A DNA stretch of 64,000 nucleotides, taken from Candidatus Micrarchaeota archaeon. GTDB lineage: Archaea > Micrarchaeota > Micrarchaeia > Anstonellales > Bilamarchaeaceae. Positions within the stretch are counted from its first letter, which is position 1. Each line of letters opens with the position of its first letter. Positions 1 through 64,000 of this stretch are shown piece after piece. The notes under the pieces are model-generated. The model saw nothing but the letters and a program-made list of their open reading frames with translations, did no database searches and had not been told where the DNA came from. The stretch lies in the NCBI GenBank assembly GCA_964588555.1, contig CAZPPT010000004.1:73698-137697 (forward strand), read 5' to 3'. Position numbers and translations under genes: made by a program.

Positions 1-1143
1 GGCAGCCTCACTGCGCTTGGCGCGATCCCGCCTGATACCTGTGCACTTAAGACGTTTACCCTTTTTGTGCCGAACACAACGCTTGGCGGAAATTATACGG
101 GAATCATCACCGGTACTGCGGTCAATATCCCAAGCGCTTCAGATAGTGTTGGGCTTACTATTCAGGTGATCGGGTCAGTAAATGATTCGGCAGGCCCGGT
201 TGCGGGCAACATCTCAAAGATACCAAAGCGCGTTTTTCTTGAGGAGCCGATTTGGATTACTGCCACATGCAGCGACCTTGGACGTGGCGATAACAACATA
301 CAAAATGCCATCCTTCAGGTCAACAACGCGAGTACCTACAACATGAATCCCATTGACGGTGCATTCGACCAGCCCCTTGAAAACGTCAGCTATCAGATAA
401 GTACGGTTATTCCCTTTGGTAAGCACAATGTTACGATGTGGTGCATCGACAACCAGAACAATACGGGGCCAGCCGCAAATTATTCATTTGTCGTCATGAA
501 GGAGACGCTTTTTGTAACGCGGCTTAGTAACCTTGGGACTTCCGAGGCAAACTGGCACAACTGGTGGCCCAATTATATTTCGTTTGAGGGCTTTAAGGGT
601 ACAAAAACCAATGTCCAGCGTTCAGATTTTCTAAATAATGCGGTAAATAACCCAAATTATAATGAAAGCTACTATGGTATCGTGCTTATTGCCGACGATG
701 GGATTACGAGCGGTTCCCAGGGGTCTGCACTTATAACTCGATTAAATACGTATATGGCAAACGGCGGCGTTGTCGTCTTCCTCGATGAGGCGCTTGACGA
801 CCCGCTTGACGATTTCGGGTTTGCCAACGGCGGAAACGACGACAGCCTCACCACCATTGCAACCACGAACAACACGCACTACCTTACCACCGGTTATTCT
901 GCGCCATCCAGCATTATCATTTATAGTGGCAGCGCGCATGATGTCAATTATGCGACAAGCTACTCCGGCTCGACCCTTATGACCACCACGCTTGCCCAGA
1001 CTACGCGGGCGGTTCTTGGCGTAGGATCAAGCCATGTCATATGGGGCCCCTCTGAACCGGGGTCATTTAATGGCAACGGGCACAATGTCTCGATACGGGT
1101 CATTGATTACGCACTCCTTACAAGTACGATGGGTGAAAGCTGA
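1..1143 (+). CDS. Pilin-like/adhesin-like surface protein, 5' end outside the window. It is rich in N-x-S/T sequons, and its C-terminal part is paralogous to the C-terminal half of the next gene.
   Basis: The frame stays open from base 1. Residues 1-60 align with an internal segment of the 1143..3137 product (..PDTC.LK.F.....NYTG.IT......PSA.DSV.L.I.V..). Shared motifs include NNTGPAANYSFVVMKE against NNVGPEANYTFTVMKE. Confidence 0.6.
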   Translation, partial: GSLTALGAIPPDTCALKTFTLFVPNTTLGGNYTGIITGTAVNIPSASDSVGLTIQVIGSVNDSAGPVAGNISKIPKRVFLEEPIWITATCSDLGRGDNNIQNAILQVNNASTYNMNPIDGAFDQPLENVSYQISTVIPFGKHNVTMWCIDNQNNTGPAANYSFVVMKETLFVTRLSNLGTSEANWHNWWPNYISFEGFKGTKTNVQRSDFLNNAVNNPNYNESYYGIVLIADDGITSGSQGSALITRLNTYMANGGVVVFLDEALDDPLDDFGFANGGNDDSLTTIATTNNTHYLTTGYSAPSSIIIYSGSAHDVNYATSYSGSTLMTTTLAQTTRAVLGVGSSHVIWGPSEPGSFNGNGHNVSIRVIDYALLTSTMGES

Positions 1144-3137
1144 TGAAAGCGCAAATAAGCACTGAATTTCTTTTGATACTCGGGGTTCTTTTTATCCTCC
1201 TTACCGTATTCATTATTACGTCCCAGGAGGAGCTCACTGACGTTACCACGTCACATATTGAACAGAAGGGGCAGACAAGTGCCGATGCACTGAGTGCTGC
1301 GGCAAAGGAAGTTTATTCCCAGGGCTTTGGCTCGCGAAAGCGCGTATATGTCGATATCCCTTCAGCATATGATCCGACACGTTCAGGTACTCTTAACCGT
1401 ACGCTTATCCTCCATGTACTTGGCTCCGACATGGTGCGCACCTTTGATTTTGACATTGTCGGCCAGCTGCCCAATTCGCCCGGCCCGCAATGGGTCTGGG
1501 TGACAAACGAAGGGTCACACGTCCGTATAGGCCTTTCGCTCCTTTCCCTTGACCGGCAGTCCGTGTATGTAATTATGGGCCAGAATACGACTGCAAACGA
1601 CACGCTCTTTATACAAAATGTCCACACGGGGCAGGTAAACGTGACCATCACGCCGTCGTGGACAAGTGCACATGTGAACATTTCACTTTCAAGCACGCAG
1701 GTAAGCCTTTCTTCAAACCAGACGTTTCCGCTTCTTATTAATTTTCCCTCCCTTGCAAGCGCAATTGGGACGTATAGTGGCAGCCTGGCCCTCACCGCCT
1801 CAAGCGGAAACGCCACTGAGGTAATCTACGTGCCTGTTATTGTTGAAGTGACTGCCACACTAAGCACCGTGCCACCCCTTTGGATCATCCCGAACGTGTG
1901 GAACAGCTCACTTCTTCCTTCCCAAAACGTATCCAAATCATTCATTGTCTGTACAAACTCGGCAACATCGGTCACAGACGTTTCCTTTAACGCGTCAGGC
2001 ACCGCCGGTGCATGGGTCACTGGCCTTGAGGCACTTCCTGCGATGGGGCCTGACACCTGCCTTACGAAAATATTTAACATGTCAATCGCAAATGCGACAA
2101 ATGCAGGAAACTACACCGGCTTTATCACCGCGCAGGGCGGAGGCGTGCCAAGCGCGACCGATTCGGTCGCACTTTTCATAGAGGTCGGCTCAAACCCAAG
2201 CGACATTGTCGGTCCGCTTGCAACGAATTTTGGCAGGTCCCCCTCACGCGTGTTTTTCGGTTCTGCGCTTACGGTTAGTGCGGTATGTGACGATACTAAT
2301 CGGGGGAACAATACGATAAGCCGTGGTGAGATAAGGGTCGGTAATACCGGTTCCTGGTCAACCCTTACGGCAGTTGACGGCTCCTATGATTCCATTATGG
2401 AGAATGTAAGCCACACATTTACCCCTACACAGCCCGGCTTTCAGAACGTGACATTCCGGTGCACTGATTCGCTTAATAATGTCGGTCCGGAGGCAAACTA
2501 TACATTTACGGTCATGAAAGAAATCGTTCTTATTACTAAGGACCAAGGATCTGCGCAGGGTGAACAAAACTGGGACGAATGGCTTACGATCCACAGTTCC
2601 GCGCTTGGCTACTCGTGGAGCTTTGACCGGGTTCACCGTAAGGACATTACGGACGGTGTTGTTGACATAAATGGGTATGCGGTTGCCCTCCTTGCGGAGG
2701 CCGTAACATCAGGAAGCACTGGCAATTCGCTTGTCACGCTCCTTAATACCTATCGAACTAATGGAGGGTATGTGGTCATTGTCGACAAGGCGGTACGCGA
2801 CACAAGTGCTGATTTTGGTATCGGCTCAAACCCGCAGCAGGTCACCCAAAATGTTGTCACCATTTCGGGTAATTCCCACTATATTACAAGCTCTTTTTCC
2901 AACAATGCGTCACCACGCATCTATCATTCTTCAAGCGCCATTTATTATTTTGATACGGGGACAAGTTCGCTTGTCCGGCCGTCGGTTTCTTCACCAATAG
3001 ACCATGCCGTGCTTATCGATACAAACCGGATCATCGCATGGGGGGTGACGCGTCCGTACCGCCTTAATATCAACGGCACAACAATCAGTGCAGGGGTTTT
3101 TGACTATGCGATCAATACAAGCACGATCGGGTCGTGA
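1143..3137 (+). CDS. Large type IV pilin-like surface protein with an archaeal class III signal peptide (MKAQISTEFLLILGVLFIL). It has many N-glycosylation sequons.
   Basis: The N-terminus K-A-Q-I-S-T-E-F followed by a hydrophobic stretch matches the archaeal prepilin (PibD/FlaK substrate) pattern. The start codon overlaps the previous stop (ATGA). The C-terminal 350 aa duplicates the upstream gene. Confidence 0.65.
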   Translation: MKAQISTEFLLILGVLFILLTVFIITSQEELTDVTTSHIEQKGQTSADALSAAAKEVYSQGFGSRKRVYVDIPSAYDPTRSGTLNRTLILHVLGSDMVRTFDFDIVGQLPNSPGPQWVWVTNEGSHVRIGLSLLSLDRQSVYVIMGQNTTANDTLFIQNVHTGQVNVTITPSWTSAHVNISLSSTQVSLSSNQTFPLLINFPSLASAIGTYSGSLALTASSGNATEVIYVPVIVEVTATLSTVPPLWIIPNVWNSSLLPSQNVSKSFIVCTNSATSVTDVSFNASGTAGAWVTGLEALPAMGPDTCLTKIFNMSIANATNAGNYTGFITAQGGGVPSATDSVALFIEVGSNPSDIVGPLATNFGRSPSRVFFGSALTVSAVCDDTNRGNNTISRGEIRVGNTGSWSTLTAVDGSYDSIMENVSHTFTPTQPGFQNVTFRCTDSLNNVGPEANYTFTVMKEIVLITKDQGSAQGEQNWDEWLTIHSSALGYSWSFDRVHRKDITDGVVDINGYAVALLAEAVTSGSTGNSLVTLLNTYRTNGGYVVIVDKAVRDTSADFGIGSNPQQVTQNVVTISGNSHYITSSFSNNASPRIYHSSSAIYYFDTGTSSLVRPSVSSPIDHAVLIDTNRIIAWGVTRPYRLNINGTTISAGVFDYAINTSTIGS

Positions 3138-3141
3138 TTCA

Positions 3142-3519
3142 ATGCGCGCACAAATATCCGAGGAATTCATGATCGCGCTTTCGGCAGCGCTTTCGCTCCT
3201 TATGCTTGGCGTATTTATTTACCAAGGGCAGCTTGTCAATTTTTACAGCGTGAGGGATTCAGTAAGCGCAAGCGAAGTTTCGTATCAGGTCGCTTCGGCA
3301 CTTAACCATGTCTATCTTGCAGGGGACGGCACGACATACTCCATGGCGCTTGTTGCGCGCGGCATGAATATCACCGTGCGCGGGCAGGTCGTCACTGTCG
3401 AGTCATTGAATGGCAGTGCATTTGCACAGGACCGTGTCCTTGCAAACGACACGCTTACGTTTAACAATACTGGCATAGTAACAATTGTAAACAATGGTGG
3501 GGCACTTGCAGTCAGATAA
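3142..3519 (+). CDS. Small pilin-like protein with a class III signal peptide (MRAQISEEFMIALSAALSLLML)
   Basis: The ATG at 3142 lies 5 nt after the stop of the previous gene. The R-A-Q-I-S-E-E-F plus hydrophobic helix motif is present. Confidence 0.6.
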   Translation: MRAQISEEFMIALSAALSLLMLGVFIYQGQLVNFYSVRDSVSASEVSYQVASALNHVYLAGDGTTYSMALVARGMNITVRGQVVTVESLNGSAFAQDRVLANDTLTFNNTGIVTIVNNGGALAVR

Positions 3520-4066
3520 ACACATCTTTGGCCGGTCAAACTTGTTACCTTTTTCCCGACGGTCGCTCCGGGGCCAAATATGGAGCACTGATTTTATCAT
3601 CATGTCGATTTTGTTTATTGCAATTGTCTTTACGTTTCTTTATTTCTGGAGCTTCATGAATGTGCGCTGGCAGAATGTGGCTTCCTACAACCGGCAGTAT
3701 ATGCTTGGCCTTTCAATAACTGATGCACTTACCTCAACGCCTGGAAACCCCCCGAACTGGGAGCATTTGGGCGTTATTAATGAAAGTACGCTTGTGCATT
3801 TTGGGCTTGCCCAAGGCCGCAGCCATATTGCGTATGACAAGATCGAGCGGCTGTACAACCTTTCGCATTCAAACTATTCGCTTTTTAGGGAACGGCTTGG
3901 CGTTTATCAGTACGAGCTATACCTTAACGTAAGCAACCTTGACCGTACCAAGACGTGGTATGAGCTTGGCAACCGTTCAAGCCAGGTAAACGAGACAGTC
4001 GTGTTTGACCGCCTCGTCGTGTTCAACGATACGCCGGCCATCTTGAGGTTGGAACTATGGCACTAA
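3494..4066 (+). CDS. Pilin-like protein with a class III signal peptide (..LRGQIWSTDFIIMSILFIAIVF). The true start is probably the TTG at 3542.
   Basis: The R-G-Q-I-W-S-T-D-F motif is followed by a hydrophobic helix. The in-frame ATG at 3494 overlaps the upstream gene and would give a 29 aa leader. A TTG at 3542 would give a more typical 11 aa leader. Confidence 0.5.
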   Translation: MVGHLQSDKHIFGRSNLLPFSRRSLRGQIWSTDFIIMSILFIAIVFTFLYFWSFMNVRWQNVASYNRQYMLGLSITDALTSTPGNPPNWEHLGVINESTLVHFGLAQGRSHIAYDKIERLYNLSHSNYSLFRERLGVYQYELYLNVSNLDRTKTWYELGNRSSQVNETVVFDRLVVFNDTPAILRLELWH

Positions 4067-4461
4067 AAGGCTTTTATCTGACCCTTGACGGGCTTTTTGC
4101 CCTTACTATCCTAGTAGTGGTACTTATCCTTATATCAAACCAGCTTTTTCAGCCAGTAACGCCGCGTGGCATGTACCTAAAACAGGTTTCATACGACCTC
4201 CTTGAAGTCATGGACAAGACCGACCGTGCTGAGCACGCGCTTTTCCTTGGGAACACTACTGCAGTCCGGGAGCTTTTGGAATCATTCCCCATACAGGTAT
4301 GTGCCCAGGTGCATTTTGAGAACACTGTTTCAGGTTCCATCATTACGATCACGCGTCCGACGTGCGGGGGCTTTGGGACACAGCTTCAGGCAACATATCG
4401 TCCCATGTCCATCCGCGGGATCCGTTATATGGTAAAAGTCGAAAGCTGGTACAACTCGTGA
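4057..4461 (+). CDS. Small pilin-like protein (MALKGFYLTLDGLFALTILVVVLILI)
   Basis: A K-G-F..L.LDG motif is followed by a hydrophobic helix. It overlaps the previous gene by 10 nt, consistent with an operon. Confidence 0.5.
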   Translation: MALKGFYLTLDGLFALTILVVVLILISNQLFQPVTPRGMYLKQVSYDLLEVMDKTDRAEHALFLGNTTAVRELLESFPIQVCAQVHFENTVSGSIITITRPTCGGFGTQLQATYRPMSIRGIRYMVKVESWYNS

Positions 4462-4466
4462 GTACT

Positions 4467-5315
4467 ATGAAAAAAATGCGCGCATTTGTATTGACACTTA
4501 TCACGGTGAGCCTCATGTCACTTTTGGTGCTCACGTGGATCTCCTTCCAAGAAAGCGCAGTACGTTTTGAGGGAAATAGCCTTCGGCCACAGTCACTTGC
4601 GTTTTCCCGCATTGTATTTGAGGCCGTATTTGATGAGCTTCATCGTATTGCCGGTCCCGATTTTTCAACAAGCCCCACCAACACTACCGTCATGGTTTTC
4701 TTTAACGATACCCTCCCAAAACCAAATATCACTGCTGAACTAGACCTCCTTGATAATTTTATCGAGGCAAACTATTCGCGGCGTATTCATGCCAATTTGT
4801 CGCTTGACCTTACCAACCTTACAGATAACAGTGTTGATTTTATCCTGTCTGGCCACTACGTGCACCGGACAAATTCGTCTACCGGGGCATCGACAGTTGA
4901 ATTTTATTCGCTTAATGGGGCACAATCAGGCGTGACGCGATATGACATTAATGTCACTACACTTTTGGTACGCCAGTCAGTTACGTCATTTTCCTGGGAT
5001 CCGACTGGCGACATCAACGTATCGCTTACGTATTCCGACAGCAACGGTTCGGTTACGCTTACTGGCCTTTTGCGTAATGGGACTACGAATACGTTTTCCA
5101 TCCTCTATGCAAATAACCAGACAACAAATGTTACAATTGGCGCACTAGGCACAAAACGAGGGGCGCTTCTTATCGGCGATACCGCAGGAACCGCATATTC
5201 GCTTGCAGTTCACCTGCCGTTCAACATGTCGCAGCACCTTACGTATGGGTACGAAGCCTCGCTTAATTATACGCAAGGGGTCATTTCGAAGTACGGAAGG
5301 GTGGAACGCGATTAA
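4467..5315 (+). CDS. Secreted/membrane-anchored protein with an N-terminal hydrophobic helix (MKKMRAFVLTLITVSLMSLLVL) and many N-x-S/T sequons. It is probably a pilus-associated protein.
   Basis: The ATG at 4467 lies 6 nt after the stop of the previous gene. The product has an N-terminal signal/anchor helix and repeated N-glycosylation sequons. Confidence 0.5.
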   Translation: MKKMRAFVLTLITVSLMSLLVLTWISFQESAVRFEGNSLRPQSLAFSRIVFEAVFDELHRIAGPDFSTSPTNTTVMVFFNDTLPKPNITAELDLLDNFIEANYSRRIHANLSLDLTNLTDNSVDFILSGHYVHRTNSSTGASTVEFYSLNGAQSGVTRYDINVTTLLVRQSVTSFSWDPTGDINVSLTYSDSNGSVTLTGLLRNGTTNTFSILYANNQTTNVTIGALGTKRGALLIGDTAGTAYSLAVHLPFNMSQHLTYGYEASLNYTQGVISKYGRVERD

Positions 5316-5458
5316 TGCCGGTTAGCATCCTGGGTCAAGGGGAGCACTAAATCAGGAAGACTTTGGCGTTTGTCTCAGTGTTTAAACTTGCGTAGGTTAC
5401 CTCAGATTTTCTTATGAAATTACTGCGGAAATTGGTAGCGGCGCAAGGTTTAAATATT

Positions 5459-5494
5459 TATCCTATTATAGGATTATCCTATAATAGGATAATT
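5459..5494. promoter_or_regulatory. Two tandem copies of a 15 bp palindrome (ATCCTATTATAGGAT / ATCCTATAATAGGAT) ending 7 bp before the ATPase start codon. It is probably an operator overlapping the TATA/BRE region.
   Basis: Read directly from the sequence. Each unit is a perfect 7-1-7 palindrome, and the two units are mutual reverse complements. Confidence 0.5.
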
Positions 5495-5500
5495 GATGAT

Positions 5501-6838
5501 ATGAAGTTTTATGACCGAGAAAAAGAGCTTGAAGTATTGCAAAAAGCCGTAGCTCATCCCGGCTCCGCAATGATTGTCATAAGTGGGAGGCGGCGAGTTG
5601 GCAAAAGTAGGCTCGTTGACGAGTTTCTAAAAAGAAACAAAGGCTTGAAAACACTCATTGTACCGAAGGAAGAGAAACAGGTTGCAGCCGACTTCGCAGA
5701 ACTCCTTAAAGATCAGTTTAAACCGACATTCAATACCATAAAGGAAGCACTCGAGTACTTTTTTACTAAGTCTAGTGAACGATTACTATACATTGACGAA
5801 TTCCCAAATTTTCTAGAGGTCAACCAATCAATACCATATGAGCTTCAGCGTCTTTGGGAGATGTACAAGGACAAGACTAATAAGGTACTCATTCTTTCCG
5901 GCTCTTACGTACGTATGATAGATAAAATATTCACAAGGCAGAAAGCACCTCTTTTCAACAGAGCATCTTTCAAAATTATTCTGGAACCACTGCCCCTTAC
6001 GGTAATCTGGCAAATGCTCAATGATATCGGCACCTCTAACTCAGAACAAAAAATAGCAGATTATTGTGTTTTTGGCGGCATTCCTTATTATTATGAGGTA
6101 CTGGAGAAACACGATAGCGCGCCTTCTATTGAAGGACTGTTTTTTGGTGTTGGCCAGTTGAGAGAAGAAGGCCAGGACATACTGCGCCAGGAATTTGGAG
6201 CCACGTACAAGAAGTATTTTTCAATACTTGAGGCAATCGGAGCAGGTTTAGTTTCGGCGGGTGAAATCGCAAATAAGATGGGAATCGCGCAGACTACGCT
6301 ATCTAAGTATATCCAATCTCTACAGAACGACTTCAAACTCATTGAGAGAAAAGTGCCGTTTGACCAAAACCCATCCAGAAGCAAGAAAGGGGTATATGTG
6401 ATAAAGGACAACCTACTTGCTTTTTGGTTTAGCCAAGTTTATGGTAAAACGCAATTACCGAGCAAAATTGCCCTCACTCAATTCGTCAGCCGGCGTTTTG
6501 AACCCCTTTGTGCTAACTTTTTCATTGATTGGCTTGATAAAAAAGGCGAACAGATTGTAAGGTCTGGCCAATGGTGGGGCAACGTTGAAATAGAGAAAGG
6601 TAAGTTCGAGCAACGCGAGATTGATTTGATTATAGAAACTGACAAGACGCTTTACATTGGGGAATGCAAATGGAGTGACAATAAAATAGGCGAAAAAGAG
6701 CTAGAGCACTTGAAACAATCCGCAAAGGCACTGAAAACAAAGAAACAGGTGAAATGGGTGTTGTTCAACAAAAAAGGATTCTCCATAAATGAAAGCAAGG
6801 ACGTTTTATTGTTTGATGCTGAAAGGATTGTACGCTGA
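5501..6838 (+). CDS. Archaeal AAA+ ATPase (Arch_ATPase family with a C-terminal DUF234 domain)
   Basis: Walker A motif GRRRVGKS. Walker B-like motif LLYIDEFPNF. The C-terminal motif LIIETDKTLYIGECKW is typical of DUF234. Confidence 0.7.
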   Translation: MKFYDREKELEVLQKAVAHPGSAMIVISGRRRVGKSRLVDEFLKRNKGLKTLIVPKEEKQVAADFAELLKDQFKPTFNTIKEALEYFFTKSSERLLYIDEFPNFLEVNQSIPYELQRLWEMYKDKTNKVLILSGSYVRMIDKIFTRQKAPLFNRASFKIILEPLPLTVIWQMLNDIGTSNSEQKIADYCVFGGIPYYYEVLEKHDSAPSIEGLFFGVGQLREEGQDILRQEFGATYKKYFSILEAIGAGLVSAGEIANKMGIAQTTLSKYIQSLQNDFKLIERKVPFDQNPSRSKKGVYVIKDNLLAFWFSQVYGKTQLPSKIALTQFVSRRFEPLCANFFIDWLDKKGEQIVRSGQWWGNVEIEKGKFEQREIDLIIETDKTLYIGECKWSDNKIGEKELEHLKQSAKALKTKKQVKWVLFNKKGFSINESKDVLLFDAERIVR

Positions 6839-6843
6839 TAGCT

Positions 6844-7248
6844 TCATTCCTCAACCTTCCTAAACTTAAACCCGTAATGGATAAGCCCGTCCGGGTCGTC
6901 GCGCTGGATAACACGAAACACCGCCTCAACAGGCGTGCCGATTTTCATGTCCTTTGCATGGCAATCTACAACCTGTGCCGTCAGTTTCGCACCTTCCTCA
7001 AGCTCAATAATCGCAAGTACGTATGGCGCCTGGTCCTCAAACCCTTCAGGTGCTGCAAAAACTTCAGTAAAAGAGAATACCTTTCCAGTGCCCTTGTATT
7101 TTACCTCTTCGAGCTTTCCTTTTCTTCTGCAATTGGGACACACTGTCCTTTTTGGAAAGAAATGGGTCTTGCATGTTGTGCAGACGCTCCCAAGTAGCCT
7201 GTACCGTTCAGGAATCCTACGCCATGTTAATGGAATGCTTGTTTTCAT
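6844..7248 (-). CDS. DUF35 Zn-ribbon/OB-fold protein, the thiolase/HMG-CoA synthase scaffold partner in archaea
   Basis: CxxC...CxxC zinc ribbon (CTTCKTHFFPKRTVCPNCRR) followed by an OB-fold. It lies directly downstream of the thiolase gene. Confidence 0.7.
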   Translation of the reverse strand: MKTSIPLTWRRIPERYRLLGSVCTTCKTHFFPKRTVCPNCRRKGKLEEVKYKGTGKVFSFTEVFAAPEGFEDQAPYVLAIIELEEGAKLTAQVVDCHAKDMKIGTPVEAVFRVIQRDDPDGLIHYGFKFRKVEE

Positions 7249-7262
7249 GATGAATCACCTTT

Positions 7263-8426
7263 CTACCATGCAGGCTTTAATACGTGCACGACCGCAGTCG
7301 CGCCTGATCCGCCAACATTGTGCGTCAGTCCGACCTTTGCATCCTTTCTTTGCCGCACGCCAGCTTTGCCGCGCAATTGCCATACGACCTCGCACATCTG
7401 CTTTATGCCAGTTGCCCCGACAGGGTGACCACATGCTTTTAGTCCACCGGACGTGTTTACTGCAATCTCTCCATTAAGTGCCGTCTTACCTTCAAGGGAC
7501 GCCTTACCACCTTCTCCTTTTTTGTAGAACCCAAGGTCCTCAATTGCCATGATTTCTGCGATGGTAAAACAATCATGCACTTCCGCCACGTCGATGTCCT
7601 TTGGGTTTACCTTTGCCCGTTCATATGCAAGCTTTGCCGCAACCTGCGTTGCACGAAGCTCACTTAAGCTTTTTCTTGAATGGAGCGCTATATTGTCGCT
7701 TGCCTGTGCGCTTGCAACGATTTCGACTGGCTGTTCTGAGTTTTTCTTTGCCATATCCAGGGGCGCAAGCACAACTGCCGCGGCACCATCAGTAATCGGC
7801 GAACAGTCAAATACCTTAAGTGGGTCAGCAATTACCTTTGACTTGAGCACCTGCTCAATGGTGATTTCGTTTTGATATTGCGCGTATTTGTTCTTTGCGC
7901 CGTTTTTATGGTTTTTCACCGCGACACTTGCAAGCATTTCTTCAGTTGTCTTATATTCATACATATGCCGCCGTGCCATCATTGCATATAATCCAGGAAA
8001 TGTTGCACCTAAAAACAGCTCCCACTCCTGGTCGCCTGCACCGCCCAAGATGTCGCTTACTTCGGCAACGCCTAAATCAGTCATCTTCTCCACGCCGCCG
8101 ACAACAACGATGTCATGCATGCCTGAGGCAACTGCCATAAACCCCTGGCGGAATGCAAGTGCGCCGCTTGCGCATGCGCCTTCAACACGTGTAATCGGTA
8201 CTGGGTTAAGCCCCATGTAGTCCGCAAGGAGTGCGCCGATGTGTTCCTGGCCGACAAGCCGCCCGGATGCCATGGTACCTACATATCCGGCGCTTATTTC
8301 ATCGCCATGGATATTTGCATCCATGATGGCACGCTGCCCAGCCTCAATGACCAGGTCCCGAAATCCAGATTCCCACCGCTCGCCAAACTCAGTCTGGCCA
8401 ACGCCTATGATTGCAACTCGTCGCAT
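7263..8426 (-). CDS. Acetyl-CoA C-acetyltransferase (archaeal thiolase)
   Basis: [16 protein letters not shown]... with the active-site context VEGACASG, and a C-terminal HNVGGSGA motif. Confidence 0.8.
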
Positions 8427-8509
8427 AAAACTAACCTCATAAATTGTACTCCTATATGAGAGGCTTTATTTTAAAAATGTAGCGAAATGAATTCTGGCAA
8501 ATGACGTAT

Positions 8510-9460
8510 TTATGGATATGCAAAAAGGTCAATCATACCAAGGAGGTCGCTTACGAACATCTTTCCGCGTTGTACTACTGCATATACTCCTCCTTTGTTT
8601 AACTCTGTTGTTTCTACATCGTTTACGTAGATGACCCCATCTCTAGGCTTGACAGATGCCGGAATATGGTTATCGGTAATAATAATTGTCGGCGCGGCAG
8701 TAACCTCGAATTTTTTGGGCGGCATAACCGTTACAGTAAACCCGATCTCCCGCAGGATGCTTGTGGCAAGTGACAAGTGCCCTTCCGGATCGTTCGTGTC
8801 AATAGCTATGTGGGTGATCGGATACCTGCCATACCGCATCTTGGTACGTATGTCTGAAGTTAAAACTTCTGTTTGTGAGGGGTCCCCACTCATTCTAAAT
8901 GTCGGATCCATGTCTTCGAAATCCTCTACGAGGTTTGCCACCCTTCTTTCTCCTACGTAGGCTATGGGGACTACTGCATCCAGTTTAAACTGGCTGATCA
9001 GCTTTCTATGTGTGCATGCGGTTATTGTAATTGCTTCGGCCATATCCTTTGTGCGGATCAAAAGCCCCCATACCCGCGGCAGTCCGTGTAACTCCCCCTC
9101 TTCATTTAGGATGCTTGTTCTTAAGAACACCTGGTCAAAGAGCTTTTTTCCAGCATGTTCTGCAAGAATACGCTCTATTTCCTTTCCTTCAGTAGTTTGG
9201 TCTGCAACAAACTGCTCCGGCGTACGTATTCTGATGAAGCCACTGGATTGAAATCGTGTTTTCCTCCTACGTTCATTTTCCTGCGCAACTGTACTTTCAT
9301 TTGCAAGAATGGCAAATGGTACAAATGGCCGCATAACTCTCCCTGGCGGCGTTGAACCGACAATCTCGTGTTCAAATTGCGTACGCCCGTCACTGGACTT
9401 TTTTAAGGATAGCGTTTTAGCCAGCTCCCTAACAAGTACGGCACGAACCGGATACGGCAC
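8510..9460 (-). CDS. Conserved hypothetical protein
   Basis: Long ORF with coding-like composition. I recognise no domain. Confidence 0.4.
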   Translation of the reverse strand: MPYPVRAVLVRELAKTLSLKKSSDGRTQFEHEIVGSTPPGRVMRPFVPFAILANESTVAQENERRRKTRFQSSGFIRIRTPEQFVADQTTEGKEIERILAEHAGKKLFDQVFLRTSILNEEGELHGLPRVWGLLIRTKDMAEAITITACTHRKLISQFKLDAVVPIAYVGERRVANLVEDFEDMDPTFRMSGDPSQTEVLTSDIRTKMRYGRYPITHIAIDTNDPEGHLSLATSILREIGFTVTVMPPKKFEVTAAPTIIITDNHIPASVKPRDGVIYVNDVETTELNKGGVYAVVQRGKMFVSDLLGMIDLFAYP

Positions 9461-9563
9461 ACCTTTGTCTATTCTGACCGTTCTAATATTAACACCTTTT
9501 CCTATTTTTATAAACTGTTAATGGATAGTAGGCATTATATAGCTTGCCCCAACTAGTATTTTT

Positions 9564-9968
9564 ATGGTGCGCGAGTTTGCCTGTGACGGCATTGTCATTA
9601 TCGACGACAAGATACTTCTTATAAAGCGCGGCTCTCCCCCTGGCGTCGGGGAATGGGCGGTGCCCGGCGGCCGTATTGATTACCATGAAGATGCTATCGG
9701 CTGCCTTAAGCGTGAGATGAAGGAAGAGACAAACCTTGATGTTGAGCCGGTTGCATTTGTCGGGTTGTACAGTGACCCAAAACGCGAGCCACGTCAGATC
9801 ATCACCGCCGCATACCTTTGTAAGGTAGTGGGCGGAAAAGCAAGGCACGGTGACGATGCCGCCGATCTTGCATGGTTTGATATCAACGATTTACCGCAGC
9901 TCTGGGCCGATCATGGCGAGATCGTGCGGGATGCAATTGCGGTTTATTCGGATAAAAATAAGTTGTAA
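9564..9968 (+). CDS. NUDIX hydrolase
   Basis: Nudix box GGRIDYHEDAIGCLKREMKEETNL. Confidence 0.8.
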   Translation: MVREFACDGIVIIDDKILLIKRGSPPGVGEWAVPGGRIDYHEDAIGCLKREMKEETNLDVEPVAFVGLYSDPKREPRQIITAAYLCKVVGGKARHGDDAADLAWFDINDLPQLWADHGEIVRDAIAVYSDKNKL

Positions 9969-10010
9969 CTAGGCTACCGCCTATGCGTGTAAAAAACTAA
10001 AAATGAGGAT

Positions 10011-10529
10011 TTATTTTTCCTTCTCAATGATGCTGATGTCGCCAAGCGTGATCTCATCCTTAAAGCCGCCCATGCGCACACCGCTTCCAAGGATCGCACG
10101 GATTTCCTTTGCCTCATTGTGGAGTTTCTTGATTGAGTCAAGCACGCCCCGGAGCTCCTCTTCAGTTGCCGTGATGTCCTTTTGTGCGTTTTCGATGTCC
10201 TCTTCGACAAATTTTTTCTTTCGGCGTGCCTTTTCCACTTCCTGCACTTCCTCAAGCCTCTTGTCGATGACCTTCAATTCCTTGATAAGCTCGCGTTCAA
10301 TTCCAGGCGTGTACGCCTGGGTCGCGATCTTGAATTCAAGCGCCCGCTTGCTTTTTCGTAACGGGCCAATGCGGATATCCTTTGTCTTCTCAAGGAATGG
10401 CTCAAGTGCCTTATGCTCATATTCCTTGTAATGGAGCCTGCGCTTAAGCGCCCGTATCTTGTCAAGAAGCATGCCTTTCTTCTTTTCAAGCTCTCCTAGC
10501 TGTGTCCTTACTTCTTCTTCGTTGTGCAT
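10011..10529 (-). CDS. Archaeal coiled-coil protein, possibly COG1340-like
   Basis: Highly charged K/E/R-rich heptad sequence of 172 aa. Confidence 0.4.
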   Translation of the reverse strand: MHNEEEVRTQLGELEKKKGMLLDKIRALKRRLHYKEYEHKALEPFLEKTKDIRIGPLRKSKRALEFKIATQAYTPGIERELIKELKVIDKRLEEVQEVEKARRKKKFVEEDIENAQKDITATEEELRGVLDSIKKLHNEAKEIRAILGSGVRMGGFKDEITLGDISIIEKEK

Positions 10530-10664
10530 ATCATCAACATTGGATGTTTTGTAAAAAATAATCTATAATAAGGTAAATACCTTTTGAAGATACATATTTT
10601 TAATTACTTTGTTTTGCGATGGAAAATCTTATTAAGTTATTTGCCGAAGCTATGTTGCATTATT

Positions 10665-11837
10665 ATGGCTGACGCTGACATACATAAATTAATATCGCTT
10701 ACTTTTGACGAGAACCCTAAAATCAGGCTCGATGCAGCGGCCAAATTGTCAAAGATCGACGACCCTGCCGCGCTTTTTGCACTCATGGAACTTAGTTACG
10801 ACAAGGACCTTGAAGTAAAGAATTTTGCACAAAACGCCCTTGAAAAGAAAAAATCCGAAGAAGAGGAAGTCATGAGCTTTGCAGAAATTTTTTCCACCAA
10901 GAAGGAAGAGGCCGCATCAGTTTCCCCCGATGCAGTTGTACCTGGCGACAAGAAGGAAAAGATGCTCTCCCCGATTACGAAGTTGTTTGAGAAAAAGCTT
11001 GGCAAGCAGCGTGCCGATCGGGTGCGGCAGCGCATGATGCCTGCGATTGAAAAAGTATACATGAAGTCGACCTCCCAGGACAAGGCAGGCGAGAATGAGC
11101 CGGGACGAAAGGCAATACAGGAATTTTTGACTAGTTACCTTGATGCAATTTCTGACCTCGAGTCCATTGCAACGCCTGATGGCCATGTTATCCCCGATTC
11201 CGACCAGCCTGAAGCGGTTCACCACGAGGGAGGCGAAGTGCCTTCTGTTGCACAACTTGCAGTAACTGAAATTGAGGAAGTGTCACGTGACCATGACGTT
11301 TCGGGAATTACGCAGGAAGTTTACGAGCTTGAGGAGCGGGAACGAAAAGAGGCGCATGAAGAAGAGACGTTTACGAAGTTGCCGGATACCCCGTTTAAAA
11401 AGGCGTATGAGGCCATGCTTGCAAGCAACGGCGATGAAGATGTCATGAAAAAAGAGCTTAGGCGCATGCAGAAAAATTTCGACCACGACCTTAAGCTTGC
11501 GTATTCGCTTGCGCGCCGGAAGTTTAGGGAAGTCAATATCACGCACGTTTCGAAGATAAAGGACGGCATGCGGAACGTCAATACGGATTTACTTTCCGTT
11601 ACCGGCGTTGAAACAATCGCATACGAAAAGGGCAAGCAAAAACTTACCGCGACCCGGGTCATGGTCCAGGATGCAAAGGAACGCGAGGCGGTCGTATACC
11701 TGTTTGATGGCCGCGGCTCGTGGATTAAGGAAGGCATGAAGATCAAGGTCATCAAGGGACAGGCAAAGTCGTTTAAGTTCTCAGGGGAAACCGCGCTTAC
11801 GGTCGGCTCGAAAGGAAATGTGTATATTGTTCTTTGA
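10665..11837 (+). CDS. HEAT-repeat (PBS-lyase-like) protein with an acidic linker and a conserved C-terminal domain
   Basis: N-terminal NPKIRLDAAAKLSKIDDPAALFALMELSYDKDLEVKNFAQNAL matches HEAT_PBS repeats. The ATG at 10665 is preferred over the upstream in-frame ATG at 10584. Confidence 0.5.
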   Translation: MADADIHKLISLTFDENPKIRLDAAAKLSKIDDPAALFALMELSYDKDLEVKNFAQNALEKKKSEEEEVMSFAEIFSTKKEEAASVSPDAVVPGDKKEKMLSPITKLFEKKLGKQRADRVRQRMMPAIEKVYMKSTSQDKAGENEPGRKAIQEFLTSYLDAISDLESIATPDGHVIPDSDQPEAVHHEGGEVPSVAQLAVTEIEEVSRDHDVSGITQEVYELEERERKEAHEEETFTKLPDTPFKKAYEAMLASNGDEDVMKKELRRMQKNFDHDLKLAYSLARRKFREVNITHVSKIKDGMRNVNTDLLSVTGVETIAYEKGKQKLTATRVMVQDAKEREAVVYLFDGRGSWIKEGMKIKVIKGQAKSFKFSGETALTVGSKGNVYIVL

Positions 11838-11840
11838 TTT

Positions 11841-11946
11841 GAAAAACTGGATTCATACCCCGTTGCTTGCAACGAAACCCAGTTTTTCAAAGTTGTGACC
11901 GAATGGGGCATACCCCTCCAGCTTGCTGCGGGATCCCTTCGGTCAC
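11841..11946 (+). other. Structured intergenic element with nested perfect hairpins, followed by T-tracts. Either tandem terminators or a small structured RNA.
   Basis: Perfect inverted repeats in the sequence: GAAAAACTGG/CCAGTTTTTC, CGTTGC-TT-GCAACG, GTGACCGAA/TTCGGTCAC and GGGG-CATA-CCCC. Confidence 0.35.
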
Positions 11947-11981
11947 ATTGATTTTTTAATTATTTTAATTACTAATTTTTT

Positions 11982-12839
11982 ATGGCAGCCAAATTGTCTC
12001 TTGCCCGTACTCGAAAGCCACAAACTGGGGGTGCACGGAACGATCTTTTCGTGAGATATAAGTCCGATCCTACTTCTGCGCTTGGTGGTCAGATTGAACA
12101 GCTTGAACGCGCCCGGATGCTGTCTGCTGCAAAGTTTGTCATGAATAGATATCCTCACATAAAGGGAAGCGTTTCGCTGGGGCAGCTTGTGAATGCCGGT
12201 TTTAAGGGTTTATTGGAAGGGCTTAGGCGATTTGACCCGTCAAGGGGTGCAGCGTTTGACACCTTTATATTTCACCGCGTACGTGGTGCAATGGTTGATG
12301 AGCTTCGGGAACTTGGCCTTCTTGCAAAAACTGAAACGCGAGGAAGGGGCACCATACATATTCCGATAGATGCACTGTCAAATTCACTTTATAGCCCAGT
12401 TCCCCGTGCAGACGACTTGATCATACGGCAAGAGGCGCTTTTGCGCATCAGACAAGCCCTGGAGCATCTTAAAGAAGACGAACGGACGTTTATCGAGCTT
12501 TATTATTTCGAAGGGCTTACTATGGAACAGGCAGGCGACCGCTTAGGTGTAAGTAAATCCTGGTGTTCCCAGCTGCATCAAAGGGCGCTCAGCCGTTTGC
12601 GCTGCCTTCTGAGGGAAACGGGATTGCCTTCGCACCGTCAACCGACTTCGCGCGTAGTGCATGATGCGGGGACAATCCTGGGCCACAAGGACATTGCAGC
12701 CCGCTATGGCATCCCGAAGGGCAGCATGAATGGCGTTATTGAAAAGTATGGCCTTCAAAAGGTCAGTCGTGGCCAATACATGGTTACTGCCGAAATCGAT
12801 GCGGCACTTACGGCAAGATACGGCAGGTACGATCCTTAA
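11982..12839 (+). CDS. Sigma-70 family RNA polymerase sigma factor, FliA/sigma-28-like. It has regions 2 and 4 plus an 80 aa C-terminal extension.
   Basis: Region 2 (LGQLVNAGFKGLLEGLRRFDPSRGAAFDTFIFHRVRGAMVDELRE) resembles FliA (..AGGIGLLNAVERYD...FTTYAVQRIRGAMLDELR). Region 4 (ELYYFEGLTMEQAGDRLGVSKSWCSQLHQRALSRLR) also resembles FliA (..[34 protein letters not shown]). Confidence 0.65.
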   Translation: MAAKLSLARTRKPQTGGARNDLFVRYKSDPTSALGGQIEQLERARMLSAAKFVMNRYPHIKGSVSLGQLVNAGFKGLLEGLRRFDPSRGAAFDTFIFHRVRGAMVDELRELGLLAKTETRGRGTIHIPIDALSNSLYSPVPRADDLIIRQEALLRIRQALEHLKEDERTFIELYYFEGLTMEQAGDRLGVSKSWCSQLHQRALSRLRCLLRETGLPSHRQPTSRVVHDAGTILGHKDIAARYGIPKGSMNGVIEKYGLQKVSRGQYMVTAEIDAALTARYGRYDP

Positions 12840-12898
12840 GACCGATGTATTTTTATTCCCTTCTTGTACAACATATGTATATCTTTTTCGGTGGGGAT

Positions 12899-13588
12899 AT
12901 GAGTTCTTCGTTAGATGTAGGCACTAGTGGGAAAACCATTGAAATAATCCCTGCCGTTTTGGTCAAATCCCGTGCTGACCTTATTAATGCAATTGAGCTC
13001 GTAAAGCCGTATGTAAAAACCGTGCAGATCGATATTATGGACGGCGTATTTGTTCCAAACAAGACGATTGGCACTGATGAACTTGTGGACCTTCCAACTG
13101 GTGTCAGGTATGAATTCCATTGGATGGTCGAAGAGCCTGAAAACTGGATTGAACGCCTCGGACCCGAACGCATGGGCGACCTCCATCTTGTGCACGTTGA
13201 ATCATTTATGGATTTTAACAAGGTAAAGCAGGCGGTGGAAAAGCGCAACGCACACCTCGGAATCGCGTTCAATCCAGCCACCCCTCTTGAGAAACTCAAT
13301 GACTATGGGGACAAAATTAATTATGTTCTTGCAATGACCGTTGTGCCTGGTTTTTCAGGCCAGAAATATATTTCAAGTGTCGAGGCAAAGATTATTGAAT
13401 TACGCAAACGGCACCCCGGGTATGATATTGAAGTCGACGGTGGCATTACGGTTGAAACAGTTCCTGGCGCAGTTCAGGCAGGTGCAAACAAGATCGTTGC
13501 CGCAAGCGCAATTTACGGTACAAACGATGTCGCACGTGCGATCCAAGAACTCACGCGTGCTGCACAAAAGGGTAATGTCCATGGTTAA
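12899..13588 (+). CDS. rpe: Ribulose-phosphate 3-epimerase
   Basis: VQIDIMDGVFVPN... AMTVVPGFSGQKYI... IEVDGGI motifs. An alternative start lies at 12845. Confidence 0.75.
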   Translation: MSSSLDVGTSGKTIEIIPAVLVKSRADLINAIELVKPYVKTVQIDIMDGVFVPNKTIGTDELVDLPTGVRYEFHWMVEEPENWIERLGPERMGDLHLVHVESFMDFNKVKQAVEKRNAHLGIAFNPATPLEKLNDYGDKINYVLAMTVVPGFSGQKYISSVEAKIIELRKRHPGYDIEVDGGITVETVPGAVQAGANKIVAASAIYGTNDVARAIQELTRAAQKGNVHG

Positions 13589-14441
13589 CCGGGTAAGGAT
13601 TACGAGTATTAAGAAACTTCGCCTTGTTGCAAACGGCATCCGCCAGGATGTCATAAAAATGCTTCTTGAGGCAAAATCAGGCCACAGCGCCGGCAGCATC
13701 GGCCTTGCGGACATATTTACTGCATTGTACTTCAATGTCCTCTATCACGATCCAAAAAACCCTCAGTGGAAGGATCGTGATCGCCTTGTCTTGTCAAATG
13801 CGCATGTGTGCCCTGTCATGTATGCTGCAATGGCCGAGGCGGGTTATTTTGACAAAGCAGAACTTCTGACGCTCCGAAAGCTTGGTTCCCGCTTGCAGGG
13901 GCATCCGCATCCCGGAACCCTGCCTGGCGTCGAAACGGCAGGCGGCCCGCTTGGGCAGGGACTCAGCCAGGCGGTCGGTATGGCGCTTGTTGCGCGTGCA
14001 GAGCGAAAGCGATGGCGCGTCTATTGCGTCATGAGCGACGGCGAGCACAACGAGGGACAGACGTGGGAGGCAATCATGCTTGCGGCAAAATATAAGCTTG
14101 GCAACCTTACTGCGATTATTGACCGCAATAACATTCAGATGGACGGCATGACCGAGGAAATCTTGCCGCTTGAGCCGTTTGCGGAGAAGTATCGTGCCTT
14201 TGGCTGGCGCGTCATTGAGGTCGACGGCCACAATGTCGGCAAATTTATTGAGGCATGCGAAGAGAGTAAGGCGATTTACGAGCGGCCGACCGTCATCATT
14301 GCGCACACGATTCCTGGCAAGGGGATCCCATACATGGAATATTTAAGCGAATGGCACGGAAAGCCCCCAAGCAAGGAACAGGCTGATGAGGCACTTGCGC
14401 TTTTGGATGCCGAAAAGAAACTGATTGAGGAGAGCGAATAA
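13581..14441 (+). CDS. Transketolase, N-terminal (thiamine-diphosphate-binding) subunit
   Basis: GHSAGSIGLADIFTALYF... GPLGQGLSQAVGMA... DGEHNEGQTWEA. The ATG overlaps the rpe stop (ATGGTTAA). Split transketolase is typical of archaea. Confidence 0.8.
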   Translation: MVNRVRITSIKKLRLVANGIRQDVIKMLLEAKSGHSAGSIGLADIFTALYFNVLYHDPKNPQWKDRDRLVLSNAHVCPVMYAAMAEAGYFDKAELLTLRKLGSRLQGHPHPGTLPGVETAGGPLGQGLSQAVGMALVARAERKRWRVYCVMSDGEHNEGQTWEAIMLAAKYKLGNLTAIIDRNNIQMDGMTEEILPLEPFAEKYRAFGWRVIEVDGHNVGKFIEACEESKAIYERPTVIIAHTIPGKGIPYMEYLSEWHGKPPSKEQADEALALLDAEKKLIEESE

Positions 14442-14442
14442 T

Positions 14443-15435
14443 ATGGCACTCTGCATTAAGGAAATGGCACTTGTTGAGGATCCGCTTTCTCCAAAGTCAA
14501 GCGTTTCAACGCGCGACGGCTTTGGGAAGGGCCTCGCAGAAGCAGGTGAGGAGAACCAAAATCTTTGGGTACTTACTGCTGATGTAACTGAAAGTACGCG
14601 CGTGAATTGGTTTTCGGAAAAGTTTCCCAAGCGGTTTATCCAGATCGGGATTGCCGAGCAGAACATGGCGGGCGTTGCGGCGGGCGTTGCGGCATGCGGA
14701 AAGACTGCGGTCATGTCTTCGTTTTCCGCATTTTCGCCTGGCAGGAACTGGGACCAGATCCGTGTTTCCATCTGCTATTCTGACACTGACGTAAAGATCT
14801 GTTCAACTCATGCCGGCTTGACGGTCGGGCCTGACGGCGCGACGCACCAGGCATTGGAGGATGTGGCCATGCTTCGTGCGCTTCCAAACATGACTATTGT
14901 CGTTCCTTGCGATGCCGAACAGGCACGCCGTGCAACAAAAGCCGTTATCGGCGTACGCGGTCCTACGTATATGCGCTTTTCGCGTGAAAAGGCGGCTGTC
15001 TTTACTACTGACAAGACTCCGTTTGAAATTGGCAAGGCAAACGTGTACCGTGAGGGAAAGGATGTCGCAATAATTGCGTGCGGCTTTGAAGTCTATGAGA
15101 GCCTGAAGGCTGCCGAATCGCTTTCTAAGGAGGGCATTGACTGCACGGTTATTGACTGCCATACTATTAAGCCGATCGATCAAAATACGATTGTTGAATC
15201 CGCGCGCAAAACCCGCCTTATTGTGACTGTCGAAGAGCACCAGATTAACGGCGGACTTGGAAGCGCGGTTGCTGAAGTGCTTTCTGAAAATAATACTGGC
15301 GCGCGCCTCGTCCGCCATGGCATCATGGATACATTTTGTGAAAGTGGGGATGCAAAGGATCTTTTGAAGAAATATAAATTGGATGCAACGGGCATTGCAG
15401 AGGTTGTAAGGGAAGCGGTGAAAAAATCAACGTAA
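14443..15435 (+). CDS. Transketolase, C-terminal subunit
   Basis: FIQIGIAEQNMAGVAAG... and a C-terminal transketolase-type domain. The ATG lies 1 nt after the stop of the N-terminal subunit gene. Confidence 0.8.
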   Translation: MALCIKEMALVEDPLSPKSSVSTRDGFGKGLAEAGEENQNLWVLTADVTESTRVNWFSEKFPKRFIQIGIAEQNMAGVAAGVAACGKTAVMSSFSAFSPGRNWDQIRVSICYSDTDVKICSTHAGLTVGPDGATHQALEDVAMLRALPNMTIVVPCDAEQARRATKAVIGVRGPTYMRFSREKAAVFTTDKTPFEIGKANVYREGKDVAIIACGFEVYESLKAAESLSKEGIDCTVIDCHTIKPIDQNTIVESARKTRLIVTVEEHQINGGLGSAVAEVLSENNTGARLVRHGIMDTFCESGDAKDLLKKYKLDATGIAEVVREAVKKST

Positions 15436-15501
15436 TAAACCAACTAGTTTCAAACCAAACGGTTTATTATTTTATAAACTAAAAAGTTTAATGTACTCAT
15501 T

Positions 15502-16833
15502 TTACTTAATATCTTCAACAACCTTTACGTACTCCTCAAGCAATTCTTGAGCGCGTTTCTCACTCTTTGCTTCAGAAAATATTCGCACATATCCTTCAGT
15601 GCCGCTTGCCCGCACAATGACCCATGCATCCTCAAAGTCAATGCGCACGCCGTCAATATCTCGATAATTTAATTTATTTTTAATCGCGTACTCGCGCATC
15701 GAATTGATGATTTTTAATTTTCGCTCGTCGTTCGCATCGATCTTTGTTTTTTTATTGTAATAGTTTGGAATCTCACGTACCCATTCACTTAGCTTTTTCT
15801 CACAGAGCGCTTCAACAATCTTTGCAGCTGTCAAGAAGCCGTCCTTTGCCAAGCTTATCTCTGGCCAAATTACGCCCCCCACCTCTTCGCCTGCCATTAC
15901 CGCAGCCTTGTTTTGTACAATCGCTTCGCTTAGGTACGGCGCCCCGATCTTCGTATATGCAACTTCAGCCCCGTTTTTTTTGGCTATTTCCTCAATTCCC
16001 CGTGAGGTGGCGACTGTCGTTACGACCGTCCCTTTTTTCTGCCTTAGCTTAAGCATTACAGAAACGGCAAATACCTTGTCACCGATTATATAATCCCCTC
16101 TTTCATCAACCATGATGACCCGGTCACCATCGCCGTCCCACGCAATGCCGCAGTCGTAACTGCCTATTTTCATTATTTTTATCAAATCACGAACATTATT
16201 TTCAGTCGGTTCTGAGGGTCTCCCTGGAAATGAGCCGTCAATATGTGAATGTATTGAAGTTACCTCGCACCCAAGTGCACGAAAGAGATGCGGCGCAATC
16301 GTTGCGGCCATCCCATTGCCACAGTCAAGGAGTACTCTTTTGCCCTGCGTTTTTTTTGCATCAAGTTCCGTACGCATCGCTTCAACATGGTCCTTGACTG
16401 CCCATTCATATTGCCTCATCGTTCCCTTTTTTGTTTTTATTTTTGGCGGGGCGTCGATTAACTTTTCGATTTCTTCCCCGCGTTCCTTTGAAATTGCAAC
16501 CTCGTTTCCGTCAGTTACCTTTAACCCATTATACTCAGGCGGGTTATGTGAGGCGGTGATAATGATCAGCCCGTCTGCATGAAGTTTCTTTACCATGAAT
16601 TCCGCAGTTGGCGTTGATACCATGCCAAGGTCAATGATAGTACTTCCGGAATCAACCAAGCCGCGGACCACGTATTCTTTAAGGAGCGGGCCTGTCTTCC
16701 GTGCATCATATGCAAGGAGTATTTTCCCACCTTTAAAGTAGGCGCCTACGGCATATCCCGCCCGTCCTGCAAGTTCCGGCGTGAGCACATCTATCGTTCC
16801 CCTGATCCCGTTTGTCCCGAAGTATTTTGCCAT
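15502..16833 (-). CDS. Archaeal phosphoglucosamine mutase / phosphomannomutase (alpha-D-phosphohexomutase)
   Basis: MAKYFGTNGIRG..., the active-site motif TASHNPPEYNG, and the motif DGDGDR. Confidence 0.8.
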   Translation of the reverse strand: MAKYFGTNGIRGTIDVLTPELAGRAGYAVGAYFKGGKILLAYDARKTGPLLKEYVVRGLVDSGSTIIDLGMVSTPTAEFMVKKLHADGLIIITASHNPPEYNGLKVTDGNEVAISKERGEEIEKLIDAPPKIKTKKGTMRQYEWAVKDHVEAMRTELDAKKTQGKRVLLDCGNGMAATIAPHLFRALGCEVTSIHSHIDGSFPGRPSEPTENNVRDLIKIMKIGSYDCGIAWDGDGDRVIMVDERGDYIIGDKVFAVSVMLKLRQKKGTVVTTVATSRGIEEIAKKNGAEVAYTKIGAPYLSEAIVQNKAAVMAGEEVGGVIWPEISLAKDGFLTAAKIVEALCEKKLSEWVREIPNYYNKKTKIDANDERKLKIINSMREYAIKNKLNYRDIDGVRIDFEDAWVIVRASGTEGYVRIFSEAKSEKRAQELLEEYVKVVEDIK

Positions 16834-16834
16834 G

Positions 16835-18460
16835 TCAATCAGCATGCGGTAATTTTTCAATACGTACGACTATTCCGCCCGGGATGCGTGCCTTGCGGAG
16901 AAATGAGCCAATAAGTACAATCTCATTTTTGTTCAGTAATCTTAAATAGATGATTCCCAGCGCATATATGGCTGAAATAATACTAAATATGATCCCCAGT
17001 TCAAAAAGTAGTGCAAATTTTTCCCGGTTGGCCAGTTCTTCAAGCGGTACAAACAGGGAATGTACAAGAGACACAAGCATCCCTTTTAGGAAGAAAAATA
17101 CGATGAATAAAGCGATAAGAAGGAGTATCGACCTGCCAAACCACCCCAAGAAGCCAAATCCAAACTTTTTGTTGCCGTAATAATAGGCGAGGGCAAACGT
17201 ACTTAGGTAAAACGACATGAATGCCGCCCCGGCAGCTTCGATACCATAGATCGGTATCCCAAACAGGTTTATTGCAAGGCTTATGACAAGGCCGCTTACG
17301 GTTATGCCAAAATTGAGCCCGGCACGCTTGAGCGCTATAAATGCGTTCTTCCACGAATAGCCGATGGTAAAGAAGAAAAATCCAAGCACGATGAGAAAGA
17401 GCGTTGTCCCGCCCTGGGCATAGTCATTTCCATAGAGGACACCAAGTATTTCTGAAGGAAAGAGGAGGATAAAAACAAATAATGATCCCGTAGCAAGCAA
17501 TGACCATTTGGTGGAAGTGTTCGTAAGCTCGCTGATTTTTGAGAAATCATTCTCGTTTTTGCCATGTATATTTGCAATAATCGGGATGAATATGCCCCCA
17601 ATCGCAGAGGAGAATACCTGGAGGAGCGTACCGAAGCTTAGGCAAATTGCATAAATTGCAATAAGCGATGCTGAGTTTCCCCCCTCAAGGAGGCTGTCAA
17701 GAAGTATCCGGTCGATGTTTGAAAATATGGTCGCGACCACGCTTCCCCCCATCATCGCAAGCCCAAATGGAAGGACTTCTCCTGCAAGTTCCTTGTACCT
17801 GACAGTATCCATTGTCGTCGGAAATCCCGAGTAAATGCGCCACGCATAGTACAGCACAAAGACCGTCCCAAGACCAAACGAGACAACGAACAGGACAGTA
17901 AGTGAGGCTGCCGATGCCCCCCAGACTGCAAGTGCGACCGGGATAAGTGCAATGCGGCTTATAAGCTGTATTGTCTGTGAAAGGGAGGTTTGTTTTGCCT
18001 GCCTAAATGAGAGCACAAAATACTGCCCTATGGTAAATAGTGCATTAAGTACGAGGTAGATTGAAAATATTCCAAGAATCGGCACCAATTCCGTTTTGTT
18101 TGATGAAAACGAGGCAAGCTCGCCCGGGAAGAGCCAGAACCCGCCTACGATAACAAGCGAGCTCCCCACCCCCAATGCAAAAACCAGGTGCATGAGCTTC
18201 TTAATCCTTTCATAATCCTCTTTTCCATAATAATTTCCAACATACGTCTGGATAATCCCACTAATGCCAAAGTCAGTGAAAATGGTAAAGAGGCTTATCG
18301 TACTTAGGGCAATTGAATACAGCCCGATTTCTTCCTGCGGGAAGAGCCGCGTCATGATCATGGCAAATACGATCCCAAGCACTCGCCCTGCCATTATCCC
18401 TACAAAAAGCCAGAATGACCCCCTGCCAAGGTCCTTAACGTCTTTTTCTTTGTCTGACAT
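16835..18460 (-). CDS. Polysaccharide/oligosaccharide flippase (MOP/Wzx-like, multi-TM)
   Basis: About 12 predicted TM helices, with polysaccharide-biosynthesis-protein-like composition. Confidence 0.6.
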   Translation of the reverse strand: MSDKEKDVKDLGRGSFWLFVGIMAGRVLGIVFAMIMTRLFPQEEIGLYSIALSTISLFTIFTDFGISGIIQTYVGNYYGKEDYERIKKLMHLVFALGVGSSLVIVGGFWLFPGELASFSSNKTELVPILGIFSIYLVLNALFTIGQYFVLSFRQAKQTSLSQTIQLISRIALIPVALAVWGASAASLTVLFVVSFGLGTVFVLYYAWRIYSGFPTTMDTVRYKELAGEVLPFGLAMMGGSVVATIFSNIDRILLDSLLEGGNSASLIAIYAICLSFGTLLQVFSSAIGGIFIPIIANIHGKNENDFSKISELTNTSTKWSLLATGSLFVFILLFPSEILGVLYGNDYAQGGTTLFLIVLGFFFFTIGYSWKNAFIALKRAGLNFGITVSGLVISLAINLFGIPIYGIEAAGAAFMSFYLSTFALAYYYGNKKFGFGFLGWFGRSILLLIALFIVFFFLKGMLVSLVHSLFVPLEELANREKFALLFELGIIFSIISAIYALGIIYLRLLNKNEIVLIGSFLRKARIPGGIVVRIEKLPHAD

Positions 18461-18464
18461 GGTT

Positions 18465-20180
18465 CTACTCCATAAACGTCCTATACCACAGTTCAAAGAG
18501 AAGGAGGATCCACAATCCATATCCTTTTCTACTCTTCGTGATTCCAGTAAGGTTTGTAAGCTCCTTGTACGCGCCCATGTTGATCCCGTCTTCCTTTACA
18601 TGGGATTCGTCAAGAAGGTTAAGCGCGTATTCCATCATTTCCTTTTCCTTAAACCAGTAATAAGGCGTTGCGCCAAACCCGCGCTTTGCCCGTTTTACCG
18701 TAGTCTGCGGAAGGATGCCCCGTACCGCTTCCTTAAGGAGGTATTTCCCATCAAGCCCGCGCAGCTTAAGCGAAAGGGGCGTCTGCCGCGAGTATGCGAG
18801 CATACGGTTGTCAAGAAGCGGGACACGCGCCTCGATGCCGCCGGCCATCGTTGCACGGTCAACCTTTGTGAGGAGCTGGTTTGGAAGCGTCTCGCTTATC
18901 TCAAAGTCAAGCACCGACTGGAGGGAGATGTTTCCACGAAAATAAGAATTGTATCTCATCTCCCCGTATGCAGTTGGTTTTTTTACAATTGCATTGAATG
19001 TTTTTCTATCAGTCATTTTCAAAAATCGTTCATAAAATGTAAGCTTGACCTGTGCAGGGACAAACCAGAAATACGGCGAGAAGAATTTATACCGGTTGTA
19101 ACCGGCAAACATCTCGTCGCCGCCCTCCCCCGTAAGCACGACGGTTACGTATTTCTTTGCATATTGCGAGAGCTTATACACCGGAAGCGCCGCGGCATCC
19201 CAGTTGAGGTCATCATAATAGCTGATAAAATCGCCAAGTATCTTTGGGACTTCATTTGGGTAAATGAACAATTCGTGATGGTCCGTCCCGATTTTTTCAG
19301 CAATGAGCCGCGCATACGCGCTTTCGTCATCGTCCCTCCCAAAGCCGATCGTGAACGTCTTTAAGTCATCATTATTTTTCTTCATAAGCGCAACAACCGT
19401 GCTTGAATCAAGGCCGCCGGAAAGGTATGCACCGACCGGCACATCCGCGACCATCTGCGATTCGACTGATTCTTCAACCGTTTTGAGAAGCGATTCCTTA
19501 TTGATCGCAAGCGGATGATCGTCTGATTTGATATATCTTGAGATCCGGATTCCTTTCTTATCCGCAATAAGCACATGGCCCGGAAGCAGACGCTTTATCC
19601 CTTCAAAAAGCGTTTTTTCACCAAGTGAAATGCCAAACATGAAATACGACGTCACTGCATCCATGTCAAGCGCAGGCCTTTGTTCAAGCCCCTTAAGCAC
19701 AGCCTTTATCTCAGAGCCAAAAACGACCCTGCCGTTCTCCCGCGCGTAATAAAGCGGTTTGATACCTACCCGATCCCGGGCAAGGATCAGCTTCTGCCGG
19801 TCGCTGTCATAAATCGCAAATCCGAACATGCCGTTTAGGTGATTTGCAAATTCGTTCTCCCCGAATTCCTCATATGCGTGTACAATGACTTCCGTATCCG
19901 TGTTCGTATAGAATCGGTGCCCCTTTGCCTCAAGTACACCCTTAAGTTCGCGGTAATTATATATTTCGCCATTGAAGATGATCACGACGCTCTTGTCCTC
20001 ATTGTATATGGGCTGTGCGCCGCTCGTAAGGTCAATGATGCTTAGGCGTCTAAACCCAAGACCGATATTTTTATCAGAAAAAAACCCGATGTCATCAGGC
20101 CCGCGGTGCGCGATGGTGGACGTCATCTTGCGTATCGTGTCGCTTGTATGCTCGCCAAATATCCCGCAGATGCCGCACAT
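18465..20180 (-). CDS. asnB: Asparagine synthetase (glutamine-hydrolysing) family amidotransferase
   Basis: MCGICGIF N-terminal nucleophile, and the PP-loop SGGLDSS. Confidence 0.8.
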   Translation of the reverse strand: MCGICGIFGEHTSDTIRKMTSTIAHRGPDDIGFFSDKNIGLGFRRLSIIDLTSGAQPIYNEDKSVVIIFNGEIYNYRELKGVLEAKGHRFYTNTDTEVIVHAYEEFGENEFANHLNGMFGFAIYDSDRQKLILARDRVGIKPLYYARENGRVVFGSEIKAVLKGLEQRPALDMDAVTSYFMFGISLGEKTLFEGIKRLLPGHVLIADKKGIRISRYIKSDDHPLAINKESLLKTVEESVESQMVADVPVGAYLSGGLDSSTVVALMKKNNDDLKTFTIGFGRDDDESAYARLIAEKIGTDHHELFIYPNEVPKILGDFISYYDDLNWDAAALPVYKLSQYAKKYVTVVLTGEGGDEMFAGYNRYKFFSPYFWFVPAQVKLTFYERFLKMTDRKTFNAIVKKPTAYGEMRYNSYFRGNISLQSVLDFEISETLPNQLLTKVDRATMAGGIEARVPLLDNRMLAYSRQTPLSLKLRGLDGKYLLKEAVRGILPQTTVKRAKRGFGATPYYWFKEKEMMEYALNLLDESHVKEDGINMGAYKELTNLTGITKSRKGYGLWILLLFELWYRTFME

Positions 20181-21329
20181 TTAGACCACTGACTCGTAAA
20201 CCTCGATAATCTTGTCTATTCGTTTTTCTACCGTTAAGTTCTTTATGACATACTCACGTGCTTCTGCCGCCCGTTCCCGTGCCATGCTTTCGTCGCCAAG
20301 GATCGTTTTGATCGCCCGTGCAAGCTCATGTGGGTCCTGCGGCTGTACAAGCACCCCGCGGCCATTTTCAAGGAGTTCCACGTTTCCGCCTACACTGGTT
20401 GCAATTGCAGGTACTCCAAACAGCATCGCCTCCATGAGCGCCCGGCTCAGGCCTTCGGCACGTGTTGGGAGTACGAATATGTCCGCGGCAGCGTACGCTT
20501 CCCTCATGCGTTCATGCGGCAAAAACGGGATTGTCTGTATTTTGGGTGCGTATGTTTTGTTGGTATCAAGCCATGTCCGCACGATCTCCTCATCAAACCC
20601 TCCGCCGATAAGTAAGAATGTGACATCATGTACGTCATTGAGGACTTCGCGCGCGGCGTGAAGGAGCGTATCAAGCCCCTTTTCCCTCACAAACCGGCCG
20701 GTGTAAAGTACAATCCTACCATCACTTGTAATGCCAAGTTCCTTTCGCGCCTGTTTCTTGTCAATTTTTGCATAATATTCCTTATCAACTGCATTTTGTA
20801 TCCCGATCGCACGTATGCCGTATTGTCCTTTCATTTCGTGCGCAAGCGCATGCGAGTCGCACATGACCGCATCAACATTCGTGACGGCAAAACGTTCAAT
20901 GAGCTGCGCAATCTTTTTTCTCATTCCACCTAATCGCACCCCGCTCCATGGCCCGTGCATCGTGAGGACATGCGGCTTACGCTTGATTTTTGTTGCAAGG
21001 ATTGCGGTCACTGCCGCAGGCGGGTTATGGGAGTGTATCACATCCGGCTTGAACTTTCCCACCGCATCAAGAAGCGCCGGAATCGACGTAGCGGTATGAG
21101 TTATCTTGCTTTCCCTAAAACCCAAATCAATGTGCCGTGCCCGGTAAATTGGGATATTAAAAAGTTCCCCCCCGCTATCTCTTTCAAACCGGGTGACGAC
21201 AGCCACTTCATGCCCTTTTTTCCTGATCCCCTCTATCATCTGCGCAATGCAGGCGCTTCCACCGCCTTGCACAAATGTCCCGCGTTTTGTCCTATAGGGG
21301 AAATCCGTGCTGATCATGAGTATTTTCAT
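20181..21329 (-). CDS. Glycosyltransferase family 4
   Basis: GT4 motifs (..EGLSRALMEAMLFGVPAIAT..). Confidence 0.7.
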   Translation of the reverse strand: MKILMISTDFPYRTKRGTFVQGGGSACIAQMIEGIRKKGHEVAVVTRFERDSGGELFNIPIYRARHIDLGFRESKITHTATSIPALLDAVGKFKPDVIHSHNPPAAVTAILATKIKRKPHVLTMHGPWSGVRLGGMRKKIAQLIERFAVTNVDAVMCDSHALAHEMKGQYGIRAIGIQNAVDKEYYAKIDKKQARKELGITSDGRIVLYTGRFVREKGLDTLLHAAREVLNDVHDVTFLLIGGGFDEEIVRTWLDTNKTYAPKIQTIPFLPHERMREAYAAADIFVLPTRAEGLSRALMEAMLFGVPAIATSVGGNVELLENGRGVLVQPQDPHELARAIKTILGDESMARERAAEAREYVIKNLTVEKRIDKIIEVYESVV

Positions 21330-21334
21330 AGCAA

Positions 21335-22426
21335 TCACAGTGTAAGCGATTTGTACAGCTCAGCATAACGTGCGATCATCCGCTCGACCGTAAATTCATT
21401 TTTTATCGTTTCTTTTGCGCGTTCCCCAAGTTCCATCCGTTTTCCTTTATTTTCGATCAACTCAATTATTTTTTCCGCGATCATACCGCTATTCCTTACC
21501 GGTACAAGAATGCCGTTCTTTTCGTGTTTGATTAAGTCCTTGCTTCCATCCGCGTCTGTTGCGACCACTGGCAGCCCCGCAGCCATTGCCTCCATGATCA
21601 CGCCAGGCATGCCGTCCCGCAACGACGGGGAGGCGAATATGTCCGTCGCTGCCAATATGCGTGCGATGTCAGACCTTGTGCCAAGAAACTGCACGCGCTC
21701 GCCAAGCCCAAGCGTGTGCGCAAGCAGCCGGTATTCATTTCTTTTCCTTCCGTCTCCCGCAAGAAGGAGGTACACGTTTGGATGGCGTTCCCTTACCTTC
21801 GCAAATGCCCGCAGGAGGTACTCTTGTCCCTTGTACCAGACCAGCCTTCCGGTAAATGTGATTACCACAACGTCGTTTGGAATTTTTAAGTCCTTTCGCG
21901 CTTCTTCCCGTGACAGTGCGGCATAGTCGATTACCCGCTTTCCGTTTGGTATATATGCGATTTTTTCTTCCCGCACGCCGTCGCGCCGCAATTCCCCTAT
22001 CCCGTCCGTAAAATTGGTCACGGTCTTGTCGGCAAGCCATGCAGTTAATCTGTTTATGATCCCAACAAACCATGGCTTCTCGCGGTCGCTGTCGCGCTTG
22101 CTGCAAATGACCTTTTTGCCAAGGATCTTTCCGATGATACGCGCAAACAGGTTGTCAAGGAATAAATACGAATGGATGATGTTTGGCCGTTCGCGGATAA
22201 CTGTAAAAAAGAACCGGATGAGCGCAAGCGGGATAAATAACGGGCTTGTCATGCCAAGTGAGGTCGTCCGGATGTTTTTTGCCTCAAGTTGTTCGCGGTA
22301 CATGCCGCCCGGATAAACCGAGCAGACAATATGCGTATTTGTCGTATCGTTTGTAATGATTGAGATCATCATCGTTTCAGCACCTGCGGCGGCAAGGGTT
22401 GAGGTAAGGTGAAGGATCTTTGCCAT
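21335..22426 (-). CDS. Glycosyltransferase family 4
   Basis: GT4 motifs (..DGMPGVIMEAMAAGLPVVATD..). Confidence 0.7.
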   Translation of the reverse strand: MAKILHLTSTLAAAGAETMMISIITNDTTNTHIVCSVYPGGMYREQLEAKNIRTTSLGMTSPLFIPLALIRFFFTVIRERPNIIHSYLFLDNLFARIIGKILGKKVICSKRDSDREKPWFVGIINRLTAWLADKTVTNFTDGIGELRRDGVREEKIAYIPNGKRVIDYAALSREEARKDLKIPNDVVVITFTGRLVWYKGQEYLLRAFAKVRERHPNVYLLLAGDGRKRNEYRLLAHTLGLGERVQFLGTRSDIARILAATDIFASPSLRDGMPGVIMEAMAAGLPVVATDADGSKDLIKHEKNGILVPVRNSGMIAEKIIELIENKGKRMELGERAKETIKNEFTVERMIARYAELYKSLTL

Positions 22427-22461
22427 ATAGATAGTAAGATGAAAAAGGGTTTAAATATGGG

Positions 22462-23700
22462 CTATTGGGACCGCATTTTCTCCGGACCTACCCTGCGCAG
22501 TATGTTTGCATGCGGGAAAAACCGTACGTCGTCATGGATCCCGGTAACGAGTTGGGTTCTGTCGTCAATGATAGGTGGCATAAGTGCGTATACTATTTCT
22601 ACGGGGGTTGGTGGGGCGTTAAGCAATCTGACCACGTGAAGCGGCCTGCCTTCCGCTGTTTTATCGACTGCGATTGGGTTTTCTTCAAGGGTCCGTTCGT
22701 TTGCAGCCGCATATGCTGCAAAGTATGCAATGTCCCCGATTCGCCGTATTTGTAAATGATACGCTGCACCGGGAAACGGAACAAGCGTGGAATCTTTGTG
22801 TGCCTGCAAGCCTCTATTTGAAGCTCGAACTGCAAACTGCGTATCGCCAACATCCGCACTTCCTCTAAATACCCCGATTCCGTCGTAACTTTCAATGAAT
22901 GTTGGTACAAGTGCATCTGCTACTGCAACCATTGAATAGGGTCTGCGGTCATTGGATTCATGCATTACGGCCCAGTTAAGTTCAAAATCTTCTACGGGAT
23001 ACGGAAGCCTCATGGCAACATACGATTGCGTCCCCGCCACCCCGTTACCCCACGGAAAGTTTACAAATTCAATTCCCCGACCCGTTATTTGGAAATTTGC
23101 ACGCTCATCTTTTCTTAAATCAAACATGTCAAAATCAGCACCTTTTCCGTATGCAAGAAATACCGTTTTTGGGTTTGATACTGAGGCTGCATTTGGATTC
23201 CCGTAGTAAAGTGCAATGCTCGTCTGTGTTGCAAGCGGTGTTCGCACCCACACTGCACTGGCGCGAGCTTCGGCAAACTCAATAAAGAGCGGAAGCGTTT
23301 CGTGTGCATCCCCGCATGTACCTGCAAATGCACGTACGTCTGCCAGGTCGGGCTTTGCATGCGCATAATTGAAATTTTGCGGCCGAAGGATGATCGGATG
23401 TGCCGTACCTTCTGCAAACGCCCCTTCAAGCGTCACGGTGACGCAATACTTTGAATCCTTACTGCCCCAGCCGCTCGCGGTACCGCCATCCATCGATATG
23501 CCTGCATCAGCCTTTGGTTTTTGAGGTAATGATGTTGTAGCGTTTCCGCATGCAAGTGCTGCTCCTGCTACCAATGTTGCGCATGCGAACCTGCTCAATG
23601 AGCGTGTTCGAACTCGGGCTCTATTTGGAGTAATCGGACGAATCGCCTTTTTCACAATTGTTTTTGCCATTTCATAATATTTGATTTTCATAATAATCAC
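22462..23700 (-). CDS. Secreted (possibly lipid-anchored) protein with a conserved beta-rich domain paralogous to the next gene. Possibly LamG/concanavalin-like or DUF2341-type.
   Basis: N-terminal signal peptide ending ..LVAGAALACGNATT. Shared motifs with 23706..25418 include TLPLFIEFAE/RLPFITEEL, VWVRT/IAVRTRNPNVWAV and ALYYGN/ALFYGS. Confidence 0.5.
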   Translation of the reverse strand: MIIMKIKYYEMAKTIVKKAIRPITPNRARVRTRSLSRFACATLVAGAALACGNATTSLPQKPKADAGISMDGGTASGWGSKDSKYCVTVTLEGAFAEGTAHPIILRPQNFNYAHAKPDLADVRAFAGTCGDAHETLPLFIEFAEARASAVWVRTPLATQTSIALYYGNPNAASVSNPKTVFLAYGKGADFDMFDLRKDERANFQITGRGIEFVNFPWGNGVAGTQSYVAMRLPYPVEDFELNWAVMHESNDRRPYSMVAVADALVPTFIESYDGIGVFRGSADVGDTQFAVRASNRGLQAHKDSTLVPFPGAAYHLQIRRIGDIAYFAAYAAANERTLEENPIAVDKTAEGRPLHVVRLLNAPPTPVEIVYALMPPIIDDRTQLVTGIHDDVRFFPHANILRRVGPEKMRSQ

Positions 23701-23705
23701 TTATT

Positions 23706-25418
23706 TTATGGTCGTGTATACACCATTGAACCAAGAAGTGCCTGCGGTTCCGGCACGACCAGTTTACGTACGGTAAGGTCGTTCACCCATCCGTTTGCAG
23801 CCCTCGACGGGTCAGCAACATCAAGCCCTACGAGCATATAGACATATTGTAATTGGCCAAGGGTGGCGTTATTTACTGCGGTTGAAAATACCTCGTTTGC
23901 TTCGTTCGCCCTATCAAGGCGCGATGTGTAATATGCTATTGATACTGAGTTTCCCGCATGTTTTAGGCGTACATAATAGGGCGTGCCTGCTTGTGCAATC
24001 GCACGTGAAGCGGGCGGGTTGATTGATGCAAGTTCCGGAAATGTTTGTGTGCCGCCCTGTGCTATCCGAAGCGCAAGTGCATTTTGTGCGCCGACATCTC
24101 GTCGGTACACCCCTACGCCGTTCTGGTGGTTTATTGCATCAAACCCAAGCGTATCAAAGACACCAAACATCATATAGGGGCGCGTCCCTTCGTTCTGCGT
24201 GTCGTATTGGACCGTGATGTCAAACGTAAAGCCGCCAAGCGGCCCAACGTCTTTGTATATAAACGATCCCGTTCCGGATACGCCATTGCCCCATGGGTAA
24301 TTAACGTATTGTACGCGGCCGTTTGCAATGCTAAACGCCTGTCGCGTGTTCACTTGCATAAATGCGCTTAGGTCCCTGCCTGCTGCAAATGCCACATACG
24401 TATCATGCGGGGTAAACTGGTTTGGAAGCAAGCTGCCATAGAAAAGCGCAACTGCCCAAACGTTCGGATTTCGCGTCCTAACTGCGATTTTGCTTTCCCC
24501 ACCTATGCTGAGTTCCTCCGTAATGAACGGAAGCCGTTCTGCTACGGTTGCCGTTGTGCACGTGCCTTCTGTAAATACAAGGTCAGCCAGATCCCCACGC
24601 GCGTTCGCATAATCAAAGCCAGGTGGAATAATTAGGGTGTGCGTATATCCTGCGGGGTAGCTGCCTGAAATGGCAATGTCCCTGCAAAATGGCGAGCGCG
24701 AATCTGCCCACACAACTCCGCTGTCAGGAATTCCGCCATCCGCTCCGAGGCCGCCATCAACTTCGATACCCGTATCGATACCGGCTTCTGCAACTTCAGC
24801 ATCACTCACATCGGCAGGTGAACCGTCTGCATCCTCAAACGCGTCGCTTATTTCTGCGTCCCTCTGCCCCGCCCCGTCATGCGCCGCTTGGCTGTCGGCG
24901 ATTTCCGGCACGTCTTTTAGTTCTTCCCGGTCAGGGCTCTCGTGGGCATCTTCGATTTCGGCATCACGAGCCGCGCCGTCCGGAATGTGTGCATCAACAG
25001 GCTCGTTTGCATCAGCTTCATCTTCTGCATCTCTTCGAATGTGTCCATCCTCAAGCGTATGCGCATCGGTCGTTTCGCGCGCGTCCGTTACTTCTGCATC
25101 CGGGCGGTCGGCCGCATCCCTAATGATAATGACAGTTCCGTCCTGCGGCCCACTGTCTGGCGATGGTTCGATAACCACTGCACCGTCATCAGTTTGGGCA
25201 TCTACGAGCCGTGCATCAGGTTGTTGCTCCCCTATATCTTGGCGGTCTTCATGAGGAATTGGAGCATCAGCCCCTTTGCCGGCATCTTTCCCGTAAGCAT
25301 CTGGCTTTTCACTTCCTGCGTCAACACCGGCACTTGGCTCGTCTAAAACTAATGGAGGGGGGTCAAAAAAGCACCCCGTTGCCCCTACTAAAAGAAGTCC
25401 TGTAACCCTGCCCTTCAT
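23706..25418 (-). CDS. Secreted protein. It has a signal peptide, a long acidic Asp/Ala/Glu-rich low-complexity linker, and a C-terminal domain paralogous to the 22462..23700 gene.
   Basis: MKGRVTGLLLVGATGCF signal/lipobox-like N-terminus. About 200 aa of DAxxDA-type repeats precede the conserved C-terminal domain. Confidence 0.5.
   Translation of the reverse strand: MKGRVTGLLLVGATGCFFDPPPLVLDEPSAGVDAGSEKPDAYGKDAGKGADAPIPHEDRQDIGEQQPDARLVDAQTDDGAVVIEPSPDSGPQDGTVIIIRDAADRPDAEVTDARETTDAHTLEDGHIRRDAEDEADANEPVDAHIPDGAARDAEIEDAHESPDREELKDVPEIADSQAAHDGAGQRDAEISDAFEDADGSPADVSDAEVAEAGIDTGIEVDGGLGADGGIPDSGVVWADSRSPFCRDIAISGSYPAGYTHTLIIPPGFDYANARGDLADLVFTEGTCTTATVAERLPFITEELSIGGESKIAVRTRNPNVWAVALFYGSLLPNQFTPHDTYVAFAAGRDLSAFMQVNTRQAFSIANGRVQYVNYPWGNGVSGTGSFIYKDVGPLGGFTFDITVQYDTQNEGTRPYMMFGVFDTLGFDAINHQNGVGVYRRDVGAQNALALRIAQGGTQTFPELASINPPASRAIAQAGTPYYVRLKHAGNSVSIAYYTSRLDRANEANEVFSTAVNNATLGQLQYVYMLVGLDVADPSRAANGWVNDLTVRKLVVPEPQALLGSMVYTRP
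24640..25240 (-). repeat. Low-complexity acidic (D/A/E-rich) repeat-coding region inside the 23706..25418 gene
   Basis: Translation shows repeated DA..DA/ED..DA units. The DNA shows recurrent gcatc/gacgc motifs. Confidence 0.5.
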
Positions 25419-25625
25419 TTTTCTGAAAAATCCATTTGCAGTTTTTTTGCCTTCTTCTTGCCGGGCAGATTTTCTAAATAGGTACATATAAAAATTGTAC
25501 ACCGCACTATTTAAAAAACCATATTGATTCATAATAATACACTAAAAAACAAGCGAACAATAGCTTTAAATAATCTTGTTTGTACATTTGTATTTCTCTT
25601 CTGTTCAAATTAAAAGAGGTAGAGT

Positions 25626-25925
25626 ATGGCAAAAGCAAAAATTACATTAAGCGGAGAAAATTCAAAGGATCTCGATAACGTCGTTACCCAGATCAAGGAA
25701 CTTGCAACAATGCTTAACATGCAATTCGCAGGTCCGGTGCGGCTACCGCGAAAAAAGCTTGAGATATCATGCAGGCGCACCCCCTGTGGTGACGGCAGTG
25801 ATACCTATGAGCATTGGGAAAAGCGCATCAGCAAGCGATTGGTAGTGGTCGAAGGCGACGAGATCAAGCAGATTCTGAGGGTAAAAGTCCCTTCTAACGT
25901 GTTTGTAAAGATATTTGTAAGTTAA
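25626..25925 (+). CDS. rps10: 30S ribosomal protein uS10
   Basis: MAKAKITLSGENSKDLDNVVTQIKE...GPVRLPRKKLE...GDGSDTYEHWEKRISKRL matches the archaeal S10 consensus. Confidence 0.75.
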   Translation: MAKAKITLSGENSKDLDNVVTQIKELATMLNMQFAGPVRLPRKKLEISCRRTPCGDGSDTYEHWEKRISKRLVVVEGDEIKQILRVKVPSNVFVKIFVS

Positions 25926-25937
25926 TTGGTGCTTATT

Positions 25938-26051
25938 ATGGGTTCAAAACCGCGTAAATGGAAAAAGAAGAATCGCATGCGCTGGAAATGGGTAAAGAAG
26001 CGACGAAAACGCATGAAGCGAAGGCAGAAACGAAGAGTAGGCGAATTGTAG
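25938..26051 (+). CDS. rpl41e: 50S ribosomal protein eL41 (37 aa: MGSKPRKWKKKNRMRWKWVKKRRKRMKRRQKRRVGEL)
   Basis: This ORF is not in the supplied ORF track because it is shorter than 60 aa. The basic PRKWKKK.RMRWKW.KKR motif is characteristic of archaeal L41e. It lies 12 nt after uS10. Confidence 0.65.
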   Translation: MGSKPRKWKKKNRMRWKWVKKRRKRMKRRQKRRVGEL

Positions 26052-26222
26052 TACTGGTTCTTATAAACCATCGGCAAAGAAACTGCCAATTCATTGTCCA
26101 GTAGCCGTTATCTCTTTACTCTATTTTTGGGTTTGAAATTAACAACCAGTAACTGGTTCCAAAGTTGAATGGAAAAAATTCCTGCCCGATAGCACTTTAA
26201 ACTTGTTTTACAATATACCTAC

Positions 26223-27161
26223 ATGTCATCCTGTTCAATGAGCACTAGCCCTTTCATTTCAACTGAAGAGAAGCCATCGTGGCTCAAGATCAGGATGCCG
26301 ACGGGCGAGGCAGAAAAAAAGTACGAACAGGTAAAACTCCTTACCAAATCAAAGCGCCTTCATACGATTTGCGTTGAAGCGAAATGCCCAAACATGAATG
26401 AGTGCTGGAGCGGGGGAACCGCCACATTTCTTCTCATGGGCGACATCTGCACGCGCTACTGCCGTTTCTGCGCGACAAAGAGTGCACGTGCCGGAGTTCC
26501 GATGCACGACCTTGCAGATGAGCCTGAAAACCTGGCAGCCGCAGTGGATGAGATGAAGCTTGAATACATCGTGCTTACAAGCGTTGACCGTGACGACCTT
26601 GCGGATCAGGGATCAGAACACTTTGCAAAATGTGTGCGTGCGGTAAAACAAAGGACACCCCACGTTATTGTTGAAACGCTGATCCCGGATTTTCGCGGTG
26701 ACGAGTCATGCATCGCACGCGTTGCGGATGCGAAGCCGGACGTAATTTCACATAATTTGGAAACAGTACGCGAGTTACAGGGCGGGATCCGTGATCGGCG
26801 CGCCAATTACGAGCAGTCATTATCAGTACTTGCGTCCGTAAAGCGCTTGTATCCGCATATTTTTACAAAAAGCGCGCTCATGCTTGGGCTTGGCGAGCGG
26901 GATGAACAAATCAAAGAGGCAATGGACGATTTACGCGCAATCGACTGCGACATCCTGACGTTGGGGCAGTACCTCCAGCCATCACGGCGACATTTGGCCG
27001 TCAAGGAATTTATACGCCCCGACAAGTTCAGATACTGGGAGGAAGTTGGAAAGAAAAAGGGCTTTCTCTTTGTTGCAGCGGGGCCCTTTGTACGGAGTAG
27101 CTATCGTGCCGGGGAATTTTTCATAAAAAATATTGTCAAAGGAAGGGCTGCGTCATCATGA
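26223..27161 (+). CDS. lipA: Lipoyl synthase
   Basis: CPNMNECWSGGTATFLLMGDICTRYCRFC shows the two Cys clusters of LipA. Confidence 0.85.
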   Translation: MSSCSMSTSPFISTEEKPSWLKIRMPTGEAEKKYEQVKLLTKSKRLHTICVEAKCPNMNECWSGGTATFLLMGDICTRYCRFCATKSARAGVPMHDLADEPENLAAAVDEMKLEYIVLTSVDRDDLADQGSEHFAKCVRAVKQRTPHVIVETLIPDFRGDESCIARVADAKPDVISHNLETVRELQGGIRDRRANYEQSLSVLASVKRLYPHIFTKSALMLGLGERDEQIKEAMDDLRAIDCDILTLGQYLQPSRRHLAVKEFIRPDKFRYWEEVGKKKGFLFVAAGPFVRSSYRAGEFFIKNIVKGRAASS

Positions 27162-27439
27162 AGCACGGGAAAAATGTTTTCAAGGCAGGAAAACTCATCA
27201 AGATCGACCTTGAATACGAGTCAGTTATTCGTTCAATCAAGATCCATGGCGATTTTTTCTTGTACCCAGAGGACGGGATCGAAAAATTGCAGGAGAAATT
27301 GGTTGGCACGGGGATCGACAGACAAAAAATTAAGGAGCGCATTGACCAAATTGTAAATGAGCTTGGACTGGAGCCATTTGGGTTTACGAGCGAGGAACTG
27401 GCGGAGGCAATCATCGGTGCCTGCAAATGGACGCCTTAA
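27158..27439 (+). CDS. Lipoate-protein ligase A C-terminal domain protein (LplA-C / LplB-like)
   Basis: A 93 aa protein overlapping the lipA stop. It resembles the separate C-terminal LplA domain found in Thermoplasma-type split lipoate ligases. Confidence 0.5.
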   Translation: MKHGKNVFKAGKLIKIDLEYESVIRSIKIHGDFFLYPEDGIEKLQEKLVGTGIDRQKIKERIDQIVNELGLEPFGFTSEELAEAIIGACKWTP

Positions 27440-27782
27440 TCGTTTGGGCAAAAATGGACAATCTTTGTTTTCCTGCGGGTCAAATCGTTCGCTTATTTTC
27501 CTTCTTTTGGTAGAAAAATACTGCGCGTTGCGGCAGGCGCGTTATTGAAAATATTAATTTTAGAAAAAATGAATTTTTGAATTTTGTTTTCTTCGTCGTA
27601 AAAATTAGTTTTTCTTATTTTTTTCGTCGCTCATTTGAATATTTTATGTTTATTGTATTTTTGCTTTTTCCCGACGTAAAATAAAAAATCGGTGATATGT
27701 TTATAAAGTTGTTATGCCGAAAAAGTTCTTTGTAATTTTCTCCCAGAAAAAAATAAACGACCAAACAAGAACAGGTGTTTTT

Positions 27783-29234
27783 ATGAAAGAGCCAGCAGTT
27801 GTAACGTCAGATGTAATGCCCGCCCAGGGTGCACATGAAGTTGTGGTAGTTAAGAAAGGTTACTTAAGCAACCTCAGGAAGGAAGTGCTTGGAAGCGCTG
27901 AAGCACTTTCAGGCTCCGAAAATATCGTGCTTCGAAAACTCGGCAACCTTGCAGGGGGTGCATTGAATTCATCGGATTACACCTCTCCGCTTGAGTCAAA
28001 GGCAGCATCGCGCATCACTGCAAACTTTTACCTTAATAAGCTCCGCCTTGAAATGTCAATGCCGCAAAGTGAATGGCGGATATTCGTCCGCGACTCCCCG
28101 GACCTGCAGGAAACCATGCTTGACCTTTTTGACATCCGCGTTGCAGAAAGTCTTATTAGGAAATCTACCGTTGACCTTGACGGACATGTGAGCCTGAGCC
28201 GCGAAGAAATCGAGTGTTTTGTCAAATCCGTGTTTTTTTCATCTGCGTATGAAAAAATCGCAGACCGTCTTCTTGGGCATATTTTCAACGTATCCGGCTA
28301 CGATGCCTGCAATGTAATATGGGGATTTTACAATAAGAAGCTCATACGGGGTGAGCGTATCATTGAACATATTGTGCTCCGTGGGGAGGCTTTTCTTGGG
28401 GCACTTATCCAGTCACTCTCAACGCTTGAAGTGCCAAACCGACAATCTATTATCGATAATTTCAGAAGCCGCGTACTTATGGGAGAGCCGCTCATTTCTG
28501 TCATACGCGACCTCCAATTCACCTTTAATGTGCCAGTATCAGCATTGCAACAGTTACGGGACGTCATAATAAAAAACCCATACAATGCAAAGATGCTTGA
28601 AGTCGGGGTTCTTCTTCTCATGGAACATGAGAAGAGCTATCGTCCTTATGATGACTCCGTTGGGTTGGCAACACATCTCTCGAACACCGTTTGGGGCGTC
28701 TATTCAAAGGTGCGCAGGGTAGTGATAAAGCGAAGCTCTCCGCGCGCTAAGAGTTCAAGCAAAGAGCCCCCTTTTGTGTCTGCGGCTGATGCACCATCAA
28801 CGCTTCAAATAACAACTAACGGAAAAAAAGGTGATAATATGAATCTTGCAAATATTTCAAGCGGCGTACAGAAACTTTGCTCACGGGTGACCGATTCGAT
28901 AACCCATAAGAAATGGTCTGGCGGATACGGCACCAAGAAAAGCAGGATCATACATAAGGAAGTGGAAGAAATCAACTCCCCACGAAGCGTCATGCTGGCA
29001 AAGAATGCTCTTTCAGTTGATGATGCGTTTGATGGTTCAGATGATGAGGAGCTGCTTGGATTTGACCTTGACGCGCTTTTGGCACCGGCAGGTTATTCGC
29101 TTGCCCCCAATACGCGCCAAAGCGACCTTAAGCACTACTTTGCAGGCCTGCCGCCGCTCAACCAATTGACGCTTTCCAAATACCATATGGCATTGCAGCA
29201 TGCAAAAAGCGACGGCTTGATTGTGCGGGGATAA
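27783..29234 (+). CDS. Hypothetical protein (484 aa), no recognisable domain
   Basis: Long ORF following a 340 bp AT-rich spacer. ATG at 27783. Confidence 0.45.
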   Translation: MKEPAVVTSDVMPAQGAHEVVVVKKGYLSNLRKEVLGSAEALSGSENIVLRKLGNLAGGALNSSDYTSPLESKAASRITANFYLNKLRLEMSMPQSEWRIFVRDSPDLQETMLDLFDIRVAESLIRKSTVDLDGHVSLSREEIECFVKSVFFSSAYEKIADRLLGHIFNVSGYDACNVIWGFYNKKLIRGERIIEHIVLRGEAFLGALIQSLSTLEVPNRQSIIDNFRSRVLMGEPLISVIRDLQFTFNVPVSALQQLRDVIIKNPYNAKMLEVGVLLLMEHEKSYRPYDDSVGLATHLSNTVWGVYSKVRRVVIKRSSPRAKSSSKEPPFVSAADAPSTLQITTNGKKGDNMNLANISSGVQKLCSRVTDSITHKKWSGGYGTKKSRIIHKEVEEINSPRSVMLAKNALSVDDAFDGSDDEELLGFDLDALLAPAGYSLAPNTRQSDLKHYFAGLPPLNQLTLSKYHMALQHAKSDGLIVRG

Positions 29235-30197
29235 GTAAAAAATAGCGAAAAATTAATCTATATTTTCTCACTCGCCAAAAGATTTTAATTCTCAAGCTGC
29301 TTTCGCAGTTTGCTCTTTCGAGCAAAGGAAATGAAAACGAAGATAAATGTTAACTATAACAAATATGCCATGGATGAAAAATTAGCTGAGCTTATTGGTA
29401 TTCTTTTAGGAGATGGATGTATCAGTACCTATCATTGTAAATCAGGTAACAAAGGACAAACCCAATACCGAATAAAAATAACCCTTAATGCAATTAAAGA
29501 TTTAGAATACTCAAATTATGTGAGTACTCTACTTGAACACATATTTAAGCAAAAACCAAAAATTTATTTTAGAAAGGATGAGAATACCTTAGATATATAC
29601 CTACTGGGAAAGCAACATGTAGATTTTCTACTTAATCTTGGTATGACCTTATCTCCTAAATGGGCTAGGGCTCAGATACCAAAAGAATTTATTTTGCCCC
29701 CACTAGATAAATTTGTAGTTCGGGGATACGCTGATACAGATGGATGTATCTGTAATGTAAATAATAACGGTATTCGTTATCCCCGAATTGAAATGAAAAT
29801 TTGTCCTTCTCCAATGCAATCTCAGTTTATTCAAATTCTTAAGAATAATGGATTTGAACCTCAAATAAACAAACTTGAAAGAGGTAAAATACGAATTGCG
29901 CTTTCTGGGATGAAGAAATTAAAGAAATGGTTAGACTTAATCGGCTTTTCTAATAAGAGAAATATAACTATGGCAGAATATTTTATAAAAGAAATAGCGG
30001 GAGGTAGATTTGAACTACCGACCTTTACCCATGCTTTAGATAAATAATCTTCTAAATGCATTTCGGGTTATGAGCTTCGTCCCAAACCTTTAGTAAACTT
30101 ATAATAAATACCTAAAAGTTCGGTCCGACGGGAACTCCAGGCTCCCCCATCCCGCTTTTAATAAGGATTATATTTATATTGCCAATCCTTTATAAAG
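29235..30197 (+). mobile_element. Low-GC insertion carrying the free-standing LAGLIDADG endonuclease gene. It is flanked by hairpin-forming noncoding DNA.
   Basis: Sharp compositional drop. Hairpins AGCTGC-TTTC-GCAGTT and TTTGCTC-TTTC-GAGCAAA sit immediately upstream of the ORF. Confidence 0.5.
29310..30047 (+). CDS. Double-motif LAGLIDADG homing endonuclease
   Basis: Motif 1 LIGILLGDGCI and motif 2 VRGYADTDGCI are separated by about 100 aa. GC is around 30-35%, well below the flanking DNA. Confidence 0.8.
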   Translation: MLFRAKEMKTKINVNYNKYAMDEKLAELIGILLGDGCISTYHCKSGNKGQTQYRIKITLNAIKDLEYSNYVSTLLEHIFKQKPKIYFRKDENTLDIYLLGKQHVDFLLNLGMTLSPKWARAQIPKEFILPPLDKFVVRGYADTDGCICNVNNNGIRYPRIEMKICPSPMQSQFIQILKNNGFEPQINKLERGKIRIALSGMKKLKKWLDLIGFSNKRNITMAEYFIKEIAGGRFELPTFTHALDK

Positions 30198-30743
30198 TTG
30201 TTGATATGTATGGCTGGCAAAATGAAAGGCAGTGAAGGAACTGGCGCTAAAATTATCAGCTTAGGCGAAAGACGGGAAACTCCATTTCGTGCACGAAGCC
30301 CCTCCCCTGAAATTTCGAGAATTTCGGCAATGCAGGTAATTTCTGAAATTCAAGGCATTTTAGCTGAGTGGGCTGAAGATGTTCAGCAAGCACTCAGGAT
30401 TCCCAGAGACGGCCTATTTAAGCGTAGGGATCAGGATGGCGCCACATTGTATTCTTCTGACGACCAATTCACCATTACATCAGTCATTAACTTATTTAGT
30501 GGGGCATTGGAAGTGCCTTCAAAACTTCCGGACTATGGATTTGCCATTTATGAAACACCTGGCAGCACATACTTTGTTCTTTTTGATTCAGAGCGAAACA
30601 TCTGTATTCGCCAAAAAATCATGCGTACCTTAGTCAATCCGGCAAATGCAACCTGGGCCGACGTTGCCCGTACAATTACTTATGCGGAAAAGCAAGCGAG
30701 CACAAGCGGACAAACGGCTCTTGTCGACAAAGAATCGTTTTAA
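30198..30743 (+). CDS. Hypothetical protein (181 aa)
   Basis: ORF converging tail-to-tail with the giant gene, with a 4 nt overlap. Confidence 0.4.
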   Translation: MLICMAGKMKGSEGTGAKIISLGERRETPFRARSPSPEISRISAMQVISEIQGILAEWAEDVQQALRIPRDGLFKRRDQDGATLYSSDDQFTITSVINLFSGALEVPSKLPDYGFAIYETPGSTYFVLFDSERNICIRQKIMRTLVNPANATWADVARTITYAEKQASTSGQTALVDKESF

Positions 30744-33700
30744 GTTGGCGCAGGCGGCGGCACGGTTGGTTTTTCAAGGCTCTGCAGCACCTGTTTTGCA
30801 TCCCTTCTAAATACGAGAACCGCCTGGTTTAAGACTCCGTTTTTTGCAAACTGGTCCATCGTATCACTGCCGTACGTATCGTTTAAGTGCTTATCAAATG
30901 CACGCACATTTCGCGCTTCTTCTCCAGAAAGTTTTGCAATTTCCGTCTCGTTCCCCCTCACCTGCATATACAGGAGCCGTAAGTTTTCCGCCCTCTCGCT
31001 TACGAGAACCTCATCATGGAGCCGGCCCATCGTCCCGGCGAAATCATCGGCACCGTTTTGCCTTAGGAATTGGTCAAATACCGGGATCACCCCAACTTTT
31101 ATTTTTTCCCCATCTTTGGCCGTGATTGTTTTTTCTGCAACCAATGTACTCCTTCCTTCAGTGTCAGTCATTACATAGCGGTCCATCCCATTGGAGGGCC
31201 GCGGTTCGGAGGGGGTCTCGTCTCTTGCAAGTTGGTCAAGCTGGGCCTGCGTAAGCCTTCTTCCGACCCCGTATTGTTTTCCATCATTATCCTTAAAATG
31301 CCTTGTCATGCTTCTTCTATACGCAGGCGTACTCCCGACACCCCGATACCAGCGTGCCGCACCTCGCATGAGCGGACCATCGTTGTGTTCGCCAAATGCC
31401 CTGCCTGCGATATCTGCAATCGAATGAGTACTGCCGTATTCACTGTTTGTTTGCCTTGTAAGTTCTACAAAAAATCGCAGCATATCTTCTCCGCCAACCC
31501 GTTCTATGAGCATCGAATCATCGAGCGTACCGTCGCCATTTACCTTTATATGGAAATCGGCAAAGCTGTCATTGTCAATATTCCCAAATTTGAGCACGAC
31601 CGTTTTTGTTCCCTCGCCACTTGGCACTTCAAGAACCTTGTAACCGTTACTTTTGAGCCACGCAACATCTGCCCTGCCAGTTACTTCAAGTGCCATGATG
31701 ACAAGGTTTGCATTCCGTCGATCCCATGCCCCGCTGCTTATTGAGCCGGCATATGCATACCCGAGCTCTTCAAATAATGTATCCTGGTTGTTCATGACAA
31801 TGTCCCGAAGCGCCTTATTGCCTTCAGTTTTAAGGTCATTAAGCTCTGATGCAAGCATTGTTTTTACTTTGATCGCCCTCCCCTTTGTTCCTGTTTTTGA
31901 TTCAAAGGAAACCTTTCCTTGGAAATCATTGATACTTTTGGAAACGCCATACGTTACTTTTTGGCCGGTGAGCGGGTCAACAAACGCAAGCGGCCTGCCC
32001 CCAATGCGGGTTATGGTTTCAGGCGCCGGCATATTTGAAATAAGTGAGGCCTTTGCACCGGTCGCTTCCGGCGTGAGGTTCTGTTCTTTTATATAAACGG
32101 TTTCGCGTTTCCCATCCTTTCTCTGTAGCGTGACGCTAAATGCGCCCCTGTCAGTAGCATAACCTTGTTCTGCACTGCCAATTTGATTTGTATGGTTTAC
32201 CCCGATAATCTTGGTTCCTGCACCTGCCGTCGGACTGAGTGCGTCAAGCAGCTGTCCGGTTGTAAGTATTGCAAGGAGTCTCGCACGGCGTTGGTTGCCG
32301 ATGATGTTCGGCCCAAGCCCCTCCCCGAACCGTACGCCCATATTTTCCAGTTGGTCAAAAACAACAAATCGCGCTTCTTCCTCACGGATGAACGAAATGA
32401 GCTGTGCGTCTGTTGGTCCCTTTTCACCAAACCTCCCGTATAATGCCGCCCCTATTGATTTTTCTTCATTGCTGAGCGCATCCCACCGCTTGAGTCCGCG
32501 GTTTATCTCCATTTGCTGTTCTTCAGTAAGGGTTCCCCATACTGTGTTATTTCTTTTTTTCTCAAGAAGCGGCTTTGCCGTTGCATATGCCTCCATTAAC
32601 CCGCTTAAGTCATTGAGTTCCGATGTTGATACTTCCCTCGTGGCGGATGCAGTGTATTCCCTTGTAAGAAATCCCCTTTTAGTTCCTAATGTTCCTTCAA
32701 GTGCCCTTAATCCCTCAAGCTCGTTTTGAACCACAGGGGGCGTACGTGCCCTTCTTCTTAACAATCGCCCTATTGTTTGTCTGGTTTCCCTTGCGGTTGC
32801 GGCTATCCGCTCTTTTATTTCACGTAGTCTTTGCCTGAATGTCCTTTGCGCCGGTTTTGCCGTGGTTTCTGGAAGCACTGGCTGTTCTACGCGTTTTTTA
32901 GTCGGCGGCGCAAATTCAGGTACAGTGCCTGTCCGCGGGGCTTGCGTTCCATGCATTCTAGATTGTCTAACGGGGACGTTCTTTTCAGGCATCGTGGTTC
33001 TTCGTTCTTTTGGTTTTTGCGCAATGCGAGCGGTTTCTTCCCTTACGCGTACAACCGCTGTTTTTTCTACTGGTGCTTGCCTTGGCAGTTTTCCTCCCGT
33101 AATTGTCACCTCGCCCGCACTTTCGTATTCTTCAATTGCCATTGCAAGCATTGCGCGCCTAAACTCGTCTATCTGGCGTACATGGTCCCTTCTCCTTCTT
33201 TTTAGGTTGGCAACCTCTTCTTTTTGTTTCCCATTCTTGCGCTTTATACCTGAGAGTATTTTTAGTCGTCCATCTATCAGCCCTATTTGCCGTGCATTTT
33301 CAGCTACTGCGCCTGCTGCCACCTTAAAGAGCGGCTTATTCGCGAGGTTTTCAACCGTACCCGCTTTCTCAGGCGAGACATCGTCAATACTTTTTTTATC
33401 TCGTACAATTTGTTCTGCTTCACTTATTCGTGCGATTACCTCTTCTGCATCAGCCCGTGAAAGCGTATGTGTGGCATCACGCCCGGTCAGTATGAACCGT
33501 TCTTTTCCTTCTTCGTCTACCGACCTACTGGTAAATGCGTTTTCCCATTGGAGGCGTTCACTGTCTACGTTTGGCTCTTGGCGGGGCATTCGCCCAACGT
33601 GGGTCATTTCCCTTTCCCGTGCCGTTTCCTCTCCTATTGGAGGTTGCACCCTACTTCGTATTTGTTCAGTCCGTTCATAGCGAAGCTCCCCTTCTTCTGT

Positions 33701-36700
33701 TCTTTGGGCAATAGTTGGATCAGATCCCTCGTCCGGAACGAGTTTTCCACTTAGTGTTTCTCCTGATTCAAGATCGATCTCTTTAGTTTTTTCTACCACT
33801 CGAAGAGTCGGTTCTCTTTTCTTTTGTCCCGCGTCAACGCGTTCATTGTACGCATCAATACTTCTTTGCATTCTTTCAGGCACTGTACCAACCGGACGCA
33901 TTCTTCCGCTTTTGGGATCAATATCCACCTGTATCATTCGTTCCGGCCTTGTGTTGCTTGCATTTATTACATTTTCGTCCTTATCTATGCCAATTGTCAC
34001 AGGTTGCCACTCTGTCCGTTCATCCCCGACTGCCCGCCGTACCATACGTTGTGCCTGCGCCTGCAGGTTAAGTGCCATAAGGGCGTCCGCCATTTCTTCC
34101 GTAGACTGGGCTGCTCTTTGCGTTTGTGCCTCTTTTGGTTTTGTTCCTTTAAGCCACGCAAAGAACGACTCCTTGTCAAACCGGCCGGTCCGTATCTCAT
34201 CTTCTGAAATGGTCTTCCTTACTTTCTGCCCGTTTTCCATATATTCAAATTCATATCGTGTCCCGTTTCTTGTTGCCCGCGCATTGTGTGTCACTCCTTC
34301 CTTTCGAAGTTCATCGGTTGTAACTCCAAAAACCCGTTTTAGGAACCGTTCACGCGCACTTTGCGCCTGCGTTCGTAGCGTGGGCGGCGCTTCTGGTTGC
34401 ATAGCGACGGTCGCTTCCGGTTTTATAACCACCGTTGGTTCCTCGCGCGGTTTTGGTGGAGTAAAATCAACTCGGGTTCTCTCTGTTGATCTATCCCGTG
34501 GTTCAATTGGTATTATTTTTGCAACCGGTTCGTCCTTAACTGCCCCCCGCGTTTCTTCGCTGCGTGGTTTTGGTTCAATACGTCCGATCGGTACGCGCGC
34601 ACTTTTTTGTGCCTCACGCTGCCGGCGTACTTCGTCAAGCGAGATGACTTTAGTGACCGGTTCTTGTTTTATTTCATCCGCAACAATATTTTTCGCTGCC
34701 ATGGCTGCCCTTTGGAGATCTCCTTTAGACAAATTACCTTTTGGCAGCATACGGGCCGCTTCCTGAATCGCGCGGGGGAGCGACTGCAATTTCTGTGGGT
34801 CGTTTCGTGCCGCAACAATTTGTTCAGCCACATTGCGGATGCGTTGTTCAACCGCCGAAGCACTAGCCCCCGGTTTCATCTCGCTCACAAATGTCTTTAC
34901 AAACTGCTTTATTCCTTCCCATGCCGCATCAGTATAAACGGTGTATTGGCTTCCGACGCTGTGCATTTTCTTGACGCCCGCATCTTCTTCGGCCTTTGTT
35001 GCTGCAATGGAATCGCTTGCGGCCTGTGCCCCCGCTTCCCGTGCTTTTTTAATTGCTGCGCTTATACGTGTGGGGGGTTTTGCCCGCGGTTTTTCGCTTC
35101 CTTCTGCAATTGATTGATATGTTCTCTTCACCTCTTCAAGCCGTGCACGGTATGCCGCCGTGTCAAGGCCTCCCTCGCCCCCCCGCAGTGCCGCAACCTC
35201 AAGCTCCGCAATTGCCCGGGCATACACTTTCCGTCGCTCTTGAGCTGGCAGCTGTTCAGCCTCTGCAACCATCCTTAGGACCGAACCGACTTCCTCCTGG
35301 ATTATTCTTGCTTTTGCATCTTTTAGGTTCCCAACCGCGCCGATCCGTGCGAACCGCCTTTCAATCATCGATTCGGGAAAGATAATTCCTCGTGCGCGTT
35401 CTCTAGCCTTTTTTGCATGTTCACGTAATCTATCTACTACTGTTTGTGCAGAGGGTTCAGTTGCTTCTTGTGGCATGATTGCTTTTTGAGGTGCAGCTTG
35501 CTCAACTTTCCTCCCGATTGGGACGCGCGCAATATATTCGTTAAAATCCATCGTCTCGCTAAAGAGGTTTCCCGTATCCCTGTTCTTTGTATAGTATCCA
35601 TTCACAAGCGCAGCTGCCTCAGCAACGTCAAATACGCCTTTTGCATTATAACGCCCAAGAATGGCAACCGATTCCTCATCTGTAAGTGCCCTTCCTATAA
35701 GGTGTTCAAGCTGTGCATACCCCGTCCGCACTTCTTTTGAGCTTGCGCGATATGCTTGTGTTCGTGCCTGTTCAAGTGCCATGGCCTGCTGCCGCTCAAA
35801 TTCGCCTTTTGATGCGCCAAACACAAGTCCTGCCGCTGCCCTGAATGCACGCGCACTTCTCGCTTCTGATGTCATGAGCCCGGCATATCTCGTACCAAGA
35901 ACGCGCGTTGCACTCACCTGCATTGCAGACTGCGCTGAAGAAAATCCCGTTACGAGCGCCTCGGCTAAACCCATTTGTCCTGCCTGATACGCCCCCATAT
36001 TGGTTGCAATAGTGCTTGCGCCAAGTACCAGGCCCCCACCAAGTAGTCCAGTTCCGATTACCCGGGCAGTTCTCGATCCCTGCGCAATGAGCCCAAGTTC
36101 GGTTGCTGCAGAGAACTTTGCACCGGCTATCCCAAGGCCGATTCCTGCAAGTGAGAGCGCGTGCTGTTCGGCAGTGAGCCCACTTGCACCTGCCGTTTGT
36201 ATTTGGCTATAGTAATCAATACTTCCGCTTGTTGCATAATATGCGGCAATTACGGGAGACAGCGTACCACCGCTTAGCACGTTTGCGATATTTGCAGCAA
36301 CAAACTCTGTCCCCACACGTACGGCACGGACAGTACTTTCAATTTCCTGCCCCCTCTTATATAGTGACGCAATGCTGCTTTCGGCAGTTGCAGCGCCTCT
36401 TCTGAGCCTTCCACGCAGTTGCTGTTGGAGAAACGGGTCATTGTTTTTGGTTATGCTGCCCGTAATCTGTCCGGTTTCTTTTGCCTGTGCGAGTGCCTGC
36501 CGGTACATCCCTTTTCGTTCCTCTGCGTTGAAAACACTCGTAAGGCTTGCGGCGGTCAGGAATGTTTGCACGTTTGCCCAGAGGGTTGCGTATGCAAGGT
36601 TATATGTCTTTTGCTGTTCTTGCGTAAGGCTCATTTTTTCATAACGATTCGTACCACTAACAGGTGTATAGCCAAGTGATGCAAGCATTGCAGCACTGTA

Positions 36701-39337
36701 CGCTCTCACTATTTCCCGTGCAGCTTTTCCATCCTGTAGCGAAAGCGCATTTATCTTTTCGAGAGCGACTGCCTGCGGCTCAAGCCCCCGTTTTTGGAGG
36801 ATCATCGGTACGGTATCCCTGAGCGCACCAAGCTGGATCGTTGTCGCGTCCCGTCCAGTTCGGGCACCTCGCACATTTATCCGTATCGCGTCAAGCGTTA
36901 TCAATTTTCCGCTTTCAAGTGCCCCAATTGCATCTTCAGGACGGTCGCGCGCATAGTTTGCAAGCTGTACGAGCCTTCCGGCACTATCACGTACGATACT
37001 TGCAAATAGCCCTTCGCCCCGATGATAGCGCTCGCTTTCATCAGTCCGCTCCAGTGCGGAAAGCGCTTCGTTATAGAGCGTGACCGCAAGGTTCCAGCCA
37101 GCTGTTTTTTTCTGGTACGTTTCAAAAATTTTCGCCCCGTCTTCCGGTTTACTGTTTCGTATCATGCCTGCAAATGCGCGCATTTCATTGCGCAATTTTT
37201 CGATTTCAGGCATTACGGCCGCAACGCGTTCGCTTCTGGCTTTTTTTGCCTCTTCATCTTCATTTAATTGAACTGCCCCAAATTTCGCAAGATCGCGCTC
37301 CTGTCTTGCCACTGCATCAGTAATCATTCTTTTTTTGCTTTCCATTTCCTGGGCCTTTGCGGCATTTTGTACATATGTTATAAGTTCTCCTTGCGCCTTT
37401 CTCCAGCTTATTGTTTTGCCCATCCGTGCATACCCTTCAAGTTCGCTTACTCGTTTTTTGATTTCCGTCTGTACGGCTTCGCTATCAAAGTACGCAAGTT
37501 TTTCGTCTTTTCTTTCACGTCCGGATCCGTTTTCCACAAGCAACGCGCGCGTTTTTCGTATCGCATCCTTTTGACCGGCGGTGTTGATGGTAAGTCCCAC
37601 TATGTCAAGAATACGTGCCGCCTTTACAAGTTCTTCTTCCTGAACGAATTTCTGCGCCCTTCTTAGTTCTTCCTCCTGCCTTGGTGCGATTATTGCATAG
37701 ATCGGGTTTTCACGTGCCATTTCCTTACTTGCGGTACGAAGTTCTTGTATTGCCCTTAACAAAATTTTCTGATTATTTTGTTTTAGGCGCGTTTCTTCAA
37801 ACCGGTTAAATGCATCAATTGCCCCTTTGAGCGTTTCATTACTTTGCGCAAGCAACGCTTGTTGTCCCGGCCCTATCTTGCCCTCTTCAATGATCGTTGC
37901 AGCCGCATTTGACATTCCTTGTGCCGCCGTAAGAAATCCTTCCTTACCTGCCCCCTTGCGGTTTGCAATACATTCAAGGGCACCACCAAGTGCCACTGCA
38001 CCCTGTGCCGAAATGCGCAAAAGTTCAGCCCCTCGTTCAAACGACTCGTCAATTGAATGAGCGTTTTTTGTAAGCGCAGTCCCCTCCTGTATGATCCTTC
38101 TAATTACGGTTAGCCTGGGTGCTATTTCGTCAATGTCAGCATCCCTTACTTTTTTCATATTCGCTTCTAGTTGGGCGAGTGTCCGTTCGACTGCATGCGC
38201 TTCCAGTTGCATCCCCTGTTTTGCAATCTCAAGCTGGAGGCGGAGTACCCGGCTTGCACTTGCCTCTCCCGGTTCGTCCATTGCCCCTTCTTTTTCTGCA
38301 AGGAGGTGCGCAACCGTTATATCTTTTTGCCGAGCTTCTGCAAGTAAGGGGGCGGTCCTTTCAACATACTCAATTGTTTCCTTTGTGCCTGCTTTATTCG
38401 CCTGCGCTGTAACATACAGCTGCGCAAGGTCAAGTGAGATGCATGCATCAATTCGGTTTTCCTCTTTAGCAAACTCAATTGCAAGCGCGTAATACCCATC
38501 AAGAACCTCTTGCGCACCCTTGTCCTTTAGCTGTACTTTTTGTGCATATACCTGTGTAATGCCATCAATTACCCCATATGTAATTTCGCCCTTTGCAAAT
38601 GTTTCGCTTAGTGTAAGAATTTCTTTCTTATCCGTTTCTTGAGCTGTTGTATAGAGAGAAGCAAGTCCTGTGTGTACAAATGCTTCTTGTTCCTTTCCTT
38701 CCTCAATTGCACGGCGCGCCCGCCCATAAAATGCATCAATTGCCCCGCTATCTTTTTCAGGGGCACGTGCCTTTAGCGTTTCTGCCTCTTGTGAGAGCGC
38801 ATCTGCCATTCTCTTTTGATGTATGCCTATAATTTGCACTTCTGATTTTCCCTCAAGTGATACAATAAATTCTTCTAGTGTGCGTGTGTCTTGTCCGCTT
38901 TGTTTACGGGCAAGGATCTCATGTCCATAATTAAGGATCGTTGCCGACCCGCCATCAAAGTCATGCGCATATTTGTTTGCCGCACTCCCAATTATTTTTA
39001 GCGCCCCTTGGGCTGCTTGTGCCGTTTGCAGTTCACCATAAAGTTTCAATACGTTTCCGATCTGCACTACGGCTGCAAGCGCATGTTCTGCCTGCGCAGC
39101 GTTTCCATTTTTATGAAGCTCTCGTGCATGGGTAAGTAGTTCATATCCCCGTTTGTACGTTTCCTGAAGCGGCCACCGCGCACTTTCACTTTTTAGTTGT
39201 TCGACTGCTTGTTCCGCTTGCCCTATGCTTGCTTGGATCCGTGCCTTTGGGTCACTGTGCGGCATTCCAAGTTCAGACGGTAGCCCTTTAAGGAGTTTTT
39301 CTGCCTCATCAATTCTTTCTGCAAACGTCGGCGCCAT
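30740..39337 (-). CDS. Giant protein (2865 aa). It is predominantly alpha-helical and rich in A/E/K/Q/R, with a central Gly-rich hydrophobic segment and a more globular C-terminal region of about 700 aa. There is no N-terminal signal peptide. Function unknown.
   Basis: Uninterrupted 8.6 kb ORF, too long to arise by chance. The five other frames hold only short low-complexity ORFs. The segment GIGLGIAGAKF...GTGLLGGGLVLGASTIATNMGAY is encoded at about 35990-36200. Confidence 0.8.
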   Translation of the reverse strand: MAPTFAERIDEAEKLLKGLPSELGMPHSDPKARIQASIGQAEQAVEQLKSESARWPLQETYKRGYELLTHARELHKNGNAAQAEHALAAVVQIGNVLKLYGELQTAQAAQGALKIIGSAANKYAHDFDGGSATILNYGHEILARKQSGQDTRTLEEFIVSLEGKSEVQIIGIHQKRMADALSQEAETLKARAPEKDSGAIDAFYGRARRAIEEGKEQEAFVHTGLASLYTTAQETDKKEILTLSETFAKGEITYGVIDGITQVYAQKVQLKDKGAQEVLDGYYALAIEFAKEENRIDACISLDLAQLYVTAQANKAGTKETIEYVERTAPLLAEARQKDITVAHLLAEKEGAMDEPGEASASRVLRLQLEIAKQGMQLEAHAVERTLAQLEANMKKVRDADIDEIAPRLTVIRRIIQEGTALTKNAHSIDESFERGAELLRISAQGAVALGGALECIANRKGAGKEGFLTAAQGMSNAAATIIEEGKIGPGQQALLAQSNETLKGAIDAFNRFEETRLKQNNQKILLRAIQELRTASKEMARENPIYAIIAPRQEEELRRAQKFVQEEELVKAARILDIVGLTINTAGQKDAIRKTRALLVENGSGRERKDEKLAYFDSEAVQTEIKKRVSELEGYARMGKTISWRKAQGELITYVQNAAKAQEMESKKRMITDAVARQERDLAKFGAVQLNEDEEAKKARSERVAAVMPEIEKLRNEMRAFAGMIRNSKPEDGAKIFETYQKKTAGWNLAVTLYNEALSALERTDESERYHRGEGLFASIVRDSAGRLVQLANYARDRPEDAIGALESGKLITLDAIRINVRGARTGRDATTIQLGALRDTVPMILQKRGLEPQAVALEKINALSLQDGKAAREIVRAYSAAMLASLGYTPVSGTNRYEKMSLTQEQQKTYNLAYATLWANVQTFLTAASLTSVFNAEERKGMYRQALAQAKETGQITGSITKNNDPFLQQQLRGRLRRGAATAESSIASLYKRGQEIESTVRAVRVGTEFVAANIANVLSGGTLSPVIAAYYATSGSIDYYSQIQTAGASGLTAEQHALSLAGIGLGIAGAKFSAATELGLIAQGSRTARVIGTGLLGGGLVLGASTIATNMGAYQAGQMGLAEALVTGFSSAQSAMQVSATRVLGTRYAGLMTSEARSARAFRAAAGLVFGASKGEFERQQAMALEQARTQAYRASSKEVRTGYAQLEHLIGRALTDEESVAILGRYNAKGVFDVAEAAALVNGYYTKNRDTGNLFSETMDFNEYIARVPIGRKVEQAAPQKAIMPQEATEPSAQTVVDRLREHAKKARERARGIIFPESMIERRFARIGAVGNLKDAKARIIQEEVGSVLRMVAEAEQLPAQERRKVYARAIAELEVAALRGGEGGLDTAAYRARLEEVKRTYQSIAEGSEKPRAKPPTRISAAIKKAREAGAQAASDSIAATKAEEDAGVKKMHSVGSQYTVYTDAAWEGIKQFVKTFVSEMKPGASASAVEQRIRNVAEQIVAARNDPQKLQSLPRAIQEAARMLPKGNLSKGDLQRAAMAAKNIVADEIKQEPVTKVISLDEVRRQREAQKSARVPIGRIEPKPRSEETRGAVKDEPVAKIIPIEPRDRSTERTRVDFTPPKPREEPTVVIKPEATVAMQPEAPPTLRTQAQSARERFLKRVFGVTTDELRKEGVTHNARATRNGTRYEFEYMENGQKVRKTISEDEIRTGRFDKESFFAWLKGTKPKEAQTQRAAQSTEEMADALMALNLQAQAQRMVRRAVGDERTEWQPVTIGIDKDENVINASNTRPERMIQVDIDPKSGRMRPVGTVPERMQRSIDAYNERVDAGQKKREPTLRVVEKTKEIDLESGETLSGKLVPDEGSDPTIAQRTEEGELRYERTEQIRSRVQPPIGEETAREREMTHVGRMPRQEPNVDSERLQWENAFTSRSVDEEGKERFILTGRDATHTLSRADAEEVIARISEAEQIVRDKKSIDDVSPEKAGTVENLANKPLFKVAAGAVAENARQIGLIDGRLKILSGIKRKNGKQKEEVANLKRRRRDHVRQIDEFRRAMLAMAIEEYESAGEVTITGGKLPRQAPVEKTAVVRVREETARIAQKPKERRTTMPEKNVPVRQSRMHGTQAPRTGTVPEFAPPTKKRVEQPVLPETTAKPAQRTFRQRLREIKERIAATARETRQTIGRLLRRRARTPPVVQNELEGLRALEGTLGTKRGFLTREYTASATREVSTSELNDLSGLMEAYATAKPLLEKKRNNTVWGTLTEEQQMEINRGLKRWDALSNEEKSIGAALYGRFGEKGPTDAQLISFIREEEARFVVFDQLENMGVRFGEGLGPNIIGNQRRARLLAILTTGQLLDALSPTAGAGTKIIGVNHTNQIGSAEQGYATDRGAFSVTLQRKDGKRETVYIKEQNLTPEATGAKASLISNMPAPETITRIGGRPLAFVDPLTGQKVTYGVSKSINDFQGKVSFESKTGTKGRAIKVKTMLASELNDLKTEGNKALRDIVMNNQDTLFEELGYAYAGSISSGAWDRRNANLVIMALEVTGRADVAWLKSNGYKVLEVPSGEGTKTVVLKFGNIDNDSFADFHIKVNGDGTLDDSMLIERVGGEDMLRFFVELTRQTNSEYGSTHSIADIAGRAFGEHNDGPLMRGAARWYRGVGSTPAYRRSMTRHFKDNDGKQYGVGRRLTQAQLDQLARDETPSEPRPSNGMDRYVMTDTEGRSTLVAEKTITAKDGEKIKVGVIPVFDQFLRQNGADDFAGTMGRLHDEVLVSERAENLRLLYMQVRGNETEIAKLSGEEARNVRAFDKHLNDTYGSDTMDQFAKNGVLNQAVLVFRRDAKQVLQSLEKPTVPPPAPT

Positions 39338-39341
39338 ATGA

Positions 39342-39584
39342 TCAGCTAAGTTCGCGCAGCATGCCGTGCAACTCTATAAGCATGATCGGCCGTGCATCCT
39401 GTGTAGTCTGTAAAAAATTGCCCCTCCAGTTTTCAAGCCGGTCCTTCCATAAAACGAGGCGCTCAAAGCGCGCTTTATAGCGTACCTTGGTTTTTGTATC
39501 GAGGCGTTCCCAGTCTTTCATGACTGTGTCTATGGATGAAAGCGCCTTGTCAACTAAGAAAACTGCTTCTTCCTCTGAATCCAT
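39342..39584 (-). CDS. Small hypothetical protein (80 aa), translationally coupled upstream of the giant gene
   Basis: Its stop lies 4 nt before the giant gene's ATG. Confidence 0.45.
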   Translation of the reverse strand: MDSEEEAVFLVDKALSSIDTVMKDWERLDTKTKVRYKARFERLVLWKDRLENWRGNFLQTTQDARPIMLIELHGMLRELS

Positions 39585-39618
39585 GAGTAAGTATCAGAAG
39601 AAAGTTTTTTATTGGTGG

Positions 39619-40149
39619 CTACTTAGCATTAAAAGATGCAATTTTTGAGTAGTGGGGCCCCGAGGCAGTAAGGACGCTTTCCTTAAGCATAAAATCGGTG
39701 CATTCGAATGCCCCAAAATCGGTATGTGCGTATTTTTCAAGAAACGATTGTAAATCAAGTTTTCGCTTTACCCGTGCAATGGTAATGTGTCCTTTAAACG
39801 GTTCCTGCCCACATTCGCGTGCGAGTGCATTATTTACATTATCCGCAAGCAGTTCGAGTTCTTTACCTTTCGCGCCCGCCCATATGACCTGCACATGCCG
39901 TTCGTTTGGAAACACGCCGATCCCATGCACGTTGATTAAAAACGGGTCGAACGAAACTGTCTTGAGCACCCCTCTTACTTCCTCAACTTTTTTCCCGTCA
40001 ATCTCGCCAAGGAATTTAAGCGTGAGGTGGAGATTCTCCTTTCCCACTAATTTTATTCCGTCACGAGGTAATTCCTCCTGCACTTTTGCAAGTTCGTCGC
40101 GAATCGGTTCAGGAAGTTCAATTGCAATAAAAGAGCGCATGTCATCCAT
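39619..40149 (-). CDS. ligT: RNA 2',3'-cyclic phosphodiesterase / 2'-5' RNA ligase (2H phosphoesterase)
   Basis: Two H-x-T/S-x motifs (HLTLKF, HITIAR). Confidence 0.75.
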   Translation of the reverse strand: MDDMRSFIAIELPEPIRDELAKVQEELPRDGIKLVGKENLHLTLKFLGEIDGKKVEEVRGVLKTVSFDPFLINVHGIGVFPNERHVQVIWAGAKGKELELLADNVNNALARECGQEPFKGHITIARVKRKLDLQSFLEKYAHTDFGAFECTDFMLKESVLTASGPHYSKIASFNAK

Positions 40150-40408
40150 CTTCTTTCACAAAGTCCTTAATCCCTTTTCCTTTTGGAAACGCCGTTCCAA
40201 GTGGCGAACGGGCCGGAAGCTGGAACTGTTCTGCAAGTTTTGTCAGGTCAATTGGGGGGATTTTTGCATTTGTTGTTAAAATAAGTGCCGTGCCGTAGGG
40301 CGTCCTTTCTTCAGTTACGGCAAGCCTATGCCTTTGAATGATCCCTGCAAGGCGAATGCGGACGTCAACAAACCCTGTCTTTAGAATTTCTTCTTTTGTC
40401 GGTTCCAT
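40142..40408 (-). CDS. Hypothetical small protein, 8 nt overlap with the ligT start
   Basis: ORF in an operon arrangement with ligT. Confidence 0.35.
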   Translation of the reverse strand: MEPTKEEILKTGFVDVRIRLAGIIQRHRLAVTEERTPYGTALILTTNAKIPPIDLTKLAEQFQLPARSPLGTAFPKGKGIKDFVKEDG

Positions 40409-40441
40409 AAAGAAAAATAGTAATAAGAAGTATTTAATTAC

Positions 40442-41020
40442 CTATGAGGAAAATGAGCGCGGCCTACGGGATTGTGGCATGCGCGGTTGTTCGACCCGTT
40501 TTATTGTCGTGAATGTTCTTACGGGTTTCTCTGCAATGCGTGCACGATTTTTATCAGCCATTTGATCTGCGCGCTCTTTTCGTCGTGCCGAATCTTGCAG
40601 TATAAAATCCTTAACGCCCCGCGGGGTTTGCGGATCCCTAAAAAGATCCACAATCTGAGTTCTTTTATCCTTTTTGCTATACATGGTGACTAACGCTGTC
40701 CCTGCCTCGACACGTATCGATTCATCGATAGCTGGATCCTTTGTCATTTGTTCAAGAACCACGGTATCTTTTCTTTTTACCGCTGCACTTACCGCGCCCT
40801 TTCCCGCAGCCTCCTGTAAGGTTGCGCTTAATTTATCGTTTTTATGCCATTCGATAAGGATGTCCGGTACTCCTGCATTAACCATGAGCGCAATTGCACC
40901 TTTCCCTGCTTCTTCCCTTACCTGTTTATTGGTTGTCCCTTCGAATATCCCAAATAGTGCGTCGATATCATCATTTGCTATAGCCTTCCGTACTGCTTCC
41001 ATTTCATTTATGCGTGCCAT
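40442..41020 (-). CDS. Hypothetical protein (192 aa), alpha-helical with a basic C-terminus
   Basis: ORF with no recognised domain. Confidence 0.4.
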   Translation of the reverse strand: MARINEMEAVRKAIANDDIDALFGIFEGTTNKQVREEAGKGAIALMVNAGVPDILIEWHKNDKLSATLQEAAGKGAVSAAVKRKDTVVLEQMTKDPAIDESIRVEAGTALVTMYSKKDKRTQIVDLFRDPQTPRGVKDFILQDSARRKERADQMADKNRARIAEKPVRTFTTIKRVEQPRMPQSRRPRSFSS

Positions 41021-41102
41021 GTAGTATCACCTAGTTATAACTAGTAATTAAAATGAGCAAAAGTATTTTTAAATGTATGCCAAAAAGTGGATTTATGTGT
41101 AT

Positions 41103-41804
41103 CTATTTGAGGAAGCGGATATCTTCGCCCTGTTTGATGCTGACGGTCGTTTTTGGCTTTAACCGCTTGATATATATACCATCGATAATCAAATCGCTTG
41201 AGCGGTCCGCACTCACGGTTATCCCTGTATTTTCGCCCATAATTATCGGCTGAATTGTGCGCTTATACGGGCATATGGGGACCACTTGGATTTTTCGAGC
41301 ACTTGTTTTTAGAATCTTACCGCCTGCCGAATATGCATATGCAGTCGAACCCATTGGTGTTGCGGTAATAATTCCGTCCCCTTCAAACAAATAACTCGAA
41401 CCATTCATTCTCATCGATACAGTAATAACGCGGTAATCATGTGTATGAAGCACTACATCATTGAGTACGGAAAACTGTTTTTTTCCAACCTCCACGGTGA
41501 GCGTTAAACGTTTTTCAGTACGCCCATCTGCGAGTATCGAAATTATCCCTTTTTTCCAATTATCCTTTCGTAGCTGGCAAAGCGCACTGGTCTTACTTCC
41601 AATCCCAAGCACCGCGCCCTGTATTCTTTTTTGGTGGTTCGCATAAAAAATTGTCCCGTCCCCGCCTATGCAGATCGTCGCGTCTACATTTCGGTGCGCA
41701 ACTAGAAAACCGTGTGATTGAAGGTTGTGCGCAACTTTCTTTGCAAGTACTTGTGCCCATTCCTTTCGATAATTGGGGAGGATACGAATACGCCTTATTT
41801 TCAT
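41103..41804 (-). CDS. nadK: NAD kinase
   Basis: GGDGT motif (ICIGGDGTIFYA) and the C-terminal ATPMGSTAYAYSAGG motif. The ATG at 41804 is preferred over 41840. Confidence 0.8.
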   Translation of the reverse strand: MKIRRIRILPNYRKEWAQVLAKKVAHNLQSHGFLVAHRNVDATICIGGDGTIFYANHQKRIQGAVLGIGSKTSALCQLRKDNWKKGIISILADGRTEKRLTLTVEVGKKQFSVLNDVVLHTHDYRVITVSMRMNGSSYLFEGDGIITATPMGSTAYAYSAGGKILKTSARKIQVVPICPYKRTIQPIIMGENTGITVSADRSSDLIIDGIYIKRLKPKTTVSIKQGEDIRFLK

Positions 41805-41855
41805 ATGTCTTTTAGGAGGGGGAAGAAATATAAATGTCAATAATAAACTAGTACT

Positions 41856-42371
41856 ATGATCTTTAGCGACGTTGACATCAAGGCGCTTCTTGCGTCCGGC
41901 GAACTAAAAATCGTCCCGCTTGCATATGATCAGATCGGCGGTGCAAGCATCGACCTTACCCTCAGTGACGAGTGGTACGTATTTAAGAAAGGGTATCTGG
42001 GCTCTCATGTTGATTTGAAAAAAGTCGATTTCAAACGCGCGATGAAAAAGGTAAAATCACGGTCAATTACGCTTAAACCCCAGGAAATGTGTCTTGGGAA
42101 AACGCTTGAAAAGCTGACGCTACCAACATATGTCATGGGAACGCTTGAAGGGCGTTCCCGCTATGCGCGCATGGGCCTTGCAGTGCATATCACAAGTGCG
42201 CTTGTGCAGCCGGGAAGCGACAACCATCAGGTTCTTGAGATCGTCAATTTCGCCCCCTTTGCCGTGACGCTCCATGCAGGCATGCGCATCTCGCAGGTTG
42301 TATTCGAATACCTCACGTCGCCGACCTCAAGGCCGTATGCGCGCTTTGGGACAATCGCAAAAAAACAGTGA
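41856..42371 (+). CDS. dcd: dCTP deaminase (dUTPase superfamily)
   Basis: MIFSDVDIKALL...GASIDLTL... GRSRYARMGLAVH... matches the dCTP deaminase family. Confidence 0.7.
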   Translation: MIFSDVDIKALLASGELKIVPLAYDQIGGASIDLTLSDEWYVFKKGYLGSHVDLKKVDFKRAMKKVKSRSITLKPQEMCLGKTLEKLTLPTYVMGTLEGRSRYARMGLAVHITSALVQPGSDNHQVLEIVNFAPFAVTLHAGMRISQVVFEYLTSPTSRPYARFGTIAKKQ

Positions 42372-42375
42372 TTTT

Positions 42376-43014
42376 ATGAAAATGAGTACCGTTGCCCAGT
42401 ACGCGATTCTTTCGTTTGTCGTCTTCATTATTATCGTCATATTTGGGGGGATGATCTTTACCCCTTCATTTCCCGATGAATTTACCTTTAATGAAGAACC
42501 GCTTGTTAAGAACACCAAGTTGCAGATCCGGCCAAGTGAGCTTTATTCATACGTCTATACTGTAAATGGAACAAACAATACGCTTTCATTTCGAACCGGG
42601 CAGGCGCCCGACTGTGTCTTTATCCAGGTCGTTGAGGCAGTAAACAGGACTGGCACGTGCGTTGACGCTGATGGGAATGACCGTCTTGGAAGCAATGCAA
42701 CCCTTGCAGTGCCGTTTATCACCTTTTTTAAGCCATGGATGCTTGCCGTTCGTGATGGGTGGGAGTGGGGTGTGAACATGACCATAAATGCGACAGGTGG
42801 CGAATTGGTACTAAAGACATTTAAGTATGAGGTAGTGGGGGCTCAAACCATTCACGGGCGCGATAGCTTTGTCGTACGCATCGGCTCAAATGAAGTTGGC
42901 GAGGAGATCGTTACAACCTGGGTCGACAAGGAAAAACGGGTAATGCTTCGGGAAGAAGGGCCAAACTATAATGTGACGCTTGTACGTTCCCCGTTTTTTA
43001 ATGCATCGGGCTAG
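42376..43014 (+). CDS. Hypothetical membrane-anchored/secreted protein (N-terminal TM helix)
   Basis: MKMSTVAQYAILSFVVFIIIVIFGGMIF. Confidence 0.4.
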   Translation: MKMSTVAQYAILSFVVFIIIVIFGGMIFTPSFPDEFTFNEEPLVKNTKLQIRPSELYSYVYTVNGTNNTLSFRTGQAPDCVFIQVVEAVNRTGTCVDADGNDRLGSNATLAVPFITFFKPWMLAVRDGWEWGVNMTINATGGELVLKTFKYEVVGAQTIHGRDSFVVRIGSNEVGEEIVTTWVDKEKRVMLREEGPNYNVTLVRSPFFNASG

Positions 43015-43019
43015 GGGGA

Positions 43020-43199
43020 TTAATTTTCCTCTTCCCGTAATACGCCAAGCGGGAGTACTCCTTTCTCATACTCGAGTGCGGCAATTTCTATGAAGTTCTT
43101 TGGCTGTTTTTCCAGTTTTACGACAGGTGGTGCGCCAAGTGAAAGCTGGAGTGCGCGTGCGCCAATGAGCCGGGCTAGTTCGTATTTAGTCAGTTCCAT
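43020..43199 (-). CDS. rpoK: DNA-directed RNA polymerase subunit K (Rpb6/RpoK-like), 59 aa: MELTKYELARLIGARALQLSLGAPPVVKLEKQPKNFIEIAALEYEKGVLPLGVLREEEN
   Basis: This ORF is not in the supplied ORF track because it is shorter than 60 aa. The KYE.ARLIGARALQ.S.GAP...A..E...G.LP motif is diagnostic of archaeal RpoK / eukaryotic Rpb6. Confidence 0.7.
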   Translation of the reverse strand: MELTKYELARLIGARALQLSLGAPPVVKLEKQPKNFIEIAALEYEKGVLPLGVLREEEN

Positions 43200-43246
43200 A
43201 AGTAGTCACCATATTCTACTAATTAGTAATCAGAAGTGTTTAAAAA

Positions 43247-43924
43247 TCAATTGACTGGGCTTTTGGGTGGCCGGTAATTGATAATTTCGTCTAATTGGGG
43301 AAGCCCGTTAATCTCTATTGCCATTTTATCAAAAAACTCTCCCGCTTTTCCGGCAAGTTCTTGTACATGTGCAAGTTCGTCTTGCGCATGGCCTGAGCTG
43401 ATATATTCCAGTGCGTTTTTCCTGCCTATCCTTCTTAAGTTAACCCGTAGCGCATATGCCCCCGCACTTATTACTGCGACAGCTGCGCCCATAAGCGGGA
43501 AATCCATAACTGCTGCGAATATCCCTCCAGCAACCGCGATTCCTTCAAACGGCACCGGCAGCAATCCTCTTGTATGATCCTCAAATGCCATGTTAAATCG
43601 CCCTGCCTTTTTTTCAAATTGGCTTGGCGGGGCATCTGCCTCATTTATACGGAACCCGCATATGTTTTGGATGGCATGCCCGTTTTTTTCTGCTGTTTGA
43701 AAGAGGGCCGTAGGGCTAGTTCTATTGTTTAAAACACCGTTTCGTACCATCTCATTTGCAATGCGTTCTTTGCCCTCTTCGAGTTGCCGATGGTTCTTAC
43801 GAGCAAAATCAAGAAATGCGCTTCGCGCACTTTCCACTTCTTTTTTTAGTCGGGCATATTCTTTCCCATATTCGCCAAATTTTTTTTGTGCTGCCAAATA
43901 ACGGGTAGTTTTTGATTTAAACAT
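43247..43924 (-). CDS. Hypothetical protein with a hydrophobic Gly/Ala-rich segment
   Basis: ORF with no recognised domain. Confidence 0.4.
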   Translation of the reverse strand: MFKSKTTRYLAAQKKFGEYGKEYARLKKEVESARSAFLDFARKNHRQLEEGKERIANEMVRNGVLNNRTSPTALFQTAEKNGHAIQNICGFRINEADAPPSQFEKKAGRFNMAFEDHTRGLLPVPFEGIAVAGGIFAAVMDFPLMGAAVAVISAGAYALRVNLRRIGRKNALEYISSGHAQDELAHVQELAGKAGEFFDKMAIEINGLPQLDEIINYRPPKSPVN

Positions 43925-43949
43925 AAAAATTAACTAAATATAACATTTT

Positions 43950-44873
43950 TTAAACAGATGCCGTTTTGTCCTGATCAAGGAGCTCAAACATCCTTCTAAC
44001 CATGTCCGGGTTCAATATCGGCTTTTCAAATTCGACCGTGTCATCTACAATGCGTGGACATGCGGTGTTTACGTAGCAGTCAAATGCCCTGAAATTGTTA
44101 AGCGTGATCGGCTCAAGCTCGTTTGCAACCAAAATCGCAGCCTCGCGTCCCCGTTTTTCAAGCTCTTTCTTTATGTTCTCGGCCTGCGCGACATTGAACT
44201 GGCCGACCTTGGTGCTTACTAAAATTGCAAAGCGTTTGGCAGTCAGTGCTGCAACTAACGATGCATTTCGCCGTTTGTGGAGGCGCTCGATGTCTTCATT
44301 TACCTGATTTAGTTCGCGCGTCGTCGGATTAAATGTAAAAACCGGTTTTTTACTCTCTATTGCCAGTGGGTGGAACATTCCATCACCAACGTAAACAACT
44401 GCCTCAATCTGTCCCTCAAGCTTCTTAACTGATAACGCATCGCAGCCAAGAATCTGGCCTTGCGCGTGTGCCCAGTAACCAGTACTTGTAAGTGCAGTAA
44501 TCCCATTTTTTGCAAAAACCTCTTTCATTGCCTCAATTTGGTGAGAATGCTGGACCGTCGTCACGAGCGCGATTGTTTTTATTTTTTTATTACCCAACTC
44601 GCGCGCAAGCTCATTAATCGCTTCAACATCTATATCAACATAGTACGGAACGTACTCAACTGGGATCGAAAGTTCTGTTTTCACAAACTTGTTATGCCCA
44701 AAATGGATTATCTTTTCTGCCTTGATCCACTCTGCCTCGTCAAGCGCAATGTCGCATGCACCGTAACAAGGTGAAGCTGAAAGAAAGACCGTGTGCCCCT
44801 CTTTCTCATGCTGCTTTGCTAGCTCGACTGCCTTTTGCTTTAATCCTTCTGGAAATTGTAAAAGTATTCTCAT
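43950..44873 (-). CDS. dph2: Diphthamide biosynthesis enzyme Dph2 (2-(3-amino-3-carboxypropyl)histidine synthase)
   Basis: MRILLQFPEGL... and conserved Cys residues. The archaeal Dph2 architecture is about 300-340 aa. Confidence 0.7.
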   Translation of the reverse strand: MRILLQFPEGLKQKAVELAKQHEKEGHTVFLSASPCYGACDIALDEAEWIKAEKIIHFGHNKFVKTELSIPVEYVPYYVDIDVEAINELARELGNKKIKTIALVTTVQHSHQIEAMKEVFAKNGITALTSTGYWAHAQGQILGCDALSVKKLEGQIEAVVYVGDGMFHPLAIESKKPVFTFNPTTRELNQVNEDIERLHKRRNASLVAALTAKRFAILVSTKVGQFNVAQAENIKKELEKRGREAAILVANELEPITLNNFRAFDCYVNTACPRIVDDTVEFEKPILNPDMVRRMFELLDQDKTASV

Positions 44874-44978
44874 AGAATTCGTACTACTATTATAATTAAA
44901 TTCATTTTTAATCGTTTGTAGTCACAACTATGGCATTGCAAAGTCAGGCATGTTAGGTTCATATCCCTAAATTTCTGC

Positions 44979-47348
44979 CTACTCGTCAAATTCCTGCTCC
45001 CGTTCCTCCTTTTTCTGCAAGTTCTCAGTAAGCATTGCAAGCCGCTTGAGCATGATCCTTTTTTCAGCGCTGTTTACTATTTTGCGTGTCCGCTCAACCG
45101 CATCAGGGTTTACGGACATGCTTGTAATGCCATACTCAACAAGCTTTTCAGCAAATTCCTGATACACCGAAGGTGCTTGTCCGCACAACGAGGCAGTTAC
45201 GCCATACTCATTACAGGTTTTGATCACGTGCTTAAGTGACCGGACAACCGCATCGTTTCGTTCATCAAAACCTTTCGCAAGCGTCGCGTTGTCCCGGTCG
45301 ATCCCTAATGTAAGCTGGGTCAAATCGTTTGTCCCGATACTCACGCCGTCAATCCCCTCTTTACAAAATAGGTCAATGAGCATCACGGTGCTTGGCACCT
45401 CAACCATGATCCATAATTTGAAATCGCGCGTCCGGTAAATGCCGACATCCTGCATGATCTCCTTGATCGCGCGTAGTTCACCAATGCGCCGGACAAACGG
45501 AATCATGAGCCATAAATTACGTAATCCAAACTTCTCACGTACTTTCTTGAGCGCGTCAAGTTCCATTTTGAATAGTTCTGGTTCAGTAATATATCGAGCA
45601 GCACCTCGGTACCCCATCATTGGGTTTGCTTCCTGCGGCTCGTACTTCTCGCCGCCCTCAAGATTACGATACTCATTTGTCTTAAAATCAGTTGCACGGT
45701 ACACAACTGGCCGCGGGTAGAATGCGGCAGCAAACCTTCGCAATCCTTCTGCAAGCTTATCGACAAATTCTTCCCGCCGCCCATTCTCAAGCATCCAGCG
45801 CGGATGGTGGCCGATGTCAGCAACCATAAATTCTGCGCGTAACAACCCGACGCCATCAACAGGCAATTTTGCTACCTTTTCAGCGAGTTCGACTTCAGCA
45901 AGATTAACATAAATCTTTGTCCCGGTGATTGGCGCCGAATCAGAGGTAAATGCAGGCCGGTCATCTTTTTTCTCCTCATGATGCATCGCGACGATTCCCT
46001 CATAGATCACACCGTGCGTGCCGTCAACTGTTACATCAATTCCTTCCTTGAGTGCAGTAGTTGCATTCGTTGTCCCTACTACGCATGGTATACCTAACTC
46101 TCTCGATACAATCGATGCATGGCTCGTCATTCCGCCAGAATTTGTGACTATTGCAGCGGCCTTTTTCATTGCAGGCACAAAGTCAGGCGTCGTCATCTCA
46201 GTAACGAGCACGTCGCCCTTTTGCATGCTTTTGATCTCCTTTGCAGACATGAGTATACGTACCTTTCCTATACCGACACCGGGTGAGGCGCCTAAACCGC
46301 GCACTAATTCCTTTGCATTGCCTACTGTTGTTTTTTCCATAGCGTTTGGCACCTCCTTATTCTCCTTTTTGAATATGTCAAGCGTTGTGATCGGCCGCGA
46401 CTGGACGATATATATGTTGCCCTTTTCCATGGCAAATTCAATGTCCTGCGGGAAATTGTAGTGTTTCTCAATATTGTTTGCAATCTGTACAAGGTCTCGT
46501 ATCTCCTGCTCGCTTAGTTTTTGCCTTCCTTGCGCATCCTCCTTTATTTCAAGCTTTTGGTTTTTACCGTTCATATAGATAAGTGCAGACTTCTGCTTTC
46601 CAATGGTCTTGTCCACAACTGAAAGCATTTTTTTGTCTACACGGTACGTATCAGGCGTTATCTGGCCGCCAACAATGAGTTCCCCCAGCCCAAAACACGC
46701 CTCAATTGACATGAGGTTCGGGTCCTGGTACAATGGGTCCACCGTGAATATGATCCCTGACTTTTCGCTTTGCACCATCATCTGGACAACTGCTGCCAAG
46801 CCAACCTTCATATGCTCAAATTTGTTTTGCACCCGGTAATATATGGCGCGCGCCTCGAATAACGATGCCCAGCATTCCTTTACCGCGTGGAGCACTTCGA
46901 CTTCCCCCTTTATGTTGAGGTATGTGCTTTGCTGTCCGGCAAAGCTTGCTTCAGGCACGTCCTCAGCAGTTGCGCTTGACCTGACCGCAACAAACGCTTC
47001 GCGTCCTGCCCGTTCGCACACCTTTTTGTATGCAAGTATGACCTCTGCCCGTACGTCATCGGGCATTTCGCCTTTCATGATGAGCTCCTTTATTTTCACA
47101 CTTGTCTCATCAAGTTTCTCAGTGTTTTCTACGTCAAGGCCGCTTAGTGCATTTGCAATTGCCTCGCGAAGGTTGTTCTTGTCAAGATGCCGAAAATACG
47201 CATGAGTACTTACCACAAAACCTGGGGGCACCGGAAAGCCGGCCCTGCTCATTTCGCCCAGGTTGGCACCCTTACCGCCTGCCTGCGCAAGACTGTCCTT
47301 TCCGATCTCTTCAAACCACAAGATGTTCCTCACAGTAATCGCCCCCAA
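44979..47348 (-). CDS. ppsA: Phosphoenolpyruvate synthase (pyruvate, water dikinase)
   Basis: ATP-grasp N-terminus (GGKGANLGEM), phosphohistidine domain (GGMTSHASIVSRELGIPCVVG), and a C-terminal PEP-utilising domain. Confidence 0.85.
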   Translation of the reverse strand: MGAITVRNILWFEEIGKDSLAQAGGKGANLGEMSRAGFPVPPGFVVSTHAYFRHLDKNNLREAIANALSGLDVENTEKLDETSVKIKELIMKGEMPDDVRAEVILAYKKVCERAGREAFVAVRSSATAEDVPEASFAGQQSTYLNIKGEVEVLHAVKECWASLFEARAIYYRVQNKFEHMKVGLAAVVQMMVQSEKSGIIFTVDPLYQDPNLMSIEACFGLGELIVGGQITPDTYRVDKKMLSVVDKTIGKQKSALIYMNGKNQKLEIKEDAQGRQKLSEQEIRDLVQIANNIEKHYNFPQDIEFAMEKGNIYIVQSRPITTLDIFKKENKEVPNAMEKTTVGNAKELVRGLGASPGVGIGKVRILMSAKEIKSMQKGDVLVTEMTTPDFVPAMKKAAAIVTNSGGMTSHASIVSRELGIPCVVGTTNATTALKEGIDVTVDGTHGVIYEGIVAMHHEEKKDDRPAFTSDSAPITGTKIYVNLAEVELAEKVAKLPVDGVGLLRAEFMVADIGHHPRWMLENGRREEFVDKLAEGLRRFAAAFYPRPVVYRATDFKTNEYRNLEGGEKYEPQEANPMMGYRGAARYITEPELFKMELDALKKVREKFGLRNLWLMIPFVRRIGELRAIKEIMQDVGIYRTRDFKLWIMVEVPSTVMLIDLFCKEGIDGVSIGTNDLTQLTLGIDRDNATLAKGFDERNDAVVRSLKHVIKTCNEYGVTASLCGQAPSVYQEFAEKLVEYGITSMSVNPDAVERTRKIVNSAEKRIMLKRLAMLTENLQKKEEREQEFDE

Positions 47349-47415
47349 AGTAAAATATAGTTTGTTGCCTACCTTACACGCAGAAATTTTAAAAAGAGGT
47401 CGGTGAATCTCTTGC

Positions 47416-48534
47416 TTATTTAATCGTACGCGTCGTGATATCTATTCCCATGCCCTGGATATCTGCAAATAACCTTTTCGTGTCCACGGCGTGCCCCATG
47501 AAATGGAAGCCAGGTTTGATCGTGCCATCAAGATACTGCATGATACATGCGGCAACCGGCGCAGCGGTAAAGAAGAACCCGTTTTTGTGTTCTGCCCGTA
47601 TCCGTATTGCATGCGTTTTACCGTTCTTTTCACCTCGTGCGTCTATAAGAAAGACGACGCGCAGGTCAGCTGGCGAAAAAAGGCGTATTCCATGGTATAA
47701 CAGAAATGAAAAAATGCCGGTCCCTGTATTTTTTCGTATCCTATGCGCCACATAAATAAGCGGAAAGAGGATATTGTCAACAAGCCAGTTAAACCCTGTT
47801 ACATACGTCCCGCATTTACGGATGCCGTATTTTTCAGGGACGCCCCTAAGCTCTTCCATATGAAGGGGAAAACATGTCCTCGTGCCAAAGGGGGGCCCAA
47901 AATCAACCCGCACCATGTCGGCATACGTCGCCTGTCGCCATGCACCGTTTCTATATATGTCAAACGCGTTTTCACGCGCGGCATTTACGATGTCAATTGT
48001 CGATTGGGGGCTTTCAAACCGTGCATTCATCGCCATTGCGACGGTTGCTGTTTCGTACCGGTCAAGGTACTGTGCCGCATGTCTTACAAATACCGCTGGC
48101 AGGCCAGGATGGAAACCGGCCTGCGTTATGAATGTGCGTTTTTTCCTTACAATTTCTTTGGCAAGTGGTTTGAGCCGTTTTGGCGTATCCGGGTCAAACA
48201 TGATATCTATATAATCGACATTTTTGGCAAGCGCAGCCCGCGCAATTGCTTGTATGTGCTCCGGCGTTGTTGTCGCTACTACGACAAGGTCCATCCCCTC
48301 CAGCGCCGACCCAAGTGACATGGCATTTTTCACGTCCGTCTCTTGTGCGCGTATGTCCCTTTTTGGAAACGTATTCTTAAGTTGCCGTACAAGCGCCTCT
48401 GCCGGTTCGTATCTTCTTCCTGCTACTGTTATGTGCGCATTTGTGTTTTCCAACAAGAGGCGCGCAATCTCCCTGCCGACGCCGCCGTAGCCGCCAAGTA
48501 TGAGGATTTTTTTTGGTTTCATCACATTATTCAT
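47416..48534 (-). CDS. Saccharopine dehydrogenase-like NAD(P)-binding oxidoreductase
   Basis: KILILGGYGGVGREIARLL Rossmann motif. Sacchrp_dh_NADB-like. Confidence 0.6.
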   Translation of the reverse strand: MNNVMKPKKILILGGYGGVGREIARLLLENTNAHITVAGRRYEPAEALVRQLKNTFPKRDIRAQETDVKNAMSLGSALEGMDLVVVATTTPEHIQAIARAALAKNVDYIDIMFDPDTPKRLKPLAKEIVRKKRTFITQAGFHPGLPAVFVRHAAQYLDRYETATVAMAMNARFESPQSTIDIVNAARENAFDIYRNGAWRQATYADMVRVDFGPPFGTRTCFPLHMEELRGVPEKYGIRKCGTYVTGFNWLVDNILFPLIYVAHRIRKNTGTGIFSFLLYHGIRLFSPADLRVVFLIDARGEKNGKTHAIRIRAEHKNGFFFTAAPVAACIMQYLDGTIKPGFHFMGHAVDTKRLFADIQGMGIDITTRTIK

Positions 48535-48569
48535 CCATTATATGTTTATAAATTTGGTTTTCTTCAGAT

Positions 48570-49535
48570 TTACAGGGGAAAATAATTCATCCTAAATTCC
48601 CGATGCGTATGAAGTATTTCATAATCCTTTACAATATCCTTAAACGTATTTCTGAATCGTACCATGAGTTCGCGCAGTTCATCTTCGTCTTCAGTCTCAG
48701 CTTCTATTTCAATATCCCAGTTGCCGGTGCACTCGACAAGATACGCAACTGCCGGTTCTTGAGTACAAAACGAGAGGAGTTTCTTTTCTATTGTTTCATT
48801 AAATTCTGAAAGCGAAATAAGTGCCTTGTAGTGCTGTCTGTTTAGTTTATGGATATCAAGGAGCGTTCGGTATGCCTGTATTATTTTGCGCTTTTCGAGT
48901 TGTTTGATGCGTTTTTTAACTCCGTTATACGTTAATCCGACTGCGTTTCCAATTTCCATATACGTGGCATTTCCATTTGCGGAAAGAACTTTTATAATTT
49001 TCCAATCCGTTTCATCGATTTTTTCAAGCGGCGGCTCAAAGCCATAATGGGGGATAATCTTTTCCTGCCCACTATCTTCCACCAGGTATCTTCGTTTAAA
49101 ATGGTAGTTGACTACTGAGAATGAGACCTCATAGTCTTTAATGAATTCTCCTATTTCCTTTTTGAGTTCAAGCAAGAGCGCGCTAAAATGGATGTTGTTT
49201 CGCGCTGCAAGGACGATTTCTACGTCCCATCTTCCCGTTGTGGTAATCATCCAGATTAAATTTTTCCAGTTTGCAAGCGTTTCAAGGAGCTCCGTTTCGT
49301 TCTTCGGCGTGACATTCTGAAATCGCATATAAATTCGGTACGCAAAATAGCCAACGCGATGGAGATCAATAACCGCAAGAAATTTCCTGATGACCCCTGT
49401 TTCAATAAGTTTCTTTACCCGGTAGCTTACCACCTGCTTTGGTAGGCCAACTTTATTCCCAATTTCGGCGAGGGGTTTTCGTGCATTGTATTCCAGCTCA
49501 TAGAGAATTTTTTTGTCCTTAGCGTCAATCTTCAT
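48570..49535 (-). CDS. Tandem (double-domain) Lrp/AsnC family transcriptional regulator
   Basis: Two HTH_AsnC-type N-terminal segments: MKIDAKDKKILYELEYNARKPLAEIGNKVGL... and DETDWKIIKVLSANGNATYMEIGNAVGL... Confidence 0.65.
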   Translation of the reverse strand: MKIDAKDKKILYELEYNARKPLAEIGNKVGLPKQVVSYRVKKLIETGVIRKFLAVIDLHRVGYFAYRIYMRFQNVTPKNETELLETLANWKNLIWMITTTGRWDVEIVLAARNNIHFSALLLELKKEIGEFIKDYEVSFSVVNYHFKRRYLVEDSGQEKIIPHYGFEPPLEKIDETDWKIIKVLSANGNATYMEIGNAVGLTYNGVKKRIKQLEKRKIIQAYRTLLDIHKLNRQHYKALISLSEFNETIEKKLLSFCTQEPAVAYLVECTGNWDIEIEAETEDEDELRELMVRFRNTFKDIVKDYEILHTHREFRMNYFPL

Positions 49536-49641
49536 AATTGTATTAATTGAACTAATAATTTAAAAAAGTTCTTTTTGTCGCAAATTTTAGTAAGAAATCT
49601 TATATTAATATTTTGTTATAGAAATTGATAGAAAAAGAAAA

Positions 49642-51228
49642 ATGATTCCTATGGCTAAATATTTAGTTACGCTTGTAGAGCCGCACGGCGTTATCACGCG
49701 CGATGATCGAGGTCGTATTTTAGGTAGCCTACGAAGACGTGCTCCACTCCATAGCCAGCAGATTATTGGAGCTACATTAAGAGAAGGGCTTGGTGATAAT
49801 TTTGATGTTCGCATCTACAATCCTAAACTCGCTGATCCAAATCATGAGGAGCACTATCATTCTACTTCCTACGGTCCTTATCGCCTTACTCACTATCGAG
49901 TTGGCGAATCATTTAATAGTAGCTCATTTAGAGCGCGAATGAAGGAGACCGATATTCTTGGGATAACGGTAAATTTTACCCAAGTTTCAACAAATGCAAT
50001 TTCACTGGCGAGAGCCGCACGAGCTATTAACCCCAAAATTAAAATTATTTACGGAGGTTCTGATGCTTCAGCAACTGTCAATCAAAGAGAGTTTTATCTA
50101 AAAATTGGGGGAGGCCATGTAATCGTACCAAAGGATGCTGAAGATATTTCTGCAGCAGTTGTACGGGCACTTGTTGGTGATGGTAGTCTTGGTAGGATTG
50201 CTGGTATTAGCCATAACCTTCATAGAATGAGCCCGCAGCATAATCTTCCCGTACCAACTCCTTCAAAAGAACGAATGAAAAAAGTTCCACTTCCTGCACT
50301 TGATCTAGTTGAGGATCAGATCCCTCGCTGGACTGAAGATCATGAAGGACCACTACCAAAGAGGGTAGAGACACCCATTGCATATGTTGAATTTGCGCGC
50401 GGTTGCCATGAACGGTGCGATTTTTGTACTATTGCAGGTGTTCCTTATAGTGCTATGGATACTGAACAGGCCGAGGCTTTTCTTAAGCACTTTAGGAAGT
50501 ATGGGATCAAAAGTCTCATGATCATTACAGATAATGAATTAACTCTTTCACTTACTGAAAATGGAAGATCGACATTACTTGAGCGGTATCGTTTACTCAA
50601 ACATTATGATTTTCGCTGGAACTTTGGAAACGGGCTTCAATACTCGCTTTTCAGACGAAAAGATGGTTCTTTAGATAGTGAACTTATGGATGCAATGTTT
50701 AGTGGCGCCTATTGTATGTATACTCCGCTTGAGGACCCACTCACCATGGAATATGAGAAACTACTTGGTCATCCCCGTTTAAGAATTCATGATCACACTG
50801 ATGCAGCTACTGCATTCGAACGTTCGATTGAGATTCTCGAATATATTGCCGCAACTGGTATTCCAAAAATGACTTTTGGTTTTTTGATGGGGGGTCCAGC
50901 TGATACCGTGGATCGAGTGCGCGCCCACGAAAAACCGCTCCGCATGCTCAAAGAACGACTTGCAAGAGTAAATCCTCATATGGAGATGCTATTTACTCCA
51001 TTTATTGAAATGCCCTTGCCAGGTACTGCAAATTACGAACTCTACCATCGATCAAAATTAATCAAAGCAGATATAGACACGGATCCTGAACTGTGGCAGT
51101 TTGCTCTTACCACCTTTGGAAATTATGAGATGGTTGAAGAACGGCTGCGCCTTATTGCATTATTAAATGGCCAAGATGCACTTGACACATGGACTTCAAC
51201 AGGCTTGTATCCAAAAAATAAGACTTAA
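49642..51228 (+). CDS. Radical SAM protein with an N-terminal B12-binding-like domain (class B radical SAM)
   Basis: CxxxCxxC cluster (ARGCHERCDFC). The N-terminal roughly 200 aa is Rossmann-like (ILGITVNF...IIYGGSDA). Confidence 0.6.
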   Translation: MIPMAKYLVTLVEPHGVITRDDRGRILGSLRRRAPLHSQQIIGATLREGLGDNFDVRIYNPKLADPNHEEHYHSTSYGPYRLTHYRVGESFNSSSFRARMKETDILGITVNFTQVSTNAISLARAARAINPKIKIIYGGSDASATVNQREFYLKIGGGHVIVPKDAEDISAAVVRALVGDGSLGRIAGISHNLHRMSPQHNLPVPTPSKERMKKVPLPALDLVEDQIPRWTEDHEGPLPKRVETPIAYVEFARGCHERCDFCTIAGVPYSAMDTEQAEAFLKHFRKYGIKSLMIITDNELTLSLTENGRSTLLERYRLLKHYDFRWNFGNGLQYSLFRRKDGSLDSELMDAMFSGAYCMYTPLEDPLTMEYEKLLGHPRLRIHDHTDAATAFERSIEILEYIAATGIPKMTFGFLMGGPADTVDRVRAHEKPLRMLKERLARVNPHMEMLFTPFIEMPLPGTANYELYHRSKLIKADIDTDPELWQFALTTFGNYEMVEERLRLIALLNGQDALDTWTSTGLYPKNKT

Positions 51229-51325
51229 CGTAATATTTTACTATATTTTGTTCAATTTGTCCGAAATTTTATTCAAAAATTATAAAATATACATAGGTGG
51301 TAAAAAACTTGTAAAAGGTGATCAA

Positions 51326-52087
51326 ATGGCAATTACAATAAAACAGTTAAACAAAAATCAAATCGAACAGCTTGCTTGTACTGCCCCATCAAATACGCGG
51401 CAGTTTCTATCATCAATGCTTGCACTTGAAGACCCGTTTCGAGGAATCCAAGTAAATATTGGAAAGCGACGTTTTGGTGTTCATAAAGAAACCGGACGTG
51501 TGGTACGCCCTGATTTTGTTCCAATTGATGAAGCACGTGCAATTTTAAAAGGAGAAAAAGAGCACGTTGTTGCACTTGGTAATGGCGGACATTCACCGAT
51601 TCACGAACCAGATGAGTGGTTTGCAGGAAGCGTATTTGGGATGGTGAATGGTTCGATACCATTTACATTTAGCGAGCGAGGAAAAGAGCCGCTTATTTAT
51701 TCTGCACCGACACTTGTGCTTGGTAGAGGGACTGGTCGGCTTGAGGTTGTAGAAGTACGCGTAGATGGGCCGGTAAAACTTGGGGATGTAACAAAAGTCT
51801 TGCGAGATAGTACAAACACCAAGCAATATGGCATTCTTGAAATTGGAAGTGCAGAGGCAAAAACAAGTGCACAATACGCAGCTGTGTATACTTATGCATA
51901 CACCTACACGTATGGTACAGAAGAACATTCAGTTACTAAACAAAGTAACGAACCAGTAACGCTTCTGTTAAGTGCAAACTCACGTGATACTCATGCAATT
52001 AGAGAAAGTGGGGAAAATGTTCATATCAACGGACTCGAATTACCAGAAAGCGCGCACGCTCGGGGCATCCTCTTTAAGCTCTCATGA
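51326..52087 (+). CDS. Hypothetical protein (253 aa) containing a YTYAYTYTYG motif
   Basis: ATG at 51326 preceded by GGTGATCA, downstream of an AT-rich promoter-like spacer. Confidence 0.45.
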   Translation: MAITIKQLNKNQIEQLACTAPSNTRQFLSSMLALEDPFRGIQVNIGKRRFGVHKETGRVVRPDFVPIDEARAILKGEKEHVVALGNGGHSPIHEPDEWFAGSVFGMVNGSIPFTFSERGKEPLIYSAPTLVLGRGTGRLEVVEVRVDGPVKLGDVTKVLRDSTNTKQYGILEIGSAEAKTSAQYAAVYTYAYTYTYGTEEHSVTKQSNEPVTLLLSANSRDTHAIRESGENVHINGLELPESAHARGILFKLS

Positions 52088-52799
52088 TTCTCCTAAGAGA
52101 AGTGATATTATTACAATTGGCATCATCGGATATGGGCACCTTGGCAAAATGTTCCATGCCCGCCTTTCCCGGGATCCGCGGTTTTCTTTTCTTATTGGAA
52201 GCAAGGAGCCGGGAAGAAATATCGATGTAGCGAAACGAAGTGACGTGCTGTTTATCTGCTTACGCCACGAAGATGTTGCGGGAGTTATTAAAGAGGTACG
52301 CGTCATACCGAAACCCCCTCCTTTATTTACTACGGCATCAAGACCATGGCCATTGGAAATTGCGGCTGAACAGTACCTCTTTTGGCCGATTGTATACGGG
52401 CTTATCGGAAAGGGAACGCATGTTCTTTTGGATACGCGCGGTACACAATCCCCTTCCGTACAGGCGGTTATTGAATCGCTTCATCAATGCGTAGGAAACG
52501 TTGAAACGTTTTCCGATCTTGGTCTGTTTATTAAGCGGGGGATTGAGGCAGGCATCGTACCAGCGCTCATTGCATCCGAAGCGCTTCGCATGAAAACTCA
52601 CTGTGAGTTTTTGGATACGGCTGCATTTAACCGAATCAGTGCAGTTTCCGAAGTCCCAGTTGAACGGATACGTACGCATATGCCGCTCATGCACGAACTT
52701 GTTACTTATTTCAATGGGGATTTACAAAAAATCATAGATTTTGTCGCAACCAAAGGCGGCATGACAGAAAAGATGATTAAGGAGCTTTCTACGTTGTGA
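52017..52799 (+). CDS. NAD(P)-binding oxidoreductase, pyrroline-5-carboxylate reductase-like / F420-dependent NADP oxidoreductase-like. The start is uncertain.
   Basis: IGIIGYGHLGKMF Rossmann motif. The ORF overlaps the upstream gene, so the exact start (52017 or later) is unresolved. Confidence 0.5.
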   Translation: MFISTDSNYQKARTLGASSLSSHDSPKRSDIITIGIIGYGHLGKMFHARLSRDPRFSFLIGSKEPGRNIDVAKRSDVLFICLRHEDVAGVIKEVRVIPKPPPLFTTASRPWPLEIAAEQYLFWPIVYGLIGKGTHVLLDTRGTQSPSVQAVIESLHQCVGNVETFSDLGLFIKRGIEAGIVPALIASEALRMKTHCEFLDTAAFNRISAVSEVPVERIRTHMPLMHELVTYFNGDLQKIIDFVATKGGMTEKMIKELSTL

Positions 52800-52807
52800 C
52801 TTTTCCT

Positions 52808-53170
52808 TTATTTTTTCTTTTTCCACGCCTCTTTTAGTGACCCATCACTTGTTAATAGTTCAAGATTGTATTTGTGGGCATAATGAAAATATGCTGCGTC
52901 GTATAAGGTTAAATTATGCTCTGCAGCCTGTAGCCCTATTTCGGTAATTTCGTTTGGCTCTATTCTGATTAGTTTAAATGGCAATTCCCCCATCCGTTTT
53001 ATGAGCACTTCATACTCATTTTTTGATATCTTTTTTAGTTTCGCGTATTGTTTCCATGCCACATTTCCTAGCTCATACAGTGTTAGGTCAAGAACAAACG
53101 AATTAGTAAGCAACTCAACGTTTTCTTCAACAATTAAATCGTAAAGCACACTCGTATCAATGAGATTCAC
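52808..53170 (-). CDS. vapC: PIN-domain ribonuclease toxin (VapC)
   Basis: MNLIDTSVLYDLI... with the conserved acidic residues of PIN domains. 14 nt overlap with the upstream antitoxin gene. Confidence 0.7.
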   Translation of the reverse strand: MNLIDTSVLYDLIVEENVELLTNSFVLDLTLYELGNVAWKQYAKLKKISKNEYEVLIKRMGELPFKLIRIEPNEITEIGLQAAEHNLTLYDAAYFHYAHKYNLELLTSDGSLKEAWKKKK

Positions 53171-53381
53171 GGTCTTCCCTCACTGTGGCGATAAAGTCCT
53201 TTTTACTAATTTTTTTGATGATGGGTGCCATCTGAGCAAGTGCCTTTTTGGTTTCGTTTAATCGTTCCTGCTGCGCGGCCTCAATGATACTTGTTCGCAC
53301 TATTTCACTTACGTTTATTTTGTGTTTTTTAAGTAGTTCCAATTCTTCTTCAGGTACTCGAGCAGATATTACAATATCCAT
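53157..53381 (-). CDS. vapB: VapB-type antitoxin (74 aa)
   Basis: Small protein overlapping the vapC start, as is typical of archaeal VapBC pairs. Confidence 0.55.
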   Translation of the reverse strand: MDIVISARVPEEELELLKKHKINVSEIVRTSIIEAAQQERLNETKKALAQMAPIIKKISKKDFIATVREDRESH

Positions 53382-53404
53382 ATTACATTTTTAGTAATAC
53401 AAAT

Positions 53405-54019
53405 TTATAAAACTTTCCTTTCATGCTGCCCCCACGTCACAATAAGCGCGTGATATTCTTGGTAAAATTTTACATCTTTTGGAAGATGCGTTTCAAATAA
53501 TAAGCGATATTCGTCATATCCCCTATATTCAATATCAAAATGCGCCTTACAAAATCTTCGCGTATATGCGTCAATCATAAAAATGGGGCGATTAAGTGCG
53601 TATAACAGTATGCTATCGGCCGTTTCCTTGCCAATTCCGTTTACCTCTAGTAATTGCGAGCGTACTTCTTCAATTGGTAATTCATGCGCACTTCCATTTG
53701 TAGTTAACTCGACCCATTTTTCCGTCACCCGCTTTAACCTTTTTGCCTTTTGTTTATAATATCCGCTCGAGCGGATAAGCGTTTCCAGTTCTTCACTTTT
53801 CATTTCAAGGATCGAGCGCTCGTTTAATTTCTTCTCTTTTTTCAAGTTCGCAATCGCTTTTTTAACATTATTCCAGTTCGTATTTTGAACTAGTACTGCC
53901 CCAACCATTACTTCATATGAACTTTCCTGAGGCCACCAGTTTTCTTGAGAGCTAAATTGTTTGAGAAGCTTTCTATACACTCGCAGTAAGCGCGTTTTCA
54001 TATAAAAATGAGCGAGCAT
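53405..54019 (-). CDS. HhH-GPD superfamily protein (endonuclease III-related, COG2231-like)
   Basis: Helix-hairpin-helix signature LLEVNGIGKETADSILLYAL. Confidence 0.6.
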   Translation of the reverse strand: MLAHFYMKTRLLRVYRKLLKQFSSQENWWPQESSYEVMVGAVLVQNTNWNNVKKAIANLKKEKKLNERSILEMKSEELETLIRSSGYYKQKAKRLKRVTEKWVELTTNGSAHELPIEEVRSQLLEVNGIGKETADSILLYALNRPIFMIDAYTRRFCKAHFDIEYRGYDEYRLLFETHLPKDVKFYQEYHALIVTWGQHERKVL

Positions 54020-54038
54020 TTTGTTTAAATGCGTATTT

Positions 54039-54611
54039 CTAAGTCTTTTTTTGCGTAGATTTCTTTCTTAGTTTCTTTACGGGTGTGGCCGTTGGCTTTT
54101 CTGCAACTGTAATTGTTGACGGTGCCTTTACTACTGTTTGTTTTATTGGAACGCTTGCTACCTGCTGCGCAATAAGTGAATCCTTATGCACAACATATGT
54201 ATCAGCAACCTTGTCATGGAGTGCCTGCTTTTTGGAGTCAAAGATAATAATGAGGTTGCCAAGATTAAGTGTTAGCCCGTCTATGAGTAATCTTCCAAGC
54301 ATCTCCCGAACTAATGCCTTACTAAGTTTTAGCGGATATTTGTTATATTTATCGACAACGACAAGTCCGAGTACTTCTTTCCCCGGTGTTGCCCCCCGCG
54401 TTGAGAGGAAGTAAACACCATACCCAAGGGCTATAACAAGAACAAGTACGATAAGAAATACGCCCAGCAATGTCTGTACGACTCCTCCAACTGCGGAGCT
54501 AATCGCACTAATAACAAGAATCGTGAGCATGATGATAAGCCACAGGATGACTTTATCAATAAGCCATGCACCTAATCGTCTCCAAAACCCGCCATATCTT
54601 AGTTCTGCCAT
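54039..54611 (-). CDS. RDD family membrane protein
   Basis: RRLGAWLIDKVILWLII... with two TM helices and an R..D..D pattern. Confidence 0.55.
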   Translation of the reverse strand: MAELRYGGFWRRLGAWLIDKVILWLIIMLTILVISAISSAVGGVVQTLLGVFLIVLVLVIALGYGVYFLSTRGATPGKEVLGLVVVDKYNKYPLKLSKALVREMLGRLLIDGLTLNLGNLIIIFDSKKQALHDKVADTYVVHKDSLIAQQVASVPIKQTVVKAPSTITVAEKPTATPVKKLRKKSTQKKT

Positions 54612-54661
54612 ACATAACTAAAACAAGTCCTCTATTTAAACCGTCAGCATGTATTTTAATT

Positions 54662-55057
54662 ATGGAAAATCTCGATACCATCTTTGAAACGCTCAAATCG
54701 CTTCTTATAAAATATAGCCGCGAATTCGACGTGAAGCGCGAGATTTTGGATTCAAAGGCAAAAGTAAAAAAAGAACAAGTGCACCTCTATGGAAAGAAAA
54801 TCGTTTCAATTATTCCATCGAGAAAGCCGCAAGCAACGTATGTTTCAGGGATTATTAAACAGAAGGATTTCGTCGGATTTTACTCAATGCCGATCTATTC
54901 GCATCCAAACTCATTTGTGTTAAGCCCGGAATTAAAAAAAGCACTCAAGGGTAAGTCATGTTTTCATGTTAAGAAGTTAAATCCAGAATTACTTTCTGAG
55001 CTTGAAACAGTCCTAAAGAACGGTATCGAGCTTTATAGAAAGGAAGGGTGGATATAA
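54662..55057 (+). CDS. Hypothetical protein (131 aa)
   Basis: ORF from the ATG at 54662. The longer version starting at 54566 overlaps the RDD gene on the opposite strand. Confidence 0.35.
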   Translation: MENLDTIFETLKSLLIKYSREFDVKREILDSKAKVKKEQVHLYGKKIVSIIPSRKPQATYVSGIIKQKDFVGFYSMPIYSHPNSFVLSPELKKALKGKSCFHVKKLNPELLSELETVLKNGIELYRKEGWI

Positions 55058-55143
55058 TTTTGCATTATATGGAATACATTTTCATATTTTTGTTTTTTGT
55101 TGTAAGGGGTAACTAACTACATTGCCGTCGAAAGATAGTAACC

Positions 55144-55153
55144 TTTATAAATA
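55144..55153 (+). promoter_or_regulatory. Candidate archaeal TATA box (TTTATAAATA) upstream of the 23S rRNA
   Basis: AT-rich box about 240 bp upstream of the mature 23S 5' end. Its position relative to the transcription start is not determined. Confidence 0.3.
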
Positions 55154-55384
55154 GGTATAGTCATATATAATTTCCTTCGATTTTTACTACAGTAGCGTGC
55201 GAGCCCTCTCGGGGGCGCGTTGTAGTGCGCAAATTTATACTGTCAGTAGAATCGTTGTCTCTCCAATGCTTTGGAGAATTTATGCGTGTGAAGCGGTGAC
55301 AAGAAATTGTACATACTCTGAGGAATTAGTCCTCGGTATAAAAGAAGTGAGAATCCTAATATTATTAGGGATATGTAATGCTAT

Positions 55385-58300
55385 ACGCCGTATAGTGGAT
55401 GGCTTGGCTTATCTTCGCACAGTCACGCGGTAAGCGGCGAAACGCTTGGGGTAGGCGCACGCAGCCTTTGATCCCAAGATCTGACTGCGCACACCTTGAA
55501 TAAAGGTGTGCAACAACTTCCCGAAATGAAGCATCTTAGTAGGGAATGGAAAAGAAAGCAATTGCGATTCGGTTAGTAACAGCGAGTGAACGCCGAATAG
55601 ATCACACTGAATTCCTTGTAGTAATGCAAGGTAGATGTAGTGGGGATAACCGTTATTCGAGCTGAAGTGGACTGGAATGTCCTGCCATAGCGAGTGATAG
55701 CCTCGTAAGCGAAGAAGAAACGGTATGATCCGTGAAGAGTAGCATGCCCTGGATTGGGCGTGTGAAGATGGGGGTATCAACCTCTAAATCTAAATATGAA
55801 AGATAAGACCGATAGCGAACAAGTAGCGCGAGCGAACGATGAAAAGCACTCCGAAATGAGTGTGAAAAGACCTGAAACTATATGGTTACAGAATGGTACG
55901 GCACACAAGGGTTGACCTTTTCAGAAGGGACTGTCGGCAACGGCAGAATCGATGAAAAGTACCAGTGTTGTATCTTTCTTCTCGAAGCAAGAGCCATGGA
56001 GTTGATCGGCGTGGCAAGGCGAAAGCCGGAGCGAAAGCAATAGCCCGCAAGCAATGAGGGGCAACGTGGTAATACGCGTTTAGTCACTCTGATCAGACCC
56101 GAAGCCATTGTGATCTACACCTGACCAGGGCGAAGCCATTCTGACGAATGGTGGAGGCCCGCAACTACTGCTAGTATATCTGCTTAGGTGAGTTGGGTGT
56201 AGGGGTGATAGTCCTATCGAACGTGGCGATAGCGGGTTCCCTCCAAAATGTCTCTCAGGACAGCGTCCCTCGAGGATACTGCAACGGTAGAGCACTGATT
56301 ACTGGGAACGGCCCCGAAAGGGGTCGCCTGGTTCTCAAACTCCGAATGTTGTAGTTCCGTAGACAGGGGCAGCCGAGTTTCACGGGGTAAGCCTGTGAGC
56401 TTATACGGGAACGACCGTACGTATGGTTAAGGACCCTAAATCCAGACTAAGTGTTAATCGCAAAGGAATCTCCTCTCAAAAACAACCGGGATGTAGGCTT
56501 AGAAGCAGCCATCATCTAAACAACGCGTAATAGCGGACCGGTCGAGAGTGCAGGTTCTGAAAATTCACGGGGCTAAGTCTGGTTCCGATACCATACCCGC
56601 GCCAAAAGCGCATGGAGTAGGGGGGCGATCGGGTTGCACAGAAGCATGGTGGTAACATCGTGTGGAGCAGCCTGATATGAATATCATGGTGTTAGTAGCA
56701 GCATATCCAGGTGAGAATCCTGGACATCTCATAAAGCACGGTTTCCTCAGCAACGTTCGTCAGCTGAGGGTTAGTCGATCCTAAGGTCCATGGTAACTCC
56801 GGAAGACCGAAAGGGAATCTGGTTAATATTCCAGAACTATCGTGGTAGGTGTGGTAACACAAGCAGTTTCTCTGACGCTTTTAGATAGGTAGAGCAGCGC
56901 AAGCTGTCTGTAGGAAGTAACTCTCTGGAGTCTCATTGTGAGGAGAAGGAGATGAAATCCGAAGGGGCAACTCTATTGATTCTGGGGGCCCATGAAAAAG
57001 AGAGCTGAACGATCCGCGATATCCGTACCTAGATCCAGTACAGGAAACTTTTTGGAAAAAAGTTTCATCAAAAAGTGTTCTACTGAAAGGTGCTTTGGTT
57101 GAAAAGACCCAGATGTGGCAGGAGAACTTAGGTTAGGGAACTCGGCAAATTAGTCCCGTACCTTCGGTATAAGGGATGCCTTCGCTTGCGTAAAGCGGAG
57201 GTCGCAGTGACAAGGGGATAGCGACTGTTTATCAAAAACACAGATCATCGCAGAGCCGAAAGGCTGAGTACGATGGTTGACGCCTGCTCACTACAGGTAC
57301 CTGAAAATCGGTTTCAACCGGGAGAAGGGCCTGCAAAGAGCGGGGGTAACTCTGACCCTCTTAAGGTAGCGTAATACCTCGCCGCTTAATTGGCGGCTTG
57401 CATGAATGGCGTAACGACTTTCCCACTGTCCCAACCTAGGACCTGGTGAACTCACTTCCCGGTGAACAAACTTTTTTAGTTTGGTTTAACCGTTTTTATA
57501 CTTTAAAAGTTTCGGCCGATAGATGCCGGGGACTCCTAGAGGGAAACGAAGACTCCATGGAGCTTTACTGTAGTCTGATGTTGTAATAACGGGCTTATTA
57601 CATAGAGTAATTGGGAGCGGTTATGCTGCAGCTTTCGGGTTGCAGATACGCGAAAGTGTAACACCAATTAATAGGTCTGTTATTGCTTACTCGAAAGAGA
57701 ACAGCGTCAGGTGGACAGTTTGGCTGGGGCGGTACGCCCTCGATAAGGAAACAAGGGCGCCCAATGCTATGCTCATTCCGGTCAGAAATCGGAAGTAGAG
57801 GGTGAAAGACAAATGCATGGCTGACTGTATCCTTAAAAGCGTGGGATACAGAGACGAAAGTCGGGCTTAGCGAACCTTGTAGCCCTTTTGATGGGGGCAC
57901 AAGCTGTCAGACAAGCTACCCTGGAGGTAACAGGCTCGTCGCGGGTGAGAGTACACAAAACTCTTGACTCAAAACGAAAATATTAGTCAATAGTTTATAC
58001 ATTCTAGCGGAAGCTAGGGGCTCTAACTTTTGAAGCTTCGGCTTCATATAGAAATTATTCTCTACGGTTAGAGTTTTGGTTGATCCTATAAAATATCTCT
58101 TTACTTTAAGGGTCAATCGTATAAATCGACCCCGCGGTTTGGTACATCGCTGTCGGCTTGGGACATCCTGGTCGTGTAGGAAACACGGATATCCAGTATG
58201 ATTCCCGACGCTGCAGTTTTCTCGATATATGTGTTGGGAATACACTTGGATTTCCGCGTCTATAAGCGGCCAAGGGTTGGGTTGTTCATCCATTAAAGTC

Positions 58301-58655
58301 CCACATGAGCTGGGTTCAATACGTCGCGAGACAGTATGGTAGTATCTCCTAGGAGTGTAGGTTCTTGAGAGTAAGAATGCCTGAGTACGAGAGGAACGGG
58401 CATTCGGCGCCTCTAGTCTACCGGTTGTTATTTAGCACTGCCGGGCAGCCACGCGCCACATGGATAAGATCTGAAAGCATTGAAACTTTTAGGAAAAGTT
58501 TCATCAAAACCGATTACCTAAAAGCTTCGCTTAACTAAGATCGAAGCCATTCTTAAAACTAGGAACCAAAGTCCGCCCATAGCAGATGGGTTTGATAGGA
58601 CCGGGGTGTACGTGTTAAGCGCAAGCGAGACATTCAGCCTACGGTTACTAAAGGA
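55385..58655 (+). rRNA. rrl: 23S ribosomal RNA, archaeal type, not linked to a 16S gene. About 3.27 kb, with several lineage-specific AT-rich insertions.
   Basis: Conserved blocks: GGATGGCTTGGC near the 5' end, GACTGTTTATCAAAAACACAG, the archaeal-signature AAGGTAGCGTAATACCTCGCCGC..GGCGGCTTGCATGAATGG, GGATAACAGGCT, CCTAGTACGAGAGGAAC and GTTTGATAGGACCGGGGTGTA. The ends are approximate. Confidence 0.85.
57956..58125 (+). other. Insertion of about 170 nt in the 23S rRNA at the tip of the helix-89-equivalent, adjacent to the peptidyl-transferase centre. Either an expansion segment or a small ORF-less intron.
   Basis: Aligning to the E. coli block GATAACAGGCTGATACCGCCCAAGAGTTCATATCGACGGCGGTG leaves CAAAACTCTTGACTC...GGTTAGAGTTTTGG...TCGTATAAA inserted between GAGAGTACA and TCGACCCCGCGGT. 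It contains the internal inverted repeat CAAAACTC/GAGTTTTG. Confidence 0.5.
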
Positions 58656-58744
58656 TTATTTCTTACATATCAAAACTTACTTCTGGTGTGTCGTTTCTTG
58701 TCACCTGCTTTTCATAAGCATATTTTATTTCTTTTTCTTTATAG

Positions 58745-59002
58745 TTGGTATATATGTCTCGATTAAAAGCAGTTTTCGTACACGGTCCAGGCGTCCTAAA
58801 AGCAGGCGCTACATTCATTCGTCACGAGATCAAATCATTTTTTGCAGTTGATCTGGGAAAATATGGCTTTAAGAGCGAATTCCAAATGGATCTGCGCATG
58901 GCTAATGATTCCCTAATTCGTCAAATAGAGCTTCGCGTTCGTGTTTTAGACTTTAAGCGTGAGTGGAGCAAAAAAGAGCCAGCAACCGATAAACTTAATT
59001 AA
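58745..59002 (+). CDS. Hypothetical small protein (85 aa)
   Basis: ORF 20 nt upstream of the CDP-alcohol phosphatidyltransferase gene. Confidence 0.35.
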   Translation: MVYMSRLKAVFVHGPGVLKAGATFIRHEIKSFFAVDLGKYGFKSEFQMDLRMANDSLIRQIELRVRVLDFKREWSKKEPATDKLN

Positions 59003-59022
59003 TCCGTTCTCTGAATGATGTT

Positions 59023-59628
59023 ATGCTTAAAAACAGCCCAATCGGCAGGTCAATCTCCAATTCAATTGGAAAAACATTCGGCAATCTGCCCATTGACCCA
59101 AATGTTATCACGATCCTTTCCGTCCTTATGGCAATTTTTGGCTACATTACATGGCTTCCTTTACGTGATGCAAAGATACAATCAATTATCTTTTTTGCCT
59201 TGGCATTTTTCTTTGATGCGCTTGACGGTGCGATTGCGCGCGCACAGAAAAAGGATACCAAACAAGGCGCATTTTTGGATGGGATTGCGGATCGCGTTGT
59301 TGAGTTCTTTTTAGTGCTTACGCTCTTCAAGATATATGCATTTAACGTCGAAGTGCAGTTCCTTTTGCTTAATATCCTTTTCTTTGGCACGTTTATGACG
59401 AGCTTCGTAAAGGCGTATGCCGAACACCAGGGAATGTTAAACCATGAAGAGGCACTTAAGATGCCGGGCATATTTGAGCGTGGGGAGCGCACTATCGCAC
59501 TCCTTATTATTCTTATTCTTGCAAGTTATGAATACTTTTCAGTGATACAACCGCTTCTGTATATTGTCGGTGCGCTTTCTATTATTACGTTTGGCGAGCG
59601 CTTCTGGCACGTATATACACGGAAATAG
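59023..59628 (+). CDS. CDP-alcohol phosphatidyltransferase family protein (archaeal phospholipid head-group transferase)
   Basis: D-G-x2-A-R-x8-G-x3-D-x3-D motif (FDALDGAIARAQKKDTKQGAFLDGIADRV). Multi-TM. Confidence 0.75.
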   Translation: MLKNSPIGRSISNSIGKTFGNLPIDPNVITILSVLMAIFGYITWLPLRDAKIQSIIFFALAFFFDALDGAIARAQKKDTKQGAFLDGIADRVVEFFLVLTLFKIYAFNVEVQFLLLNILFFGTFMTSFVKAYAEHQGMLNHEEALKMPGIFERGERTIALLIILILASYEYFSVIQPLLYIVGALSIITFGERFWHVYTRK

Positions 59629-59642
59629 TAGGTAAGGTTACT

Positions 59643-60221
59643 ATGCGCACTAAAGACAAATCTTCTACGAGCAGTTCCAGGCAACGGCGCCTTATTCGCG
59701 ATCCATTATTAGACATACGCCCGCGACCTGAATTAGTATATTTTGGCCTTGAATACGCCCCGATGTCAGTATACGGCATAAATATAGGTCGTTGTTGGAG
59801 GGTTGCACGAGCCGAGTTCCCCAGCGACCGCCTCGTACTACTTCATGAGGGCGACTTACATATAAGAAAAATGAACCGTGCGATCAAACACATGCCCCTT
59901 TCCGAGTGTGTGCGGCTTCTGCTCGTGCGCCAGGCCCTAACACTTAGCGATTTATTGCGTGATGCGCTTGTTGCAGATAGCACGACCGATTGTGTTAAGT
60001 TTCTTATAGATTTCCATAGTCCCCCGCCCGGGCCGAGGCGCGAGAAACTTTTGTTGGAGTATGGCAGTGCTTCACCCGTGGTATTTAGCCGTACCGGATC
60101 CAATTTGATCCGCGGAATTTGCAAGATAAGTGCGGCAAACACCGCATCCATGATTCGAGATGGCCAAGACCAGCCTCTTGTTATTCAGGCACTTGCATCT
60201 ATTGTCGGCGTTGCGCGCTGA
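59643..60221 (+). CDS. Hypothetical protein (192 aa)
   Basis: ORF with coding-like composition and no recognised domain. Confidence 0.35.
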   Translation: MRTKDKSSTSSSRQRRLIRDPLLDIRPRPELVYFGLEYAPMSVYGINIGRCWRVARAEFPSDRLVLLHEGDLHIRKMNRAIKHMPLSECVRLLLVRQALTLSDLLRDALVADSTTDCVKFLIDFHSPPPGPRREKLLLEYGSASPVVFSRTGSNLIRGICKISAANTASMIRDGQDQPLVIQALASIVGVAR

Positions 60222-60267
60222 ACAAATTTAAATACATTTTTAAACTTATTATAACAATATTTACCCT

Positions 60268-61521
60268 ATGAAAAAGCGTTATTTTTACGACATCAGCCGT
60301 GCAACTAAAGTTGAACCGCTTGCACGGATGCTCAGGCGTTGTGCACTAGTTGACCGACCTACTGGGACGGATTCAAGTCCAGGTATCAGCCTGTGTTCGG
60401 CAACAGGCGTTACAAGTACTATTATTTCACAGTTCCAGTTGCGCGACCGCACTGTTTTTATCGGTATAAACAGTACAACCAACCACGCATTTGATTTTTG
60501 CGGCAGCCCCGCCCGCCCTGACATTATCCCGTATCCGGATAAATTATTGCCCCACGCGGAGGACGCATACTCCTTTTATGTTACGGGTCACGGGAAACCC
60601 GACGGCGTTTATCTTCCTTCTGACGTCAGTTTGCTGAAATTTGCACGGCAGTATCTAAGGAAATTACGCCTAGGTGAGGTGCGTATATACGACGTCCCAG
60701 GCGAGGACATCCCGCTTATAGTCCGTTTTGGGCTTGAGCACCTCGATTGTAAGAATTTTGACCAGACTATCCGATCAAGGTTCATTGCGCAATATCTCCA
60801 CGCACGGGCAGCAAGCAACCTTCTTTACGCGTTTGCGGCAGCATCAACTTCCCGGTCAATTCGCGAATCTGCTGATGGGCTTGAAATCGGGCCGCTTTCC
60901 GAAATTGCGTATGGTCCGCTTCCACGCACCCGTTTTGCCGAGTCTTATTTTGAAAAGGAAGCCGCTATTACGTACTCACTTCCACCCCTTCTTCTTGCGG
61001 CAGCAAGCGCACGCGGTATGGAAATGCCGACAATTAATATTTTGCGCGGGGATCATGAGGGGATCATTTCCAACGCCCGTTCACTGCTCTTGAGGATACA
61101 TCCGGAACAAAGTGCCGAATCGATGGTTTTGCTTGTACGCGAAATACATGAATCCATCTCAAGACTTACGCCCCACCAGAGCGTAGCTAATCCGGTACGC
61201 CCCTCTCCCGTGGTGCCGGCCATGCGGCCTAAGAAACCCGACGCCGTACCGACTAATGTCGTCTCCATCCCCCGCTCGATCCCAAAACCGCAAAAAGAAA
61301 ATTTTATTTCCTTACTTCAAAGGCGTTTCATCGGCAATGCCTCGTGCTTTCTTGAAGCCCTTTATGCTCTTGCAAAGCCAAGTGAGCTTGCGTATGTATT
61401 AGATAAGCCTTCTGCATTGGAGGATATTATCAGGCGTTATCGCGACCCGCTTGAAGCGCAACATTTCGATGTTGGCCATGCACTTGGAGACATGAAGAAA
61501 AAAGGAACAAAAATGGCATAA
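60268..61521 (+). CDS. Hypothetical protein (417 aa)
   Basis: ORF with no recognised domain. Confidence 0.4.
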   Translation: MKKRYFYDISRATKVEPLARMLRRCALVDRPTGTDSSPGISLCSATGVTSTIISQFQLRDRTVFIGINSTTNHAFDFCGSPARPDIIPYPDKLLPHAEDAYSFYVTGHGKPDGVYLPSDVSLLKFARQYLRKLRLGEVRIYDVPGEDIPLIVRFGLEHLDCKNFDQTIRSRFIAQYLHARAASNLLYAFAAASTSRSIRESADGLEIGPLSEIAYGPLPRTRFAESYFEKEAAITYSLPPLLLAAASARGMEMPTINILRGDHEGIISNARSLLLRIHPEQSAESMVLLVREIHESISRLTPHQSVANPVRPSPVVPAMRPKKPDAVPTNVVSIPRSIPKPQKENFISLLQRRFIGNASCFLEALYALAKPSELAYVLDKPSALEDIIRRYRDPLEAQHFDVGHALGDMKKKGTKMA

Positions 61522-62955
61522 TTATTTTTTTGCCATTTGTTCAAGCGCCTCGGTTACGAGGCGTACTCCCATGCCCGTTGCACCGCGTGACAGGTACGCA
61601 TGTTTTTCAGAGATGTTGTCAACGCCCGCGATGTCAAGGTGCGCCCATGGCACGTCCCCAATAAACTCATGAAGGAACGCAGCTGCGGTGATGCTTCCTG
61701 CCTCGCCCGTTTCACTGCCGATGTTCTTGACGTCTGCAAAGTCCGCCTTGTTCATGTCGATGTATTCCCGGTCGAGGGGCATGCGCCAGACACGCTCAAA
61801 TGTTTTTTCACCTGCGTTAAAGAGGGCATTTGACACCTTGTCATCATTACTAAAGAGGCCAATACGGTAATGGCCAAGCGCAATAATGACCGCACCCGTA
61901 AGCGTCGCAAGGTCAATGATCGCCTGCGGCTTTTTTTCGGCAGTATATGCAAGCGCGTCCGCAAGGATGAGCCGCCCCTCCGCATCAGTATTGAGCACCT
62001 CTATGGTCTTTCCGTTGTATGCGGTAATGATGTCCCCCGGTTTTTGTGCGGTTCCTGACGGCATGTTTTCCGTTGCCGCAAACACCCCAAGAAGACGGAT
62101 AGGGAGTTTTAGCTCGCTTACTGCCTTCATGATGCCAAGCGTCGTTACTGCGCCCGTCTTATCGTATTTCATCTGCTGCATTCCCTTTGCCGGCTTGATC
62201 GATATGCCGCCGGAGTCAAACGTGATCCCCTTGCCGACCACCGCGTAAAGCGGCAGGTCTTTTTTGTCCTTGTTATATTCAAGGATTGCAAGGACAGGCG
62301 GCAGTGCGCTTCCCTGATTTACTGCCAAGATCGCATTCATTTTCATTTTTTTAAGGTCTTCCTTGCCATATACGGTGATTGCAAGCTTGTTTTGCTTTGC
62401 AAGGTCGCGCGCAAACTCTTCCAACCTTTCAGGCGTTGCGACATTTGCGGGATTCTCGTTTATGTCCCGTACGTAATTCTGTGCGCGGGCAAGGACCGTA
62501 CCCCGTTCTATTCCGCTTGCGATGTTCTCCTTTGTGAGCACTATTCCTTTTTTTACCTCAAAATAATCGTCCGTTTTGCTTTTGAACTTGATGCATTTAT
62601 AGCTTGCAAGAATTGCTCCTTCGGTAACTGCCTGCGCTGCTTCCTGGGGTGTGCATGCCCCTGATGAAGGGAGCTCGATATGGACGTGCTCGCTTTTGAG
62701 CCCTGTTGCCCAGTTCACTGCCGCACCTGCAAATCTCCGTACATAATCAAGCGTGAACTCCTTTTCTTCTCCAAGGCCGCAGAACAGGTACCGGTTTGTA
62801 TTGTGTACTGTCGTATATATTTGGCCTGATTTGCCCTCAAAGACGCCTTTGTTCATCCCTTCTTTAGCAAACTGAGGGAGCTCTGCACCCTGAAACACTG
62901 CTTTTGCAATGAGTGCTTGTTTTAGTTCCTTTGGCTGCATAACTTCAATTTCCAT
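61522..62955 (-). CDS. pepA: Leucyl aminopeptidase (M17 family)
   Basis: NTDAEGRL signature (VLNTDAEGRLILADAL) and conserved metal-ligand context. Confidence 0.8.
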   Translation of the reverse strand: MEIEVMQPKELKQALIAKAVFQGAELPQFAKEGMNKGVFEGKSGQIYTTVHNTNRYLFCGLGEEKEFTLDYVRRFAGAAVNWATGLKSEHVHIELPSSGACTPQEAAQAVTEGAILASYKCIKFKSKTDDYFEVKKGIVLTKENIASGIERGTVLARAQNYVRDINENPANVATPERLEEFARDLAKQNKLAITVYGKEDLKKMKMNAILAVNQGSALPPVLAILEYNKDKKDLPLYAVVGKGITFDSGGISIKPAKGMQQMKYDKTGAVTTLGIMKAVSELKLPIRLLGVFAATENMPSGTAQKPGDIITAYNGKTIEVLNTDAEGRLILADALAYTAEKKPQAIIDLATLTGAVIIALGHYRIGLFSNDDKVSNALFNAGEKTFERVWRMPLDREYIDMNKADFADVKNIGSETGEAGSITAAAFLHEFIGDVPWAHLDIAGVDNISEKHAYLSRGATGMGVRLVTEALEQMAKK

Positions 62956-63016
62956 ATTGACACCCCAAGAAATAGTTTGTATATAGTATGGAAGGATAAG
63001 AATTTAAAGAAAGAAG

Positions 63017-63958
63017 CTAGTACCGATTTCTTGCCGGACGACCGTATCTTCCTTGTTGTTTAGTGCGCGCTGACAAGGCGTGCCACTCATCACGTGCCAA
63101 TCTAAATGGCCCGCCAGTTACCTTTTGTGCAAGCTCGTTAATCTCGCCGTTTTTTGCAATTATGGTGCGTGCCTCAGCAAGGTTTAGGATAAACGAGGCA
63201 TGTCGTTCGCGGATATAGGCGGCAAGCTTATCGTTATTTGCCATTACCCTGATTTCTCTGTTTTTGCCGTCTATTTCAGCCTCGATCGTTGCCTGAAGCG
63301 GCCCGTTTTTACATAATGCCGTTTTCATTTTCTTTCGGTCTTTACTGTATCCCCCTTCATACTCAAATTCGGGGAGGAATATCCTTCTTAGTGCCGCAAG
63401 GTCAAGGTCTTCAACAGGGCGGTCAAGTTCGATTATGGACATGTTGACTTTTTCCGCACGTTTTTCTTCTAAAAAGGCATCGACTTCTCTTTCAAGGAAT
63501 TCTTTAAACGTTTTATCATTCGTTCTCATCATTAGCCCTTTGCCTACAGCATAATACAGTTCAACATGGGTAGCATCTCGTATATATCGGGTTTCTGAAA
63601 CCTTTCTAAAACCCCGCAAGAATTTTGCTCTAACTTCCTCGAGGATTTCCATGTATTGTTGTAGCCCTATCGGCCGTACTACTTCGTATGTTTGTTCATG
63701 CGTTTTTCCCCCTTCGGTAGGGGCACATTCTACCATTTTGGACTTTTCCCTGCACCACGCACGTGCAAGTGCCCCTGCCTGTTCCTTATGCGCTTCAAGC
63801 GTTTTAATGGCATCAGGGGGGCCACTGACAATGATTTTACCTTCTTCTGTGCGGTCAATGAGGTAAATGCGCCCCTTTGGGCTGGCAATTGTCGCCCCAC
63901 ACCCATCTGCGAGATAACCTTTGCCGTACTCAATACTTCCATTTCCCAAGTAAAGCAT
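63017..63958 (-). CDS. Hypothetical protein (313 aa)
   Basis: ORF with no recognised domain. Confidence 0.4.
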   Translation of the reverse strand: MLYLGNGSIEYGKGYLADGCGATIASPKGRIYLIDRTEEGKIIVSGPPDAIKTLEAHKEQAGALARAWCREKSKMVECAPTEGGKTHEQTYEVVRPIGLQQYMEILEEVRAKFLRGFRKVSETRYIRDATHVELYYAVGKGLMMRTNDKTFKEFLEREVDAFLEEKRAEKVNMSIIELDRPVEDLDLAALRRIFLPEFEYEGGYSKDRKKMKTALCKNGPLQATIEAEIDGKNREIRVMANNDKLAAYIRERHASFILNLAEARTIIAKNGEINELAQKVTGGPFRLARDEWHALSARTKQQGRYGRPARNRY

Positions 63959-64000
63959 GTTTAGTACTGACGCATACCCGACATACGTTGCCCCAAGAAC

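What the first reader, a model, noticed from the sequence alone, without database searches (positions are those of the whole stretch)
11982..12839. Bacterial FliA-type sigma-70 family gene in an otherwise clearly archaeal context
Regions 2.1-2.4 and 4.2 both align well to E. coli FliA (RVRGAMVDELRE vs RIRGAMLDELRS; SWCSQLHQRALSRLR vs [15 protein letters not shown]). The N-terminal region also aligns. Archaea use TBP/TFB rather than sigma factors. The contig carries archaeal 23S, eL41, RpoK, Dph2 and DUF35-thiolase genes. This is therefore a probable horizontal acquisition, with an extra 80 aa C-terminal tail (..GHKDIAARYGIPKGSMNGVIEKYGLQKVSRGQYMV..). It sits just downstream of a HEAT-repeat protein and about 7 kb from a pilin cluster.
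Basis: partly seen in the sequence, partly recalled or inferred. Interest (0 to 1): 0.75.

Follow-up and report, generated by a model that had tools for sequence, protein, structure and literature searches.

The report
Bacterial sigma factor gene in archaeon
A tiny DPANN archaeon (class Micrarchaeia) carries an intact gene for a bacterial-type transcription 'sigma' factor, rebuilt with an extra DNA-binding domain; this is a real cross-domain gene transfer, but sigma genes in DPANN archaea have been reported before and what they do is still unknown.

Summary
ORF 11982-12839 (+), 285 aa, has significant Sigma70_r2 and Sigma70_r4 domains. Its best family and structure matches are FliA/WhiG.

It sits on archaeal DNA. 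An independent 26-kb assembly links it to an archaeal uS10 (73-78% identical to Micrarchaeia proteins) and an archaeal GlmM. Codon and tetranucleotide composition are native. A TATA-like box lies at -29/-28 from the ATG, as at eight other genes in the window.

It is not a canonical FliA. It scores far below the FliA/WhiG cutoff and lacks region 3. It carries the region 4.2 motif SKSWxSxLH, which among reference genomes occurs almost only in Myxococcota. It also has a unique roughly 55-aa C-terminal domain, confidently predicted as a MerR/excisionase-like winged helix, with no sequence homologue.

It is a singleton among about 15 billion proteins, and relatives of the upstream gene have no sigma beside them.

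Most likely it is a domesticated horizontal acquisition that works as a DNA-binding regulator. A role on the archaeal RNA polymerase is possible but untested.

Sigma-70 genes in DPANN archaea were already reported by Castelle et al. 2021, so this is a new variant of a known oddity. Interest is moderate.

The parts
11982..12839 (+). Complete ORF, 285 aa: a sigma-70-family protein with the architecture sigma1.2/2 - short disordered linker - sigma4 - linker - winged helix.
11953..11965 (+). TATA-like element TTTTTTAATTATT, with 8-mers starting at -29/-28 from the ATG and no Shine-Dalgarno motif. Probably an archaeal promoter of a leaderless mRNA.
   Evidence: Sequence. In one search, 9 of 43 genes have such an 8-mer starting at -33 to -25, against a background of 0.0009 per position. 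No bacterial-type promoter lies on the + strand.
12030..12317 (+). Sigma region 1.2/2 (residues 17-112): four helices, including the conserved GLLEGLRRFDPSRGAAFDTFIFHRVRGAMVDELR.
   Evidence: Pfam Sigma70_r2; alignments to WhiG and FliA structures; AF2 pLDDT about 80-87
12318..12419 (+). Short linker (residues 113-146), predicted disordered, in the place of region 3, which is absent.
   Evidence: There is no Sigma70_r3 hit. About 19 residues of the query correspond to about 80 residues of WhiG. The r2-r4 spacing is 46 aa against a median of 87. pLDDT is below 50.
12420..12617 (+). Sigma region 4 (residues 147-212), a helix-turn-helix carrying the motif LGVSKSWCSQLH.
   Evidence: Pfam Sigma70_r4; pLDDT about 90; motif shared with 99 of 155 best hits and with 591 loci in reference genomes, mostly Myxococcota
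12618..12671 (+). Second linker (residues 213-230), low confidence in the model.
12672..12821 (+). C-terminal domain (residues 231-280) with topology strand-helix-helix-strand-strand-helix: a predicted MerR/excisionase-like winged helix-turn-helix. It has no sequence homologue.
11838..11947 (+). Two stable hairpins (11838-11891 and 11894-11947) between the upstream gene and the promoter. Their role is unknown. The independent assembly breaks here.
   Evidence: Fold z-score -3.9; contig ends at 11880 and 11926; no Rfam family

Best explanation
**What it is**
- This is a genuine, intact sigma-70-family gene of bacterial origin, resident in the chromosome of a Micrarchaeia (DPANN) archaeon.
- It belongs to a FliA/WhiG-related subgroup that is abundant in Myxococcota. 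The subgroup is marked by SKSWxSRLH in region 4.2, and many members, like this one, lack region 3.

**What has happened since acquisition**
- Its base composition has become fully host-like.
- It sits behind an archaeal TATA-type promoter that probably gives a leaderless mRNA.
- It has gained a C-terminal MerR/excisionase-like winged-helix domain found in no bacterial relative.

**How it most likely works (inferred, not shown)**
- The cell has an archaeal RNA polymerase that initiates with TBP/TFB. The protein is therefore unlikely to act as a canonical sigma.
- It most likely acts as a sequence-specific DNA-binding transcription regulator. It would read DNA through the sigma4 helix-turn-helix and the added winged helix.
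- The well-preserved sigma2 domain would serve either as a third DNA-contacting module or as a protein-contact module.

**Confidence split:** identity and horizontal origin about 0.9; the regulator mechanism about 0.45.
For: **Domains and fold**
- Sigma70_r2 and Sigma70_r4 are significant.
- The structure model matches solved sigma factors.

**Archaeal residence**
- The same independent Logan contig (26,018 bp, 0 mismatches) carries the gene together with archaeal-type uS10 and archaeal GlmM.
- The best named uS10 matches are Ca. Bilamarchaeum and Micrarchaeota, at 73-78% identity.
- Composition is native: codon-usage z -0.26, GC3 z 0.06, tetranucleotide distance at the 10th percentile.

**Expression signals**
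- A TATA-like 8-mer lies at -29/-28, at the same distance as in eight other genes of the window.
- No bacterial promoter lies upstream.

**Bacterial affinity**
- 17,721 hits in the representative library, the best at 37-50% local identity.
- A scan for the motif found 591 relatives in reference genomes. Among the best 80, nearly all were Myxococcota and none was archaeal.

**Preservation of the core**
- 34 of 42 family-conserved positions are kept, against 35.8 +/- 3.1 for bacterial members.
- The root-to-tip length in a neighbour-joining tree is not unusual.

**Added domain**
- It is confidently predicted and its nearest folds are DNA-binding MerR/Xis-type winged helices.

**Precedents**
- Stand-alone sigma4/LuxR-type HTH proteins are catalogued as putative transcription regulators in archaea (PMC5413776).
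- Sigma-70 genes on DPANN genomes without anti-sigma factors have been reported (PMC8204110).
Against: - No orthologue exists in about 15 billion proteins, so purifying selection cannot be measured.
- There are no expression or binding data.
- The conservation and branch-length tests use a comparison set chosen for similarity to the query, which biases them towards 'normal'.
- If only DNA binding by sigma4 mattered, the strong preservation of sigma2, the RNA-polymerase-docking and -10-reading domain, would be unexplained. That fits a recent transfer or a polymerase-related role better.
- The 45 bases 11881-11925 at the upstream junction are not confirmed by the second assembly.
Confidence: 0.55

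Rival explanations
1. It is a polymerase-docking factor. Sigma2 binds the clamp coiled-coil of the archaeal Rpo1/A' subunit, which is homologous to the bacterial beta-prime clamp helices that sigma2 normally grips. The protein would then act as an auxiliary promoter-specificity factor, or as a competitor of TFE and Spt4/5, on the archaeal enzyme.
For: The sigma2 core is as well preserved as in working bacterial sigmas: 34 of 42 conserved positions, and canonical region 2.1-2.4 in alignments to FliA and WhiG from holoenzyme or anti-sigma complexes. Composition is fully host-like, suggesting long residence without decay. The structural homology of the clamp coiled-coil across domains is established knowledge. 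The review PMC7289017 notes that sigma is functionally analogous to TBP/TFB.
Against: There is no experimental precedent known to me, and none was found in the literature searches. Region 3 and its 3.2 finger are missing. The gene is not conserved in any other sampled archaeon. It was not testable here because no complex prediction was available.
Confidence: 0.12
2. It is a functionless passenger: a lineage-specific horizontal acquisition that is intact only because it has not yet decayed, or is carried neutrally.
For: It is a singleton: only itself at E < 1e-30 among 1.84 billion representatives, and no relative in 185,579 species genomes by close-match search. Relatives of the upstream gene (46-52% identity) have no sigma gene beside them. 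No partner genes such as an anti-sigma factor or a target apparatus lie nearby.
Against: The 285-codon frame is intact. Composition is host-like, although the nearest bacterial relatives are very GC-rich (Ala/Arg-rich proteins; Myxococcota), which implies long residence. It has acquired an archaeal-type promoter at the canonical distance. It has gained a well-folded extra domain. All of this is hard to reconcile with neutral drift. The lineage is also poorly sampled: the closest uS10 relatives lie on contigs of 0.6-6 kb, so absence elsewhere is weak evidence.
Confidence: 0.2
3. It is an assembly or binning artefact: a bacterial fragment wrongly joined into an archaeal contig.
For: The independent Logan assembly breaks 56 nt upstream of the ATG. 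A 45-nt stretch (11881-11925) is bridged only in the deposited contig.
Against: The break is upstream only. The same independent contig runs from the sigma gene for 26 kb through archaeal GlmM and archaeal-type uS10 with 0 mismatches over the parts compared. Composition of the gene is indistinguishable from the window. An archaeal promoter motif lies upstream. Both assemblies probably use the same reads, so this is not a fully independent replicate.
Confidence: 0.03
4. It is cargo of a mobile element or provirus. Sigma-like genes occur on DPANN viruses, and the tail resembles excisionase and small-terminase DNA-binding domains.
Against: No relative was found in 2.9 million viral contigs. Only distant hits (about 25-30% identity) occur in phage and plasmid records. 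The flanks are housekeeping genes (rpe, split transketolase, glmM) with no integrase, capsid or repeat boundaries. Composition is native.
Confidence: 0.05

Closest known systems
FliA/WhiG (sigma-28, group 3) sigma factors, e.g. E. coli FliA (6pmi), P. aeruginosa FliA (9wsm), Streptomyces WhiG (6pfv)
   Same: These are the best family and structure matches. Regions 1.2-2.4 and 4.1-4.2 align with canonical motifs at E 1e-17 to 1e-20.
   Different: It scores half the family cutoff. Region 3 is missing. Region 4.2 reads SKSW instead of SESR. No FlgM or RsiG anti-sigma factor, flagellar genes or sigma-28 promoters lie nearby. The host is an archaeon.
Myxococcota-rich 'SKSWxSRLH' subgroup of FliA-like sigma factors (unnamed; many are region-3-less proteins of 170-220 aa)
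   Same: It shares the region 4.2 motif, and 36 of 155 best hits share the two-domain architecture. Core identity is about 52% and 34 of 42 conserved positions are kept.
   Different: All members seen are bacterial, and 15 of 80 lie near a YscJ/FliF-family gene. None has the C-terminal winged helix. The archaeal copy has no specific sister in the tree.
Sigma-70 homologues of DPANN archaea (fam00359 of Castelle et al. 2021, PMC8204110)
   Same: It is a bacterial-type sigma gene on a contig with archaeal marker genes. No anti-sigma factor is present, and the function is unknown.
   Different: Those were reported as prevalent in Woesearchaeota, whereas this one is in Micrarchaeia. Sequence relationship to fam00359 could not be tested. 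This one has lost region 3 and gained an extra domain.
ECF (group 4) sigma factors with C-terminal extensions
   Same: The sigma2-linker-sigma4 layout is the same, with an added C-terminal domain (own knowledge of ECF41/42-type extensions).
   Different: Sequence affinity is to group 3, not ECF. Sigma70_ECF scores 20.3 bits, below its cutoff of 21.1. The extension is a winged helix, not a SnoaL- or TPR-type regulatory domain.
Archaeal regulators built on sigma4/LuxR-like HTH domains (Tfx, Bat and LuxR-type proteins)
   Same: A sigma4-type helix-turn-helix is used in an archaeal cell (PMC5413776).
   Different: Those proteins lack a sigma2 domain. This protein keeps a complete, conserved sigma2.

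Membership tests
Sigma-70 family (superfamily level) | Sigma2 domain (Pfam PF04542) above the gathering score | tested here: met
   39.3 bits against a cutoff of 24, residues 65-110
Sigma-70 family (superfamily level) | Sigma4 domain (Pfam PF04545 / PF08281) above the gathering score | tested here: met
   59.8 against 24.1 bits and 42.6 against 25.7 bits. TIGR02937 scores 86.7 against 42.9.
Sigma-70 family (superfamily level) | Sigma-factor fold | tested here: met
   AF2 gives helical sigma2 and sigma4 at pLDDT 80-90. Foldseek top hits are all sigma factors, with E down to 4e-8.
Sigma-70 family (superfamily level) | Binds a bacterial-type core RNA polymerase and directs promoter-specific initiation | not testable with these tools
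   The window encodes the archaeal RNAP subunit RpoK. No bacterial RNAP genes were seen in the window, and the rest of the genome was not available.
FliA/WhiG subfamily (TIGR02479) | Score at or above the curated cutoff | tested here: not met
   101.6 bits against a cutoff of 189.6. The FliA model NF005413 scores 92 against 201.
FliA/WhiG subfamily (TIGR02479) | Three-domain architecture with region 3 (PF04539) | tested here: not met
   There is no r3 hit. About 19 query residues stand where WhiG has about 80. The spacing is 46 aa against a median of 87, and the segment is predicted disordered.
FliA/WhiG subfamily (TIGR02479) | Cognate anti-sigma factor (FlgM or RsiG), or a flagellar or developmental regulon, nearby | tested here: not met
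   Pfam and NCBIfam scans of the ORFs examined in the window gave no FlgM, RsiG or flagellar hit. The sigma-28 promoter consensus is at chance level (9 against 8.4 expected).
ECF (group 4) sigma factors | Two-domain sigma2-sigma4 architecture with ECF-type sequence signature | tested here: inconclusive
   The architecture fits. Sigma70_ECF scores 20.3 bits, below its cutoff of 21.1, and ECF-type NCBIfam models score below the FliA/WhiG models.
DPANN archaeal sigma-70 homologues (Castelle et al. 2021, fam00359) | Encoded on a contig with archaeal phylogenetic markers (not mis-binned) | tested here: met
   Same independent contig as uS10 (Micrarchaeia-like) and archaeal GlmM
DPANN archaeal sigma-70 homologues (Castelle et al. 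2021, fam00359) | Sequence membership of fam00359 | not testable with these tools
   The family's sequences are not in the held supplements. No archaeal relative appeared in any search.
MerR/excisionase-type winged helix-turn-helix (C-terminal domain only) | Strand-HTH-wing-helix fold | tested here: met
MerR/excisionase-type winged helix-turn-helix (C-terminal domain only) | Sequence match to MerR or HTH_17 profiles | tested here: not met
   No Pfam or PHROG family of this kind matches even at E <= 10 and E <= 0.1 respectively, and no homologue exists in the protein database.

The most novel reading that the evidence does not exclude
The archaeal RNA polymerase of this Micrarchaeon has recruited a bacterial-type sigma as a working promoter-specificity subunit. 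Sigma2 would dock on the Rpo1 clamp coiled-coil, while sigma4 and the added winged helix read DNA. That would be a hybrid initiation mode alongside TBP/TFB. It would be the first case of a sigma acting on a non-bacterial multisubunit polymerase outside plastids.
Probability: 0.08. Interest if true: 0.9.

Novelty: new variant of a known kind. Interest (0 to 1): 0.45.

Why it matters
**The open question.** Sigma factors and TBP/TFB are the textbook dividing line between bacterial and archaeal/eukaryotic transcription initiation. Sigma genes that persist in DPANN archaea raise the question of what a sigma can do without its polymerase.

**Why this copy is a clean test case.**
- Its chromosomal residence is documented.
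- It has an archaeal promoter.
- Its sigma2 is fully preserved.
- It has a newly fused DNA-binding domain, which suggests it was re-engineered for a new job rather than merely carried along.

**What is at stake.**
- If it binds archaeal RNA polymerase, that would show cross-domain compatibility of the clamp/sigma2 interface.
- If it is a plain DNA-binding regulator, it shows how initiation factors can be recycled as transcription factors.
- Either way it is one protein in one poorly sampled lineage, and the general phenomenon is already published.

Tried and rejected
**Searches for close relatives (all empty)**
- The word-indexed 5.8-billion-protein search found only the protein itself plus 5 weak hits.
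- The GTDB species genomes gave nothing with the single protein.
- Viral contigs gave nothing.
- Phage and plasmid records gave only hits at about 25-30% identity.

**Searches with parts of the protein**
- The tail alone gave nothing significant in the protein database or against the top-150 sigma hits. Pfam and PHROGs returned only one insignificant hit each (E 0.054 and 0.036), and the window's own six-frame translation only chance-level matches.
- The N-terminal 58 residues gave no match among the top-150 sigma hits and no Pfam hit. The N-terminal 60 residues gave only chance-level matches in the window's six-frame translation.

**Taxonomy and phylogeny**
- A 17-sequence alignment was too divergent for the genome scan (not counted). 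A 6-sequence alignment worked.
- A neighbour-joining tree on 106 core columns did not resolve a donor clade. No maximum-likelihood program was available.

**Target sites and co-transfer**
- The sigma-28 promoter consensus is not enriched.
- None of the archaeal neighbour genes occurs next to the bacterial relatives, so there is no sign of co-transfer.

**The upstream intergenic region**
- It has no credible Rfam family (one match at E 0.34), no bacterial promoter or terminator and no repeated copies in the window.
- One hairpin search pattern was mis-spaced and did not even match its own source sequence, so its empty result is meaningless.

**Other dead ends**
- The supplements of Castelle et al. 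2021 held here do not contain fam00359.
- The afdb50 fold library was unavailable.
- The idea that the tail is a separate gene fused by a sequencing error was rejected. Both assemblies agree base for base, and no start codon precedes the domain within the linker.
- The idea that the protein is an effector aimed at a bacterial partner's polymerase was set aside. Nothing supports it.
Full report

Yes. The window has an uninterrupted ORF at 11982..12839 on the + strand (ATG start, 285 aa).
- Pfam finds Sigma70_r4 (residues 159-207, E 1.9e-16, 59.8 bits against a cutoff of 24.1), Sigma70_r4_2, and Sigma70_r2 (65-110, E 5.8e-10, 39.3 against 24).
- NCBIfam ranks FliA_WhiG first (E 5e-29), then FliA, and then the sigma-70 superfamily model TIGR02937. 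TIGR02937 is the only one of the three whose curated cutoff is passed (86.7 against 42.9).
- Among solved structures the best matches are Streptomyces WhiG (E 4.5e-20), P. aeruginosa FliA and E. coli FliA (E 2.8e-17).
- An AlphaFold2 model has helical sigma2 and sigma4 domains at pLDDT 80-90. Foldseek against the PDB returns only sigma factors at the top.

**2. Is the context archaeal, and is the gene really part of it?**

The window carries many archaeal genes:
- a complete archaeal 23S rRNA
- Dph2 (TIGR03682, above cutoff)
- the archaeal DUF35/thiolase pair
- an archaeal-type phosphoglucosamine mutase (TIGR03990, above cutoff)
- uS10 of the eukaryotic/archaeal type (TIGR01046, above cutoff)
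- an archaetidylinositol-phosphate-synthase-like protein
- RpoK/Rpb6

The best named uS10 relatives are Candidatus Bilamarchaeum, Bilamarchaeaceae and Micrarchaeota/Micrarchaeia, at 73-78% identity. These belong to class Micrarchaeia, order Anstonellales, within DPANN.

The exact sigma protein occurs on one NCBI contig of 144 kb and on a Logan assembly contig of run SRR5011273.
- That 26,018-bp Logan contig begins at window position 11926 and matches the window without a mismatch over the 10.9 kb compared.
- It also carries the archaeal GlmM and the uS10 gene.
- So the sigma gene's linkage to archaeal markers does not depend on the deposited assembly alone.

The upstream junction is less secure.
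- The preceding gene lies on another Logan contig that ends at 11880.
- This leaves 45 nt (11881-11925), inside a pair of strong hairpins, unbridged.
- That does not affect the main claim.

Compositionally the gene is indistinguishable from its surroundings: codon-usage log-likelihood z = -0.26, GC3 z = 0.06, and tetranucleotide distance to the window mean at the 10th percentile.

**3. Anatomy**

- *N-terminus.* Residues 17-112 form regions 1.2-2.4 and include the canonical GLLEGLRRFDPSRGAAFDTFIFHRVRGAMVDELR.
- *Missing region 3.*
  - In the alignments, query residues 117-136 stand where WhiG has residues 124-203, and query 121-153 where E. coli FliA has 96-179.
  - Pfam gives no Sigma70_r3 hit, and the segment is predicted disordered.
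  - In a MAFFT alignment of the 155 best relatives, the r2-r4 spacing is 46 aa in the query against a median of 87. Thirty-six of the 155 share the short form.
- *Sigma4.* Residues 147-212 form sigma4 with the recognition helix LGVSKSWCSQLH.
- *Extra C-terminal domain.*
  - After an 18-residue linker comes a further domain (231-280), predicted with pLDDT above 90 in the full-length model and 86 when folded alone from a single sequence. Its topology is strand-helix-helix-strand-strand-helix.
  - Foldseek's best PDB matches are the DNA-binding domains of RacA, CbpM, CarH, NmlR and BldC (probability up to 0.93, E >= 0.08).
  - The matches are individually modest but concentrate in one fold class, the MerR/excisionase-type winged helix-turn-helix.
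  - At sequence level the domain is an orphan. It has no homologue among the sigma relatives, none in the 5.8-billion-protein database, and only insignificant matches in Pfam (E 0.054) and PHROGs (E 0.036).

**4. Expression signals**

- The 32 nt before the ATG are almost pure A/T (TTTTTTAATTATTTTAATTACTAATTTTTT) and contain no Shine-Dalgarno motif.
- TATA-like 8-mers have a background frequency of 0.0009 per position in this window. They start between -33 and -25 from the start codon in 9 of 43 genes. These include the sigma gene (-29/-28), Dph2 (-28) and the Lrp/AsnC regulator (-31 to -29).
- This is the pattern expected for archaeal TATA boxes of leaderless mRNAs.
- No bacterial sigma-70-type promoter lies upstream on the + strand.
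- The gene therefore appears to be wired for archaeal expression. This is inferred from sequence; no transcript data were available.

**5. Relatives and origin**

- *A singleton.* A full HMMER scan of 1.84 billion cluster representatives gives 17,721 hits at E <= 0.001, but only the protein itself below 1e-30. The next best hit has 109 bits.
- *The shared motif.* Ninety-nine of the 155 best sequences share S[KRQE]SW in region 4.2.
- *Where the motif occurs.* A scan of one genome per species (GTDB) for SKSW[ATC]S[RQ]LH found 591 confirmed relatives. The best 80 are almost all Myxococcota (Myxococcales, Polyangiales, Kofleriaceae, Cystobacter, Archangium, Myxococcus, Corallococcus), with a few Acidobacteriota, Planctomycetes and others. 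None is archaeal.
- *Context in bacteria.* Fifteen of these 80 loci have a YscJ/FliF-family gene close by. At least part of this bacterial subgroup therefore sits in secretion- or flagellar-like clusters.
- *Other weak hits.* One of the word-search hits (P0002, 33% identity) is an actinobacterial-type WhiG next to RsiG.
- *Tree placement.* Over 106 core columns the archaeal protein is about 52% identical to many equally near neighbours. A neighbour-joining tree places it on an isolated branch without a specific sister. Its terminal branch is at the 86th percentile, and the root-to-tip length is not long.
- *Conservation.* It keeps 34 of the 42 positions that are at least 70% conserved among the bacterial sequences. 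Bacterial members keep 35.8 +/- 3.1. The comparison set was selected for similarity to the query, which biases these two tests towards normality.
- *No co-transfer.* None of the archaeal neighbour genes occurs beside the bacterial relatives.
- *Not conserved in relatives.* Four metagenomic relatives of the upstream gene (46-52% identity) were found. The two with enough downstream sequence to check have a membrane protein and a dCTP deaminase downstream, on the other strand, and no sigma gene.
- *No mobile carrier.* No close relative exists on viral contigs, phages or plasmids.

Taken together, this is a lineage-specific horizontal acquisition from a bacterium carrying the Myxococcota-type subgroup. 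It happened long enough ago for complete compositional amelioration, since the nearest bacterial homologues are strongly Ala/Arg-rich, high-GC proteins. It was followed by promoter capture and a domain fusion.

The lineage is thinly sampled. The closest uS10 relatives, at 81-93% identity, lie on contigs of 0.6-6 kb. Absence of orthologues is therefore weak evidence for uniqueness.

**6. How does it work?**

*Shown:*
- an intact sigma2-sigma4 protein with an added winged-helix-like domain
- residence on an archaeal chromosome
- an archaeal-type promoter motif

*Inferred:*
- The host initiates with TBP/TFB on an archaeal polymerase (RpoK is in the window; general knowledge as reviewed in PMC7289017). 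A canonical sigma role is therefore unlikely.
- The addition of a second DNA-binding-type domain points to re-use as a sequence-specific DNA-binding regulator. So does the fact that sigma4/LuxR-type HTH proteins are catalogued as putative archaeal transcription regulators (PMC5413776).
- I put about 0.45 on that mechanism, within about 0.9 for the identity and origin.

*Main rivals:*
- A neutral passenger (0.2). The intact frame, amelioration, promoter and fusion argue against it.
- A factor that docks on the archaeal clamp coiled-coil through its strikingly well-preserved sigma2 (0.12). This is attractive but has no precedent and was untestable here.
- A mobile-element gene (0.05).
- An assembly artefact (0.03).

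The canonical sigma-28 promoter consensus is at chance level in the window (9 matches against 8.4 expected). That says little, because the recognition helices differ from FliA.

**7. Comparison with what is known**

- It works like, and is a member of, the sigma-70 superfamily.
- It fails the defining tests for FliA/WhiG proper: the score cutoff, region 3, a partner anti-sigma factor or regulon, and promoter enrichment.
- It has an ECF-like two-domain layout without the ECF sequence signature.
- The phenomenon itself is published. Castelle et al. 2021 (PMC8204110) report sigma-70 genes in DPANN genomes, prevalent in Woesearchaeota. They ruled out mis-binning, found no anti-sigma factors and left the function unclear.
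- A 2025 study reports rpoS-like genes on DPANN viruses and a prophage (PMC12647753).
- I found no report for Micrarchaeota specifically, and none of a sigma fused to a MerR/Xis-like winged helix.
- I therefore rate it a new variant of a known kind.

**8. Verdict**

The finding is real and correctly interpreted in outline. Interest is moderate (0.45). It would be high only if the protein proves to act on the archaeal RNA polymerase.

Noticed in passing
window 1143-5315 (+): A run of five ORFs whose N-termini look like archaeal type IV pilin (class III) signal peptides followed by a hydrophobic helix, for example MKAQISTEFLLILGVLFILL and MRAQISEEFMIALSAALSLL. None has a Pfam hit. The two large ORFs (67-1143 and 1143-3137) share Asn/Thr-rich, repeated C-terminal regions.
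   Followed up: partly
window 30740-39337 (-): A giant ORF of 2,865 aa with no Pfam hit at E <= 0.001. The strand has strongly skewed A/T composition across 31-41 kb.
   Followed up: no
window 29310-30047 (+): A free-standing LAGLIDADG endonuclease ORF with much lower GC (0.32, GC3 0.24) than its neighbours. It is probably a mobile homing-endonuclease remnant.
   Followed up: no
window 55370-58671 (+): The archaeal 23S rRNA match covers the whole 2,987-position model but spans 3,302 nt, about 315 nt longer. Insertions or expansion segments are likely. No 16S or 5S rRNA and no tRNA genes were found anywhere in the 64 kb.
   Followed up: no
window 11838-11947 (+): Two adjacent stable hairpins sit between the upstream gene and the sigma promoter: a 13-bp outer stem at 11838-11891 and a 10-bp outer stem at 11894-11947 (fold z = -3.9). 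There is no Rfam family and no other copy in the window. The independent assembly breaks exactly here.
   Followed up: partly
window 10665-11837 (+); loci L084-L087: The upstream 390-aa protein has a sub-threshold HEAT-like N-terminus, an acidic middle and an OB-like C-terminus ending ...GETALTV/ISKKGNVYIVL. It is conserved at 46-52% identity in four metagenome contigs, so it is a lineage-typical protein of unknown function.
   Followed up: partly
window 12900-15435 (+): Directly downstream of the sigma gene lie ribulose-phosphate 3-epimerase and a split transketolase (N- and C-terminal halves as separate genes). They may be co-transcribed with the sigma gene or have their own TATA-like element at 12872-12882.
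   Followed up: partly
window 52808-53381 (-): A PIN-domain protein (119 aa) overlaps a 74-aa upstream ORF. The arrangement looks like a VapBC-type toxin-antitoxin pair.
   Followed up: no
loci L004-L083 (bacterial relatives): Fifteen of the 80 Myxococcota-type relatives of the sigma gene have a YscJ/FliF-family gene within a few kb, and some have a TPR protein beside them. This suggests the bacterial subgroup regulates a secretion- or flagellar-like apparatus.
   Followed up: partly
window 5414-6838 (+): An archaeal ATPase_2 + DUF234 protein has noticeably lower GC (0.41) and the second-lowest codon-usage score of the 46 genes scored (after the LAGLIDADG ORF). It may be a separate acquisition.
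   Followed up: no

Follow-up and report, generated by a model that had tools for sequence, protein, structure and literature searches.

What does a protein of 2865 residues do in an archaeon of the DPANN group, and which genes act with it? The DNA analysed, a 64,000-nucleotide stretch referred to here as the window, comes from the chromosome of an archaeon of the Micrarchaeota (DPANN). The organism's PEP synthase shares 79-80% identity with those of Micrarchaeota MAGs, which agrees with the small-genome archaeal host considered in the original prediction. The NCBI record (a 144 kb contig) carries a product identical to the giant, and the 2865-residue protein is confirmed as a real gene product. 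The giant lies between two smaller genes, one upstream and one convergent:

30740..39337, minus strand: giant gene, 2865 aa (stop codon 30740-30742)
39342..39584, minus strand: gene of the small partner, 80 aa; the protein is predicted to be helical throughout, and two of its Trp (W25 and W53) are conserved
30210..30743, plus strand: gene of the convergent partner, encoding 177 aa when read from the ATG at 30210 and also called as 177 aa in the NCBI record

The 80 aa gene had been proposed as a partner from its position, its ORF stopping 4 nt short of the giant (TGA, TCAT, then the giant's ATG). The partnership is borne out by a hidden Markov model built without this sequence, which picked only that ORF among the 549 of the window (E 1.6e-7). 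The comparison comprised 14 cassettes, that of the window and those of 13 other giants in 11 loci; 12 genomic contexts were examined for neighbouring genes. Homologous genes of 88-124 aa are found directly upstream of 10 of the 13 other giants in the loci examined, giving 11 of 14 cassettes with a small upstream partner, mostly separated from the giant by 15 nt or less. A WXG100 identity was considered and rejected; the Trp lies near a turn, but a profile search of the PDB, which holds no match to the 80 aa protein, returned spurious coiled-coil matches only.

The third gene had been counted within an "island of unknown genes". That description is only partly right: LigT and NAD kinase flank the cassette. 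Pfam, NCBIfam, PHROGs and PADLOC gave no match for the giant or either partner. The homing endonuclease reported beside the giant is there, as a LAGLIDADG ORF at 29310..30047 (PF03161, E 5.8e-7). The "unknown" ORF at 30198-30743 on the plus strand, which when called mechanically begins at a TTG at 30198, is a conserved member of the cassette. Its stop codon overlaps that of the giant (TTAA), and an A/T-rich promoter-like box is seen by inspection at 30168-30197, upstream of the gene. In the protein, a globular part of ~130 aa comes after an N-terminus that is unstructured, basic and rich in Pro, and no segment is hydrophobic. Homologues, with blastp E values down to 5e-20, occur in convergent orientation beside all 13 giants that have a readable 3' end, often in 2-4 copies, and where the two genes directly adjoin the gap is -9 to +33 nt. 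A leave-one-out model of this family has the 177 aa protein as its sole match in the window (E 1.7e-28). A second helical family of ~170-190 aa present in some arrays is unrelated to it (hhalign P 0.81) and is absent from the window. These comparisons show a three-gene cassette specific to Micrarchaeota, consisting of a small helical protein, the giant and a convergent cytoplasmic protein of ~180 aa.

Relatives of the giant form 38 clusters among 1.84e9 representatives, and every named one belongs to Micrarchaeota, Micrarchaeia or Bilamarchaeaceae. Most are themselves giants (range 1300-7300 aa). Two or three paralogues occur per MAG, some of them adjacent, and one MAG has three giants of 6140, 3396 and at least 1954 aa. 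In a word-index homology search the whole giant and the 177 aa partner each matched only themselves, neither Pfam nor NCBIfam matched the whole protein to an SMC, S-layer or other family, the kind of match that would have spoken against the original prediction, and a literature search found no description of the family. The giants are a previously unannotated family, so far found only in tiny symbiotic Micrarchaeota. Five of the contexts have a common housekeeping neighbourhood (ProRS-DUF350-DHH ... RTC-NAC-S3Ae), which speaks for a core function that is old and passed on vertically, and against a mobile weapon. No secretion or trafficking domain or secretion system could be recognised near the cassette.

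The similarity of the window giant to its relatives is limited to two modules, a kinase and a hydrophobic four-helix module, and the comparison shows a protein made of two conserved functional modules within fast-evolving filler. The regions are as follows:

36416..39337, minus strand: N-terminal region, residues 1-974; A/E/K/Q/R-rich, lineage-specific, without signal peptide
35603..36415, minus strand: conserved hydrophobic module, residues 975-1245; four Gly/Ala/Ser-rich, nearly uncharged helices, then a small helical subdomain
35903-36313, minus strand: core of the hydrophobic module, residues 1009-1145, used for charge statistics
32186..35602, minus strand: variable middle region, residues 1246-2384; charged, with Pro-rich (probably disordered) stretches
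31118..32185, minus strand: protein-kinase-like domain of PI3K/PI4K type, residues 2385-2740
30743..31117, minus strand: C-terminal tail, residues 2741-2865; not conserved in the family

The giant begins with MAPTFAERIDEAEKLL, which is hydrophilic by inspection; therefore the protein has no signal peptide, as proposed. The long regions described as helical and rich in A, E, K, Q and R do have that composition, these residues making up 38-54 per 100 over residues 1-1000 and 1200-2200. The assignment of the whole middle ~900 aa as helical is less secure, because it contains Pro-rich stretches (11 Pro per 100 residues at ~1601-1700 and again at ~2101-2200) that by composition are more likely disordered. 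Neither phmmer nor iterated models found a relative of residues 1-974, even inside the giant family, and none was found for residues 1246-2384 within the family set. No internal repeats were found in the giant. A Walker-A-like string stands isolated at residue 635, with nothing else supporting it.

The hydrophobic stretch placed near residue 1100 was located readily; the quoted strings fall at residues 1065-1124 (DNA ~35948-36160). Only 6.6% of residues 1009-1145 are charged, compared with 28.6% for the whole giant, the minimum of all its 137-residue windows. Its description as glycine-zipper-like did not survive a shuffle test for GxxxG and for the pattern (G/A/S)xxxGxxx(G/S/T) beyond composition. 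The core has 3 GxxxG and 4 zipper matches, counts reached in 1390 and 1571 of 2000 shuffles, respectively. The segment is rich in Gly, Ala, Ser and Thr and uncharged, and is not demonstrably a zipper. A single 19-residue window of the giant exceeds a Kyte-Doolittle value of 1.6 (residues 1093-1111, 1.66), and on this scale the hydrophobic helices would be only borderline transmembrane. An AF2 model of the module is all-helical with a pLDDT of 61; the value drops below 50 in the hydrophobic helices and exceeds 90 at residues ~1185-1245. The module is kept in at least 8 relatives: it is shared with P0014 (phmmer 4.6e-11) and, by jackhmmer within the family set, with P0018, P0012, P0005, P0039, P0027, P0016 and P0036.

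The C-terminal ~700 aa had been described as enzyme-like, and residues 2385-2740 are a protein-kinase-like domain. The motif HSIADIAGRAFGEHNDGPLMRGAARWYRGVG singled out there is present, and its core, FG..GP..G..RW, is kept in relatives. The AF2 model (pLDDT 87, pTM 0.88) has a bilobal kinase-like fold nearest to PI3K/PI4K/PIKK structures, represented by mTOR (5wbu), Vps34 (2x6f), PI3Kalpha (4ykn) and PI4KIIIbeta (8q6f). All the Foldseek matches listed from the PDB are kinase-fold enzymes, and those listed from BFVD are mostly kinases, giant-virus PI3Ks among them. The predicted catalytic residues are found in three elements:

32087..32089, minus strand: Lys2417, predicted ATP-binding Lys at the end of a beta-strand (VYIK), at least 90% conserved in the family alignment
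31706..31732, minus strand: catalytic loop GAWDRRNAN, residues 2536-2544; Asp2539 and Asn2544 invariant in the family
31568..31579, minus strand: IDND, residues 2587-2590, predicted equivalent of the Mg-binding DFG; Asp2588 invariant

Lys2417, Asp2539, Asn2544 and Asp2588 (Lys33, Asp155, Asn160 and Asp204 in domain numbering) are all intact in the window protein. The family consensus of these motifs is K..DLR.D, G..DRH..N and IDTD. DRH is the catalytic-loop and DFG the activation-loop motif of the PI3K superfamily (PMC7619004). When the family was aligned by hhalign with verified PF00454 sequences (P 0.0014, probability 18%; controls P 0.14-0.86), the Lys and DRH motifs came into register with K.(G/E)D(D/I)(M/L/I)R.D and GxGDRHxxN; family KRQDLRPD lies over K.eDiRkD, with Lys2417 aligned to the K. 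The Asp-containing motif also comes after a strand in the model, at the position of DFG. The family differs from PF00454 in having IDTD or IDND in place of DFG, in its C-lobe signature (FG..GP..G..RW, H.G.P.G.G and NG...DGR) and in a helix-plus-hairpin insertion of ~27 residues (L..GY.V) between the catalytic loop and IDTD. Because of this insertion the IDTD Asp (IDND here) lies 49 residues past Asp2539, as against 18 for the superfamily DFG. The nearest structural and, weakly, sequence relatives of the kinase are thus shown to be the PI3K/PI4K/PIKK superfamily.

Membership in an established family was not found. Pfam, PF00454 included, gave no match for the giant (E 0.01) or for any of 23 domain sequences (E 10), NCBIfam gave none for the kinase domain, and a PDB sequence search gave none for the C-terminal fragment or the family profiles. 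Covered by neither Pfam nor NCBIfam, the domain appears to be a new kinase family. A place in the PIKK subfamily was rejected: there are no FAT, FATC or HEAT Pfam matches, the pre-kinase region is Pro-rich and charged, and the 125-aa tail is not conserved. PIK-helical and C2 domains are also missing and the organism is an archaeon, though the giant is like PIKKs in that its kinase lies towards the C-terminal end of a protein that is very long and for the most part helical. A eukaryotic-type protein kinase (PF00069) was likewise rejected, as the HRDxxxxN, DFG and APE motifs and a Pkinase profile match were not found. Among other atypical kinase folds, actin-fragmin kinase (1cja), CotH (5jda), Bud32, Rio and the Legionella lipid kinase MavQ (7m7a) were compared; none matched the giant's kinase in a sequence search of the PDB, and unlike it they are small, soluble, single-domain proteins with no hydrophobic module and no giant scaffold. 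PI-kinase-like domains do serve as translocated effectors in MavQ, LepB and AnkK (PMC9758233).

Among the known systems nearest to the giant are the SPEARE proteins of Nanohaloarchaeota, which reach 8553 aa, are lineage-specific in a DPANN group, account in several copies for a few per cent of a genome of ~1 Mb, and have a transmembrane segment between a large variable part and a conserved enzymatic part (PMC6642349). They carry serine-protease, laminin-G adhesion and type III restriction-endonuclease domains, are mostly extracytoplasmic, and have been proposed to act in host interaction (PMC6642349). The window giant is similarly very long, DPANN lineage-specific and part of a multi-copy family, with its hydrophobic segment between variable and enzymatic parts. 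Unlike SPEARE proteins it has no signal peptide, it has a kinase instead of those domains (the giant and 4 full-length relatives gave no Pfam match to them), and two partner genes are dedicated to it.

Bacterial toxins offer a second comparison. Large clostridial toxins and MARTX are large multidomain toxins with an internal hydrophobic translocation region, and LXG/T7SS toxin cassettes have small helical partners and an immunity gene. In its layout the giant would resemble them by its size, its lack of a Sec signal and its combination of an enzymatic domain with a moderately hydrophobic Gly/Ala-rich region that might enter a membrane conditionally; the small helical gene just upstream and the small cytoplasmic cognate at the 3' end would recall LXG/T7SS cassettes. 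No homology was detected, however, and no repeat regions, autoprotease, LXG, PAAR, Rhs or T7SS genes were seen. Polymorphic toxin systems pair a variable toxin domain with an immunity gene in the same orientation, whereas the present cassette conserves its kinase and has the partner gene in convergent orientation. A polymorphic toxin-immunity identity (LXG, Rhs, CdiA, MARTX) was rejected, there being no trafficking or repeat Pfam domains; only the linked, amplified small cognate gene fits.

The reading we prefer, tentatively and with a probability of about 0.45, is that of a membrane-inserted giant kinase at the symbiont-host interface, with chaperone-like and inhibitor- or immunity-like partners. 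The giant would be made in the cytoplasm without a Sec signal, and the translationally coupled small protein would hold or target it as a chaperone or adaptor. The hydrophobic module would then be inserted post-translationally into a membrane, most likely where the cell is in contact with its host archaeon and possibly the host membrane itself, setting the C-terminal kinase against its cytoplasmic face. With ATP, the kinase would phosphorylate a substrate close to the membrane, which may be a protein or a lipid head-group. The convergent partner, often in arrays and with a promoter of its own, would be a cognate inhibitor or immunity-like regulator that silences the kinase in the producer. Relative P0018 has a HopA1 domain (PF17914, E 6.7e-21) and P0023 a Metallophos domain; such effector or metallophosphoesterase domains suggest that the giants may be multi-enzyme delivery scaffolds. 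A much more specific version, which we consider unlikely, would make this the first recognised archaeal cell-to-cell effector system. The symbiont would put the giant into the host membrane so that a PI3K/PI4K-related kinase, a deep prokaryotic branch of its superfamily, faces the host cytoplasm and phosphorylates host inositol lipids or proteins; relatives would add HopA1-like and phosphoesterase domains, and the partners would provide chaperoning and self-immunity.

A strong rival, possible though doubtful, is an endogenous scaffold kinase that a hairpin would anchor in the membrane of the cell itself, the two arms remaining in that cell's cytoplasm. Such a kinase would act on the cell's own lipids or proteins in connection with the envelope, division or signalling, with the 177-aa protein as substrate or regulator and the 80-aa protein as assembly factor, a possible loose parallel to the PIKKs of eukaryotes, giant and helical proteins whose PI3K-like kinase is C-terminal. 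With no signal peptide, a hairpin of two or four helices would by default keep its two arms in the cytoplasm of the producer, which favours an endogenous role, as do the even number of hydrophobic helices, the chromosomal position among housekeeping genes kept in five loci, and the conservation of the kinase rather than of a variable toxin tip. The lack of detectable similarity outside the two modules even within one phylum is, however, unusual for a core scaffold, and several divergent paralogues per small genome, convergent partners in arrays of up to four family copies, the effector and phosphoesterase domains of relatives and the lack of FAT, FATC or HEAT Pfam matches also speak against it. 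A small cytoplasmic partner that is tightly linked, has a promoter of its own and is amplified into arrays would suit an addiction or toxin-immunity module that works between Micrarchaeota cells or on the producing cell itself, with a HipA-like growth-arresting kinase and convergent antitoxins of ~180 aa. This is improbable: a toxin of a toxin-antitoxin pair needs neither 1300-7300 aa nor a membrane module, convergent orientation is atypical, and PADLOC and toxin-antitoxin Pfam families gave no matches.

The DRH His, present in ~88% of the family, is Arg2541 in the window protein (DRRNAN), and therefore activity could be altered. The Gly-rich loop is degenerate (TDRGAF), and so is the segment from the ATP-binding Lys (VYIKEQNLTPE, with KEQNLTPE against family KRQDLRPD). 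These features would fit a catalytically dead pseudokinase serving as a structural or binding module of a giant structural protein, an explanation we hold to be quite improbable; over 23 divergent sequences the Asp and Asn of catalysis and the metal-binding Asp do not vary, with the Lys at 90% or more and all four residues present here, and Arg recurs in the closest relative, P0007 (DRREAN), so that the positive side chain is retained. Least probable is a virus or mobile-element remnant encoding a tape-measure or ejection protein and its chaperone. Phage tape-measure proteins are long and helical, sometimes with hydrophobic Gly-rich segments and C-terminal enzymatic domains, and are preceded by small chaperone genes, a layout that the giant resembles; a LAGLIDADG gene adjoins, and BFVD gave weak fold matches to large tailed-virus proteins (HHTV-1, E 1.4e-3; Gordonia phage, E 8e-3). 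The phage-derived origin raised in the original prediction is nevertheless not supported by the searches: no PHROG match for the giant or 8 neighbours, no tblastn match of the giant in 50,697 phage or 72,556 plasmid records, no Pfam match, no relative in IMG/VR, 12 contexts all free of genes for capsid, portal, terminase or tail, and a synteny of relatives that is chromosomal housekeeping.

The means by which DPANN archaea attach to their hosts and exploit them are, to our knowledge, largely unexplained, and their giant genes are among the few lineage-specific candidates for host interaction. In genomes of ~1 Mb, several per cent of the coding capacity would go to the giant system, which therefore can be argued to be important to these organisms. 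An anonymous 8.6-kb ORF is now a conserved three-gene cassette with two mapped modules, four predicted catalytic residues and two partner proteins, and it offers a testable candidate for DPANN host interaction. PI3K/PI4K/PIKK kinases are hallmarks of eukaryotic membrane and stress signalling, and the superfamily is, as far as we know, otherwise essentially eukaryotic. An archaeal branch, if true, would bear on the origin of this superfamily.

The giant gene of the window is a single uninterrupted reading frame, as the original prediction had it, and an identical product is recorded in an NCBI assembly on a 144-kb contig. Together with a small upstream gene and a convergent partner gene it forms the following arrangement:

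30740..39337, minus strand: giant gene, 2865 aa, one uninterrupted ORF by ORF listing and translation
30198..30743, plus strand: ORF of the convergent partner, recognized by homology to the relatives' convergent genes (NCBI call, 177 aa from 30210)
39342..39584, minus strand: 80-aa gene, whose TGA is followed by TCAT and then by the giant's ATG, giving the 4-nt spacing previously claimed

The N-terminus of the giant is hydrophilic, so the protein lacks a signal peptide, also in line with the earlier claim. It has two cysteines, and no internal repeats were found over the whole 2865 aa. The middle region had been described as helical; it contains Pro-rich stretches, which are probably disordered. 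Two modules have relatives, and for the remaining ~2200 residues none are detectable, even within the phylum.

The C-terminal module, predicted to be enzyme-like, is a kinase-like domain. A phmmer search with residues 2180-2865 among 1.84 billion cluster representatives matched 38 proteins, which have in common a domain of ~350 residues (residues ~2385-2740 of the giant). As a rule it sits close to the C-terminus of a protein 1300-7300 aa long, and some relatives have two copies. All relatives with a source name are from Micrarchaeota, Micrarchaeia or Bilamarchaeaceae. In a 23-sequence alignment of the domain (A1), Asp2539, Asn2544 and Asp2588 are among the invariant residues, conservation is at least 90% at Lys2417 and Asp2590, and the family consensus reads GxxGAY ... 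K(R)QDLRPD ... GxxDRHxxN ... GxIDTD ... FGxxxxGPxxxGxxxW. The predicted catalytic residues are intact in the giant. AlphaFold2 on A1 produced a confident model (pLDDT 87, pTM 0.88). The values listed for this model are 11.7 for mTOR, 11.3 for Vps34, 11.2 for SMG1 and for PI3Kalpha, 11.0 for actin-fragmin kinase, 10.8 for Tel1, 10.7 for PI4KIIIbeta, 10.1 for CotH, 9.9 for Bud32, 9.8 for PI4KIIalpha, and 8.0 or less for classical protein kinases and aminoglycoside kinases. Foldseek searches of PDB and BFVD showed the same picture.

The comparison set consisted of PI3K/PI4K genes from giant-virus contigs chosen by the pattern GxGDRHxxN...DFG, four of them confirmed as Pfam PF00454 (E 1e-26 to 1e-46). 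When A1 was compared by hhalign with a 24-sequence PI3K/PI4K alignment, the Lys-DLRxD and DRHxxN motifs came into register with P 0.0014; controls (reversed profiles, unrelated alignments) ranged over P 0.14-0.86. In the PI3K superfamily DRH is the catalytic-loop motif and DFG the activation-loop motif (PMC7619004). Where PI3K/PI4K kinases have DFG, however, the giant's family has IDTD or IDND, preceded by an insertion of ~27 residues, and its C-lobe has a signature of its own. The His of DRH is replaced by Arg in the window giant and in its closest relative, P0007. Because of these differences, and because it lacks a match to the sequence profiles of Pfam, NCBIfam and PDB, the domain is not a member of PF00454, the Pfam family of PI3K/PI4K/PIKK kinase domains. 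It appears to be a new family of kinases working in the manner of PI3K/PI4K-type kinases, to which it is probably distantly related.

Divergent PI3K-like kinases with GDRHxxN...DFG motifs are also encoded by two viral contigs that do not carry a giant-virus MAG label, one of them at the C-terminus of a 1063-aa protein:

L054, 2813-2877 (69.9-kb contig): kinase motifs; hhalign against the PF00454 set, P 1.4e-3
L045, 671-735 (49.6-kb contig): kinase motifs; hhalign against the PF00454 set, P 1.4e-7

Among the BFVD fold matches are also large proteins of a tailed haloarchaeal virus and of a Gordonia phage. PI3K-like kinases may be under-recognised in viruses of prokaryotes.

The other module (residues ~975-1245) is the only further part of the giant with relatives within the family set. 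It contains the hydrophobic stretch expected near residue 1100, with the quoted strings at residues 1065-1124. Residues 1009-1145 (137 residues) are 6.6% charged, the lowest of any window of equal size, versus 28.6% for the whole giant. The glycine-zipper description did not hold: the observed GxxxG and zipper counts were reached by 1390 and 1571 of 2000 shuffles, so the periodicity does not exceed what the Gly/Ala/Ser-rich composition gives. The module matches the relative P0014 by phmmer (E 4.6e-11), and an iterated search of the family set found it in P0018, P0012, P0005, P0039, P0027, P0016 and P0036. The alignment consists of four Gly/Ala/Ser-rich helices with conserved turns (PVTGGAS; EYY..GGW..MS; GGGLVQ.G; A.E.GQM), followed by the motif GLP.YR...Q..E...FG.P; a variant hairpin, E.Y..TG.VSW, occurs in shorter relatives. 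Only one 19-residue window of the giant is above the usual transmembrane threshold, and the relatives' hydrophobic windows score above the giant's (maximum 1.96). AlphaFold2 modeled helices throughout, with low confidence across the hydrophobic part, which fits a membrane-embedded or conformationally switchable region.

The arrangement recurs across the relatives' loci as a three-gene cassette. Eleven loci with 13 giants were surveyed (three loci have a second giant, and one giant runs off its locus). A small gene of 88-124 aa lies upstream on the same strand in 10 of the 13, mostly with a gap of 15 nt or less and in some cases overlapping. Its products are homologous to one another and to the window 80-aa protein; an HMM built without the latter matched it alone among 549 window ORFs (E 1.6e-7). 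Downstream of the giants' stop, at least one gene of ~150-270 aa runs convergently; these genes are homologous to window ORF 30198..30743(+) (blastp E down to 5e-20; leave-one-out HMM E 1.7e-28, sole window match). This family is found beside 12 of 12 relatives' giants with a readable 3' end as well as beside the window giant. There, the stops of the 177-aa gene and the giant overlap in the palindrome TTAA, and the 177-aa gene has its own A/T-rich upstream region. The partner is often amplified: a 3980-aa giant in L036 is followed by seven small genes, four from the partner family, and P0012 has three members downstream. Some arrays interleave the 177-aa-type partners with a second helical family of ~120-210 aa, which is absent from the window; kinship between the two families was rejected (hhalign P 0.81). 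The relatives' loci contain:

L002, 8001-26210 and 29626-34210: adjacent giants
L036, 1-406 and 5001-26903: adjacent giants, the first running off the locus
L038, 3466-21909 and 26751-26909: adjacent giants
L036, 872-3244; L039, 3433-4585; L002, 27817-29111: second helical family
L039, 5001-23141: P0018, with a HopA1 type-III-effector-family domain (PF17914, E 6.7e-21, residues 4757-4923)
L042, 5001-23525: P0023, with a calcineurin-like metallophosphoesterase domain
L001, 24303-25367; L036, 30047-31009; L038, 25355-26317; L039, 24030-24992; L042, 25759-26721: RNA 3'-phosphate cyclase (RTC)
L041, 11854-12966: RNA ligase

Each paired giant in L002 and L038 has its own small upstream partner, and the family is represented at least three times in a single MAG, GCA_040758235.1, by proteins of 6140, 3396 and at least 1954 aa. 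The extra domains of P0018 and P0023 are located upstream of the kinase domain. A housekeeping neighbourhood is common to five loci, with ProRS-DUF350-DHH upstream in L001, L002, L003 and L039 and RTC-NAC-S3Ae-S15 downstream in L001, L039 and L042; this makes the cassette a long-standing part of the chromosome in this phylum. RNA end-healing or end-sealing genes recur beside cassettes, as three different RNA-repair enzymes (RTC, RNA ligase and the window LigT) in three different neighbourhoods. For RTC this may be mere conserved synteny.

The window itself has an archaeal 23S rRNA gene and genes usual for a chromosome (PEP synthase, Dph2, transketolase, glycosyltransferases, asparagine synthase, NAD kinase, LigT). 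Its PEP synthase is 79-80% identical to proteins from Candidatus Micrarchaeota MAGs. The window is therefore DPANN (Micrarchaeota) chromosome, neither virus nor plasmid. Around the cassette and beyond are:

27714-29234 (plus strand) and 40142-41020 (minus strand): three ORFs adjoining the cassette, of 88, 192 and 506 aa
29310-30047, plus strand: free-standing LAGLIDADG homing-endonuclease-like ORF (PF03161 E 5.8e-7, PF14528 E 8e-4)
39619-40149, minus strand: LigT 2H-phosphoesterase
41856-42371, plus strand: dCTP deaminase gene
42274-43014, plus strand: 246-aa ORF without a family match
55370-58671, plus strand: archaeal 23S rRNA gene

The homing endonuclease predicted beside the gene pair corresponds to this LAGLIDADG ORF, which lies outside rRNA genes, tRNA genes and intein host genes and directly upstream of the 177-aa gene's promoter region. 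Searches of Pfam, NCBIfam, PHROGs and PADLOC gave nothing for the three adjoining ORFs except a sub-threshold NCBIfam nifA match of the 192-aa ORF (E 0.035, 12.9 bits versus a 528.85-bit cutoff). The 192-aa and 506-aa products are singleton clusters in a 15-billion-protein collection, and the 88-aa ORF overlaps LigT by 8 nt. The 246-aa ORF shares ~98 nt with the dCTP deaminase gene, which has the same orientation; the ORF's true start is probably further downstream. The 23S rRNA gene spans 3302 nt versus a 2987-position model, so that insertions or an intron account for ~300 nt beyond the model. No 16S, 5S or tRNA genes are in the whole 64-kb window; the rRNA genes are therefore unlinked.

The analysis establishes the fold, the intact catalytic residues, the conservation of the hydrophobic module and of both partners, and the phyletic restriction of the family; how the giant functions can be proposed tentatively. 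It would be made without a Sec signal and associate with the small helical partner coupled to it, its hydrophobic module would insert into a membrane, and insertion would place the kinase at the membrane surface, facing a compartment that contains ATP, with the independently transcribed convergent partner restraining it. A role at the symbiont-host interface is favoured, with a confidence of about 0.45. That role is suggested by the extremely fast evolution of the rest of the giant, the presence of multiple paralogues in each tiny genome, the arrays of the cognate partner and the effector-family domains in relatives. There is also precedent in bacterial PI-kinase-like effectors such as MavQ (PMC9758233) and in SPEARE, giant host-interaction proteins of another DPANN group (PMC6642349). 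The strongest rival, somewhat less probable, is an endogenous membrane-anchored scaffold kinase, for which the missing signal peptide, the even number of hydrophobic helices and the conserved housekeeping synteny argue, as does the kinase being the conserved and not the variable part of the giant. Less likely are readings of the small genes and giant as a toxin-antitoxin system, of the domain with its intact predicted catalytic residues as a pseudokinase, and of this chromosomal locus as a viral remnant.

No description of the giant's family was found in the searchable literature, and the domain libraries do not cover it. The kinase fold and giant DPANN proteins as such are kinds already known; the giant's family, its architecture and the three-gene cassette are new.
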